Shown: positions 1 through 64,000 of the stretch, one piece after another | Layout of the letters: each line of letters starts with the position of its first letter | Position numbering within the stretch: the stretch's first letter is position 1 | Source of the DNA: Pelomyxa schiedti | Lineage: Eukaryota > Protista > Evosea | DNA length: 64,000 nucleotides | Reading direction: 5' to 3' | Assembly (NCBI GenBank): GCA_020536535.1 | Contig: JAHLWZ010000851.1 | Location: forward strand, 1 to 64,000 | The notes under the pieces: generated by a model | What the model saw: only the letters and a program-made list of their open reading frames with translations | Told to the model about the DNA's origin: nothing | Database searches by the model: none | Translations under genes and position numbers: made by a program

Positions 1-31
1 CCTTGAAAGCGATCCAAAACTTATAAAAGAA

Positions 32-114
32 GACACCATGGCAGAGTGGTCTAATGCGAGTGACTAGAAATCACTTCTCCGTTGGAGGCGCAGGTTCAAA
101 TCCTGCTGGTGTCG
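32..114 (+). tRNA. tRNA-Ser(AGA), intronless, long variable arm
   Basis: Full cloverleaf: acceptor GACACCA/TGGTGTC, D-arm GCA..TGC, anticodon stem AGTGA/TCACT with loop CT-AGA-AA, variable arm CTCC-GTT-GGAG, T-arm GCAGG-TTCAAAT-CCTGC, discriminator G. Confidence 0.97.
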
Positions 115-115
115 A

Positions 116-121
116 TTTTTT
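116..121 (+). terminator. RNA polymerase III oligo-T terminator
   Basis: T6 run immediately after the tRNA 3' end. Confidence 0.8.
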
Positions 122-167
122 ATTGCCTTCGTTTCTTTTTTGGTGGTGTGGTTTAGGTGGTGGGGTG

Positions 168-2744
168 ATGGCCTGTGGATTTTCGTTAGGAGAGTGGTTG
201 TGTGCTCTTGGCGTTGGTCATCACGACGATGTGTTTAGAAAGGCCGAGCTGACTTCGGTCGACGCACTGTTGCTTGTGGACGAGGACGATATCTCTTCTT
301 TGGGTATTTGATACGTAGTCCCTGTACCCTTAAGCCCTCCCACAATGTTGTATTTTGTGGTGCCACTGTGCTTGCACTCGGTTGACTTGTATATTCATTA
401 TAGGTTTTATTTCCAGCTTGTTGTAACGTTGACTTGTTGTAAAGGGTTACCACTTGGTGCCAGAAAAATTGTATGGGCAGGGATCTCGAAGCTCCGGTTG
501 TCTCAGTCTCACCCCAGTCTTGGTTCTAGTACTAGTGGCGGTGCTACAACGAATTTCGACTTGCACGCTTCTGCCGCAGTGCCCCGTGTTGGAACACTCG
601 ATCCAACCGAACTTGTTCTGAAACACATTGTGGGAAAGGGATCCTTTGGTGCCGGTGTGTATCTAGCAACTCTCTCTCTCTTTTTTTTTTTTTTTCTAAA
701 TATGGGGGATTTCGAAATTTTTTTTCATATTGTCAATAGTGTTTGCTGCCACTTGGAGAGGAGCACATGTTGCTGTAAAGGTGGTTTCCCTGATTTTTGC
801 GGGCTCGTACTGGTCTTATTTCACTAGATAAGTAATAGCCGGGAAGGCAGGGATGAATTTTTAAGGGAGGCAGGTTTACTACAAGACATGAGGCACCCAA
901 ATATTGTCACCTTTTATGGTACATACAATGATCTGGATGGAAAGTAAATTGCATCATTACATGATCACCTTTAACTTGCGTTCAGTTTGTGCATTGTCAC
1001 CGAATTTGCCCCAAAGGGGTCTTTGAACAATTTTCTCATACAAACTCCTAAGAATACTTTCACCACTGAACAACTATGTTCCATGGCTAAGGTATATTAT
1101 TGGCTTGGTCCTCTTACCCAACGACATAACAGGATGCTGCTCAAGGCATGTCTCACCTTCATTCTAGAAACATTATCCACAGGTTATAATCCTCTCATTT
1201 CTACACTCTTATCTTCACAGGGACCTAGCAGCACGAAATTTACTAGTATTTCCTGTTGGAGAAGATTTCCAAATAAAAGTTGGTCCTTTCTTAGCGTTCC
1301 TCATATAACGGGGGGACAGGTATCAGATTTTGGACTGTCACGTTTGATTGAGGATAGAGAAGTTTATATGTCTACAGGTTCCTTTCCTATAAAATGGACA
1401 GCACCGGAGGGGATAGAATTTCACAAATTCACTTCTGCATCTGATTCTTGGAGCTTTGCTGTTGGTAGGATTCGTTCTACTTTATGTCTTACAAGTGGAT
1501 AGTTTTGTGGGAAATCTTTACAAATGGGGCTGTTCCATACCCAAGTGTTGAGAACAGGGAAGTACTCTCTCTAATAAAGAAGGGGGATAGAATGCCCAAG
1601 CCAGAGGTTTGTGGGTGAATAACTCCGCAAACCTGTTACCATTGAATAGGGGTGTCCTGACGCTGTGTACACCCTTATGAAGACTTGCTGGGATATTGAA
1701 CCCTCCAAAAGACCAACATTCGAAAATATTGTCTCCACTTTGGAAGCAATTATCCAACATGGGCCCGATGCTTCCTCATCACATGTCATACCTTCATCCA
1801 ACTCCTCTGAATCAGTTTACTCCAGCAATGACACTTATCAAACTCCGGCTCCAAACTCCGATTTACTGTCCAAGACTTCCACAGCGACAACGGCAACAGC
1901 AACAGCAACGGCAACGGCCTCCTCTTCCACCAAAGTTGGCGGTACTAGCGCCTGTAGCATTGCTGTCTGCAATGCAACACCAAACGTGCATGATGTAAAT
2001 AATCACCATATTCTGGTATTCAACTAACGGCCTACAGATATCTTCCTTAGTTGCTCGCGCTTTTTTCAATGACCCTTCGTCAGTGTACAAATTTCCAGAA
2101 CCTAGTTCCAGGTTGAACAAAATGATATGGCTCAACACAAATGTTGCCGCAGTAGCACTGAATAATTGGGTAAACAAATTCCTCACCCCGTTTTGTTTTA
2201 CCTCTATTAGGTGGTATTCTCCCAATACGATGATGAAACCAGTAAACTTATTGGTGTTTCTGTGTGGCGACCACCCAACATGGTCCTTCCACAGGTAATT
2301 TACATTAGAGAAAGAGGTGTTTTTTGACCCAAAACACAGAGTTCACTTTGGTCCGCACCGTTCAGTGTTGGGCCACAATCCATGAAAAGAATGAAAGTAT
2401 GGCGGACATACACAGCCAAACAAAGGGAACAAGTAACAGGAAAACTACCCACAACTACACCTTGCTGGTCGTTGTACTGGGTTTGTGTGGACCCAGGGCA
2501 CCAGAGGCATGGATTGGGATCCTGGCTGGTTCAGGCTGGAGTGACATATATCAAGCAGCACCTGAAGAAGGGCACATGTGCAGTTGTGTATGGTAGTACA
2601 TCAACCAGTGACGCGGTGACTTTCCTGTGCAAGAAGGGATTCAGAGTTGTAAATACCAGTAGTGGCAGCAGCGGAAGTTCCAGTGACGCTAAAGGTTTAC
2701 CTGTATTGTATTCTCTATTGCTTGATGTCGTAGCACTACCATAG
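168..2744 (+). CDS. SAM domain - tyrosine-kinase-like protein kinase - GNAT acetyltransferase fusion (multi-exon)
   Basis: SAM: [30 protein letters not shown]|LPLGARKIV. Kinase: [55 protein letters not shown] 43-nt phase-0 intron (1995-2037) joins it to [13 protein letters not shown]...[16 protein letters not shown]...FLCKKGF (GNAT). Confidence 0.8.
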
Positions 2745-2754
2745 AAAAAAAAAA

Positions 2755-2861
2755 GGCAAAATCAGGGGTCAAATGAAATTTATTACAGTGTAAAACAAAC
2801 TCTAAATGTCAAGTGTGGTGGGTGCCAGTAGTGCCCCAGCTACTCTTTGTACCAGCAAGAC

Positions 2862-2894
<33 letters not shown>

Positions 2895-2989
2895 NNNNNN
2901 NNNNGTAGCTGGGGCACTACTGGCACCCACCACACTTGACATTTAGAGTTTGTTTTACACTGTAATAAATTTCATTTGACCCCTGATTT

Positions 2990-2993
<4 letters not shown>
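2755..2993. repeat. Perfect 89-bp inverted duplication (2755-2843 / 2905-2993) flanking a 10-N scaffold gap; probable assembly artefact
   Basis: The arms are exact reverse complements. Ns lie at 2895-2904, and long T homopolymers are adjacent. Confidence 0.85.
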
Positions 2994-3021
<28 letters not shown>

Positions 3022-3025
3022 GAAT

Positions 3026-3992
3026 TTAGGAAGTAGCAAGGTGAATGTGGGATAAAACCTTTGGTAAGCTGGTGTCCTCAGCATTTGGCAGATGGATAAA
3101 TGCCGCAGGTAACATGCCTCGCTTCCGGTTGCTTGATTTTATCACTTTGTACCTTATTGCAAATAGAGTGCGATACAATGTTTCATTGCAGTAGTATCTT
3201 GTGAGTGTCAAAATTACCAGAGGTTGGTTTTGAGACGTACGTTCCCGCGTCTCTGCTCCAAGCCTCTGTAGCGTTGTGCAGTCCAGAAAGTATATTTGTC
3301 ATTGAAATGTATGACAAATCTGAGGAGAAAACGTAAGGTCATAGTTTCACAAAGCAGCCAAACCGGCAGTGATTGGAATGACGTCAGGGCCTCCTTCGTG
3401 AATGGGGACCTGAGTATTATTCACTTGCTCTGCCAGAATCTAGGTGAAGGTTTGTTTGTGGAGAAATGTAAGACAAAAGAAAACATTAGCGCCAATGGTT
3501 TCTAACTTCAGACCATGTGCTACGTTCTCCAAGCCGAGATGGATTATGGCTTGCCAGGGAATTACGTCATTTTCCATGAGGTAATTCTGTACTCTTGTAC
3601 TGCCAGTTTCGTTAACAGGGAGAATGTAATCAGTGATTAAGGGTAAAACAGAAGAAAACAGCGACGGCAAAAAGGATATCCAGCTCTCCCAGCATATTAT
3701 CATTGTTGGAAATCCCTCGTAGGTCGTCTGGGCACAAACCCCATCAAGAGCCTCTGCCACCTAAAAATCACACAAAAAAAGTAAACGTTTACGCCCTCCG
3801 TAATCCTTCACACCTGTTGGGACGGATTTGTAGTGTAGTTACCTTTGAAAAAGATGAGACGGCATCCCTCCCCCTGAACAAAAACTAGATACCAAATGGC
3901 AAGAAACCAGTGACAAGCACTTTGTACGTAGTGGCTGCCGATAGTGACAGCGACACCAGCGCACCAACGACAACCCACCACAACAGTTTCAT
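3026..3992 (-). CDS. Pyroglutamyl peptidase I (peptidase C15) with N-terminal signal peptide
   Basis: MKLLWWVVVGALVSLSLSA-ATTYKVLVTGFLPF, NPSQQV|AEAL, IIHLGLE...LETIGAN, YYCNETLY, AAFIHLP. The Glu-Cys-His catalytic motifs are all present. Confidence 0.85.
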
Positions 3993-4364
3993 GACGATGC
4001 GAGAAACAACAAGAGAGAAGATCTAATGGCAGACCGCCCACTCCAGCGGGAGATTTTATGTAAAGTGAAGCTATTAGAAATGAGGGCCCATTGGGGTGTC
4101 AATGCGAAATGACACGCAGGGGAATAGTGTCACTCTCAATAAGGGGTTTCCAATCTCTCACAACGGCAGGAAAAGATGTCTTTCCTGGAAAGCAGTCATT
4201 TGAGAAGATTTATTTTCTCAAACAAAAAACCAAAAAACTTGAACAAGACCGAACACCGGACTTCATCTACGTCGTAACGTCGCTGGTTTTTTCCGCATCG
4301 CTATTAACTGGGTTGCTTGTCGCACTTCCGGGCCTCGAGATCTTGCCCTCGAATCTCGCCCTGA

Positions 4365-6378
4365 ATGGCTTCTTCTTCGTCTTCTGCGTCGACATCTGAA
4401 TCTCCTCGCTTTTACTACTATTCTTCATCGCTGTTGTCGTCATCTTCTTCTTCGGTGGGGATAACTCCCGGTGACACTGCCATCGTGCTTTTGTCAGCGG
4501 CTCTTGTTTGTCTTATGACCCCTGGGCTGGCGTTTTTCTACGGCGGCCTGGTGCGGAGAAAAAATGTGCTTAACATCATGTTACAGAATTTCATTTCCAT
4601 GGGCCTTGTTACAAGTACACTCGTCCTCCCACTACAATTTCCAATTTTCCTTATTCTTTTGTTGGCGATAGCGATATGGTATCTTGGAGGATTCTCCCTA
4701 GCCTTTGGTGAAGACCAAGGTGGAGTTATTGGGTCACTTGAATACTTTGGTCTGAGAAAAGTTGGGATGAAACCTAGCCCTGTCTATGCTCCAACTATTC
4801 CATTCCTCGCTTTCTTTGTCTTCCAGGTTTCAACCAGCCTTCCATACTACAGTATCCAAAATTTATCGTGAGGAGTTAGGAAATGTTTGCTATTATCACG
4901 CCGGCACTTATCACTGGTGCTATTGCTGAGCGTGTCAATTTTTCCGCTTGGACTATCTTCTTGGCTCTGTGGTCTCTACTGGTTTATATCCCAGGTACTA
5001 CTGTCCATCGCTCTTCAAGCTTGTAACTATTGACAGTGTGCCATTGGGTTTGGGGTCATGGTGGCTTTCTCTATGACCTTGGCGTAAAAGATTTTGCAGG
5101 CGGACTTGTAGTGCATTGTACAGCTGGTATGAGTGCTGTGGCCGGGGTATTGGTAATTGGACGGAGGAGACTTGTAGACGAGAGTGGCCCTCACAATGTG
5201 GCTTATGTAGCACTGGGCACCGGTCTATTGTGGTTTGGATGGTTTGGTTTCAATGGCGGCTCGGCCCGAGCAGCAAACGCTGATGCTGCAATGGTATTCT
5301 TTTATTTGTACTGTTTCATTTATTTATCCCACACAGGCCTACGTTACAACTGATGTCTCGGGTTCAGCTGCGATGATGGTTTGGGTTGTTCTGGACCTCA
5401 TCAAAAACAAGAAGCCAAGTATGGTTGGCATGCTGACAGGTGGCGTTGCAGGCCTCGCAACTGTTACCCCATGTGCTGGCTGTATGTGCCCTATCAATAT
5501 GAAGCTATTTACACTCTTACTTGTAGATATTAGACCCTGGGCAGCATTTTTAATCGGGCTATTCGCCTCCACTATGTCTTATGGGGCAGTTCTCATAAAG
5601 AAGAGAGTAGGATGGGATGATGCACTTGGTAGGTGATCTTCCTTACTCCTTGTCACTCAATGTTCTAGATGTGTGGGCATGCCACGGAGTTGCTGGTACT
5701 CTTGGGGCCATACTACTGGGAGTATTTGCACAAGAGAGCGTTGCCGGTGTTTCTGGTCTTATTGAAGGCAATTTTCGCCAGTTTGGCATTCAAGTTGCCG
5801 CTGCAGCGATTGTAGGAACCTGGTCGATCCTGGTAACCGTAGTACTACTTCTGGCGATCAACCTTGGAATCAGGATTCGAGTGCCTGAGGATGTTGAATT
5901 GGTTGGGTTGGATATGATTACCACTGCAGACCATGGCGCGTATGACTATGACCGTGAGGCTGGGTCATTAGCCGAAATGGGTAGTGGCGAAGATATTATA
6001 AAGGATCCCAGTGGAGAGGAATTTGACAATACTCACACTCCACTGGGAACAGGTGATGTACAACTAGAAGACATCGTTGTGGAACCTCCGCAACCCTCTC
6101 ACATTGAGGAAGCGGCAACGCCACACGACGAGAACCTCTACACAACACCAACAGCCACCACCACAACCACAACAACCACCACAGACACAAGCATGTCCGG
6201 CAGTACCGGAACTACTTGTACTTGTACAAGCACCAGCACCAAAAGGAAAATACGGAGCAGAAAACCCAAACAGCATCAACACAACCCACACAACGACGAA
6301 AAGCCACCCGAGGAAGGCCACCAACCCCACAGGCCGAAAAAAAAGCGAAGAAAACCCTCTTCCGGCCATGAGCTGTGA
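4365..6378 (+). CDS. amt: Ammonium transporter (Amt/Mep family)
   Basis: [63 protein letters not shown]; twin His retained. Low-complexity acidic/basic C-tail. Confidence 0.96.
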
Positions 6379-6563
6379 GCCGCCTACCCTTTTATAATAA
6401 ACTTGAACATAACGAAAACCACAAACTGTGATGACAGTTGATTCGGGAATCACCATTCGGTTAATCTGCACCTACCAGGTACAGAATCTAGTTTGATGTC
6501 CCGGACAATACGTCAGGTGCGAGTTTTACAATAAAATAACAATAAAAAAAAAAGCAAAGTACC

Positions 6564-7869
6564 ATGGACGTGGATAACGTACAGAGGGTGGTAGTAGATC
6601 GGAGCAACGCAAGTGGCGGGGGGCCTTTGGATCTACCCCACGCAAGCAGCGGCAGCCGCCATGTGCATCACCACCACCATCGGCACCGCCACGCACACGG
6701 CCAAGATCAGGGCGAGTCGCCGCCGCCGCCGCCGTGCGCGCTTTCTGGCTTGATGGCGCTGTCTATGGCGGCGCAGATGGGGAAGCAGCCGAGTCACGCT
6801 GCTTTCGTGCCGCCCAAGATGGGCTCGTTTGGTTTGCCGACGGCGCTGGAACAGGTGGGGGAGGAGGATGATGGTGATGATGACGATGACATGTCGCCAG
6901 GGTTGCCTGGATTTGCAGAGTTGGTCAAAAACATAGGTTTGGAAATCTTCCATGCGGATTAACACCCACACTAATTACGAAAGGGCCCTCCTCCTCGGAG
7001 ACTCCGGTCGCGGAGAGTCCTTTGAGGGAAGAAATGCATATCAAGCAAGCTCAATTACAGCAACGGCAACTCCTCGCCTTACTGCAACAACAACAGCAAC
7101 AGATACAGCAGCAGCACTTGGTTCAACTCCAGCTCCAGCAACAGCTGGCCATGCAACACCAAGAACAAATGAGAATCCAAATGCAAATCCATCAACGCCA
7201 AATGCAAGTTGAACAAGAAGAAAAACAACGCCTCGAGCGTCTTCGACAGCAACGGATCCAGCAAGAGCTCGAACAACAGCAACAGCTCCTGCAGCAACAA
7301 GAGCAAGCCTCCCCAATAATGTATACAGCTAAAGCAAAGCGAAGGCCACCTAATATGGACAAAAGCAAACTCTACTGCCACCAGTGTGGGAAAAGAGAGA
7401 CTCCAGAGTGGAGGAAGGGTCCTGACGGTCCTGCTACGTAAGTGCATCCTTGCCTCCCCAACCCAACAACCGCTTTAGGTTGTGCAATGCATGTGGCCTC
7501 CAATGGAATACCACAGTGAAAATGATGGCATGCAGGAGTGTCAACCCAGCAACCACAGGTCCTCCCATTCGTGGAGCACCATGGATGCAACACAACCAAA
7601 CACCACAAAGCCCCGCCACCCCCGCAACCCCAACAATGTCCAGTCCCCTCCCACACCGCACGGGCCCAGCTCAAGTCACAGCATCCACTCCCAACAGCTA
7701 CAGCCTTCCAGAACAGCAACACACCAAACCAAGCACTAGTACCACAGCCAGTACAACAACACCCACCCACGCATCGCACTCGCTCAACTTGGGAAAAATC
7801 CTCACCGGGCACGGTATCCTGGAAGCATACCCTGACTCTCTCATCAGTTTTCTTCACCACCGTTCATAG
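6564..7869 (+). CDS. GATA zinc-finger transcription factor with polyQ region
   Basis: CHQCGKRETPEWRKGPDGPAT|LCNACGLQW, split by an intron; upstream Q-rich tract. Confidence 0.92.
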
Positions 7870-7994
7870 AACCTCCTACCTCATCACCGCATGAGGTTCT
7901 TGCCTCTTGTAAAAATACAACCGAATTCTTCTCACCAGCAATTCGTCTGTTCCCAAACTTAAACAAACAGCAAACAAACACACCAAAAGGGACG

Positions 7995-10461
7995 ATGGTG
8001 TTGCGGGTGTTTGTTTTTGTGATAGTGTTGGCCTTAGTCACCACGTGGGCCAATGGCAGGTCTTTCACAATCGACGGCGATTGGTTTGTGAAAGACGGCG
8101 AACAATTTCGAATTGTCTCTGGTGCTGTATGTGAACTTTTATATTTTAAATAATTCCGATGTTATGTTGTTCTGCAAGAGCTTAGTATCTTCTGTTAGTT
8201 CCATTATTTCAGAACACCACCAGAGTATTGGGCGGATAGATTGCATAAGATGAGACTGGGAGGCCTCAATACTGTGGAAACTTATGTGCCTTGGAACTTG
8301 CATGAACTCACACCTGAGACTTATGACTTTGAGGGACTGTTGAACATTGAGGCATTCTTGCAAGCTATCAATGATGAAGGATTGTTGGCAATTGTTAGAC
8401 CATCTCCGTATATTTGCGCCGGTATGTTTTGGGGAGCCTTATAACCTCTGTTGCATTGTTGACTGTGTCAATTTTATTTTATACAGAGTGGGAATTTGGC
8501 GGTCTCCCAAGCTGGCTTCTTTCAAGTGGAAAGCCCATCAGCCTCCGAAACAACAACGACGACTTTGTACCATTTATTGACCGATACTACTCTGTTCTTT
8601 TGCCAAAATTGAAACCGTTCATGTATTCCAGTGGCGGCCCCATCGTAGCAATGCAGGTTGAGGAAAAGTAGATCCTTTTGGAACACCAACATTGAATGCA
8701 GATTGAAAACGAGTACGGCAGCTACGGTAATGACCACGACTATCTAGAACACATGATAGCCACCTATCAGTCCAACGGATTGGACTGCATTTACTTCGCT
8801 TCAAATGGGTTGGTTTGAGAGTTCTTTGTTCACTGTTCACATTTGCGTACAGACCCACCGATCAAGCCCTTCAGGCTGGTGCAGTGGATTCTGTACTCCG
8901 AACCATAAACTTTGGCACTGGCTCGGATCCTGCTCCATTTTTCGAAACTCTTCGCATTTATCAGCCTACTGGACCCTTATTTGTTACAGAGTGGTGGGAT
9001 GGTTGGTTTGATCACTGGGGAGAGGATCATCACACCGTAACTCCTGAGTCGGCGTCAGTAATTCTTGACGAGATTCTGGCTTACCAAAACGCTTCTGTGT
9101 CTATGTAGTATTACACATTTAACTATTGATTGGTAACACTCCTGCAGGTACATGTACACCGGAGGCACGAATTTTAATTTCTGGTGAACACCAGTTTTTT
9201 CACGGCCTTCTAATAACATTCAAAATTCCCTTTTTCAGGAACGGGGCCAATTTCGACAGCTACTATCAACCAACAATTACAAGCTACGACTACGACGCAC
9301 CCATTTCTGAGAATGGTGATGTCTCAGAGAAGTTTTCTGTATTGAGAGATACAATTGGCAAGGTTCTGATTTAGTTGGACGAAACCACAGTTAACCAACA
9401 ACTCCTAGTATATCAGTGTTCCCACAGAAATTCCAGCAGCACTCCCAAAAAAGGCGTATGTACCGATTTGTTTACAATAACAACTACCTCACCTCAATTA
9501 AGTTATGGAAATGTAACAATGCAACCTATTGCCCGTATATTGGACCCGCTTGTTCTAGCTAAGCTGTCTCCAGAAGTTGTTACTTCTCCTCGAACAATGA
9601 CAATGGAGGAGCTCGGCCAAAAGTATTTCCTCTTGTGTCCTTATCGATAATAAGTCCCTTTTAGCTTTGGGTTTGTTTTGTATGAAACCTCTGTTCAAGG
9701 GCCTCTTACCAATGCCGTTGTGAACATCCAAGATTGTCACGACCGCGCTTTGATCTTTCTTGATGGAAAGTATCAGGGGGTGGTTGATCGAGGAACTAAC
9801 GTAGCACCGTCTGTTCGGGTAAGCACGGACACATTGTCCACACTTCAAATCTTGGTGGAAAACGAGGGTCGAATTAATTTTGGTACCTTTCTTGTTCGAT
9901 GATTCCTTCAGCACTTAATATTTTGCAGGACCATATCTGGAAGACTTCAAAGTGTGTCATTCTATTTAGCATCCTGAAGTAACTTAGGGGGAAAAAGGGA
10001 ATAACACAAGGTGTAAGGCTTCCTGATATGTTCCTTTTCGATTGGACTATGTACCCACTGCCGCTGGATAACATTGACGTCTTACCAACATCGTCGTTCA
10101 CTACAACTTCCAACGATCCCGCTTTCTGCCGAGGATACTTCAGTATTCTGAACCCGAAAAACAACCTGTTCTAACATTCAACAGATATTCCCGACACACC
10201 AGTGGATACATTTGTTTCCTTGGAGGGCTGGGGCAAAGGAGTATGTTATGTCAATGGCGTCAACATTGGGCGCTACTGGCCAACAAAAGGACCTCAACAG
10301 GTTCAGTGCTCTATGGAGTATCTGCTATTTCTATTAACTGTTCACAGACACTTTTCCTCCCTGCTCCCTACCTCAAACAAGGCCAGAACGAAATTGTCCT
10401 GTTTGAGCTATCCAAATTTTCTACTTCTATTACTCTGGTGGATACACAAAACCTTGGCTAA
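7995..10461 (+). CDS. Beta-galactosidase, glycoside hydrolase family 35, secreted/lysosomal
   Basis: Signal peptide; [27 protein letters not shown]|[52 protein letters not shown]. Confidence 0.96.
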
Positions 10462-10553
10462 GAAAAGAACAATCATTTAGAAAAATAAAACAACGAAAAT
10501 TTGTTGCTTTTTATGAACACATAAAAAAAACCCTAGTGGGTTCACAAACTCCT

Positions 10554-11319
10554 TCAGAGCAAGGTAATTAGTACAGCAACAATCAACAGCAAAACAGCCA
10601 GAGGGATGGATGTGGCAGTGCAAGGAGTAACCCAGTAGTAGTAGGGTTGCTCTGGGGTCTCAAAATAGCTCTCCTGGCACCAACCAAATCCCTGCCATGT
10701 GGTACATGTGCCCTCGTCACAGGTGTTTGTGTTGCAGATATCGTATGTCATCCAGTCATCGTGGTCATACTCGTCCTTACACTTGACTTCAGTGAAGTAC
10801 TCATAATCCCATTGGAATGAGGCCGGCCGGCATTTGGAAAGGCTACTCTCAACTGGGAACCAGAGGTTACCAGCCGCGTGTAAGCAAAGAGGATCGCTGT
10901 AGACTTGATAATGCCAAGAACTAGGAAAAGCAATGGTTCATCATTTTATCCGGGAAGCACATACACGCCGCGGTGTCATTCAAGCCAGTACAGAACAGTA
11001 CATACACACTAACGAACAGTACGAGTCGGAGACGAAAGAGTTACCTGGACATGAGGCTGGCGCCGGCATAGTAGAGGCACTCGTAAAGGTACACGTTGGA
11101 GTCGTCACAATCCACATTCAAGCACGTTGAGTTCCACCAAGTGGGCCACTGGTTCAGAACGAGTTCCACGACAAAGTCCGAGTCCTGGGGCGAGCTGCAG
11201 CTCGCCGGGATCGTTCGCCACTCTTTCATATCAATGAAACACAGTCCCACTCTCGCCATTCCGACCAAAACAACAGCAACCGCCACAAGAACACCGACCA
11301 ACGTGCACCCCCTCGCCAT
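10554..11319 (-). CDS. Cys-rich secreted protein, probably GPI-anchored or tail-anchored; unknown function
   Basis: Signal MARGCTLVGVLVAVAVVLVG; Cys-rich body; hydrophobic C-terminus TATSIPLAVLLLIVAVLITLL followed by stop. Confidence 0.7.
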
Positions 11320-11423
11320 TCCTGGGTTTTTTTTTTTATGTGTTTGTATTTTTTTGTAGAAACAGGTTTTGATTGGCATCTTGGCATCTTAACTATTTTT
11401 TTTTGTTTGACAACTTACAGTGG

Positions 11424-13524
11424 CTAGTGGTTGGAGGATCTTTGTTCCATTTTTGTTTTGATTTGGAGAAGAAGCTGGTCCCTTATAATTTGTTGGTTGG
11501 TTTCTATGTTGGTTGGGCTGTTTGAGCTGTGTTTGTTTGTGTTGAAAAAGTATTTCAGTTGTGAGTGGGAAAAAATAATACTGGCGAGGGAGGGATAAGA
11601 TGTTAGTTACCTCTGCAGAGTCTGGATATAGTCCGCCATTGTGGAAGCTACTGATTCCTGCAGGCATTCCATCAAGTCACTGCTGGTGGTTCTTAAGGGT
11701 GGTCAGTCCAAGTGTAAGACTTAGAGGTAGTTTGGGTTGGGGGCTATTTCACCTGATTGCCGTGGACATAGACAGATACAGCTCCTCAAGTTTGGCCCTG
11801 GCGTCGGCGTATTGCGCGATGGACTGTTGATGCGACTCCGCTTGGTCCCATGATTCTTTTGTGCCGGCTTGCGCTGCTGCAATCCGCGCCGTGAGTTCCT
11901 CATGCTGGGTATGAGTCTCGGTGTACCGTGGGATGTTCGCGTGAACGGCGTTTCGCGTGGCGTTCAGTTGAGTGCGCAAATTTGCGTTGTCTTCCGTTTT
12001 CTGCTTGTTGTCGCCTTCCACCTTGAATCCATCGTGAGGTAAGGAGAAATAAGTCAGCGAAAAGGGATGAATTTTGTGATGAAGTGGAAACCTGTTGGCA
12101 ATGTCTAGAGAGCTCAGCCATTTCCCCGTCCCAGCTCATCCTTTGGTTCAGGAGTCTATAAAATTTCAGCCGTAAAAAAAAAAAAAAAAACCACAAAAAG
12201 GGAAGAAGCGTGTGCCTCGTAATTTCCTGTGTAAGGGAATTGACTTTCCGATCCAATTCCGGTTCCTCCTGCTGAAGCTGCTTATATTTGATTTCTTGGT
12301 TTCTAAGCACATCTTGGGTGCTAATTAGAATCTGCTCCAAGTTCACTTGCACTTGATCCTGTGTTGGAACTCAGTTGTGAGTCTTTGGTGCAGGGAACAC
12401 ACATTACTTCTATTTCCTTGCTCCAGCTCTTGCATTTCCCTTTGTATTACTCTCAAATCGGCTTGCAATTGGTTCATCACCTCTAAATGATCATTCTCCT
12501 TTGTTACTGATTTAGCAACTTGCATAACTGCTGCAACCGTGGAAGTTTGAGGAACCTCTACAGTTGGCGTTGAAGTGGGGGCATCCTTAGGATTGGACGG
12601 AGATGGAGCTACAATGGCTTTTGGCTTATTATGACTTGGTTCTGGTGACTTGGCTACATCCAAAGGCATAGAGTTGAATGGTTGTGACTCGGATGCCTGC
12701 GGAGCTTTTGTTATAGTTTGGGGTGCAGTGTCGGGTGCCTGTGGTGCTTTTGGTATGGTTTGGGGCGCAAGGAAGGGCCGAGTAACTTCTGGGAGGATGA
12801 TAGCCGGACTAGGAGGTGCAAGGCTTCTTGGGGAAATAGTTTTTGCGGGAGTTGGGATTGGTATAGGGGTGGGGTAATTAATTTGGTTATTGTATACTAA
12901 AGTTTGGGCTTGATGTGAATTGCTAGGTGGGGTTTGAGAAGGTGAAGGAGTATAATAAGTTGGGGGTAGAGTCAAGGGTTTGGTTGTTCTCCAATCAAAG
13001 GGTGGCTGAGGGAGTACATTGTAGGGGGGCTTTATTACGTCCGGAGGGGTTGGCAGATTGAAAATATCTGTGGCACCTGACTTTTGAGGCTGAGGGGGAT
13101 ACTGGGGTGTTACTGGTTGGACCGTGTAATTCTGGGGGAATGCAGGGTACTGAACAGGTTTTGGAGTTTGTGTGTAAAGTGTTGTAGAAGGTGGTAGTCT
13201 TGTGTAAACTTGGCCTTGTGAATAGGGACCTGACACAGTGGGGATAACAGGAGGTGGAGGAAGTGAGTGCATAGGAGCAGAAGGCGGCATTGTGTTTGTT
13301 CTTATAGGTTGATATCCCGGTTGAAAATAAGGGGGGTAGTGCTGGGTGGGTGATGGTGTTGCCTGATTGAGTGCCTGTGGCGGCGGCAGCGGCTGCTGCG
13401 GCTGATGATGTGGAAACTGCATGGTCATGGGTGGCCCGCGATTCGGAGAGTTGATGGTGGTGGTGACCACATTTGGCAGTACAGGCGGCAATGCTCTAAG
13501 GTTAGAATACGGCTGTGGAGCCAT
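11424..13524 (-). CDS. Pro/Gln/Tyr-rich N-terminus plus long coiled coil; unknown function (3' end approximate)
   Basis: 393-aa Pro-rich first exon followed by heptad-rich exons linked by short GT-AG introns. Confidence 0.6.
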
Positions 13525-14055
13525 AATAGTGGCAGAGTTCCTGCCTGAATTTATTAGACTGGAGTTGCTGAGCCCAAGTGGGTGGGCTGATTTCTTTTTT
13601 TTTTTTTGTGGGGGGAGGTGTTAATGACAGCAGGTCAAGGTAATAAAATCAATGAGAAGGTTGGGGTGTAGGATCAATCAATAGATACCGAGATCTCCAA
13701 CACGCCGGCAGTGGAACAATGCTGTGGTTGCATTGTGGCCAACGCAGACTTCCCGTTATTCCCGTAATTTACTGACCTTGACAGAGGATTTTCGCTTGCG
13801 TTTGTGCTTGGTGGCGGAGGAAAGGGCGTTGCACGGCTCATTTTCTTTTTTGTTTGGGGAAAAAAAACTCAAGTTGAGACGCTGCTGCGCCGAAAAAAAA
13901 AAAAAGTGGTAATTCAGAGGGTATCTGCCACTTGCGTCACCCCAATCATCAATGTAGCGCCAAGGGCGGAGGGCTCTGACCAGTCCAGGTGTGTCGATCT
14001 CCCCTAGGAGTCCGGAAAGGTCCAAGTTGGTGGCAGCAAACAGATCTGGACGAAA

Positions 14056-17000
14056 ATGGAACCAGTCAACAAGAGGGCTCGCACCCCGCGGTGGTCCTCG
14101 TCGTCGTCGGCGAACCCGCCGGCTCCTATTGCAGTCCCGAATCTTGCGGCCCTTCAGACCGCCGCCGCCCATCGCGCTCCGTCTCAGGACCAGAATCAGC
14201 AACACACGCAGGAGGTCACGAACGCAGCCGGCTGCGCGCAGGAGGGAAGGAGAGATGGTGGGCCCGCCGCCGAGGAAATTGATTCCCCGGCGCCTGAGTT
14301 GTCAACGGCGAGTTCGCGCACGACGGAAAGTAGTAGCAGTAGTAGTAGTACAAGAATAAGTGGGAGTGGGAAGATCTCTGCTGGCCCGGCGAGTGCCGTG
14401 ACCACCGGGAGCGACATTGACGTGGATCTTTATAGTAGACAGCTGTATGCCATTGGCGTGGAGGCACAGAAGAAGATGATGTCATCTCGGGTTGTGCTTG
14501 TGGGCTTCACTGCACTTGCTGCCGAAATAGGTTTTCCGCTCACCCTTTTATTGCCGGCAACAATCTAAACGGACCACCAGCAAAGAATTTGGTTCTTATG
14601 GGGGTGCAGGGAGTTACTCTGTACGATTCCGGTTGTGTGGAATTGGGGGACTTGTGCTCTAATGTATGCGAGCGGCATACGAAAACAGCATTTCATTAAA
14701 ATCATTACCAGTTTCTGCTCACTGAGTCCGATATTGGTCGAAAGCGGGGTCAGGTTTGTGCCCAGCGACTGGCTGATCTTAACAACTATGTCTCTGTTTC
14801 CTTCGTTGATAGTTCTTCAGAGACTCTAGAGTCGCTTCTTTCCAATCATCAGGTTTCCTTTCTCGTTCTTGTCTGTGTTGAGGGAAAATTTCACGGTCGT
14901 TATTTGACAGATAGTTGTGGCCACTGGATGTTTCTTGGCTGTAGCTCTGAAAATTAACAAGGTTTGTCGAGCTCATGGGATCAAATTTGTTTGGGCAGAC
15001 ACTCGTGCTTGCTTTTGTTTTGCATTCAACGATTTTGGCCCGGGATTTGCTGTATCAGATAGAACTGGTGAACAACCACATTGTTACAACGTGGCACGGA
15101 TTACTCAGGACAGTTGTGCAACCGTTTCGGTCATTGAGGACCAGGTTGTGGAATTTGAAGAAGGGAGTGGAGCAGTATTTTCTGGAGTAGAAGGAATGGA
15201 AGAAATCAATTTTGATCCCATCAGAAATTCAAAGTCGTATGTCTGTAAAGTCACAGGTCTTTCTATGTTCCAAAGGAAGCCATCCAACATTTTATAGGCC
15301 TGCACGAGATACAAATTGGGGACACTAGTTCTTACCACCCTTACAGCTCTGGTGGTTATATCTCCGAAGTTAAAAAACCTTCCGTGATGGATTTTGTGTG
15401 TCACTCTTCTGCACTTAGTGCCTAATAACTGACTTCGTCGAAAAAGGATTCTCTTGAAGAATCCCTAAAATCACCACGTTTGATAGAGGTAGATTCTTCC
15501 AGGGCAACCAGAAATGCCCAACTTTTTTCTGCGTTCCGGGGCTTGTGGGATTGGGCTGACAGCCATGATGGAACACTTCCTGAATACTTTGACAAGGTCC
15601 GTTGCGCATGCAACGCTCTCTAACTTCACCATATAGAGGCATGCCTCTGAAGTAGCAGAACATGCTAGAAAGTATCAACTTGCAGGAGTGGAAGTAATTC
15701 CTGAACTCAAGCTTTTGTTTAATATTAACACTTGACAGTTCAATGACGATCTCAGCTCCACACTTTCTCACATTTGCCGCGGTGAATTACCCCCACTTGT
15801 TACTTTTCTTGGTGGGGTTGTGTGCCAGGAAGTCATGAAAGCTTGCTCTGGAAAGTACTCACCGATCAATCAAGTAGCGTACCATATGTTATCAATCTTA
15901 CTCTGATATAGTGGCTGCTTTACGATTGTGATGATGTTCTTCCTGGAGGTGGAGATAAACCTTTTGAATTAAGTCCACACTGTCGGTATGAACGTCAGAC
16001 AATGGTGCTAGGAAAAGAAGTTGTGCACGCAATTTTAAATGCCAAGATGTTCCTCGTTGGTGCTGGTGCTATTGGCTGTGAAGTTTTAAAAACGTGGGCA
16101 ATGATGGGTCTTGGTTGTGGCGATAATGGTATCTTTTTCTCACCTTACAAGTTATTACTTATCACCAATAGGAATTGTTCACTTAACTGACATGGATTTG
16201 ATAACTAAATCCAATCTTAGCAGACAATTCTTATTTCGGCCTTCAGATATAGATGTATAGTATGAACTAATTTTTTGTATGCTGACTCTCGTAAATCACA
16301 GAAGCTTAAATCTGAAGTTGCCGCCTCTGCAGCAGTGAAGATGAATGCGTCAATGAAGATCAAACCTTACTCCTCCCGAGTTGGTATTGAAACAGAAAGT
16401 ATGTTATCAAGTTTTATTCTACTGGCAATTCTAAGGAAATCAAGGTACCTTTGATGAAGATTTCTACTCTAGCCTAATTGGTGTCTGCACGGCATTAGAT
16501 AATGTTGCAGCACGTCTTTACATGGACTCTCAGTGTGTGTTATATGGGAAAGCACTCATCGATTCTGGAACTCTTGGAACGAAAGGAAACACCCAAGTTC
16601 GTTTTCTTTCCTTTTATTATCTTTTCGATTCAAAAGTGTCTAGGTTGTGGTGCCTCTCCTCACTGAATCTTATGCATCCTCTCATGATCCCCCTGAGAAA
16701 GGAATTCCGCTTTGCACATTGCATCACTTCCCAAATGTCATCGATCACACAATACAGTGGGCTCGTGATTACTTTGATGGCCTTTTTACTAAGGACCCTC
16801 TTGTTGTGCAATCATATCTCACACAGGCCTCTTATTTAGATGTCAGATGTCCTAATACCTACATTTTTCACCTTACCTTTTCCCAGAATGTGGGGCACCA
16901 ATCTCTCGCCTTGAAAAAAGAAACACTGGAAACACTGAAGACATTACTAGTTACACAAAGGACAAAGAACTTTGTACACTGTGTCAAATGGGCGCGGTTG

Positions 17001-18343
17001 CAGTTCAACCTGATGTTCACTGAAAATATCAAGAATCTTTTATACAATTTTCCTCCCGATTCCCTCACGAATACTGGAGGTAATCTGTCAAACATACCAA
17101 TAATGATGCCTTCCATTAGTTCCATTCTGGCTTGCTCCGAAGAAATGCCCGGCACCCCTTGAATTTGACGTCAATGATTCCACTCATAGGGACTTCATCT
17201 TAGCAGCTGCAAATCTCCGCGCCTTCAATTTTGGCATTCCCTGTAAGTCCACAGCCCCACTTTCATATGTCTTACTGAATGTGTGTAAGCACAAAGCCTC
17301 ACAAAAGGGGAGCTTTCCTCCATTGTTACCGAAGTCATTTTACCTGAGTGGCAGCCTTCAGGAACCATCAAGTTAGACAATACAGAAACTGGAGAAAGCC
17401 ATACTGGTCAATCAGAGCCAACAAATTCTGTCGATCCAGATTTTGATGCTGTTTGCACAACTCTGCAATCAGAAATACCACAACCTTCTGAGTTGAAGAG
17501 CCTAGCCGTTTTACCTTGCGAATTTGAGAAAGTACTATGATTTCCATTTTCGTGGTATTCTTACCTCCTTAGGATGACGATGCCAATTTTCACATGGCAT
17601 TTGTAACTGCAGCATCCAACTTAAGAGCGGCTAACTACAAGATTCCTCCTGCCGATTTTCAACGGACCAAATTAATTGCAGGAAAGATCATTCCAGCCAT
17701 GATATCCACAACTGCCGTTGTAAGCGGGTAAAGCACGCACTTACCTGTCTTCCGATCATGCTAACTCAATTGTTGTACAGATTGCAGTGCATTGAATTGA
17801 TCAAGGTAATCGCTGGAGTCAAGTCCCTCGCCAAGTATCGGAATGCTTTTGTAAACCTTGCACTGCCATTCTTTGCTTTCAGTGAACCCCTGGCGGCACC
17901 ACTAACAGAAGTGCGCAAGGGTTGGTCGTGGTCTATCTGGGAACATATTGACATTAGTGGACTCTCCAATTGCACCTTACTAGAGTTCCTGAATACAATG
18001 AAGGTACCCTTTCCCTTTGTGCTACTAGACACATACCTTCCACCCTCTCACTTTGCATTGCAGGATAAATTCCAGTTAGATGTACAAATGGTCTCCCTTG
18101 GAAATGCCATGCTGTATTCTATGTTTGCCTCTAACCGTGAAAAACTCGGAACCAAGTGCGTGTTCTACGGCCACCTTTGTGGTTGTGTTAATGCTTCCTT
18201 TCAGGATGACAGTTTTGTTTGATAAAATACTGGGACCAGACCCGGCCCGCAAATATGTAATTTTGGGGGTGTCCTGCACCAGGTTGGAGGACGACTTGGA
18301 CGTTGACATCCCCCCAGTATTCTTCTACACCCAGGAGTCCTGA
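14056..18343 (+). CDS. UBA1: Ubiquitin-activating enzyme E1 (Uba1/Uba6 type)
   Basis: [51 protein letters not shown], catalytic [14 protein letters not shown]|[32 protein letters not shown]. Confidence 0.95.
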
Positions 18344-18451
18344 CCCCCTTTTTTAATCTTTCATTCACTACGACAAAAGAAATTAAAATCAAAAAAGCTC
18401 AAAATTTTTAATTTTTCTATTGGGTTTTTTTTTCCCAGCACCAAAATTCAG

Positions 18452-21400
18452 TTACTTACTCCGAGTCACTTGAACTGCCGCTGCCACTCCCACTCCCACT
18501 ACCGCTTCCACTGCCACTGCCATTAGAACCACTGCCTGACCCACTCTTGGAACTTGATTCGGATTCGGAGCCTGAACTGGAATCCACATATTCAGCTGCA
18601 GAATCCTTGAGCTTTTCCTTGGGAGAGTTTGTGAGTTGTTTTGTTTGGGTTGGTTATTTTGTGTTGGGGCAAGGGACACACTTTTTCTTTTTCTGCTTTG
18701 GCTTTGGCGAGTCTTTTGGCGGCCTGTAGCAGTGTTAAATCTAACTGACAATTCCATCAGTACTTTACAACCTCAGGGTCATCACAACAAGTGGGGCACT
18801 GCCAATCCCCGGGTGGAATCCCAGCCAGGCCAATGCATCTAATAGGTGTTAAAATGAAAACGAGGGAGGAAAAGATTAGTTACTTGATGTGGAACACTCG
18901 CGGGCATGTATCACAGCAAAGTAAGTTGCCACCTTTGCCGCAAATCTGGCACTCGCTATCCGATTTTTTATTCAATTCTTCCTCAATTTCTTTCTGGTGA
19001 ATGAATGGTGAGTTAGAGTTCACACAGCTATTGCATACTCGGCAGGGTGGGCATCTCCAAGTAGAAGGAACCGCTTCGATGGGTGGAATTAAGCAAAATA
19101 CGTGGTAGGTCGCTTCGCATCTGTCACACTTGACCATTTTATCTTCATCACTGGATCGTCTGCAAGATTGGCAACGCTAAAACGGGTCAAGGTGAAGAGG
19201 ATATTCCGTCAAGCATACTGTCATCCAAAGGCAGTTTGGTTCAAATTCCCTTAATTCTACAATAAGCTGCCCGGCTGTCTTTGCCTTTGCTAAGGCCTCA
19301 CGCCATTCCTCTCGCACAGATCCTGAGAGCCAATGCTTTCCTACAGATGATTTGGATTCACCGACACATGTCTCGAAGGTTTCCAATAGTGATGCGAGTT
19401 CCTTTATCGTTTCTGCATTGGTTACATGGTCTCGCCACTGTTTTCGAGCGCGGGTCAGTTTATCACTCTGTGACGTCTTCATTCAGTTAGGACAAACTGA
19501 TGGTAATAAGAAATTCACAAACTTCGTCAGCAGAATCTTGATCTGGAATCATAGATGTAAAGAGTGCATTATCTTGCATGGCGTCACTTATTCGAAGAAT
19601 TTGCTGTCTGCAAAGTGGAATGCAATTGCAGGGGAAAAGTTGTATTGGATTCTGTGGTGGGGGTTGTTCTTTGTGAATTGCAGGCATCCCTGTTGGAGTG
19701 AAAAAGGGAATTTTTTTGGGTGCAGCATCACCAGTAATTGTAATTAGATGAAATCTATGAGATGTTATTGCGGGTGAGAATCAACATCGTACAGATCGTC
19801 ATCTGCCATTGCAGCCTTTAAGTGATTCAACTCACGTTTCAACATAGTAGCTAAACCAGCTTCGTCTTTTGAGTTGAGGGATTTCATTAGGTCATCCAAC
19901 TGTTATTTTGTTACACCTTCTAGCATAATAGAACCCACCCCACTAATAGAAAGAAACCATTGTTGGTGATGTGTACATGAACCACTGGTGAATATTTGCC
20001 GCCCACTTTTCAACAAAAAGATACTTGGAATCGAAAATACGATACACGTTCTTCCTATGTTTTGTTAAATGGATTGACTGTACGATATACCATCTGTCAT
20101 AGCCCACAAAATTCGCTCGTAGCATGCTGCTCAACTTCTTCTCCAGTTGGGCTATGTGTACACTCTAACATTGTGACTTTAAGAGAAATACAATACTTAG
20201 AAAGAATACTTGCTCATCGGTGTGGGCTTTTTTTGGAGCGCCAGGAGATTTCTGCAATTGGTGGGATTTGATAGAATGTTAAGGAAAAGTGATTACAGCT
20301 TTGGGGTGCCTGTCCTTTCTTGCCTGGTCAACCATCTGTGTCACATTTTCGATGGTAGTGCGGGCCGATTGCGAACGAGATGCACTATGGCATAAGAGGG
20401 CAACCGCAGGTACTCGCACTGAGGGACCTAAGCCACATCCATCTATTTCCTCAAGTTGTGCAGCTGCAGGCAATGCGCGACCACATAAAACTTTTGGTCC
20501 AAGTTCAGCCGCTGCAAGTTCGACAAACTGTGGCACTTAATTTGTGGAAATAAAGTGGATTTCTACTTGTCTTATTGATTCCCAGAGAGTGATTTGGTCT
20601 GGCTTCTCGGGAATTTCGTTGTACTTGTCACAGTTTAAACTCTCAGATGATTTTCTCTCCTCCAGTGCTATCTGTGAAAAATGAGAAAATTTTAGAACCT
20701 GGCTAGATCATGCCTCAAACAGGGTCCTAAGAATTTGGAAGGACGATTCCAATACCTCTGTTTGTTTTTTTTTTTAAAAGAAAACAGGTTGTAAGTTGTA
20801 ACTCTCCCATTTGGTTGCTACCTTTGGAAGTAGGAGGGCTCAATAATTTCAGTACGTCTACAAGAGTAAACTCTTGTTGAAGTAAGGAGGGTCTACAGAA
20901 TATTTTTAAGGTACATCACAGAAGGAAATTCTTACCCAAAGTTTGAAAGGAAATTCCAAATGAACAACACATCTCCCACCTCTATATCAATGGTAGCACT
21001 AGCTGTGTCATAAGCTACAATTTCAGGGGTACTTGGCCATGATGATGACTGTACTTCTGTGGACACAACAGCACTATTCTGGACTGGAAAGAAGTCTTTC
21101 ATCTTAAACACTTTGGGTAATCTTGTTAACTATACCTGAAATTTTACTTTTGCCTGAAGAGTGCTGTTTTTTTTTTTTTTTGTTTGTTTGTTTGTTTGTT
21201 CATGTTAATGGTTAACGTGCATTGATAGGGAGATACTCTCTTATCTGTATCACTTCCTACATCCTTGCTTTTATGTGAGTGGCTGTGCTTGTTACTAGTT
21301 GAGTCGCCATGTGTGTGTTTATGCTTGTGCTTATGTTCATCAGCGTGGGTTTTTGAGTCCTCCGATATTTTAGGTTTTTTTGGTGAGTGGGTATCATACT

Positions 21401-23154
21401 TCAATGGTGAAGTGGAAGTGGTTGTTGAAGTGGTTGCTGTAGGTGGTGGTGGGTCTATTTTACGTTTGTGAGGAACACGAGGAACACTCACGGCAACATC
21501 ACACAGCTTTGTGAAAGCTGCAAGTGATTGGGCAGAGCATTTGGCACAAAAACATGCACCTACATCCCCCATTAAGGAAATGCCTCCAACAGTGGAAAAC
21601 ATACTCCGACAGCAAGGGCAGTGCTTATCCTCAAGTGATTCTATTGTTTCTCCAAAGAGATTCTGGAGACACCTCTTACACCAGTAACTGAAGATGTCAC
21701 ATTGATTTATCAAGGAAGAAAAGAAATTACCGGGAACAGGAACCACACTTAGAACAGAGACGCTTTAGTAATTTACTTTCCTTCCGATCCACTAGCAAGC
21801 TGTGCCTGGGGACCAATCTTGGTTCGCTAGTTAGAGTATGGTAATCAAGTAGTACAAGTCGACTTGCAGATGTGACATGTCCTTCGTTGCCAGCGAGCTT
21901 CCATTGCTGTAAAAAGGTTGGATTAGCGGCAAAGGCCTACTGGATACCTTTCTCGAAATCTCTAGGGATCGAGTCTGCTTTAGCTTTCTAAGCTATATTA
22001 CTAATATGATGAAGATAAGAAAGCAATACAAGTTGAGCAACAAGATCAGTGGAGTCTTGTGAATGGTCGAACTTTTGGGATATATGCCACAAGATAAACC
22101 TGGAACACGTCATAACATCATCTTCTGTTAAGCCCAACTAGAAAGAAATACTCAGAGAAAACGAAGACTGAGAATTACTTTACTACCTTGTCAGTCACTG
22201 CACTAAATGAGGAACAACCGGATGAGAGGAGATTTTCCACATCGAGGGCTACACTCACTTTTCTAGATTTTCTTACTTAGCTGTTGGCAGTAGTTTAATT
22301 ACTTCAAGTATAAAGAGAACAGCTGCTTGTAGACAGGATGTGGGGTGCACAGAACGTAGTGATTTCCTTTTGATGAGTTGACATGTATTTGAACTGGGGT
22401 CTCTACAGTCATTAATTACAAAGAAATAATTGATTATGTGACCTGAAGTTTTTACTTCATTTCGAAAACACAAGTTAGTCAAAAAATTCAGGAAGGAAGC
22501 ATGGTACCGATTTTCAAGTTCTCAACAAGAAAAGTTGTCCTCTCTTTTATTCCTTGATTAACTAAACTTAACTAATACAGTGGGCTATACTACCAGTAGA
22601 CTTTGGAGTGGACTGTATGATCCCTTTGAAAGTAAGACTCAAATGATGAAGTTGGGTAGATACCAGAACCCAGAATTTTCGCCTCCCAATCGAGAGGGCA
22701 GCACACACCAGTTCTGACTGATTTCCATTAAATAATGTAATTACATATTTGGTGTGGCTTTACCTGCAAAAGCAAAACTGTCTAACTGCAGGAGCTGTGT
22801 ATTGGTAGTACTGCTGGGAGCAACTTCAATCGTTTGAACTTTTTTTTTTTTTTTTTTTTTATCAATACAAGTTGCTGCTATTAACTATAATGCGATTGAT
22901 ACTATGCCCACCATCAAAGAGGTTGATGGTTTCTGCTTTTTCACCAACCGTATCAGCAACAATTCGAGGTTCCCCATCATCATCGTCAACATCAATCACC
23001 TCCTCCTGTAATCTCCAATGTAAGTTCTTTCAAAAAAAAAAAAAAAAAAAAAAAAACCACCGCCCCGGCTGTATCCAAAAGGAAAAACTACAAGACCAAA
23101 AAAAAAAAAAAAAAAAAAACCCAGTACCTCGTGTGTTGATGCGGTCGAAGCCAT
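18452..23154 (-). CDS. Chromatin protein with Cys-rich (zf-4CXXC-like) region, DDT/WHIM-like segments and two PHD fingers (BAZ/ACF1-like); 5' end uncertain
   Basis: YWCKRCLQNLFGE..CPCCR|ACFCAKC; GDVLFIWNFLSNF (DDT-like); VGYDR (WHIM-like); PHD1 CDRCEATYHVFCLIPP..WRCPPC; PHD2 CQICGKGGNLLCCDTCPRVFH..C..GDWQCPTC. Confidence 0.8.
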
Positions 23155-23270
23155 GAGCGGCACTGAAAGAAGAATAAATTGAAAGGGTGGCGATCTGTTG
23201 GCTTTTTTTTTTTTATCGTAAACCAGTCAGTCATGATTTGGGAGACATCTGGGGCGGGGGGCGCCATTTC

Positions 23271-24057
23271 CTACCAATAGCATTCGTCTTCGTTGTCACT
23301 TGTGAAGCGTGGCCGGGAGAAGTGGGGGAAGGATTCAGCGCCGAGATTAGAGCATTCTAAAAGTGCTGCCTTGCATGAGTTCTGTGTTTGGAAGAGTCAG
23401 TTGGAAGTTTGGTGGGGTGGGTGTGGTACATCTCTGCATTTGGTGCACAGTCCTGTCATTACGTGGAACATGCATGGGGGCATACAGGACTGCTGTATAC
23501 AGGTAACATCCTATAGTTGCGTGGTCAAATAGTGGAATTATAATTTGTTTGAGCTTATTTTTTTGGTTTTCGTCCTACTATCCCACTTGAAAGAGGCGGG
23601 AAAATTACCATTGAGAGGCAGGTGATACAAGTGGGTGACAGTGCATGGGTAAAGTTTCTTGTAAGTGACTCATTGATACACTCCATATTTGAGCACACAT
23701 GGAGAGCCAAATTCAGCTTGATGAAGAGTGGATGAGTGATGCTAAACAAAGGCTTTCTAAACACACTGCTGAAGTAAAACCACCAGCATCCACCTTGAGC
23801 AGATATTCTGGGTTGTTTTCAAGGATTAATAAGATTTAATTAAGAGGTAAAAAAAAAGATATAAAATAGAAAGGTGCTTTGGCCAAAACTTCACTACCTC
23901 GGTCCACTTCTGTGCATCCAATCCCCTTTCCATTCGTTTCTCCCATAATGTCATTCTGCACCGGCACGGGCGTAGCCCCAATTCCCTCTTCTTCACAATT
24001 ACTCCACGAAACCGCCACCAAAACCACAACCAACACAGCCGCACATTGACTCTTCAT
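23271..24057 (-). CDS. Small secreted Cys-rich protein (multi-exon)
   Basis: Signal MKSQCAAVLVVVLVAVSWS; spliced exons give CSNMECIN..LSPTCITCLSM|DVTCIQQSCMPPC..LCTKCRD|NSCKAALLECS...ECYW*. Confidence 0.6.
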
Positions 24058-24251
24058 CTGGCTGAATAAAAAAAACACCAGACCGCCGATCCTGAGCGAT
24101 GATAAGGAAAAGTACAGCGTTCCGGTTTGTTGATTATTTTATCCAGCCATCTGGTGGGTGTTGTGTAATTCGTGCGAATTACAGGAAGCAAGCGAAATCA
24201 CCAGTAGCCACTTCATCAAGCCACTGGCAGATCTGTTGCTAAGATAGAGAG

Positions 24252-24705
24252 ATGGCTACGTCCGTTGTGGTTGCTGTGCAGCAACAGGCCAACCAGCCTG
24301 GAGAATGGTTGATGGTTGAGCTTCAAGGTGCGTTGGAATTTGTTGGAGGCGGCGTCTCTGGTGCCGATTTGGAAGTGGCCGTGGCAACAATGACTTACTC
24401 TGTGGACCAAGTTAATATTTGTTCTTTATACTTTTAGCTGGGTTCGCGAGCGAAACTTTTTTTTTTTTTTGTTGGTGTTGTTTGGGGGAGGACTCACGTG
24501 GTGCAAAAAAATGACTCAGACAAAAGCGAGATTGATAATTGGGACTAATGTGCTGGAGGGAACAGTGCAACAACTTGCAAAGCCATTTGCCGTGATTCAG
24601 GCCTCAAAACAGACCTCGGCCACATGGGAAGTGCAGGCATTCATTAAAAAGAAAGTGCTGTTCAATACTCGCCCAAAGCACATTTTGGCACAAACCGGAT
24701 CATAG
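24252..24705 (+). CDS. CTF8: Chromosome transmission fidelity protein 8 (Ctf18-RFC subunit)
   Basis: EWLMVELQGALE, LIIGTNVLEGTVQQLAKPFAVI, IKKKVLFNTRPK. Confidence 0.9.
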
Positions 24706-25341
24706 CCAGTTCTCACTTCCTCAAAGAAGGAACCGAAACTTGGATATTTTCAGTATCATGCACTTGTACCCTTATCTCTGAACGCTAACAATTTGCCAGA
24801 GCATGGAGAAATTCTCTAATGTAAAGCTGTGTCACCCAATGCCATTGCTAAGCTTGTTTGACAAAAAATGCTCGACATACCACAAAGAGGTAGGCCAAAC
24901 CTCAATTCCATTCAAAAAGGGAGAAAACATTTTCTACCTTCCAACCACGTATTCCGAACACTTTTGATTTCGGTTCGTCTCCCTCCAAGAACTACTCGGC
25001 ATAAGGAAATGTAATTTTTTTTTGTTAGCGAAAGTGAACTTTGGGACTTTCTATCTTGGAAGTGCAGATGATCCCAGAACGGGTCACACCATTTTGCATT
25101 TGTTGAAAAGTCGCATTTTTCATCGCCGAGCACTTCAACATCAAAGTTGACCGTCAGAGAAAAAACAAATAAAAGCGACCAACCAAGGATCAATGCTCAA
25201 AAAACATTTCGCGCTGGAGGGCCGTACCAGGGAAAATCACTCTAAATTCAATCGTTTCCCTGGAAAACGAAACCACTATCAAAAATTAAACCACAACAAC
25301 AACAATTGTCCCCCTTGTCTACCAAACAATCAATACCGAAA

Positions 25342-26355
25342 ATGCTCTCTTTCGAAACCCACACACTACTTTCCCACCCAGCTTCCTCGAAAGACATACG
25401 TGCTCCGATAAGCAAGAACGCGCAAGCCTTTAAACCAACAAACGCCTGCTCTTGCTCTTCCCCCTCCTCATCCTCCACCAATTATGGGAATGGCGATACC
25501 AGCTTCGCACAAGGGCTCTCTGAGCTCCTTACGCGTATCGTTGAGGCTTCTCGTAATCAGAGCAATTCCGTAAGTGGAATTCATTACCCTGGGCCTCCCA
25601 AGGGCACAATGACAGTTTTTGACGGGGCCAGGTGCAAGCCGCCATCAATTTCTCTTCAGGACTTTACTGCCAGAATTGAGCGGTACTCTGGGTGCACAAG
25701 GGCTACCGTAATTGCTGCCTTGGTATATTTGGATAGGCTTCTGGTCAAACACCCATTCATTACCTTGACTGAAACTAATGTGCACAGGCTGCTCTGGACT
25801 TGGTATGCTCCATTCCCCGAAATTTTTTTTTTACATTTACTTGGCTTATATTATGCTACTACTCCAATAACAAGCAAACAATTCGCCAACCAAACTCACT
25901 AAATGTACAGCCTTGTTGTGGCTATCAAGAATTTTGAGGACAACTTCTACAGCAACTTGCACTATAGTAAAGTTGGTGGAGTTAGTCTACCAGAAATGAA
26001 CAACTTGGAGATAACTCTTCTCCTTGCACTTGGCTTTGACCTCTTCATTGAATCCAAACAATTTGACCAATATGATGCGGCCTTGGCTGCTTCCTGTGGT
26101 TTGTACCCTCAAAATAAAAAAAAAAACACAAACTACTGTGTACAATAAAACAAACAAACAAACAAACAATAAAAAAAAGTCTCTGACCTGAACCCTTCAG
26201 ACTTCGCAAAGAAAGCCAAGGAAGTTACCACCACACAAGCAACTCCACATCTGGTATCTACTCATACACCCGAGTCAGGTCCCAGATATCAAGTTCGATA
26301 CCAGTATACAGCTTCACCAGTCTCCAGTGGAATTGTGGGACCCACAAGATTGTAG
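25342..26355 (+). CDS. PHO80/cyclin-U (P-type) family cyclin
   Basis: PPSISLQDFTARI, ALVYLDRL, NVHRLL, AIKNFEDNFYSNLHYSKVGGVSLPEMNNLE. Confidence 0.92.
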
Positions 26356-26777
26356 AATCAACTCAGTTGGAGCCCAACACCATGGAATCCTCACACCAGA
26401 ATCACTACACCTGTGTTTCAATTCAACACCCACACAACACTTGTAGGTTCCCCGCTGAAGAGTGGTGGAACGAATCATAACTTATTTGTTGGCCCATCTC
26501 ATAGTCTTCTCTAATCAAAAAAAAAACAAAAACAAAAAAAAAGAATCAGAGTGGTAGTAACGAGTTTTATCAACAGGTGTTTGTTCTGCGATTGCAAACT
26601 TTTGTCATCACATGGCACAGAGCCTTGTGCTGTGGGGAAGTTGATCTGGAATAACAGACCCGAAGTTAGACCCGTTGGCAGGTACAATTATGGTTGAGCT
26701 TCGTCGAATTTCTGGGAATCTCAAAAACAGCGAGATCGCCGAAAAAAAAAAAAAAAAAACCCAACGGTGGCACGCAA

Positions 26778-29700
26778 ATGGGCTACGTACTTCGCGACGT
26801 CTTCGTTTCTTTGTTGCTGTTCGCGCTTATGGGTTCCGCAGGTGTCTCCACTTGTTTTTTTCTTTCCTTCTCTTGTTTTTTTTTTTTTTCCCCTTTCTGC
26901 GGAATAAAACGTCATACGAACAAAAACCAAAACTAAACTAAACTAAACAAAACCAAACAAAATAGCAAAGATAAAGTCACCAGTGTTGAAGGTCCAAGAG
27001 TTTGGGCAATTTACTGTTGATGGAATGAGCGAGCCCATTCGCCGTATCAGCGGTGTATTTATGAATGACCTCACCTCGCCCAACAACGACACTGACTTGG
27101 TGCTGCTGCACTACGTGGGCCTCGACTTGGGGCTTTTCGCCTGGTGGACAGGCAGTCTGCCTCCAGAGAACTTGTACGTCGTGAGGCTGTCGCTATCGGA
27201 CCCGGCGGCTGGTTTGACAGTACTGCGGACTATGCAGAGACCAAGTACTGATGGAGGTAATGCTAGGTTTGTGAGGATATATGGGTGGCAACAATACGAC
27301 CCTGGAAACGTCGTTCTCGTTGGTGCTAATCCTACCCTGAGGATTGTGTTCAATACATCGGACCCGACCTATACTACCCCGGCAGGTAATGCCAAATATG
27401 GCACTATTAGCAGCCTGCAGCATTCAGGGGACAGTTCTTTTTTGGGAGCAACTGTCCCCCCAAAAACAAACCCCAGTGATCCCTGGTTTTCTGTGATGGT
27501 TGCACTCCAATACATGTCTGACGATCCCAATACCTATCCAAACAACCCCGCCCAATCTTTCCCCATGATGCTCCCTCCTGCCTTCAGTGCCTCCACTCCA
27601 AACCCCAGCACTGGGTCTAGCCCCGTTGACAATCTGTACACAGTTTGCAATGTTTCTTCACCAGAATGCGTCTTGTTCTATCAGAGTAACGCCACTGTTT
27701 CACGGGAGACTTGGATTGTCAGTGAACAGTCATCACCCTGGGTTGTTGTTGCCGCATGGAAAGATGCACTTTTTGTATTGCACACACCTTCCTGTGATGT
27801 AAATATGTCACTACCAACCTGTGCAGTCGCTGTCAACATTGGATCTGGGTTTGATTACTTGTGTGGTGCTCTGGATTCTAAAGCTGGTTTTCTGTTTGTA
27901 GGAACGGCTGATGGCTATGGAGTTAAGATCAACCTCACAGATTCAAAGATGAATTCAAAAACGATTTCCTTTGAGTCTGGTGCTATTATTGGTGTGGTTG
28001 CCGATCCCAAAACACGCACAACATTCTGGCTGGTGAAGGACCAAGGTATAAGACGTGTACAATACGACAACTTTGGATACGATAGCATTATGCAAATTCC
28101 AGTGGATGGGATTTCCTCAAATGGCACATGCCCCTGGAATGAGGATTCTGGGTTTCCAGACTACCAGCCATATCCCATTCCAGCCTATGGGTATATTAAC
28201 ACAGAATTCAACATTGGTTATTTCGTTGGACAGAAAAATATTGGCTGTCAGTTCTCAACTTATGTTATTTCTTTTGAATTATCTCATTGCAGCCAGTACA
28301 CTAGTTGCGGGGAATGCATCAGTGAGACTTCTGGTGTTGGTGATAAGTACTATTGTGCCTGGGACCGTTACAAACAGCAATGCTATCCAAAATACGTCAA
28401 TACAACCTCCCCTGTGGATCAAAAAGAATCCGATTGTATAATTGAGACTTCTGACGTTTCACCAACAGAAGTTATTGACAAGGCACCCCAACCACTACTA
28501 ATAACTGCCTACTGTAACTTCTCGGATGACTGTAACATCTCAACGGCTGAGTCGGTTGAAAAGCTGTGCGTCTTCACCTTTGACGAAGGTAGTAAGTTAA
28601 ATACTACCGCCAAAGGGACTGGAAATCTTGTAACGTGTCCAACTCCTTATCTGGAAATTGGTGCTTCAAAGGCTTCTGTAACAGCAACCTTAGAGTTGTT
28701 GTTCAATAGAATCCCAGTGTTCCAGAGTATAATATTGATCACATTCAAAAGCTGTGAAAATAAGACGACATGCGCTTCTTGTAAGGGTGGATGCAGGTGG
28801 TGCACACTTGGAAGTTTATGTACCGTGAACTGTACCGATGAAAAGGCCCCCCCGCCTGAATGCGTTACGCTGTACGATGCAAACCCTCGTACAAGTACTG
28901 TTGGTCTTCCAGAGACCATAACAATCTCTAGCAGTATTCTCCCCAACTTCACTGATACTGTCACGTTGGACTGTCTGTGGGAGAGTGGCGGAAATTTAAC
29001 CTATACAGTAGCCACCCCCCAACAAAAAAGTTTTCAATGCGACTCGCCGTCAGCAGCCTCCAACTACACTCTATCTGTGGTGTATAGTAACACTGTAGAA
29101 ACTCGTCAACCTCTTTACACACAGGACAGTGCTACAAGTGGAATGACACACAAAAACTTCAGCTTTGTTGTTCAAAGCTGTGAAGTTCACACCAACTGCA
29201 GTAGCTGTAGACCGTTGTCTCAACAAAACCATTCTGACAGTGAATGTATTTGGTGTGTTGATAATGTGGGTGCAAGATGCCTTAGCAAATCCAAGTGTAG
29301 TAATGGTAACACCTTTACTTACACTGGAGATCTGTGCCCCTCCATTGCAAGTTCCACTCCACAATACGTAGACAAAAATACTGACGTCTCGTCTGTGGAC
29401 GTGACACTGACGGATGATGGCGGTGTTATTACAACACTCCCTACTTCTCTTCTTTACTCCTGCTCGTGGCTGGATGATCTAGGAAACAACTACCAAGCCA
29501 GTGCTACTGGTGTCAGTGGACGAGTTATCACATGTCCAATCCCTGTATCACTCTTCGCAAAAACATATGACTTCACCGCCAGCCTTCAGCTATATTTAGA
29601 AGGCAGTCTTTTTGTTGAAGATACCACTTCTCTAGAACTATACTCCTGTACTTCGACTGGAAATGCTCCAATAAGTAACTGTACCCAATGTATGCTTTTG

Positions 29701-32016
29701 AATAAGGAGTACTGTGGATGGTGCTTAACAACTAGGACTTGCGCTTCTGCTGGAGGGTGTACTACACCAACAAGTTCCGAGTCTAAAGACGGCACCCTCT
29801 CACAACATGCATGTCCCTCAATTGATGTAACTGATCGCCCTACATCCACTCTGTCTATGGTACCAGGACCTATTACTGTTACAGGGAACGTGTTTAGCAC
29901 AGCCGTACAAAGCAATTTGACATGCGTTCTGAATGCATCTCAAGTCCAACAAACAATGAACTCATCAGTGACTGTTCTGAGCAGTACTACTGCTAGATGC
30001 AACTTTGATAGCAGATTTGCACCGCTTGATTCATATAATTACGCCTCTTTGGGGCTTACTTTAACCATCTTCCAATTTTTTGACAACCAGTCGATACTCT
30101 ATGCGTCATATGCACCAACATTCATTCTTGTTGATTGCAGTGATTCTGGATCTCCCAATCCAGCCTCCTGCACGGACTGCGGCAGAGCCAGGCCAACAGC
30201 TTGTAAATGGAATCTCAAATCCATGGAGTGCACAATGAACACAGACAACTTCACACAAGCCAATTGTCCTATAATCTCGGGTGTATCTCCAAGCTCTATA
30301 TGTGCGGGAGAAACAGGGTCAACAATAATAACAATTGCAAGTGACCCCGAGACACCAGAGTTCGGGTACAACGTCTCCTTTGGAAATCTCTCGACTGTCC
30401 CTTGCAACCCCATTTCTGAAACAGAATGTGAGGCAGCAATCCCACTTTGTTCAAGTTTGACAATCGTACCACTTGTAATACTGCGAAATGATATTAAATA
30501 CACCTACAACTACTACACGTTCACTTATCAGTACTGTGCACCTAGTGAAGAATCCAGTTCATCGGAAGAGAGCGTCACAAAATGGATTATAATTGGCGCA
30601 GTTTGTGGATTTTTCGTTCTTCTCCTACTTGCTCTGGGAGGCCTCGCAGGATTTGCCTTCTATCGCAGGCGTAAAGCAGGAGGGGATGTTTTTGAGTTTG
30701 ACTTGATAAAGAACAAGCCCGACTTCACAAAGTTGCAGTACGATGGTGAATTTTCTCGGGCCACTCCCACTGCTTCCTCGTCAAAGAGGCATACTATATG
30801 TGGACATCCAGAGCAACTTGCTAAAGCCCTGTTAAATCTCTCTGTGGCTAGGTCTGTGTGTGAAGTTACACAAGCCACGGAGGCTGACAAAGTTGCCAGC
30901 TCCTTGGTTTATGTCCATGCCTCAGCAGGGTCATCTCTAAAATTAATTAGCACCTTCGTGGAAGATGAGGTTACCAGAGTGCAAAACGAGTCCCTGCTCT
31001 TCCGTGCGAACAGCTTTGCTTCGAAAATGTTCCGGTCGTATAGCAAACTTCTTGGGCTAGAATATCTGTGGTACGTGGTTGTTCTATCCTGTGCCAACCT
31101 AATTACACTCTGAATCAAAGGTTCACACTTGGAGGTTTCTTGGCTGAGATGGCTTGGCTTGCCCAGCAAGACGAACTAAAGGCACAAGCACTTGCAAAAT
31201 TGCAACCCAAAGCAGCAGATGCAGATGCGGAACCGACTGATACATCAATGGCGGCGTCAGCTCAATTTAATGATTTCGAGGTCGACCCCACTAAAATGAA
31301 AGCTGGATTTGATGAAGAAGCACAATCCTATATGCTAGCCGAGCGTTCCAGAAAACTCCTTGTTGCTGTGTTACGCTCAAAAGATAGAATGCCACCTCAA
31401 ATAAGAGCATTAGTGAAATGTATAAGAGAGCAGGTCACAAAGCGATTCCCCGACGTAGAGAATATTGCTCACATAGCTATCGGCGGAGTAATATTCCTCC
31501 GTTTTGTATGCCGTTTGTTTTTCTTGCTGCTTCTCATTTCATGCAGATCTGTCCGGCACTCACTCTTCCCCATGTTTATGGACTGCTTAAAGCACCTCCA
31601 GATACCCGGCTCCAAAGGCAAGTTATCCTGCTGAGTAAAGTGATACAGAATTTGGCAAACGGTGTTCTTTTTGGTGGTAAGGAACCCTACATGCGCAACA
31701 TGAATGAGTTCATTTCCCGAAACCTTGATGGTTTGTACCCTCCTCACCCATCCCGAACTCCTGCTGACTTTCCGGCTCTTCCACAGAAATAAACGATTGG
31801 ATGGACAGCCTTGCCGATGTGAGCGACGCGGAAGAAGTCCGGGTTGACCTACCTCCCGAAGTTATGGAGCATGCCTTGTCCTTCATGCAGTCACACATTG
31901 AAACCAACAGGGGGAAGCTTCTTACTACATTACAGAAGAACGGGGTACCTCAGGAGGACATTGACCTACTCATGGGCTCTGTCACCACAACAACAACCAC
32001 CAGCACAGACAATTGA
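26778..32016 (+). CDS. Type I transmembrane receptor: signal peptide, ~430-aa N-terminal beta-rich region, 5 PSI + IPT/TIG-like repeats, TM helix, cytoplasmic RasGAP domain
   Basis: Signal exon 26778-26841. PSI-type motifs (e.g. CSQYTSCGECIS..YCAWD; SNCTQCMLLNKEYCGWC). TM WIIIGAVCGFFVLLLLALGGLAGFAFY followed by RRRK. RasGAP motifs LFRANSFASK, FEVDP, IGGVIFLRF|ICPAL, KVIQNLAN, KEPYM. Confidence 0.9.
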
Positions 32017-32221
32017 CCCCAAAAACTTCTCTCTTTGTTGTCAATAGCTTTGATGTTTATCCCCTACTAAAACCTTCAGCGTTGTGTTGGGCTTTTTTTT
32101 TCTGCTTCCTCTAATCCCTTGCAATTGCAGCACAATACAGCAATTCCCTGCGAACAAAAAAATCAAATCAGGATCGGCGATTGTATCATAAATTAAAAAA
32201 AACAAACCGGTGCAACATCAG

Positions 32222-34139
32222 ATGGCGAGCGAAGCAACACCCAAAGCGACCAGCGAGCCGACAGCGGCTCCGGTCGCGGCAACAACAACAACTCCCGCGC
32301 AGCATCAACAAGCGACAGCGGCCACTACTACTACACCGTCGTCGTCCCAACCACAGCCTTCCACGGCGGCCTTGCGTTCGTCTCCAGCTACACCCTCCGC
32401 TTCGCCCTCGCCCTCTTTGGGCTCCACGGCTTCGTCGGCTTCCGTGAACGTGGTGGCGTCGGCGGCAGTGCCTACCAAACAACAACTGCACCCTGAGTGG
32501 TATAATTGCAGAATGTACGAGAACAAGTACCCAGAACTGGAGGAGTTTGTAATGGTTATGGTCAAGAACATCACTGACATTGGAGCCTATGTCAATTTAT
32601 TGGTATTTGTTGATGTCTTCAGTTTTACGGCGTGCCCCTTTTCCTGACGAGGTGTATTCCAGGAGTACAATAACATCGAAGGACTGATTCTCCAGTCCGA
32701 ATTCTCAAGGCGCCGTATCAAGTCCATAAACAAACTGGTACGTGTTGGGAAGCAAGAAGTTGTAGTTGTTCTTAGGGTGGATAGAGATAAAGGTTTATTT
32801 TTCTCAGTACCCTTGACAAAACTAATCTCCTTAGGTTACATTGACTTGTCAAAACGACGTGTATCTTCAAAAGACTATGCTAAAGCAGAAGAGCGTTACA
32901 ATAAATCCAAAGCTGTATGTAGAGGCATTGGTTTATATAGTTGTTGAGTTGCGCAGGTAATGAGTATAATGCGACAACTTGCTGAAATCCACGAAACCAG
33001 CTTGGAGGAGCTCTACCAAATGTGTGCTTGGCCACTCTTTAAACGATTTGGGCACGCCTATGATGGATTTAAGCAAGCTCTAACGTATGCTTTTCAACTG
33101 TGCCCTTTTTTTTGTTCCTTGGTAATCAACTTCCTAGTGATCCAACAACAGTGTTTGAGGGAATGAACATTCCAGAAGCTATTTTCGTTGATTTAGATAA
33201 ACTTATCAAGAGGAGGCTCACACCACAAGCTGTTAAAGTTTGTTTTTACTCTTGCTAGCTTCCGCTTTGCTTACACCAGATAGATAAGAGCCGATATTCA
33301 GGTTACGTGCTTCCATTATGCCGGAATCGATGCTATAAAATTAGCTCTTGCAGCTGGAGAAGCGTGCTCGACTCCCGCTGCCCCAGTCCAAGTACACAAT
33401 TTCCATTTAGAAGAGCTGTGGGTCGAATATGAGTAACCAACACAAAAAACAAAAAGATTAGACTACTGGCTCCTCCAATGTTTGTTATGTTTACAACAAG
33501 CATAGATAAGGCACTTGGTATGGCCACACTTAACAAGGCAATTGAAGCAATCAAAGAAGTTATTGTTAAACACAATGGAGAGCTTGTTCTTAGCGTTGCT
33601 GTATGTAGTTCGATTTCTGAATTTTCCTCTAAAACTACCAATAGCCCAGAGCCGTAACAGAAACTGAGGAGAATGAATTTGAACGCGCCACACATAGGCA
33701 CGGCTCAGATAGTGAAGATAGTAGTGATGAAAGCAGTAGTTCAGATGAGTCCAGCTCTGATGAGGGATCTGGAACTGACAGTGAAGAAGAGGAGGGCATG
33801 GCACCAGGTGTTGGACCACTTACCCCAAATGTTGCCAAAGAAGTACCGGTGGCCACAAAGAAGACAACCAAAGCTACCGGCAAAGCACCCGCTACCAAAG
33901 CGGCACCCCAGAAAACTGGAGCCAAGCTGGCTACCAAATCCACACCCACAACAACCTCCACTTCCACCACAAAACCCTCTGGTGCTTCCAAGGCAGCATC
34001 AGGCAGCACACCCGCAACCAAACCCTCAGCAACGGCAACAACCACCAAGGCAACCGCAACCAAGCCAGCCGCAGTCGCCAAGCCGGCTGCAGTTGCCACA
34101 AAATCCACCACAACCAAAACACCAGCAAAAAAATCCTAA
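32222..34139 (+). CDS. EIF2S1: Translation initiation factor eIF2 alpha with low-complexity N- and C-terminal extensions
   Basis: [17 protein letters not shown]|[25 protein letters not shown] (Ser51 site), VLRVDRDK|[19 protein letters not shown]|IRADI. Confidence 0.96.
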
Positions 34140-34190
34140 TATCTACCCTATTTACTACAATCATTTTTGTTTGACAAGCCCCTTTTTCTT

Positions 34191-34738
34191 TCATTCGCGT
34201 TGGGTGCTCTGCCTTTCGTACGCGTCACTCAATTTATGGCACATAACACACTGTGCCACAGCCACAACAGCAGAAACTTCAGAAAAAATCCAACAGAGGG
34301 ACCACAGGATCCACACAGCAGGCCCGCAGTTGGATAATGAAGGGGCGGGAAGGAGGATGCTTGACGAGAAGGTGAGTGAGGAAGATTCTGACTCAGGAAA
34401 AAGGCCGTGCTTGCACCAGTAAACTGCGTCGCCTGAGCACACAAACAGGACTTCAAGGAGCAGGAGAAGCTCAAGTACTCCGACGTGCAGGGCAGTCCTT
34501 TTTTTTTTTTTGGGTGTTGAGAAAGGCACGTGAATCAGAATCAAGGTGTGTGGCAGTGGGAATACACGAACATCAAGTAGAAGAATCCTGTGCAAGGGGG
34601 TGCATCGAGGCAGCACTTCTTCTTCCTGGAGGAAGGGGCCTTAGTCTCCTCGTGGTCGTGGCCTTCCTCCTCGTTCACAATGCGTTGCAGGCTTTCTTGG
34701 TCGTTAATGCTTGTTGTCGGCTTGGACCGGAGCATCAT
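34191..34738 (-). CDS. Small protein with two predicted TM helices; unknown function
   Basis: Two exons: ...FFYLMFV|TALHVGVLELLLLLEVLFVC...AVWILWSLCWIFSEVSAVVAVAQCVMC. Confidence 0.5.
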
Positions 34739-35046
34739 AACCACAACCCACAGGCAGCAAAGCACCTGCCAGCCAAACAAGGCACAGGGGGCATTGGGGG
34801 AAAAGCCACTCACAGCCCCTGCTCCGAGAGTGAATGACAGCTGCACGAGGCAACTTCCAAACAAAACTCCCGCACACAAAAGCCCCTTTTTCCGTAGTAC
34901 ACCCACAGGGGAGTGGTGCCTCTTCATGAGTGAATAAAAAGATATCAAAACAAGCAAGAGACGAGAACGAAAAGAAAGAATAGAATTGGGGAGAGTGACA
35001 GGACCTGTGGTCTTTTCTTTTTTTATTATTTCATTGTGGTCTCGAT

Positions 35047-35788
35047 TTAAGAGGAAGATGTCTCACCACCAGCAAGGCCGTGCTTTTTGAGGTACTCGGA
35101 GAGCTCGTCCCACTTGGCGGTCTTCTCACCAAAGTCGTAGATGACGCAGCAAGAGCAGCCGACAACCTTGCGGGGAACGCCGTCCTTGTCGATTTTGCAA
35201 AGGCCTACCCACTCACCGAGCTTCATGGAGTCGGGTACCTGATCATAGCGGTGAGTGCGTGGCGTTGGGGATTCACAGTGTTGTGTTGTGTTGAGGTTGG
35301 GTGTGTGGGGTGCCGTGGGTGTCTTGTGTGTTTCCAGGTGGTTAGGGGTTGTGAAGAAAAAGTACCTTGATGAGACTGACTTTTCGTGTGGTGCAAAGAG
35401 CCTCAACCAAGCGGATGTAAGCGGGCTCCTCGCAATTTGAGGCGAGGACACACAACTGAGCTTTGCCCTTGTCGAGCATCTTGGCACATTCGCGCAGACC
35501 GCGAACAAGACCGTTGTGAATGAGCGAGATTTTAAGGACCTCCTGTGCTCTTGTCAGGGGACGCCATAAAAGCAAACAAATACTCCAACAAACGTCAAAG
35601 TACACAAAAAAAATGGCTACAACACGCGTTTTTTTTTTTTTTTTGAAACGAAAAATACGGACCTTGAGAACGTTAAGGATATCGGCACCTTCGCCCTCAG
35701 CAGGGGCTTCTTCGCCCTCAGGAGCGGTCGTTTCTGTCACCTCTTCCGTGGGTACTTCCGAAGTTTCCACATCTCCGTCCGATGCCAT
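35047..35788 (-). CDS. RPS12: 40S ribosomal protein eS12
   Basis: [67 protein letters not shown]; 3 exons. Confidence 0.97.
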
Positions 35789-35978
35789 TTTTGCGGAGTT
35801 CCTCGATGTGGGCCTGTACGTGCGAGTGTCGGCACTGAGCTTGCTAAATTTTAATGAAATTGATCGTAGAGATCCAGTCTCTCAGGCTTTTAATTTTTTA
35901 CAGTTGGGATATTTTCCGAGACGTAACTGTTTTTGGCAGTTGCTCCGATAGAAATTAAGGAAAGAAACGCGAAACGCC

Positions 35979-38456
35979 TCAGGAGCCTGGGTTGTGGTGC
36001 TGCTTGATTCGTGTGACTATTTCGTTGCACAGGTCTGTTCGGTTTTTTGGTAGAACATTAGTGGATGAGTTTGAATAAGATTTCAAGTACCAGCTGATTC
36101 GGACTCGTAGTCGTAGAATTTACCCTCCTTCTCTCTAAGGGAGAACTTTTTGTTCTTGTTGTTTGTGACACCCACATCAGAGATTTTGAATTTGTGCTGT
36201 TTAATGGTTACTTTTGCTTATGGTATAATGGGCACGTACTATGTCCGGTTCTGAACTACCTGCGCCTCCAAATACAACTGCCGCGGCGGACTTGAGTATA
36301 CCCTTTTCTTCTCCTTTCTTTACATTTTGAACATATATGTGTGTCTCATCAAACCAAAGTTTGGCTTCTTTCCGGCCTAATTTGCCAATATGTACAACAG
36401 GATATTTCTGGTTAAACGTGAGAATGTATCGGTAGTAAAACGCTGCATATTCTTTACTTTGACTTTTTCTTCCGGTGTAGTTTGGGTTTTTCCTATAGAA
36501 AAACAGAAAAGTGACTAAGGATAAGAGTGAATCTTTGAACCTACTGTTTCGAACCATTCTTACAATAGTGAATCCTGTGTCAAGAACAGACATTTTGTCG
36601 TCGCATGCTTCATCGATGTTTGCATACCAAATCTGGAATTGATCTGCCTTAAGCTTCGTCTTTGCGCAAACCTACAACAGAGTAAATTACCCATGAGTAC
36701 AGGCATTCTAGAACCTGGGCTTTCAATTGTGAGATTTTTAGGTCTCGCTTCAATAGAATCCCAATTGTTTGAGAACAGTTGTTGGGATCCAAATGGTCCA
36801 TAATTTCAACCCTCACAACCAATGGTGCTGGACCTTTATGTGGCTGGTTTGTTAGGAGGAAATTTTAACAGGGCCATACAATCAGGATCTAGAACAAGCG
36901 CAAAAGGCGTTCCATCACCAGGAATGACACGGTCATCATCGAGAGCTTTAATGATCGTCAAAGAAAGTGCTAAGTGTTCACAAACAAATACAACGCAACA
37001 AGGCACCACTCACCACACACCCCCATGGTCTTTATCAGGCTGGCCTCCTTTTTCCATATCGGCAAGGTAGAGGAAATATGCTTTAGGATTATCTTGCAAA
37101 ATTATACTGCGATCGATTTGGGAGTGTTCCCTCATATAATTGTACTTCTTGAGGACTTCCGCAATAGTATATCCAACTGTGGCTTTGCATGGAACCTGTA
37201 AAAAATGAGTTGGGGGGCTAAAGGAGAATGCCATACTTTAACTTTGATGGGTGTTTTGTAATCCGGAGGAAGTTGTACTGTAACGTCCACCATTGGGGGT
37301 GGTCGTTCAACAGTGACAATGGTCTGTGTCAAAAGGGATCGGCGGCTTGGGGTGCACAGAGGGAAGGCAACAAAGGGGGTAGGAGAAGGTGGCGCTAGAG
37401 CGAGATTGCTAGTTGCAGGAGCATTGCTGACGTTCAATTGTGATCTCTGCAGATGCTCCCGTGGGTTCGGACCTAGTTTTATTCTTAAACACCAGTGATT
37501 TTGGATTTCACAAACTGTTTCTCTTATTGAGAGGAGTGCCTTTCCCTTGTTCCAAGACTGTTCTTGTCTTAGCATCAAAAACAAGCTTGGCAGGTAGCGG
37601 GTCAGTGCTCAAGTCATTGCACTGAAGTGGTCGCTGATATTCAGTGAGGGGTTGGGCAAGGAGTGTATTATTGGGACTGTAAAAGGTATAACAGATTAGG
37701 GTTCTGATTCAAAAAATTTTAAAATAATTACCCTGTGGCAGTCCTCAGCTTCGAAAGTAGCTCTTGTATTGCAAAAGAATCAAGTATCGAATGTGAAGAA
37801 ATGTAATTAGAACCAGAGGAAAACACCTCCTCTGTTGGCTCCAAAGCATCCAACACTGTCTCGTGCTGCCGCGTGGGTGGCAGGGAGTGGGTAGTTAAAG
37901 GTGATAAGATACCCAAGCGAGGGAGTGGCGGGGGTGGGGGATTGTGAAGTTGTGGTGAAACAGGTGTGGAGGTCACTGCTGTGGAAATTGTGGAGCTGGA
38001 GGAATTTACAGGTATAATGGTTTGTGGTTGGGAACTTTTGGCAGCTGGGGTGGTTGTACCACTTACAGTAGTAGTAGAAGTTTGAGATGCCTGACTTCAG
38101 AAAGAGTCATCAAAGTGATTTGGCAACAAGTGAAGTTGTAATGTGAGGTTTTCTGTTTTGGGTGTGCAAGGTTTTACATTTGGTTAGTGCAGACAATTTC
38201 ATTGAGCCGTTCCTTCAGCATTGCCAGTTGCCGTTCAACATCTTCAAGCATTCCCCGTTGCTGTTAAAAAAAAGGTCATTTGCCATTCATTGTTGGCCAC
38301 TGCGCAGTTAAAAAAAAAAAAAGCACGGACAGCAACAGTACTTACATCAGCACCCAAATCACCAGTGACGAGAGGCAGACGATCTCGTGACAGCCTCACA
38401 CGATCCAAGATTCCATCTACATCACTCACCAGCCCACCCGCCGCCCCTCGTTGCAT
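35979..38456 (-). CDS. SIN1: SIN1/MAPKAP1/Avo1-like TORC2 subunit (CRIM, RBD-like, PH)
   Basis: CRIM-like ATVGYTIAEVLKKY..PKAYFLYLAD..G.PD..ALD; C-terminal PH QKYPVVHIGKLG..LWFDETHIY...YDYESESA|DLCNEIVTRI. Confidence 0.72.
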
Positions 38457-38661
38457 CTAATTCTTTTTTTTTTTATCGTTCCACCGAAAGACAGAGATTG
38501 GAGGGACTAAACACTCGGCAGGGCTTTCACTCTGCCTCCCCATACAGTGCCACTCTCAGAGGCCAGTCCATCTCCCCCCCGAAAGAACACTCCCTGAGGC
38601 TTTGGAAGCCGCACCAGATGGGAGTAACTTCAAACGCAGTTGCAGAAATTAAACGAAAATA

Positions 38662-40914
38662 ATGTCGGAGCGAGGACGCGGGAGCTGGCAGCCAAGGCCG
38701 AGAGGGTCACCCGTCGCCAGGGGAGGCAGCTGGTCCCCAAGGGGCGCAGGCTCGCATGCCAGAGGGCGCGGCGGGCGGGGCGGCGCGTCCCCGGCGCGTG
38801 GCGGGGCGTGGTCGCCCAGGGGCGCGACTCCAAGGGGGCGCGGGAGAGGGGGGTTCGGCAGCCCCCGCGGGGGAGCGTGGGGAAGCCCCAGGGGAGGAGC
38901 AGGAGGAGGAGGCGGCGGCAGTAGGTCGTTTTCCAGCAGCGGCTACGAGGAGGAGTACGTATCGAACGAAGGGGGCGGAGCGACTCGCAACACGGCGGCA
39001 ACGACGACGACTACGACCGCCGCGGCCAACGCGAGGGCTGCCCACGACTGGGACGCGACCAGGCTTGCGGGGTCCAAGAGGCCGCCGTCGCGGGTGCCTG
39101 CTCAGGAGACCGAGGGCTCGGGGCTGGCGGCTGCGAAGAGGCTCAAGCCGTCGTCGTCCGCATCGTCCGGCGACTCCGCGGATTCCGCGAACCCGGCTGC
39201 GGTAGCGCGAACAAGGGGAAACGCGAAAAAGCCGAGGCCTGCGAAGCAGGAGGAGCGCATCAAGATACTTCCCGAGGAAGATACTATCGCCAAGTCGAAA
39301 CCGCCCAAGCCAATAGTGACAGCTTCTGTGCTGAAGGGACTGGAAGAGGCCATGGAAGGGTTTGAGGACGACGGGCTGGAGGGCCAATCCGGCGGCCCTG
39401 ATGACAAGGAAGCCGAGGAAGAGGAGGACATTGAACCTATTTCGAAGGCCCTTGGTAAACCTCCAGTTATGGTGAGCAACCTTTTGGGCATACTTGAAAC
39501 TTGATATGATGTATACTGACTTTTTTTTTTTTTTTTTGAAGCTGTCCCGCATCCCTTTCATTAAACCAAATATGAGTGATGGGGATTACATTGCCATTGG
39601 GAACTGGCAGTTCATATTACCTTATACAAGGACGTGCTGGTTCAAGGCCACCGAAGAAGCCTCTATCCCGCGACTATTTTCCAACGCCTTTGGTTTCAGT
39701 GCAGATGATTGGGTACACAACACACACTGCAGTTCTTACCATAACATATCATGAGTCAGTAGAACTAGCAAAAAACGGCTCAGTTCTTGTAAATGACAAG
39801 CCACGCGAACTAAGCGACAACGTGAGAAAGGGGGATGTTGTATCTTACAGGTTGGATTGCTTTTCCTTTTCATTTCCCAACATATTTAGTGTGCATTTCC
39901 ATGAAGTACCCGTTTCTGCCGATAAACCAATTCTAGTGAAGGAAACGAACTCATTTTGGATGATAGATAAGCCAGCTTGTGTTGGTGTATGTGAAATTAT
40001 CAGCCACCTTAAATGTGTCACCGGCCATTTATCTATCATTACAGGCAAACAGCACTATTTCCTTCGTTTTCAATAGTCTCGATTTCCTGTTCAAGAAAAT
40101 GTTGAAGATCGAGTCCGATCCAATTTGTAGCCATCATTTCGTCATTTCTGCGTCAGAAGTAATTTGTTTGCAGATGATGTATTCTGTGAGCCCAAATTCT
40201 CCGGAATTTCCCTGATTGCAAAAACGCTGGAGGCTCGTGATGTTATGAGAGAACACCTTTCAAGCTTCAGCTTTGTTGTCATAGCTCGTGTTGTTGGCTC
40301 ATTTCCACCGTATCATACATGCTCCTCTAAAACAAATAAGTGTCGCGGCGTAGAATACTAAATGTGTTATTCTTTCAGGAGAACTTTTGCGATGCACGGG
40401 ACTCCAAAAACTGGCTTTCAGTTCTGCAAAGAATCCGACCCAGATGCATCTGTAATCACTCTAATTGAAGAAAGTACGAAGAGTCACACCAGCCTTGTTC
40501 GGCTCCAATGTCAAGGACCGTACTTCCTTGAGCGGTTCCAATATGCCGGTATATCATCCCCTATTCAAACTACCGTTTAGCAGCGAATCAAACTCACGTA
40601 AACCCACAGGATACCCCGTTGCCAATGCTGCTGAATACGGCGGATCAAAGGATTTCACATACAAGAAGGACCCACATGACATCAAAGTGCTGGAAGAGGT
40701 TTGCGACGAGTACTTTGCACACCTTGGGGAGATGGAAAAGCTAGAACCGGCCAGGTGCGAGTACTGCCGGACTCGCACACTCCCATCATTGCCTCCAATG
40801 CCCCTGATGATTCATGTAACCTCATGCATTCTGGAGGGAGTTTTTTCATGCAAATCGGTCATGGACCTACCATACTGGGCCAGACACAAAAGTAAAAAGC
40901 CCCACCGCCACTGA
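38662..40914 (+). CDS. RluA/RPUSD2-like pseudouridine synthase homologue with N-terminal RGG box; catalytic motif degenerate
   Basis: ILPYTRTCWFKA, S4-like GSVLVNDK..VRKGDVV, HFHEVPV, IDKPACVG, IARVVGSFP, GYPVANAAEYG. The HRLD position reads VFCE. Confidence 0.75.
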
Positions 40915-41040
40915 GCAATGAATGCTTAGTTCCAAAAAAGAAAAAAAAAAGCGCTTGATTCAAAAAAGTTGTGGAATTGCTTTTTTTTTTGACTCTATAA
41001 GAACACCCAAGAAACAAGCGTTGGTTTGTTGGAAGTAGTA

Positions 41041-44000
41041 TTACAGTCGGTTGCCTCGTTTTTGTGAGAGGACTTGCATTGCTTGGATGATTTCCTTCAC
41101 TGTAGTGGGTGGCGTACCACTGCCGGCCGTGCAGGCATTTACAGCTGTAGAGGGAGTTAATTGGGGTTGGGAGTTTCTGGGAAATATACCTGGGGGTGTG
41201 TCTGCTGATGTTTTCAAAAACACGGGTTTGAGCATTGCTCTGCTGGCAACTTTTGGAGGCTCTGTGTCTGGTGCGGGACTGGGGGTAGTGGTTGTAGAAG
41301 TAGGGTTGGTGGGTTTCGAGCGGGAGACTGGTTTCAGTTTAACCTCTATCTTGGGAGCAACAGAGGGTTGGACTTTCGGGGCAGCGGTGGTGGAAGTTGC
41401 TGAGTGGGAAGGCTTTGAACCAGGAACCAGTTCGGTCTCCGTTTCAGTACTTTTCCCTTCCTTTTTGACAACATCTTCCCTCTTCGGTGGCGTTGGTGGT
41501 TTTTCGTCTATCTTTGTTGGTGCGTCAGTTGATTGTTGGCCAACTCGCTGTTCAAGACTCGGTTCTTGGCACTTTCCATGGTCTCTATCTTCCTGCTCTT
41601 CGCAGTGCTTTACAGTCTCCTCTTCCTGTGAAACTTTCTTGTGATGCCGCCCAGGTTCTTTTCTGATTGCTATATCCGGTTCAGGGGGAATGGCATCATT
41701 TTTCCCTGTTCCAGTCTTCTCACTGTGCATCTGAGTAGTATTTTCACACTGGCGATCCACACTGGATTTGCTATTGACAAAGGTATTTTCGGTGTGGTCA
41801 TCGGCTTCTTTTTGGTGCTTCATACACGTTTCACTTGCCAAGGTGGCCTCTGCTGTCACTGGCACCTCACTTTGTTTCATACAGGAGGGATCTTCAATCA
41901 CACTACTATGTTTCCCCTCCCTTTGTTGGACTGACCCTTCCCCCCATAGTCTCACAACTAACCTGCCTTGCTCTATCCATACAGCGTGGTCATCAATCGC
42001 ACACTTAAAAGGCAATGGTACAGTCAAGGAGAAAGGTCCCCCACGTAAACCAGGACTGGAAGAGAACAGCTCCAATGTGTCTTTTGTGTGCACAATATCC
42101 CCAAAGGATTGCTCTGGGCGTGTTGTTCCAGATATTGTTAAATAGTGGGCTGCTGTAGGTGTAGAAACAGGACTTCCAGAAGGTGGAAGGGCATTGATTG
42201 ATAAGACCACGCTCTTAGAATCCACACTGAAGCACATGACAACGATGTAGGCAATGTTTTTCTCTGGATTCGCCAGAACAGCATAATTGGGTTGGCTGCA
42301 GGGTACTATTGTAGCGGAGCGAAGGGCTCTTGTGGGGGCAATCCAAGTGGTCTTATGTGATTCTGAGGAAAATTGTTAAAGAGGAAAAAGTACCTGTCTC
42401 TGAGGTAAGACACTGCTCTGTCCTTCTCGGCTTGGAGTAGTCGATGAAGCCAAACTTGAGTTTGGTAACGCAGAATTAGCCGGCGTGGGCGCGGGAGACA
42501 GTGAGGGAGAGGGTGATGGTGATGGCGACGGTGACAGCGAGGGAGAGGGAGGGTGCGTAAGGCAGGATTTATGTTGGGAGGCTACAGTAGCAGTTTCTGG
42601 TGATGCGCTGGTCCCCTCGGAGACTGTGCCCGAATGGGGGTCGCCTGGGGTATCAGTTGCTGGGGATGCTTGTATTATTGACGAAGAGTGCAAATTCTTT
42701 GGGGGGTCTCCCTTGGAAGGAGTTTTTGAATCAATTACTTTTTTTTTCTCTTCTTGTTCCTAAAACGGTTAAGGATACCGGCTTGCATTATTAGAAGTAC
42801 CGTTATATCAAGAAACTCCATGCAAAATTTGCATACTCGCACTGCTTCTTCTCCAATATGAGGCAGTACTCGCTTCAAGTGGCAACACTTCCCACACATA
42901 ATCTTCCCACAGTTTCTGCAGTGGTGCTAGGCATGCTCAGTCTAAGTAAGAGTTGATAGCCATACCCTCCGTTTGATTACGTTAAAGTGATGCCCACATA
43001 TCATACAAATTAGAGACTTTTTATCTTGAACCCACACTGGGGCCTGCGTTGCATCCACTGCAGCACCTTGAGTTATAATCTGACTGGTACCTATAAGTCA
43101 GTGTCAGTCTCTTGAGAAAATGTGACATCGAGTACCGACTCCCCTGGCACCAATGAGAATCTCATTGAAATCCAGTAGCCACCCTTTTGTCTGTGTTGGG
43201 AGATATGGCTTAAGCAGCTTTCTTACCGTCTTTTTCTGTGTGCTCTTCAGCATATACAGTGAAAGCCTTCCCTTGGGCAATAATCTGGAATGGGTACTTG
43301 GCAAACTCACAGGATGGTGAGGGTTCCTCATTTGCAATTGGAATAACTTTGAGTTTCTCCTTTGAAACAGGAAACGAACGATGAAGTAAAAACGCCATTT
43401 TCTCCGATTGTACCACTGGTGCCCCGTACATAAGGAAATCGGAAAATAGCCAGAAATACCTTGGAATATAAGAAACTGGAAGATAAAAAAAAGGAGAACC
43501 TTTTCTTATCAGTTTTACGGCATTCTTTGTACAAGTAACCTTCCCTTATAAAAAGGTGATCAGAAAGAATCTGTGCCTTCATTTCAGGAGATAGCTTTAT
43601 AAAAGACTTCTCGATTTCCATCAGTTTGGCTCGGTTTTGCTCTTGTTTAATGCTCACATTCACTGACTAAAGAACGTTGATATAGTTGCTTTTGTTTTTG
43701 TGGTAATTTAAAACAAATTTAAAATAGCTAAGACTCACTGCTGTGAGGCATTCCAAATCACGGCACACTTGAGAGAGTCCAGAGGAGTCTGGATGCCCTG
43801 CAGGAGTTGCTTTTAAGTATTCCTATGAATAAAATGAGTTCTATATTGAAGTATTCTTTAGAATACCTTGATCAATAGTGTGTAGCGAGGGATCCTCTTT
43901 AAAGACTATCAAAGATAGAAAATGTGTTTTAAAAAAAAACCTGAATTGGAGTGATTAAGTAAGCAGCCAAATCCTTAGACTCACTTATAGGTTTAGCTTT

Positions 44001-45070
44001 TACACCCTAGCAAGTGTTAGCTACAACTTGGACAGCAAAAAAATAAAGGCGAGCGGCTCTGAACCTCAATGAAAGTCGTGAAAGTTTTGGACTTCTCACT
44101 GAGAGTGTAAAGGGTTTGCACAGACTTGTCATAATTTTGAATGTACGGTGTAAAGACCTCTGATATAGGAGAAACCTTATGCTTGTTACAACTACTTGCC
44201 GAATAATTCCCCGCCATCCCAAGGTAAGTATACTCACAAAAGGGGAAAAGACTTGGGAGAGGCAAGACTCAGGAGTCCAGTTTGTATTGTACTGATTTAA
44301 GGCATCGCACAGACTGGAAGAGACCTTCTCAATCTCGGTGATATTAAAAAAAATGACTGGTATCAGAGCCGATCTAATGATTGCAGAATTGGCTTCTTTG
44401 ATGGGTGTAAGGTACTCCTGGGTGAGTTTAGTGAAAGGAGATGGGCTTTGAGGGGATACATTGACGAGGACGTTCAAGCCCCTCAAGAATGTCTTTTCTG
44501 TCAAGTACAACTCTTCTAGCACTCTCTGTCGTTGGCCATCTGGGCCCGGCAAGTATTCCCTCTTACAAATTGTGGCCGATGCTGAACGCACTGGACTGGG
44601 GCTCCCACCACCAGGTGGAATGTTCCCCGAGGAACCGTTGCTACCGTTACTATTCATGCTCCCAGTTGACACACAGTGCGTTAAAATTCCTGTGCTGCCA
44701 CTTGCAGAACTTCCATCCGCTGGACAGTCGTTTTCTGTAGTGTCCTGTGTGAGAAGAAAAAGAAATAAAAAAATAAAAAGTAACGAAAACCTTCTGTTGA
44801 AGGAGCTGCGGTGGTACCTCCATTTCTTGGTGATGCCAAAACAATGGGTGGTGGGGATTGTGGGGGCGACGGCGGAACTTTTTGTGGCGACGGAGGCGGA
44901 GACGTCGTTGGGGGAGCTGGGGGTTTCACCGCGAGAGGCGGAGGCTGCGGATCTCCGTACGAAGGGTCTTCTCCATCCGTAAGTGCTTGTTTCGGCAATG
45001 TGCGTTGCTGGTCCGCCACTTGTGCCGCGTCGACTGCGTCGGTGCCGTTATCCAGAGTGAGATCCTGCAT
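41041..45070 (-). CDS. FGD/frabin-type RhoGEF (DH-PH-FYVE) with long C-terminal region
   Basis: DH: RVLEELYLTEKTFLRGL, YLITPIQ|RIPRYTLLIK, ATPAGHPD. PH: FIREGYLYK. FYVE: WVQD..CMICGHHF..KRR|HHCRNCGKIMCGKC..RVCKFC. Confidence 0.92.
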
Positions 45071-45207
45071 TACTTAACGTTTGTGGGTTTTTTTAATTTA
45101 TCTCCGAACCGGGAAATTCTTTAACAATGTGTCAATCAAATATTTTTATCGATCGGTCGCGGAATTGCGATGTTACGGGGAAAATGTTGAAGTTGGTGTC
45201 TGGAGAT

Positions 45208-46664
45208 CTAGATCTGGTCAGGATCTGCTCCTCCTGTGTGGTGTTGTTGTTCTGCAATCAATGCTTTGCTAGCGGATACGAGAGCGTGGCGGTGAGATCT
45301 CTTATTCACGCCTATCGACTTGAGTGTGGATTTGTCGAGCCGGTGTTGCTTGATGTGTTGCGGCGTGATATGTTGAAGAGTGAATAGCGGAAGATACTGT
45401 AACAACGGTTGGCCGGATCTCTCACTGACACCTCGTAACCATTCTTCAAGGTCTGTTGCTGTTTTTTTGTTTTTGGTGAGTGTGAACCTGGAGAGTCTTT
45501 TTTTTTTTTTTTTTTTTTTGTTTAAACAAAAAAAAAAAAAAAAAAGAAAAAGGGAAAACTAACCAGGTATAGAACTGTAGTCGGGATCGGCTGGTGTAGC
45601 TTGCCTTCTCTATGTGCGATTTTAGCTCTCAATGAATTTACGGTGTAACGCTAACGGTACATTTTCCTTTGAACTGGAACTGCGCGCATCGTTGGAATTT
45701 GGCATATTTGACTTCTCTGATATTGAATCTGAATTTCTCGTGTAAAGGGAGCCACCTCTAGTTGTTGTGGTGTCTGGCTCCTGGAATAAGGGCAGCGGTT
45801 TCCGTTGTGATTTAGTCTTCATTGCTACATGATCAGTGCAACGACAGATGGAAGGCTGCATACACATTGTTGCTGATTTTACTATTTGTTGCAATTCCAA
45901 GCTGGCGTTTGTTGAAGAGGAAATATCTGCCGCTTTCAGTTTGGCACACAGGGAGTCTCCTTTCTTCATCCTAAGAGTCGCATAGGGCTGCCCAAGAAGT
46001 GCTTTTGCATGCCTTTCTTCATCTCTTGCTTCTTTCAGTTGAAGATCTTAAGCATTTGAGATGTGAATGGTACTAGTACCGGACTAAAAGTGCCCCAAAC
46101 AAACCTAGGTTTGATAGAATGTCAGATCTTCTTCTAGATACATCCTGTTCGGCTCGGGCGTGTGGCGAACTCAAATCTGCTACTTGGAAGGAAAGACTGC
46201 ATCAACTAGAAAAATACCTGCACTCTGGTCATTGACGTTGTTCCTAGAGGTACTGGTGCTTTGGCTTTCAACTTAAAGCAGGTCAGAAAGGAGCGTGGAC
46301 AATTTCAGAACTACGTGATGTTGTGTCTGTGATTTTGAAGTGTCTGCTGCAATGTGGACAGCACACCACCGTCTCTGAGAAAGGCCTTTCTACATTGAGG
46401 ACTGAAACGTATGGCATGTTACCAAAAGGGAACCGGGACTACGCAAGAAAACACAAAAAAAAAAAAAAACGGTACGTACATACTATCGGCATGTCAAATA
46501 GCGAAGAATTGCTGCTAGATGTTGTTGTATTGGAGCGACCCTCGCCCGAGTTGGCGAGTATGTCAGCGACCATTGCTAGAACGTCAGAAGAAGCCTGTGT
46601 GACATGGTTTAGCCGTGTGTTACGTATGGTCCTGAACCCCACAGTAACAACTAACTACCTTCAT
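45208..46664 (-). CDS. Coiled-coil protein with C-terminal SAM domain (5' end approximate)
   Basis: Last exon DLEEWLRGV..LLQYLPLFTLQHI..LDKSTLKSIGVNKRSHRHALVSA fits the SAM consensus. It is linked to upstream exons by GT-AG introns. Confidence 0.65.
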
Positions 46665-46781
46665 CCACCACCAGACTGTTTTTGCTTATTGGTTTCTTCG
46701 AACCCGAATCGTCACGGAAGAAAAACCATTTAAAGAAGAGTGTATTTTCCCTAAACGTACATACAACTTGTTGCCATCTCA

Positions 46782-47513
46782 TCAATAATTCAGCCTGGTG
46801 TAGAGCCTCCACGTTGTGTGTACTCGGCCGCTCGGCTTATCTACAATAGCACCCCCGCTTCCGTCGACGAGACTGAGAGCCTGCTGCGGAAACGGCAGGG
46901 TGACAGTCTCCCACCCAAGGGGAACAAACCCAAACCTTTGGTGCAAAGTGTCGCTGGCCGTGTTGTGTATGGGTTTGTGAATGACCCTTGTTATTGTTCT
47001 GCGGTAGTTGTTGCGAGCAGCCCACAGCAGGCCGGCGTCGAGCAGGGCCCGGGCGACGCCGGCGCCCCTGGCCGCAGGCGAGACGCCAAGCAGCGGGACG
47101 TAGGCGGTCTCGCACACGCAGTCCAGGCTGCTGCCCGTGACAAACGCCTGCCTGTCGCGCGCCACGCTGGCCTCGGAGAAGAACCTGCCAACGTCGAAGG
47201 CCTCGCCGCCGTCGTCGTCGAAGGCCAGGGCGGCGGCGGGGCCGCCCACGTCCCTGACGTGCTGCGAGAAGGGGTGCACGGTGAGGAACCCGACCAGCGC
47301 CGATGTGGCAGAGTCGACGGCTACGAGGACGGCGCAGCGGTCGCCAGAGTCTTGGCGTCGAATCAGTGCGGTGAGGGACTCGGCAGTGCTGAGCAGAATC
47401 AGGAACCCGGTCGCGGGAGTGACCCCCGGGGCACCTATTTGGGTTGCCCGGTTGATCTCAATGATGCTGGGCACGTCTGACTCCCTTGCTGTTCTGACAT
47501 TGCAGTGAGGCAT
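46782..47513 (-). CDS. GNAT family N-acetyltransferase, intronless
   Basis: VRTARESDVPSIIEI, LVGF, motif A LGVSPAARGAGVARALL, NTASDTLHQRFGF. Confidence 0.9.
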   Translation of the reverse strand: MPHCNVRTARESDVPSIIEINRATQIGAPGVTPATGFLILLSTAESLTALIRRQDSGDRCAVLVAVDSATSALVGFLTVHPFSQHVRDVGGPAAALAFDDDGGEAFDVGRFFSEASVARDRQAFVTGSSLDCVCETAYVPLLGVSPAARGAGVARALLDAGLLWAARNNYRRTITRVIHKPIHNTASDTLHQRFGFVPLGWETVTLPFPQQALSLVDGSGGAIVDKPSGRVHTTWRLYTRLNY

Positions 47514-48051
47514 TCTTTTTCTTTTTTGTTTGAAACAACAGATTGTTCATTAATCAGGTGAGAGGACGAATTTAAAAGGCTAACAGGCAACTTGCGTAGG
47601 AGTGAGGTCGAGGAGATGTTTGGGTTTGGAGAACCTGGCACGACAGCTAAAAAAATGGATTGTAACTCCCCAAGGCGGTCTGATGAAGTCACACGTGCCA
47701 AACATGTCCTCAGTACCCACCCGAAGTTGCCTGGTTTGGGGAACGGACGCCATCTTCTATCTTCTCTGTACGCGTGGTCGTCGGGGTTACTGTAATGGCG
47801 AAATATAGTTCTCGATTCCTTGGAGAATTCGCGAAGTACTTTCCAGTTAAATCTCCCCCTTGCTTATGAGGAAGTCCGGACTACTCAATCTTCCCAAAAT
47901 GCCTGTTGTCGGAACCGAAGCAGGAGAATGTGGACGAAGCAGATTACCCGCATCCGATGTGAAATTCCGAGGGTTCATAATAAGCAAGCACTTTTTAACA
48001 CCCCACAACCAACAATCTCTTTTCAAAGCAGAAAAAAAAACCCGGGGGTCA

Positions 48052-50260
48052 ATGACAACAGTCAAAGAGTCAGCCGCTGAGGCAGAGAGACCGCTCTCCC
48101 CTCAGTCTTTTTGCACCCCTGGTCCGGTAATCTCGATTCTTGTGAGGGAGGACATCCACCCAAGAAAACTAGCGCAGGTCAGTCAGTCTTTCCACACGGC
48201 TTTTTTCCCTGTGCCTGGCAATCGAACAAACGAATAGTTTCTAATCGTTTTTATAAAGGTAACGCTCAAGTTAAACCGCACATTACGTCTTCAAGCAGCA
48301 ATTTCGGAGCGAGAGGTTTTCAAGCAGGCGTTGTGTGCCGAGTTTCGTACAGCAGGAAGTCTAAAAAGTGCCCGTCCCTTCATATACTTTATAATACACT
48401 TATTTCCTCTTTGCAGAGGCTCAGTGCTGGAGATGCAACCCCGAGACAGGAATAGTGGGGAGATTGTCAATAGACGACCACGAGGCACACTACGAAGGCA
48501 GCACCGACACCGAAGTGTACTGCCTCAAACTCAAATCCATTTGCACATCATCCAGACTTCACATGAAATCAGCGGCTGTTCTCATTATCCCGGGTTTGGC
48601 AGGTCACAACAAAAGCAATCCGTTCAACTTGCGATCCCGCCCAAAAAGTACAGACTTTCCTCTCTTCACCTTCCACTAAAACACCTTGTGTTTGTGCACA
48701 GTGCGAGGCGGTCAGATTTGTCACGACCCAGTGGAAACAACGAAGAACAGCGGAAGCAACGATAACACCCCAGCACCGGTTACAACACCTTCATCAAGTT
48801 CTGCGGACGAATTGTCTGGCCCAGCGACTCCCCAGTTCCCTCTCACAATACCACCCCCATCCACTCCAGCCGTAACTTCGACTTCGACTCCAACGCCAAC
48901 TCTGGGTCAATTGCTGTCGAATTTCCCAGTGCTCTTCGGTTCATTTGGATTCCAGAACTCCACCGATTCGAACCTGTCTGCCACACCACCAACGCGAGAT
49001 AATTCCCCGCTGCTTCACAACAGGTATTCCCCTTCTACACCGGGGAATACTTCCCCCTCGCGAAATACACTGAGCAACCCCTTCCCATTCCTCCCACCGC
49101 AACTTACAACAAATACTTCGCTTCCACTTCCACCACCCCCATCTCCATCCCAATCTCTGTCGCCATCGTCACCCCCTCCACACGGAGTTCTCAATCTCTT
49201 CATAAATTCCCAGAACATTGCCAATGCTCGTCCGCCAAGTACCTCTCACCGCCATTCGCCGACCGTAACTTCTCCATCACAATGCACTTCGACCTCAGTC
49301 CAGACATCTACACCAACACGAGACTTCATACAGCTGCTTTCATCACAACTGAACGCAAGCCCCTCGAACATCACGAATTCCGGACGAACTTATTGCCTCC
49401 CAGGGACTCTTCCGGAGCGCCCGGTCCCCAAGGACAACTCCTCGAATTATGTAACTGATCAGTCAACGCACAACCACATTCAGGATAACCCCGCCTCAAA
49501 CCTAACGAGTCCACCATCAAGTTCAATCGCACAACTTCAAAATACCCTCACATTCAATTCAGCCTCTTCACCCTTATCGGCAAGCCTTCTCAATTTTTGC
49601 AGTTGGAGTTCCGGTTTGCCGATGTTTCCCCTTGACTTCACCTCTCCCGCTTTCCCACAACAAAACACACAACCCCAAAGCACATGGGCTGTGCCAGTAA
49701 AATCATCAGAGACTTCTTCTTTTGAGAGCGAACCAAAAAGACCCAGAATTTCCCAACCTTCGTCCCCCCAAACCACCACCGCCCCTGAAACTCCTCAGGT
49801 TCCGCATATATCGTTCCAAGCTCAGCCCTCCCTGTGCGGAGATATAAGTGCGTGCTCTACTCCTAAGCGCCTTTAAAATTGGGTGGGTATCCAAAAGCTA
49901 AACGCACACTCAGATGGCCAATTACTCATTTCCGTCAAGATAATCCAAGCCGTTGTTCCGTACGACCGAATACCCTTTGCCGATAAATGGAGAAGCAGCA
50001 TGGTCCAGTACGGGCAGGCCCAGTGTGCCAAGAAAGGCGTGATAGAGAAGGCAGTCATAGTCTCCGTCAGAATGGACGACGAGAGGGCAGAGAGACTGAC
50101 CACGTGGGTGAACGTGAGCAACTTTCCCTCGCTGTACCGCGCCTCCCAGTCACTTGTCACTTGGCTGGACTACATGTCCAACACAGTGCCCAACCCCCCC
50201 AGCTTTGACTTTGTCGGCTCAGGCATGGCCAGCTGCGTTGCCTTTGTGACCAATTGGTGA
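48052..50260 (+). CDS. Putative transcription-factor-like protein: N-terminal Cys/His globular domain, ~380-aa S/P/T-rich linker, small C-terminal domain
   Basis: Spliced N-domain ...EAQCWRC...LKSICTSSRLHMK...PFNLRSRPK. Intron 49848-49913 joins the S/P/T exon in frame to GQLLISVKIIQ...FVTNW*. Confidence 0.6.
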
Positions 50261-50486
50261 CCCCAATTGGGGACATTGTCAATGACTGGGGCGGGACTGG
50301 GTTCACTTGGCAGGCATGTGCTTTTGTCATTTGAGTGTGAATTACAATTTTTGGCAACACAAGCTTTTTATTTATTTACTAGAACAGCGTGTCGTGGGTT
50401 TTTTTCCCCTGTGGCGTCTCCTTACCGGTCGTAGATCTCACATTCTTTTAATTTAAAACTACAAAGCAAAGTTGCAACAAAGAACG

Positions 50487-52252
50487 ATGAGCGCAGCGAA
50501 GCCGTTGTCGTCCAGTGGCGGGTTAGGGACTTCCGTTGGCGGTGTTGGCGGGATCTTTCGAGTCGTGTTAACAGGTGGGCCATGTGGTGGCAAATCAACG
50601 GCGCTTCAGAAACTGTCTTCTTTTTTGCACTCTTATGGCTTTGACGGTTTTTTACACTTCTATTTCCTTTTTTCGCCTTTTCCTAACTTTTCTACTTTAT
50701 TTTGGACTCTTGTGCAGTTTATTTGGTAAGTTTTGGCATAGATGTCATTCCAAGTCAAATAAACGTTTACAGGTGCCAGAAGTTGCAACACTCTTACTCT
50801 CAGGAGGTGCCACGTTTGCTGGTTTAAACTCACAGGAGCTTATAGCTTTTCAAACTTCCATCATTTCTAGCATGATTGTATGTTTTATTGCTTCCTTCCC
50901 TTCAACTCTAACCTCTTGTAGGCTCTTGAAGATAATTTTATGCGAATTGCTGAAAGTAGAAGACGTCCTGCTGTTATTGTGTGTGACCGTGGAACAATGG
51001 ATGGTACTTTCTTTCACTTTTTTGACTCTTCACAGCTTACACTGCTTTAGCCTCTGCATATATGGATCCTGAACTATGGCAGCTTCTCTTGGATGAAAAC
51101 AATTGGACAAACGCACAGCTGAGGGACAGGTACATATTCTTTAATCATTCTATATTCACTCTCATTATGGAAACAGGCGATATGACGCTGTGGTAAATCT
51201 TTCTTTTGTCTTATGTGAAATAACTGAATAAACGTGGTTTTTTTCCTCTAGATACACATGGTGACTGCTGCCTTCGGTAATTTACTCTTGATTTTTGTAA
51301 TGAAGCCAATGCATTTCTTCTAGGAGCTGAAGAATTTTATACAACCGAAAATAACACTTCCCGCAGAGAGAATGTCAATGAAGCAAGAGAAGTTGATATG
51401 AAACTACGCAATGCCTGGATGGGCCACCCTCACTTATTTATTGTTGACAATGCGTAAGTACTCTCTTTGTTTACCTTCCTTCTCACCTTGATTTAGAAAG
51501 AAATTTGATGATAAGGTTTTCTCGCTAATATCACGGTTTACGAAAATAACCCATTCCAGGTTCACTCTGTGCTGACTGCTCTCTGTTGTACTGTTGGCCT
51601 TCCTTCTCCTGGCAGCACATTACGGCAGTTCACCCTCCCCAGCTCCCCTTCAATTCCAGATCCATTTGAAGAGTTTGTTGTTGAGATGTATTTCCTGGCA
51701 GGGAGCTCCGAGACAATGTACATACAGACAAGGTAGGGAAACTAAAGGAGTAAATAAAAATATTAAACATCAACAGGCACCAGCACAATGTTTCCAGTTA
51801 CTCTGAGTGCAGAAAAAGAAAGTGTACCAAAGCGGATGGGACTGTGGAAGAAGTTATGCTTGAGCGCAGGCTCACAACGAAAGAGTACGCCACTCTCAGG
51901 ACCCAGGTATTTGCAAACCGCAATTCTCCATGCACTCACAATTTGTGGGAAAAAAAGATTGATCCCGATCGTCTGCCACTCAAAAAAATTGTCAAACAGT
52001 GCTTGTACAACCAACAGTACTTATCCATTGTTGAATTGGTGAAGCCGATCCCAAACAAGTCAGCTTTCCACTATTTATGTGCCAGGTTACTAACAAGTGC
52101 ACAGATTCTATGTTGAAGTTCGCCTTCCCGTTCTCAGTCAAGGAACAGAAAAAGGACCCACAAATCCTGTCTTCCCTCTCTGGTTACCAGCATCCACAGA
52201 AATTACAAATGACCCCTCAATTGACCCATGTGTACTCTCTAAAAGGCCATAG
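50487..52252 (+). CDS. Ttd14-like (NadR/Ttd14 AAA P-loop + CYTH-like) protein
   Basis: VVLTGGPCGGKST, VPEVAT, CDRGTMD, RRYDAV|IHMVTAA, YTTENNTSRRE, AWMGHPHL. Confidence 0.9.
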
Positions 52253-52314
52253 TACACAAAAAAAAAAAAGATCCGTTTCAAAGGAATTTGGGTTCCTTAC
52301 TGTACAAGTACATA

Positions 52315-53625
52315 CTAACAATACAATGAGAGAGGCTTCTCTGGCGACAGCCTCCAGGTGGGTTTTCCACCTGATTTCACCCACTTCACCTCCACATCAC
52401 CAATTTTCAGGCTGGTGGTAACATCAAAGATGCCAAAACTCACTGCAAACGTGGTTCCAGCCTCAGGCACCGGCACCAACGGTTGGTACTGTGGCCTCTC
52501 TGTGTAAGGCACAGCTGGGACGGCAATGATTCCAGTTGCTCTACCCAATTGCGGGTTGGATTGCAGTGGGCCAAATGAAGGGAATGACATGCACGGATTC
52601 GCCAAGTCCGCGACGTGGTAAACGTAGAGGGCGGTGCCTTTGTGCACGCAGACGTGTTCTCTGCCGACTACCTCGAGGAAGCAGGGGCGGGTGAAGGTGG
52701 TGGTTTTTCCTGTGCCGAGATTGCAAATGATGTGCTGGGTCCGGGTGCAGCTGATTGTGTACACGTCAGTACCCACGCACATGCAGAGTCCCGGACATAG
52801 CCCAGGGCAATCGCAGCCACAGGCACCGTCGGGAACGTCGATGACCCTCACCACGGAGAAAAGCCGGTTGGTGAAAGTCTGTTCCATATCCACGAATATC
52901 ACGCAGGGGCCTCCCGGTTTCCTGAGCGCCGGAAACACAAGGGTGTTGCTCCTACTGGGATCCTCCCCTTCGAACGTGGGACCGTGCTGCAGCCTGTGCT
53001 GCAAATCGCGCAGCTCCAACTCTCCCCCTAGCTGGCCGCGGACGACTCTCCAGATACGCATCCCATAACTCCAGTGCAGCGCAATCCACATCGTGTTGCA
53101 CACAGCAGATTCTATGCCGTCGTGGAGGGCGGGGACGGTGAGCCCCCCGGCGCCGTCGATGATGCTGTACCTGTTGGGCACTCGGTTGACGCGCTCCACG
53201 GCCAAGAACCGGTCGTGGCCCAGCGCCCCGAGGATCCGCGGCCCCCGCGGGTCGTGCGCCAGGCGGCAGCCGCTGCGCACGACCCCGCCGGACTGGGACA
53301 GCCCCAGGAAGACGTGCACGAGAGCCTCCCTGTTTGGGGGCCGCGGGACGGCCGCCCGCAGGGTGAGGCCCAGCTCGCGGCAGACCCGGCAGACCCCGCA
53401 CGCCCAGAGGGAGTGGAGGGGGTCCCTGAGCACGGGTCGGGGGAGGTGCCGCACGGCGCTGCTGGCCCCGCAGCGGGGGACCAGGGCCCCTACAGCGAGG
53501 GCAAGGAACTGGGAGCGATGCACCTTGCAGTCCACGGAAAACGACGCCGCTGCTTCGTACCTCCCGCCCCAGTCCCTGAGAGACCATGCGTCGTACAACG
53601 GGCCCGTCGGCTCAGGGCCAAACAT
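52315..53625 (-). CDS. Intronless 436-aa hypothetical protein (short helical N-motif followed by beta-rich region)
   Basis: Uninterrupted ORF with ATG at 53625; motif RSQFLALAVGALVPRCGASSAVRHL. Confidence 0.75.
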   Translation of the reverse strand: MFGPEPTGPLYDAWSLRDWGGRYEAAASFSVDCKVHRSQFLALAVGALVPRCGASSAVRHLPRPVLRDPLHSLWACGVCRVCRELGLTLRAAVPRPPNREALVHVFLGLSQSGGVVRSGCRLAHDPRGPRILGALGHDRFLAVERVNRVPNRYSIIDGAGGLTVPALHDGIESAVCNTMWIALHWSYGMRIWRVVRGQLGGELELRDLQHRLQHGPTFEGEDPSRSNTLVFPALRKPGGPCVIFVDMEQTFTNRLFSVVRVIDVPDGACGCDCPGLCPGLCMCVGTDVYTISCTRTQHIICNLGTGKTTTFTRPCFLEVVGREHVCVHKGTALYVYHVADLANPCMSFPSFGPLQSNPQLGRATGIIAVPAVPYTERPQYQPLVPVPEAGTTFAVSFGIFDVTTSLKIGDVEVKWVKSGGKPTWRLSPEKPLSLYC

Positions 53626-53685
53626 CCCGAATAAGATAAACCTGGTGGTGAACAGGTTGCGGCAGTTGTTTTTTTGTTTTGTCTC

Positions 53686-54789
53686 TTAGAAAGAAGAAAA
53701 TGGGTCTTCTGTGGTGGCTGTAGTGGTAGCAGCGGGTTTTCCAGTGGCGCCGGCATTTTTGCACTCTTGGCACACTCGTTTCCCTTGTAGCATCCATCTT
53801 TTTGTTGGGAATAAAACGGTTAGTAGATACTGTGGGTAACTGTGTCGGAGGAATTGCATACTTGCATACAGCCTCGTTCCCGCACCTGGGGCATTTGGCA
53901 ATACCCTCAGCAGCACGGGTAGCCTCCGCTTTGCGGGCAGCATGGCATGCCGGGCAATATTGCTTCATGTCCACCTCAAAGAACTTGGCCGGGTCTAGAA
54001 TGGACATGCATTTTGCACAGGTGAAGCAGGTTAGGTGAACACGTTCATCGTGAAGAGTGAGGAACTCATTTTCAATGTGTTCACCACATCGGGCACAGGG
54101 TCTCTACGGTTGATATTAGATAGGACCGGTTTATGGGTAGTGTTACTTACGCGATAGCAACCAGAGCACAGAAGCCTGCGTTCACGGTTCAAATACATGT
54201 CATCAGTAGTGACAAGGGATACTCCACATTTGGAACAGTTGTAGCACTGCCAATGCCATGCCAGACCTAGTAAGGAGTCACGAAATGAATACGAATGCCA
54301 AGCAAAAGGCTTGATGTACCAGCCATTTGGGCAACATTGTCACTCTCCCCGATGGGTTGGGCACAGGAGTGGCACTTTTGGTTTGGATCTCTTTTAAGAG
54401 CATCATTGCCACAGGGTGGGCACAGTACTGTCTGGAAAATGAGTTTAGAAAACAGGCCAACCAACAGTCAATTAAAATTTCCAAGGGCACTGTACGAAAG
54501 TACGGTGCCAAAAAAAAAAAAAAAAATAATAAATAAATAAAAAAGAAAAATACACACATTATTGAAGAGAACAAACTGTGCAGCTCCAATCAATACGTTA
54601 CACTTGCTGCACAAGAAGCACTCGTGGTGCCACTTCTGCGGAAATGTTTTAGTCAATTACGCCAGTTAAAAAAAGGGGGAAAGGAGGGTGGAATGATCTC
54701 GTGGATAACAAACAAACCTTGCCCACAGCCTCCACAAACTTCGATGTAGGAGCGATCGGTAGGTTGCACTTTCCACACGTGGCCGCCAT
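53686..54789 (-). CDS. LIM-domain protein (3 LIM domains + C-terminal CxxC..CxxC zinc ribbon)
   Basis: CGKC..|KWHHECFLCSKC..LCPPC; CHSC..WHWQCYNCSKC..LCSGC; CARC..VHLTCFTCAKC..YCPACH; CPRC..|..VCQEC. Confidence 0.93.
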
Positions 54790-54938
54790 TACGTTCGTTC
54801 GTTACGTTTAGTTTAATTCTTGGTTTTTTTTTTTTGTTTGTTTTGTGAAATTATTGTCCACTGAAGTGTCGGTTGCAAATCTGAAAGATTTTTTTTTCTT
54901 TTCATCCTATCAAGTCAACTTGACAGAAGGGTGCTGAT

Positions 54939-57900
54939 TTAATTTCGTTTGCTGAGGGTGATGTCGGAGCGTAGGGTGGTACAGGGAACAATTTCCTTGC
55001 TAATGGGAGTTCCTATGAGGGGTGATGTGTTGTGTGTTTCAAGCCATGTTTGGATAGAGCGGTGGTCATACAAAAACCTAGGGAAGTTGTATCAGGATTT
55101 GGGTGGAAAGCGGGAGATTGATTACCAGTCACTGGCAAAAACGGGGTTCTCCATTTCTCTCCGGGACAATGGACAGATGTATTCAGGATAGTCCGGGCGT
55201 ATGAGTGGAAGACCTTACGTTTGGTTGACGTGGTGAAAAAACTGTGTTTGGGGGCAAACCTGACAGTGTTTCTAAAACGGCCTTGGCCAAATCCTTGACT
55301 TTGAATAGCAAAGAGTTCGCGGCGGGCAACGGTACTCCAAGAGTGAGGAGGTCTTTCTCTGTAAGGTGCAGTAGGGCCCAGCCAGGAAGATCAACTTGTT
55401 CGCAGATGGAATAAGGTAATTTCTGAGATTCCAGCCATTTATGAACCACAGTAGGTGACCATGTGCAAACGAGACGGGGATTAAGGTCATTTGACAATGT
55501 TTCAGTCATTGCAACAGCAAGAGGAGGAGAAACTCGGATATAGCCTGTGTGGCGCAACAGCCAACTTGTGTGCATTAGAAGCTTGCGGTCCAGCAACTTG
55601 GTAACGCCAAGACCATCAAGTATTTGGTCGGTAATTTTATTAAATTGAAGGCCATCGATTCCCTGTGCTTCAAAAGACTGCACATAAGCACTGAGGCCAA
55701 TGTCACGTAAAATCATGGATATTTGTTGAGTGCTAAGTGCTGGTAGCTCCCCAACTTCTTCAAAGTTGCGTACTATCTTGGTTTTGTGTACTTGTGTAGC
55801 ACGCATCAGATCTGCATTGGTCTTTAATGCTATATCTGCCTCTATCCTCATGGCCTGGCCAGCTTCGGTAATTTGAGTGCATAGATTCTCTGCAACAGAC
55901 AAAGATTTCTGACAATCAGAAAGTTTCTCCTGGTCTGAAATTAATGCTTCCTGCAGCATACTTAATATTTCCTCTTTCTCGGCTAGCTGTTTCCGAAGAT
56001 CTATTATCTGACCTCTTACTCGGTTAATACTTTCTCGTCTTTCTTCAATGTCACCAATCTGCTCATCAACCTCAGTAGCTCTCTTTTCTAGAGTAGACTG
56101 TGCGCGGTTTGAGGCTGCAGTGAGATGGTCGAGAGTTAGTAGGGCTGCCGTAGCTTTGGCTGTAGGACCAGTGCTGGTTGCATTAAGGAAAGAGTTCACA
56201 ACTGGAGGCATTGTGAGCGTTGGTTGTAATATTGTTGTATCTGTGTTCAGTGTTTCAGTGAAGAAGTTCAGTGTAGTGGAGACGGCCTCAACAATTTCTT
56301 CCATTTTGGGTAGTACAGGGAGATTGGTTGCTTGTACTGCCACCCATGGAATGTGTTGTGGTGGAGGGGAGGGAGCACTCCGGAAGAGGCTATGTATTTC
56401 TGTGTTGGTTGAGTTGCTTAAACAATCAAGTGGTGTTTTTCCGCCGATATTCTGGTTGAAATGTAAGAGCATTGAAAGCATCCTTTGAATGATACTTTGA
56501 TTCTGTAGTCACTGACACGCAGTAAAATCTGGACCATTTTCGGTAGTTCCAACTTGCATGCAATATGTAGAGGAGTCTGATAATGGTAAAAACTATGTGT
56601 CACTTATTTGATACTTACGTCTCCCTACATGGAATTAGAGGATAAAAAAAAGAATTATTCACTTACAAGCTGTGCATGTCCAGGGAAAAAAAGAGGTACA
56701 ACAATTAATAAAGAAAAAATCAAATAGGTCACTTACTCCCTAAAGAGTGGTGTGAAATTGCTTGGCAACTAATGATGAACTTACGTTCTTCAAGCCAGAA
56801 AGGGAAAGGAAGAGTCCAAAAATTAAATTTGTTTTTTTAAAAAAAACAGTAAGTCCTCATTGAAGTGAGAATTACATACAATCTGGTGGAAAGTTAGAAG
56901 TTTTTATTATGTGTGGGAGTGTACCCCCTAAAAATCAATAAAGAAGGTATTATCAGATCGTACAGAAACGAGAAAAATGTCAATAAATAAAAATAATGAA
57001 GATGCTGACAGACCCTCTGAAAGATTGTGAATGAAACTTAAAGAAAACGGGACATACAATCTGAACACAATCATTGATCAAGTTGACCAATGTCAAATGA
57101 GAACAAAAAAATAGATACAAGAAGAATTACCCGCTAGGAGAGGAAAAAAGGCATATGTTAGCATTAAAGAAATAAGAAGATGGCCTTACCATCTAAGTTG
57201 CCCAATAGAACCGAAGCAAGGGGGAAAAAAAAAAAAAACCTATCAGTAAGAAAACACCTTAGATCATACATACAATCTTTTAAGGAAGCCACCAGAATGA
57301 AGAAACGAATTAGTAGAAATAATAGAAATTGATATCATACTTCCTGAGGAAAAGTTAATTTAAAAAAAAAAGGAATATTTAACTTACTCCCTAATTGGTG
57401 TAGTAGAACCAATTCCTTTAATCAGAAAACATACTATAAATCATGACATTACATACATACTTGAAAAGTGAGAAAAGAAGAAAAGGAGTTGAAAGCACAC
57501 AGTCTGTTTGTTACAAATGGCAGCAAGTAGGCAAGAAGTGAGAAATTTAGGTCAAAAATCGAAGAAGGTACTTACTCCCTTAAAAAAAACCTGTTAAAAG
57601 GAGATAGATAGTGATGGCACATACAGGCTATGTGTTGGGCAGAGCAAAGAGAATAAGTTGTTTTGATAAGTTACAACAGAAAAAATTTAGTTGAGCATAC
57701 TTTCTGCAGGAAAGAGAGTCAGAATACTGAAAAGACTAAAGAAGAGAATGAAATTGGCATACTATCTGAAGCAAACAGTTAAAAAACTAAAGTAAATGGG
57801 TATGGAAAGTACCTGCAGATTTGGATTTGCCCTAAACTTGAGGAGTAGTTCCACCATTTCTGGGAGATTTCGTGCTACAGCCACATGCAAATGGGTCTAC

Positions 57901-58176
57901 TAAAATTAAAAAACCAAAAGAGTGGTTGTTGCACAGTACCGATCCGCCCTGTAATCGCCAAAGGGAGGAGAAAGAAAAAGGTGTTATTGTGGCAAAAATA
58001 AAATCAACCAAAAAAAAAAAAAAAGAAAAGCTAAAGCAGAAACGCACTCTCATGTAGTCATCAGGGTCGACGTTACGCAGCAACCACCCGGTGACCTCCG
58101 AAAGATCGTTGTTCGCCACCGCATTGCACAACAAAAATCTGTTCTTTTGAAACACCGACTCTGAGATCCCGCTCAT
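54939..58176 (-). CDS. Ankyrin repeat - coiled coil - SAM - SAM - U-box protein (putative E3 ubiquitin ligase) containing a micro-exon array
   Basis: ANK: LCNAVANND, THLHVAV..VELLLKFRANPN, TPLHIAC, GKTPLD. Coiled coil follows. SAM1: LRDIGLSAYVQSFEAQGIDG..LGVTKLLDR. SAM2: WSPTVVHKWL..LLHLTEKDLLTLGV. U-box: EYICPLSRREMENPVFASD|WFLYDHRSIQTWLETHNTSPL..IVPCTTLRSDI. Confidence 0.9.
56619..57765 (-). other. Array of 18 single-codon (3-nt) exons plus one 6-nt exon
   Basis: Each is AG|NNN|GT on the minus strand, in transcript order: ATA 57765-63, AAA 57703-01, CCT 57627-25, GGA 57578-76, ACT 57503-01, TAT 57459-57, GGA 57390-88, GAA 57343-41, ATT 57276-74, ATG 57192-90, CGG 57133-31, ATT 57060-58, AGG 57016-14, GGG 56927-25, ATT 56882-80, AAC 56787-85, GGA 56739-37, CTT 56669-67, then GGAGAC 56624-19. 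Translation: IKPGTYGEIMRIRGINGL-GD. Confidence 0.9.
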
Positions 58177-58346
58177 TTTCCCCCTTCTTGTATTTTCGTT
58201 TCACTTCTCGCTCCCTACTACTCTCGTGCACACGCAGCGGTATCAGGGCCTCACCACCTCGTTGATGGTTTTTTTTGTTGTTCTTTTTTCCTCCGGGAAA
58301 CACAACAAAACAATGTTTTGCTAGGAGATTAGATTAGATTAGGGCT

Positions 58347-60248
58347 TTAGTCCTTGGAGGCTGAGGCGTGTTCAAATGTAGTCGAGCTGTTGGATTCTGC
58401 AATAATTCTGGAGAGAGGTGATGTGGGTTTTGCCATCGTCCCCCCTGTTCCTGAGGTTGTTATGTCACTGATGAGGGCTGGGTGTTGTTGGTGTAGTGGT
58501 AGTTGGTGGTGTTCTTGCTTAGTAGAGCCAGCAGCGGCGGTGGGGCTAGACGGCAGGGGCAACTCCAGGGGCTCGCACCTGAGCAGGCTGCCGGCCGCGG
58601 CCCCCGTGGGCGCGTTGGGCGGCAGCGTCGGGCTCGCGGGCAGGTTGATGAGCGGCGGCAGGGTCACCCCGCTGTTGAAGATGAGGGACTGCGTGGTGGT
58701 GCGGGGCACCAGCGCAATCACCCCTGGGCTGTGGGCCCGCTGCGGCGGCGGGGGCGGCGGCGCCGCCGGGGTCGAAGCGGGGGGGGCCTGCTTGGTGCCG
58801 CAGCCGCCGCCCCCGCCGCCGCTGCTTTCCTCTTTGAGGGGACTGGAGTCGGGCAAGGACTTGGCGGTGGGCACGTGGATGCCGCCGGACGAAGGAGGGG
58901 GAGGCTCCATGGTCAGGCTTCCTCCCCTAATGCTCATGTTCATGGTCATGGTCATGGGGGGGAGGGCGGCGCTGTCCGGGAGCGGCAGGATTGGGGGGAA
59001 TGGAGGGGAGGCTGTTGAGTTCTGCAACGGCATGAGTATCTGGGGCAAAACCGGGGAGTTGGATTGTGGGTGTATGAGCTTGGATATGGAGTTCGAAGAG
59101 ACCTGCGGCGGGTTCGGCAACGGCATCGTCGGCGCCGGCGCCGGCGCTTCACTTGCAGGAGGAGCTGTGACGGCAGTAGTTTCGGGCGGGGATGCTTGCT
59201 GGCGTTTCTTGCCCCTGGGCTTCGCATCCGCCTTTTTTCTCTTCGCAGTATTTGGTTGCTGAGGGGCTGCTGCGGAACTAGCTGTCGTGTGTGATGCGGC
59301 TTGGTCGTCAACGGCCTGTGTGACATCACCCTGTGCTGCATGCTCTTCTTTGGATTCACTGCTGGTGGGCTTTCTTTTACGTGATGTAGTACTTGCAGAT
59401 TTGTGAGCCCTTTCTTTCTTTTCTGGTTTTTCAGAGGGGGGAGGCTCCGCAGGTGGGTCTGGAATTTTGTCTGCAATCTCGGAAAGGAAATCAAATAAAA
59501 CGTTCGTTTTCAAGCACTCTTTCCTAAAGGCATCCACAAACAAGCATTAATGATGTGTACAACATCAAATTAGCACATACAAGTGGGATGGTGCAATTGT
59601 ATAGCTCTGATGACGTTGGGCTACAGCACACGCCTGCAGTACCAAATCACGTAAAAACAGTTCTACACATTTGGCTGTTGGATTTCTAGTTAGTTTGATG
59701 ATAATATAAGTTGATATTTTAATCAGAAAAAGATAATCTGAAAAATGAAAAAGCACTTACACACGAGAATCGGAGTTGCTGTGGCAAGTTTCCCAACATC
59801 TTCATCAGATTGCATAATTCTCTTAATTCTCGTCTGCCCAAGAAAGATCAGAAAGAGAACGAAAATGAACATAAAAGTTCAATCCACTCGAGATATCTCG
59901 CTATTATTATCGCATATCACCACGTAAAACAACATAAACAGAGCCAAAAATACACACCGACGGAAACGCCGTCACTCGCGACTTGCGGTGGTGGACCTCG
60001 TGCTCCTGGCTCGGCGTTTGTCCCATAATTGCCGGTGCCCCAGCCCCAGTAGGAGGCGGTGGCGGCTGCGTCGTTGTAGTAGTGGTGCTAGTCGTCGTGG
60101 TGGTGCTGCTCGCGACGGCAGCCGCCGTCGCCGTAGCCTCGCCCGCCGCGTCGGCTTTCGCCCCTCGCGTCCTGCGTCCCCTCGTAGCCGTAGCACCCGA
60201 GGCCGCAGCGTCGCTTTTTGCTCCACGTCCACCTCGTCCTCTTCTCAT
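58347..60248 (-). CDS. DRAP1: NC2-alpha/DRAP1 histone-fold protein with RG-rich N-terminus and Pro-rich tail
   Basis: RIKRIMQSDEDVGKLATATPILV|.KCVELFLRDLV...IAPSHL|KECLKTNVLFDFLSEI. Confidence 0.9.
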
Positions 60249-60403
60249 TTTGTTTTCTGTTCGCCCGTTTTGATGTTCCTCTTAGCTTTTAAAAAAAAAC
60301 AGAAAAAAAGGAAAGTTCTTTCGTTCCTTTTTGGAATTGGTTTTTGGTGGCACAAAGCTTGGAAGATGTTAGGTATCACACACTGCCGAGGAGCGGGGTC
60401 GTC

Positions 60404-63400
60404 TCAGTTGAGCTTTTGTTTTCTGGTCCTGTTGTTACCCTTTTTTGTGTTGTCTTTGGGGGGTTGTGGTTGGAGACCTGTGGTGGCGGGCGCGGCAACG
60501 AATTCAATCTCGTGATTGGCTGTGGTAGTATCCAGTGCGGCCAGTATGCCATTGACAGAAGTTGTTATCTCAAAGAGAACGCCGAGGGGCTCGAACCGCC
60601 ATCCCACTTCGCCGTGCTCAACCCGCAGTGTGATGTTGGGGTCTCCCTGCATTTGAATTGCTGTTAGTCAAGCAACGAAAGTACCACAAACACACGGCGG
60701 CTGCAATTCTTCGGAGGTTACTTAGCAATGTGGCATGGCATATACGCATGCTTTGTACGTCACCTTTTAGCGTATGTGTGGGAGGAGGGAGTTTGTTGGC
60801 ATGATGTGAGTGCCAAAGAGATACAAACCAAAGTGAATTTCGGTACGGAAGTGAGAATCGGTATTCTTAAAGTCATGCGGGTTCATATAAGTGGGGCAAA
60901 GTTGCATTGGCAGCACAGCAACCCGAGCAAATCGCACAATGTTTGCACCAATGGTTGCTTAAATACAGTTGAGTCTCATACAACAAAAGACCCCACTTAG
61001 GGGAAATGGGTTACCTGACAAAACATCCCAGAGCTCATTACCAACCAAAGTCAGTTGGGCATGTTTTACCGTTAAATCTGTTGTAATTGACCTTGGAAAA
61101 AAGGACCAAGAAAGCATTACCTGCTTGTTTCCTGCCCTCTACATGGAAACTGAGACCATGGCCAGCAATGCGATGAGATAGTTGTGCAGTAACTTTTGTT
61201 ACATGACAAACTGGTGTTGGATCGAGGACGGGAGCTGCCTTCCAGCTGGTCATTGAAGGTTAGAGGCTATTAAAGATGGAACTTATACCTTGACCGCACT
61301 ATTTGGAGAGCCTGTATATACAAGAAACAGGATACAGGGATAACAATGAAGAATAGCCAGCGAATTCCAACTTTGTAAACAACAAAAAGAGGCCACGCAC
61401 CCCAGATGGCAAGAATTGGGAACATAAGCAACTCCCCTTTTCAGTGAATTGGTTCCGCAATACAATTATCTTTGTGATACCCAAGAACAGAACTCTTCTA
61501 AAGCTGAAACACTTCATAGTAAGTTTCGCCAGAATCATCCTATACATTCCCCACATCTTTCCGGAAAAGATTCTGCTCACCAGCCATACATAGCAACCAA
61601 TTGGCTGGAATAGAGGGGCATGCTTTTCACTTACTGGGTTGAAATTAGTTGGTATAAATTTGGTGAACTCTTCCTCACTTGTAAAAAACGACCAAAGGGC
61701 GGATATAACAATAGGCATCCAAGCGCATTGTATGATTACAGTTTCCGGTGTAATCTGGTACATAAAACTTTGGATAGAAGAGACCGTTGGTATTTCACTG
61801 GGCAGTACAGTGCCAACACTATGAACGGTGTTAAATAGAAGAAGAATGAAAGGAAAAACCATATCGACAGTGTCTCACAATCGTGGTGGATTCTCCTGAA
61901 AGGTATGAAATTGAGAAGTTTCCATGTTGCCGGTGAATGTTACCCAATTAGATCCCAAATAGTTGTTCTAAATGGAGAGGACAGAAGAGTAGGAGCAAGC
62001 ATCCATGTACAGCACAGCAGTAGGAAAATAGGTGTTGAAAAAATTTGTACAACCATACACACAGTCTCTATAATTCCGTAGAACATGGGAGGAGTAACTT
62101 GTTTTGGTGAAAAACAATGAAATAGAAAACTGGGATGTACAAAGCTTGATTTTTTCCCACAGAGGAGCACCGAAGGAAAGGAAAAACATTGGGATAAATA
62201 CTAGAAGAGGTAAAGTCATAGATTATTTGAAGGGAGTGCTCACATAATGAAGCCACAATGAGTATAAAGATAAAACCACAGATAAGAATAAATGTCGCCA
62301 CTGTAAGAGGTATCAAAGAATCCACAACTTCCCATGTGGAATTGAGTAAACTTTGATCTTGTTTGTTTAGAAAAAGAGTAAGGCAATATGGTGAAAACCA
62401 GTTATGGCTCTTAGACCTATTGGGATAGAGTTTAAAAAGTAACCTAACAGTGTGTTAATTACCATGTGAGCAGAAATTATTGAAACTCTTTTCAGGTCCA
62501 GGTATTACTTCATACAAAATCTTGTGGAAGGGCACACACATCCAACCCAGCAACTGCGTTGACAAAGGGTGAGAAGAGATTATTTTACTTGACAACTTAC
62601 TTTAAGTGGCAGTAAAAGGAAATGAACAATGTGATAAATAGTTGCTTCTACAGTCCTAGAAATCTCGAAACGAAACAGGGACATTGAGAATGGGAAAGAA
62701 TCTAAACCGAATTCGGTTGAAGAAAGTGTGTAGGCCTACAGTCCCACAAAAACACAAAAGGTGAACAAGAAGAGCCGAGTTTGGGGTTTGACACTACCTT
62801 GCGATACATCAGGGAGAGTGATGTTGACTTTCTGTCTATTGCAGAAAAATGGATGTGGCAAATAGAAACCATGTGAACAAGCATTTTAAGCCCGTCGAAG
62901 ATAGTGAGGAATGCAAATGGCAACAAAAGAAGTGAAAGTAGGTCCAGGAGTAAAAGAAGGATTGTCCTCGTGGATGCAAGATAATACGCTCTAGTCTACA
63001 CACCAAACTTCAGTTCAGAGTTGAGGGACACAAAGATACCTTGCGGTATTCAGACCAGAAATCACCAATAATTGGGAATGATGAATAATAATGGTGCACA
63101 AGAAATACAAATGTATGGGCACGAATCAAAGTGCAAATATGGATGGTGGCTAGAATCATTAACAGTGAGTATAAAACGAAGAAAAGTGCCTGCTGTTGTT
63201 GCCACGATATCAAAAATCACAAGTCCACACATTCGCGCCATGCTCCACCTAATGGCCCACAGGTTTTTATCCTTTACAGAGTCAAAGGTTAAAACGGAAT
63301 CGCCGCTGGTACCTTCTTTATTTCATATACAAGGCAAGGTATTCGCCACATAGTCACCAAAACTACTAAGCCTGTTAATACAAAAGGCAAATCAATCAGC

Positions 63401-64000
63401 CACTGTAAGAATTCTATGCAAATAGCCTTGTGCCAGTTATCCCCACGCTCCAACTTGGAGGGTTGTTAAAAAAACAGTTGGAAAATAGGGAATTACCTTC
63501 TTGTACATCTCCCACAAGAACGGAATTCTCCACAAAGTGAGGACCATCACTAGCAACAACACAAAAACAGGAGCATCAATCAATCCAAGTGCAAAACTTT
63601 TTAGGCATGCATATCTTCTCTCTGTGGCATTTTCGTACTATTGTTTATTAAGCAGTCGAGAATTAGAGCGGGAATTGGGAATACTTCTGTCCATGAGCGA
63701 TAAAGTAGAATGGGTATCCTCCAGAAACAAATCATGCCGCAAATGCAGAATGGGATGTCCACAATAAGCTGCCATAGTTGGTTGAATATCATATTTTGTT
63801 TGTTGTCTTCCAATGATGCCTTAGCACACAAGCTCAGAACAAGCGAACAGACGTAACAATCAGAACCTCTTTCAATTCCCGGTACAATGTCAAGCATCTC
63901 CAAGACATGAATACAAGTGCACAAGCTATCACTGCAGGGAAGTCCAAACAAATTTGCAAAGCTTGATACGCAATGAGTTTCTTGCGATCCCACTCGCCCA
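60404..64000 (-). CDS. Large multi-pass membrane protein, 5'-truncated by the window; unknown function
   Basis: Successive hydrophobic exons, with a repeated D-x-P..(hydrophobic)..WRIP motif (VDIPFCICGMICFWRIPIL; IDAPVFVLLVMVLTLWRIPFL). Probable last exon 60404-60652. Confidence 0.65.

Follow-up and report, generated by a model that had tools for sequence, protein, structure and literature searches.

Locus and gene organization

The window (a 64-kb stretch of DNA of the anaerobic amoeba Pelomyxa schiedti, GenBank contig JAHLWZ010000851.1) was found to carry, on its minus strand, a gene running from an ATG at position 58176 to a stop codon at 54939. Database comparison identified it as Pelo_12621 (protein P0001), with coordinates that agree, and exon-by-exon translation reproduced the GenBank protein exactly. 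The Pelo_12621 model is truncated at the N-terminus, as it starts at the ATG at 56537, inside exon 3, and misses the ankyrin exons; both of the GenBank models checked begin within an ankyrin repeat. The predicted product is about 580 residues in length, with one protein arising from the locus. No paralogue was detected by tblastn in the 64-kb window, and a word-based protein search with a 432-residue ORF returned Pelo_12621 as its sole match. A word-based search with residues 1-160 of P0001 matched no Pelomyxa transcript fragments.

All features described here lie on the minus strand. Exon 1 (58048-58176) opens with the first ATG after a stop codon, encodes ankyrin repeat 1 (the N-terminal cap, 43 codons) and ends at a GTGCGT donor. 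Intron 1 holds a candidate micro-exon of 9 nt (57940-57948, Gly-Gly-Ser), delimited by AG and GTACTG after a pyrimidine tract, which has a counterpart in the same intron of L005, a homologue from an environmental eukaryote, and is absent from paralogue L002. Exon 2 (57813-57896, 28 codons) encodes ankyrin repeat 2 and is followed by an array of single-codon exons (56619-57765) and by exon 3 (56496-56576, 27 codons), which encodes ankyrin repeat 3, has a TPLH motif immediately after its acceptor and supplies residues 1-14 of P0001. The next intron is 44 nt long (56452-56495, GTATCA..AACCAG) and is needed to give P0001; an intron of 34 nt considered for the same place was ruled out, since P0001 requires the 44-nt intron 56495-56452. 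Exon 4 (55260-56451, P0001 residues 15-411) contains ankyrin repeat 4 (a cap), a linker, a probable coiled coil and two SAM domains.

The U-box is divided between exon 5 (55126-55213, P0001 residues 412-441) and exon 6 (54939-55077, residues 441-486, with the stop codon). The intron upstream of it is 46 nt in length (55214-55259, GTTTGC..CGTAAG) and splits a Gly codon, as in P0001, while the intron within it is 48 nt (55078-55125, GTAATC..CCCTAG), occupies a position shared with L005 and is spliced out in the homologous transcript L007. Both introns are GT..AG. An initial annotation of this DNA, which had placed the U-box behind two short introns, thus matches Pelo_12621 exactly. The U-box exons belong to one CDS with the upstream domains in the GenBank model, in the complete Mastigella eilhardi transcripts P0006 and P0156 and in L007.

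Ankyrin, coiled-coil and SAM regions

Profile scans were run on single exons and on the database protein P0001. Ankyrin repeat 2 was recovered by the Pfam Ank profile (26.2 bits, E 8.6e-6, cut-off 21.1 bits), and repeat 3 scored 21.8 bits with Ank_3, slightly below the cut-off of 22.3 bits, and 20.9 bits with Ank. Exon 1 had no Pfam match of its own but shows an ankyrin-like helix pattern and can be aligned to the N-terminal part of Mastigella P0006 and P0156; repeats 1 and 4 were recognised only by such pattern and by alignment to P0006, which itself has an Ank_2 match (E 1e-11). The protein therefore contains at least two tandem 33-residue ankyrin repeats.

A long helix, probably a coiled coil, occupies 55759-56166 (P0001 residues ~110-245). 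Single-sequence AlphaFold modelling of P0001 was poor overall (pLDDT 47) and was used for this helix only, which spans residues 110-245 in that model and reaches a pLDDT of 93. Heptad scoring, though crude, gives elevated values over residues ~111-210, and the helical segment, of roughly 130 residues, has weak Pfam matches to coiled-coil families. SAM domain 1 (55570-55734, residues 254-308) was clearly recognised (SAM_1 E 6e-12 over residues 256-308, SAM_2 E 3e-10) and was modelled as a helical bundle with pLDDT >90 by AlphaFold on the family alignment A1; this model has an overall pLDDT of 84.9 and depends on the alignment. SAM domain 2 (55282-55464, residues 344-404) reached 19.4 bits with SAM_1, under the 23-bit cut-off, but lines up with the second SAM domain in homologous proteins and was modelled as a second helical bundle. 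Foldseek matched the tandem-SAM region to liprin, SARM1 and CASKIN2. The order ankyrin, coiled coil, two SAM domains and U-box put forward in the initial annotation is borne out.

U-box and predicted ligase activity

The U-box was recognised by PF04564 at 22.6 bits on P0001 (residues 421-480, cut-off 21.4) and at 26.3 bits when residues 400-486 were scanned alone. Its sequence matches in the PDB are LubX and plant PUB U-boxes, and the U-box of the alignment-dependent AlphaFold model has Foldseek target TM-scores of 0.70-0.83 against CHIP, OsCIE1, PUB13 and LubX. It is also the most divergent member of alignment A1. A Trp stands at a position that is Gly in at least 90% of the family, Asp-His replaces the Glu-Arg of the family Tyr-Glu-Arg, and the first loop carries charged residues. 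These changes, together with a score near the Pfam threshold (against 44-72 bits in those homologues whose scores were read), suggest that activity is possibly reduced or lost. The window copy might on this account be a decaying or non-catalytic member of the family (a pseudo-ligase, scaffold or pseudogene), in which binding and oligomerisation through the ankyrin and SAM parts may persist while ubiquitin transfer is gone. A neighbouring L002 paralogue has lost the coiled-coil and SAM part, which indicates that the family does decay. However, the reading frame is open through six exons and all micro-exons, the U-box fold is modelled confidently, and all 10 of the family-invariant U-box columns in A1 are kept (including Pro, Cys, Pro, Val, Asp, Tyr, Trp, Ser, and Pro). 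Loss of catalysis in this copy is considered distinctly unlikely.

The SAM-SAM-U-box family

An exhaustive search gave 45 matches at E<=1e-10, many of which span SAM-SAM-U-box in one stretch; such single-stretch alignments cover query residues 20-252 against proteins that contain a SAM pair and a U-box. The N-termini among these matches are ANK, WD40, LRR, Sel1 or FAN1, and M. eilhardi P0006 and P0156 have a domain order identical to that of the window protein. By sequence comparison, homologues of the C-terminal SAM-SAM-U-box module form a family found across Archamoebae and other protists. Within Archamoebae the module occurs in fusions with ankyrin, WD40, LRR or Sel1 repeats, and so a single module has been joined to many recognition domains.

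SAM domains directly before a C-terminal U-box, homologous as a unit, are what characterises WDSUB1-like proteins, and the window protein is probably a U-box ligase of this kind. It is described as WDSUB1-like and not as WDSUB1 because its N-terminus consists of ankyrin repeats and Pfam detected no WD40 match in its exons or in P0001. The type of ligase is already known, and the prediction extends a little-studied U-box family; the novelty lies in an ankyrin loop that is encoded by about 17 consecutive one-codon exons.

Single-codon exon array

The array encodes the hairpin (finger loop) that links ankyrin repeat 2 to repeat 3. Its splice-site pattern resolves into 17 exons of 3 nt, starting at 57765, 57703, 57627, 57578, 57503, 57459, 57390, 57343, 57276, 57192, 57133, 57060, 56927, 56882, 56787, 56739 and 56669, and a closing exon of 6 nt (56624-56619, Gly-Asp). 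The predicted residues are, in order, I K P G T Y G E I M R I G I N G L, then G D. The array introns measure 41-130 nt and have mainly GTAAGT or GTATGT donors, with two weaker sites (CCT at 57627 and ACT at 57503). Between 56585 and 57812 on the minus strand, an AG lies exactly 3 nt upstream of 14 of the 18 GTAWG donors, and any other AG-GTAWG spacing occurs zero times or once; elsewhere in the window, such spacing-3 sites number 4-7 per 54 kb per strand. The micro-exon spacing pattern is far beyond chance. Tandem Repeats Finder detected no tandem repetition in the array of the window, where recurrence is limited to the micro-exon and splice-site cores. No precedent for a run of single-codon exons was found in the literature.

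An untranslated array could also be envisaged, in which the AG-NNN-GT sites act as stepping stones or decoys for the removal of a 1.2-kb intron, in a genome that would be adapted to very short introns, and are skipped in the mature mRNA. Such an intron would be unusual in this gene because its other introns are 44-48 nt. Stepwise use of AG/NNN/GT would, however, retain the NNN triplet in the mRNA. True recursive splice sites have an acceptor that abuts the donor (spacing 0, a zero-length exon), and in the array this spacing was never found, compared with 14 occurrences of spacing 3. Taken with the comparative evidence below, a non-coding array appears extremely improbable.

The layout is compatible with alternative use of the exons. 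All 17 single-codon exons are symmetric and no stop codon occurs among them, and any subset would stay in frame because every exon is 3 nt. Splice-site strength is also uneven along the array. Such combinatorial cassette exons would allow one locus to produce a large set of loop variants, and hence ligases with different targets. On the other hand, no docking/selector complementarity was seen in the array, where the inverted repeats are A/T-rich low-complexity matches.

Comparison with paralogues and other species

The initial annotation had asked whether other effector domains carry the same micro-exon ankyrin module. Three further arrays were found elsewhere in the Pelomyxa genome (L002), ahead of three paralogues and at the corresponding place; the gene strand has 31 sites there and the opposite strand 0. 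The SAM-only paralogues (L003 and L008), where spacing-3 sites are at background level, and the neighbouring ANK-kinase genes in L002 have no array. The L002 arrays are clear tandem duplicates with a unit of ~100 nt. Across these units, variation at codon positions 1 and 2 is close to that of unconstrained intron columns, a result compatible with neutral change as well as with diversifying selection. An array is also present at the equivalent place in L005. Four Pelomyxa arrays and one from another species thus preserve the exact exon size of 3 nt despite unrelated intron sequences, which again argues against an untranslated array.

Splicing of such exons was observed in L007, a partly spliced transcript contig from the same environmental eukaryote as L005, in which single-codon exons are joined to each other in RNA, contrary to what skipping would give. 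Three neighbouring exon pairs are directly joined, involving four single-codon exons and exon 3, and two introns are retained. A further contig, L009, was discarded as splicing evidence as it is genomic DNA. In M. eilhardi, P0156 has a translated loop of 23 residues at the exact array position, similar in length and composition to the predictions with all exons included, and this too speaks against a non-coding array. P0006 has 3 residues at the same loop, and therefore short forms exist, as would be expected if an array could be skipped.

The same data bear on combinatorial splicing. The array introns of L007 are removed in no fixed order, and P0006 and P0156, with their 3- and 23-residue loops, fall under one Trinity gene and have identical C-terminal parts, both of which would fit cassette use. 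However, the five consecutive micro-exons visible in L007 are all included, and 22 substitutions separate P0006 from P0156 over the flanking 180 residues, which makes the two look more like separate copies or alleles than isoforms. No additional isoforms came up when the Mastigella ankyrin region was used as a query. We regard the use of the array as a set of combinatorial cassettes as unlikely. The description of the ankyrin module as hypervariable in the initial annotation holds in that loop sequence and length differ strongly among paralogues and species, while its extension to many isoforms from the locus is hypothetical.

Proposed function

The explanation that we favour, and consider somewhat better than even, is a WDSUB1-like U-box ligase whose substrate-binding end is a four-repeat ankyrin domain with a loop made from single-codon exons. 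Most or all micro-exons would be spliced in by default, giving a ~19-residue finger loop with a high content of Gly, Ile/Leu, Tyr and Asp; this loop may form the main contact surface for a target. From what is understood of these domain families, the coiled coil and tandem SAMs would assemble the protein into dimers or higher oligomers, and the U-box would recruit a charged E2, leading to ubiquitination of the bound target or of the ligase itself. In evolution, 'codon plus intron' units are likely to have been duplicated, lost or changed in codon, and the length and sequence of the loop would therefore diversify fast between paralogues and species. Variability of the loop would thus be evolutionary, with isoform variability as a possible addition.

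A more far-reaching proposal is that subsets of the 17 exons (up to ~10^5 in-frame combinations) generate a loop repertoire in single cells on an oligomerising U-box ligase, which would tag intracellular bacteria, archaeal symbionts or viruses. This is very doubtful; if true, it would represent a recognition repertoire in a protist that evolved independently of animal systems. Circumstantial observations that touch on a possible surveillance role are the local gene clusters, the fast-changing loops and a host with endosymbionts (PMC10579272).

Under the favoured explanation, the arrays suggest that a binding loop can be changed residue by residue through duplication and loss of 'codon plus intron' units; combinatorial use of the exons, should it occur as well, would amount to a recognition repertoire of a new type. 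The runs of one-codon exons are long, they persist in several paralogues and in no fewer than two species, and in a relative they are spliced in RNA, which shows that a spliceosome is able to process many successive 3-nt exons. Such exons escape standard annotation and read mappers.

Comparison with known systems

WDSUB1 shares with the window protein SAM domain(s) directly upstream of a C-terminal U-box and a repeat-type protein-binding N-terminus. It differs in having a WD40 propeller, in place of which the window protein has ankyrin repeats; the latter also has a second SAM domain and, as an addition, the long coiled coil. No micro-exon array is known in WDSUB1. Mastigamoeba relatives of the window protein have the order WD40-SAM-SAM-U-box. 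WDSUB1 proper has been described as restricted to animals, with a Monosiga relative that has two SAM domains (PMC3087547).

CHIP/STUB1 likewise has helical-repeat recognition at the N-terminus, helical dimerisation in its central part and a U-box at the C-terminus (target TM-score up to 0.83 for the U-box fold), but its repeats are TPRs that bind chaperone tails, it has no SAM domain and it is not a close sequence relative. With SARM1 (ARM, tandem SAM, TIR) the protein shares a solenoid-repeat sensor, a tandem-SAM oligomerisation hub, with SARM1 SAM1-2 structures matching the tandem-SAM model, and a C-terminal enzymatic effector. The effector of SARM1 is a TIR NADase, whereas here it is a U-box, and a coiled coil is inserted in the window protein. 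The likeness is structural and architectural only. The initial annotation had likened the protein to TRIM ligases, and the logic of an E3 domain with coiled-coil oligomerisation and a variable recognition domain is indeed shared. The domain order is reversed, however, and the window protein has a U-box instead of a RING and is without B-box and SPRY. Resemblance by descent is not upheld because Pfam found no RING or B-box in any exon or in P0001; no TRIM homology was found, and the closest kin are WDSUB1-like U-box ligases.

Schistosoma micro-exon genes and Dscam1 exon arrays are known micro-exon and exon-array systems. They have in common with the window array symmetric exons so short that they are easily overlooked 17-20 consecutive one-codon exons all fall within one loop of one domain. 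Dscam arrays consist of whole-domain exons of which one is used at a time, whereas the window array is known from genomic DNA and its L007 relative shows consecutive inclusion. Single 3-nt exons occur in animals and plants, and RPS24 has three consecutive micro-exons (PMC12207440).

The placement of the array also recalls protein engineering. In designed ankyrin repeat proteins the varied positions lie in the beta-turn/finger loop and the first helix, and this varied region is where the array inserts residues. The loop of the designed proteins is fixed in length, while that of the window protein is lengthened by ~16 residues.

Gene model and genomic context

The archamoeba Pelomyxa schiedti is anaerobic and carries symbionts, and its genome is rich in introns, at 7.4 per gene (PMC8887013). 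The gene studied lies on the minus strand at 58176-54939, and its exon model comprises exon 1 (58176-58048), a possible 9-nt exon (57948-57940), exon 2 (57896-57813), a micro-exon array, that is, a run of single-codon (3-nt) exons (57765-56619), exon 3 (56576-56496), exon 4 (56451-55260), exon 5 (55213-55126) and exon 6 (55077-54939). The only database match of the 432-residue ORF at 55183-56481 on this strand was the GenBank protein Pelo_12621 (P0001, 486 residues; 97% identity), whose CDS is placed at 54939-56537 of JAHLWZ010000851.1 (GCA_020536535.1), in the same numbering as the window. Translated singly, exons 3 to 6 equal P0001 at every residue, including two split codons. The two short introns proposed near the U-box in the initial annotation were confirmed at 55259-55214 (46 nt) and 55125-55078 (48 nt), both GT..AG. 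The GenBank start methionine (56537) falls within ankyrin repeat 3, so that repeats 1 and 2 and the array are missing from the Pelo_12621 model; 56538-58346 carries no GenBank annotation.

The upstream neighbour (58347-60248, minus strand; annotated 544 residues) has a histone-fold-like start resembling DRAP1/NC2-alpha and a long Pro/Ser/Ala-rich tail, on which its sole Pfam match (a weak DUF755) is located. Downstream is a LIM-domain gene (~53690-54790, minus strand; annotated 243 residues, PF00412) whose Cys/His-rich exons appear in the ORF list, followed by a GC-rich ORF of 436 residues (52315-53625, minus strand) with no Pfam match, which long ORFs overlap in other frames, as a GC content of 57% would lead one to expect. 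Composition outliers of the window are 6001-8000 (AT skew +0.32, GC skew -0.16), 12001-14000 (GC skew +0.29) and 48001-50000 (GC skew -0.30).

Domain architecture and family

The proposed order of ankyrin repeats, coiled coil, two SAM domains and U-box proved correct by Pfam, AlphaFold and Foldseek, with the exons analysed singly alongside database proteins. Pfam identified SAM_1 at P0001 256-308 (E 6e-12), a sub-threshold second SAM at 344-404 (19.4 bits) and a U-box at 421-480, which scores 22.6 bits with a threshold of 21.4 and reaches 26.3 bits as the sole query, with the ankyrin repeat above threshold in exon 2 and slightly below it in exon 3. Residues 110-245 are a predicted long helix with raised heptad periodicity, pointing to a coiled coil (AlphaFold and heptad score). 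For residues 225-486, AlphaFold with a family alignment of 21 sequences gave two helical bundles and a U-box (pLDDT 84.9). In Foldseek the bundles match the tandem-SAM structures of liprin, SARM1 and CASKIN2, and the last domain matches the U-boxes of CHIP, OsCIE1, PUB13 and LubX (target TM-scores 0.70-0.83).

An exhaustive, profile-free family search with P0001 residues 230-486 returned 1466 proteins at E<=0.001, with 45 reaching E<=1e-10; in many of them a single aligned stretch covers both SAMs and the U-box. The ANK, coiled-coil, SAM-SAM, U-box order is common to the Mastigella eilhardi transcripts P0006 and P0156, family versions in Mastigamoeba balamuthi are headed by WD40, Sel1+WD40 or LRR, and further matches include proteins with a FAN1 nuclease and proteins with one or two ankyrin repeats. 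In the family protein P0025 (2447 residues), a SAM and U-box of the WDSUB1-like family form the C-terminus of a chain that also has FAN1 nuclease domains and a phosphodiesterase domain. WDSUB1 of animals has the order WD40-SAM-U-box, and a relative from Monosiga lacks the WD40 part and carries a pair of SAMs (PMC3087547). From its sequence, the window gene is predicted to encode a WDSUB1-like ligase whose head consists of ankyrin repeats.

The window U-box keeps every column that is invariant in the family alignment, of which it is the most divergent member. It has Trp, at the codon that the 48-nt intron divides, in place of a nearly invariant Gly; it also has Asp-His in place of Glu-Arg and a charged first loop, and its Pfam score of 22.6 bits is lower than the 44-72 bits of the homologues whose U-box score was read. 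The possibility that this copy is a pseudo-ligase keeps some weight because of this divergence and the canonical look of the U-box of the paralogue Pelo_6819 (P0016).

The micro-exon array

Four lines of evidence, taken up below, say that the array is a real, used gene structure: its recurrence in a paralogous locus, the absence of arrays from control loci, an array in a homologue from another species, and spliced RNA. The interval between exons 2 and 3 holds 17 sites of AG, three bases and GT, then one site with six bases. Over a 1228-nt stretch of the gene strand, 14 of the 18 GTAWG donors are preceded by an AG at a distance of exactly 3 bases, each of the other spacings between 0 and 15 is seen at most once, and the opposite strand has no spacing-3 sites; the remaining 54 kb contain 4-7 such sites per strand (expectation ~0.1 per 1228-nt stretch). 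The introns separating the sites (41-130 nt) resemble the gene's other introns, and the donors, mainly GTAAGT or GTATGT, are stronger than those of ordinary introns. No stop codon occurs among the array triplets. The array falls at the beta-hairpin finger linking ankyrin repeat 2 to repeat 3, and its six-base exon encodes the Gly-x that normally sits before the TPLH motif. Inclusion of all exons would make the loop 19 residues longer (I K P G T Y G E I M R I G I N G L G D). That these are instead recursive-splicing or decoy sites is unlikely, as the spacing of such sites is zero and splicing through AG-NNN-GT sites step by step would retain every triplet in the mRNA.

The P. schiedti locus of the paralogue Pelo_6819, L002 (JAHLWZ010000530.1:190940-208767), has three arrays, with 31 sites on the gene strand versus 0 on the opposite strand. 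Each array is flanked on one side by small 'ankyrin genes', in reality 5' exons, and on the other by a U-box gene; the array that was read through ends in a 6-nt Gly-Asp exon. The Pelo_6819 model likewise begins inside an ankyrin repeat. The arrays break the GenBank models of Pelo_12621, Pelo_6819 and the three L002 'ankyrin genes'. In the control loci of SAM-only paralogues (L003, L008), array sites were at background level. The initial annotation had suggested looking for the module on other effector genes, and none was found in the ANK-kinase genes adjoining in L002.

The small L002 'ankyrin genes' (5826-6297, 14390-14749 and 16679-17114; 91-99 residues) are 5' exons of downstream U-box genes, and on one strand three ANK-U-box paralogues alternate with three ANK-protein-kinase genes. 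The second paralogue (14387-16509) is a deletion derivative in which the ankyrin part leads almost directly to the U-box, with the coiled coil and both SAMs absent; it may be a pseudogene, because parts of it are read in shifted frames.

An environmental-eukaryote homologue on an ENA metagenome contig (L005), 40% identical in the C-terminal module, carries ~19 micro-exons at the same place, with array introns unrelated to those of the window. Relative to this locus, the Logan contig L007, assembled from a sequencing run, has six introns removed and two retained. It starts with TGG joined directly to the next micro-exon AGA, TAT and AAC are joined, GAT is joined to exon 3, and the U-box intron is removed too. 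L007 thus documents directly, in RNA, the inclusion of single-codon exons, neighbours all included, in an L005-type relative. The introns removed (L005 7484-9192) are just 35-41 nt, and one and the same codon is interrupted by the L005 U-box intron and by the 48-nt intron of Pelomyxa.

The complete Mastigella transcript P0156 has a 23-residue insert at exactly this ankyrin loop, similar in length and composition to the predicted all-included loops (pooled over four loops: Gly 23%, Leu 18%, Asp 12%, Ile 11%, Tyr 10%).

Loop variability

Between paralogues and species the sequence of the loop differs almost wholly, and its length varies somewhat (19-23 residues). The array units of L002 are tandem copies, each ~100 nt long, whose codons vary and whose splice sites hardly do, and are therefore being duplicated and changed. 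The description of the ankyrin module as hypervariable holds between paralogues and species; no variability was seen within one locus, and in L007 every exon of the visible stretch is included. No selector-type RNA pairing was seen in the array, and no Pelomyxa transcript fragments were found in the protein collections searched. The two Mastigella forms have a 3-residue (P0006) and a 23-residue (P0156) loop, with 22 further differences within the first 180 residues and identity beyond. Two copies or alleles that the assembler has partly merged account for this pattern better than a pair of splice forms would.

Proposed mechanism and comparison with known systems

One gene encodes the ankyrin repeats, helix, tandem SAM and U-box, with a loop made from single-codon exons of a kind spliced in a relative. 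Going by what is known of the family, a target would be bound by the ankyrin face and its long Gly/Tyr/aliphatic finger, the coiled coil and SAMs would oligomerise and the U-box would recruit a charged E2; comparative anatomy suggests that the array may let the loop evolve in one-residue steps. Combinatorial isoforms and surveillance of intracellular microbes, as initially envisaged, are speculative. Pelomyxa houses bacterial and archaeal symbionts (PMC10579272).

The TRIM family was ruled out by the missing RING and B-box, and WDSUB1 proper by the missing WD40. No precedent for runs of 17-20 single-codon exons was found in the searchable literature, the nearest case being RPS24, with three consecutive micro-exons. 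The domain architecture is a new variant inside a known family, its layout recalling CHIP (repeat domain, helical dimeriser, U-box) and SARM1 (solenoid, tandem SAM, effector).
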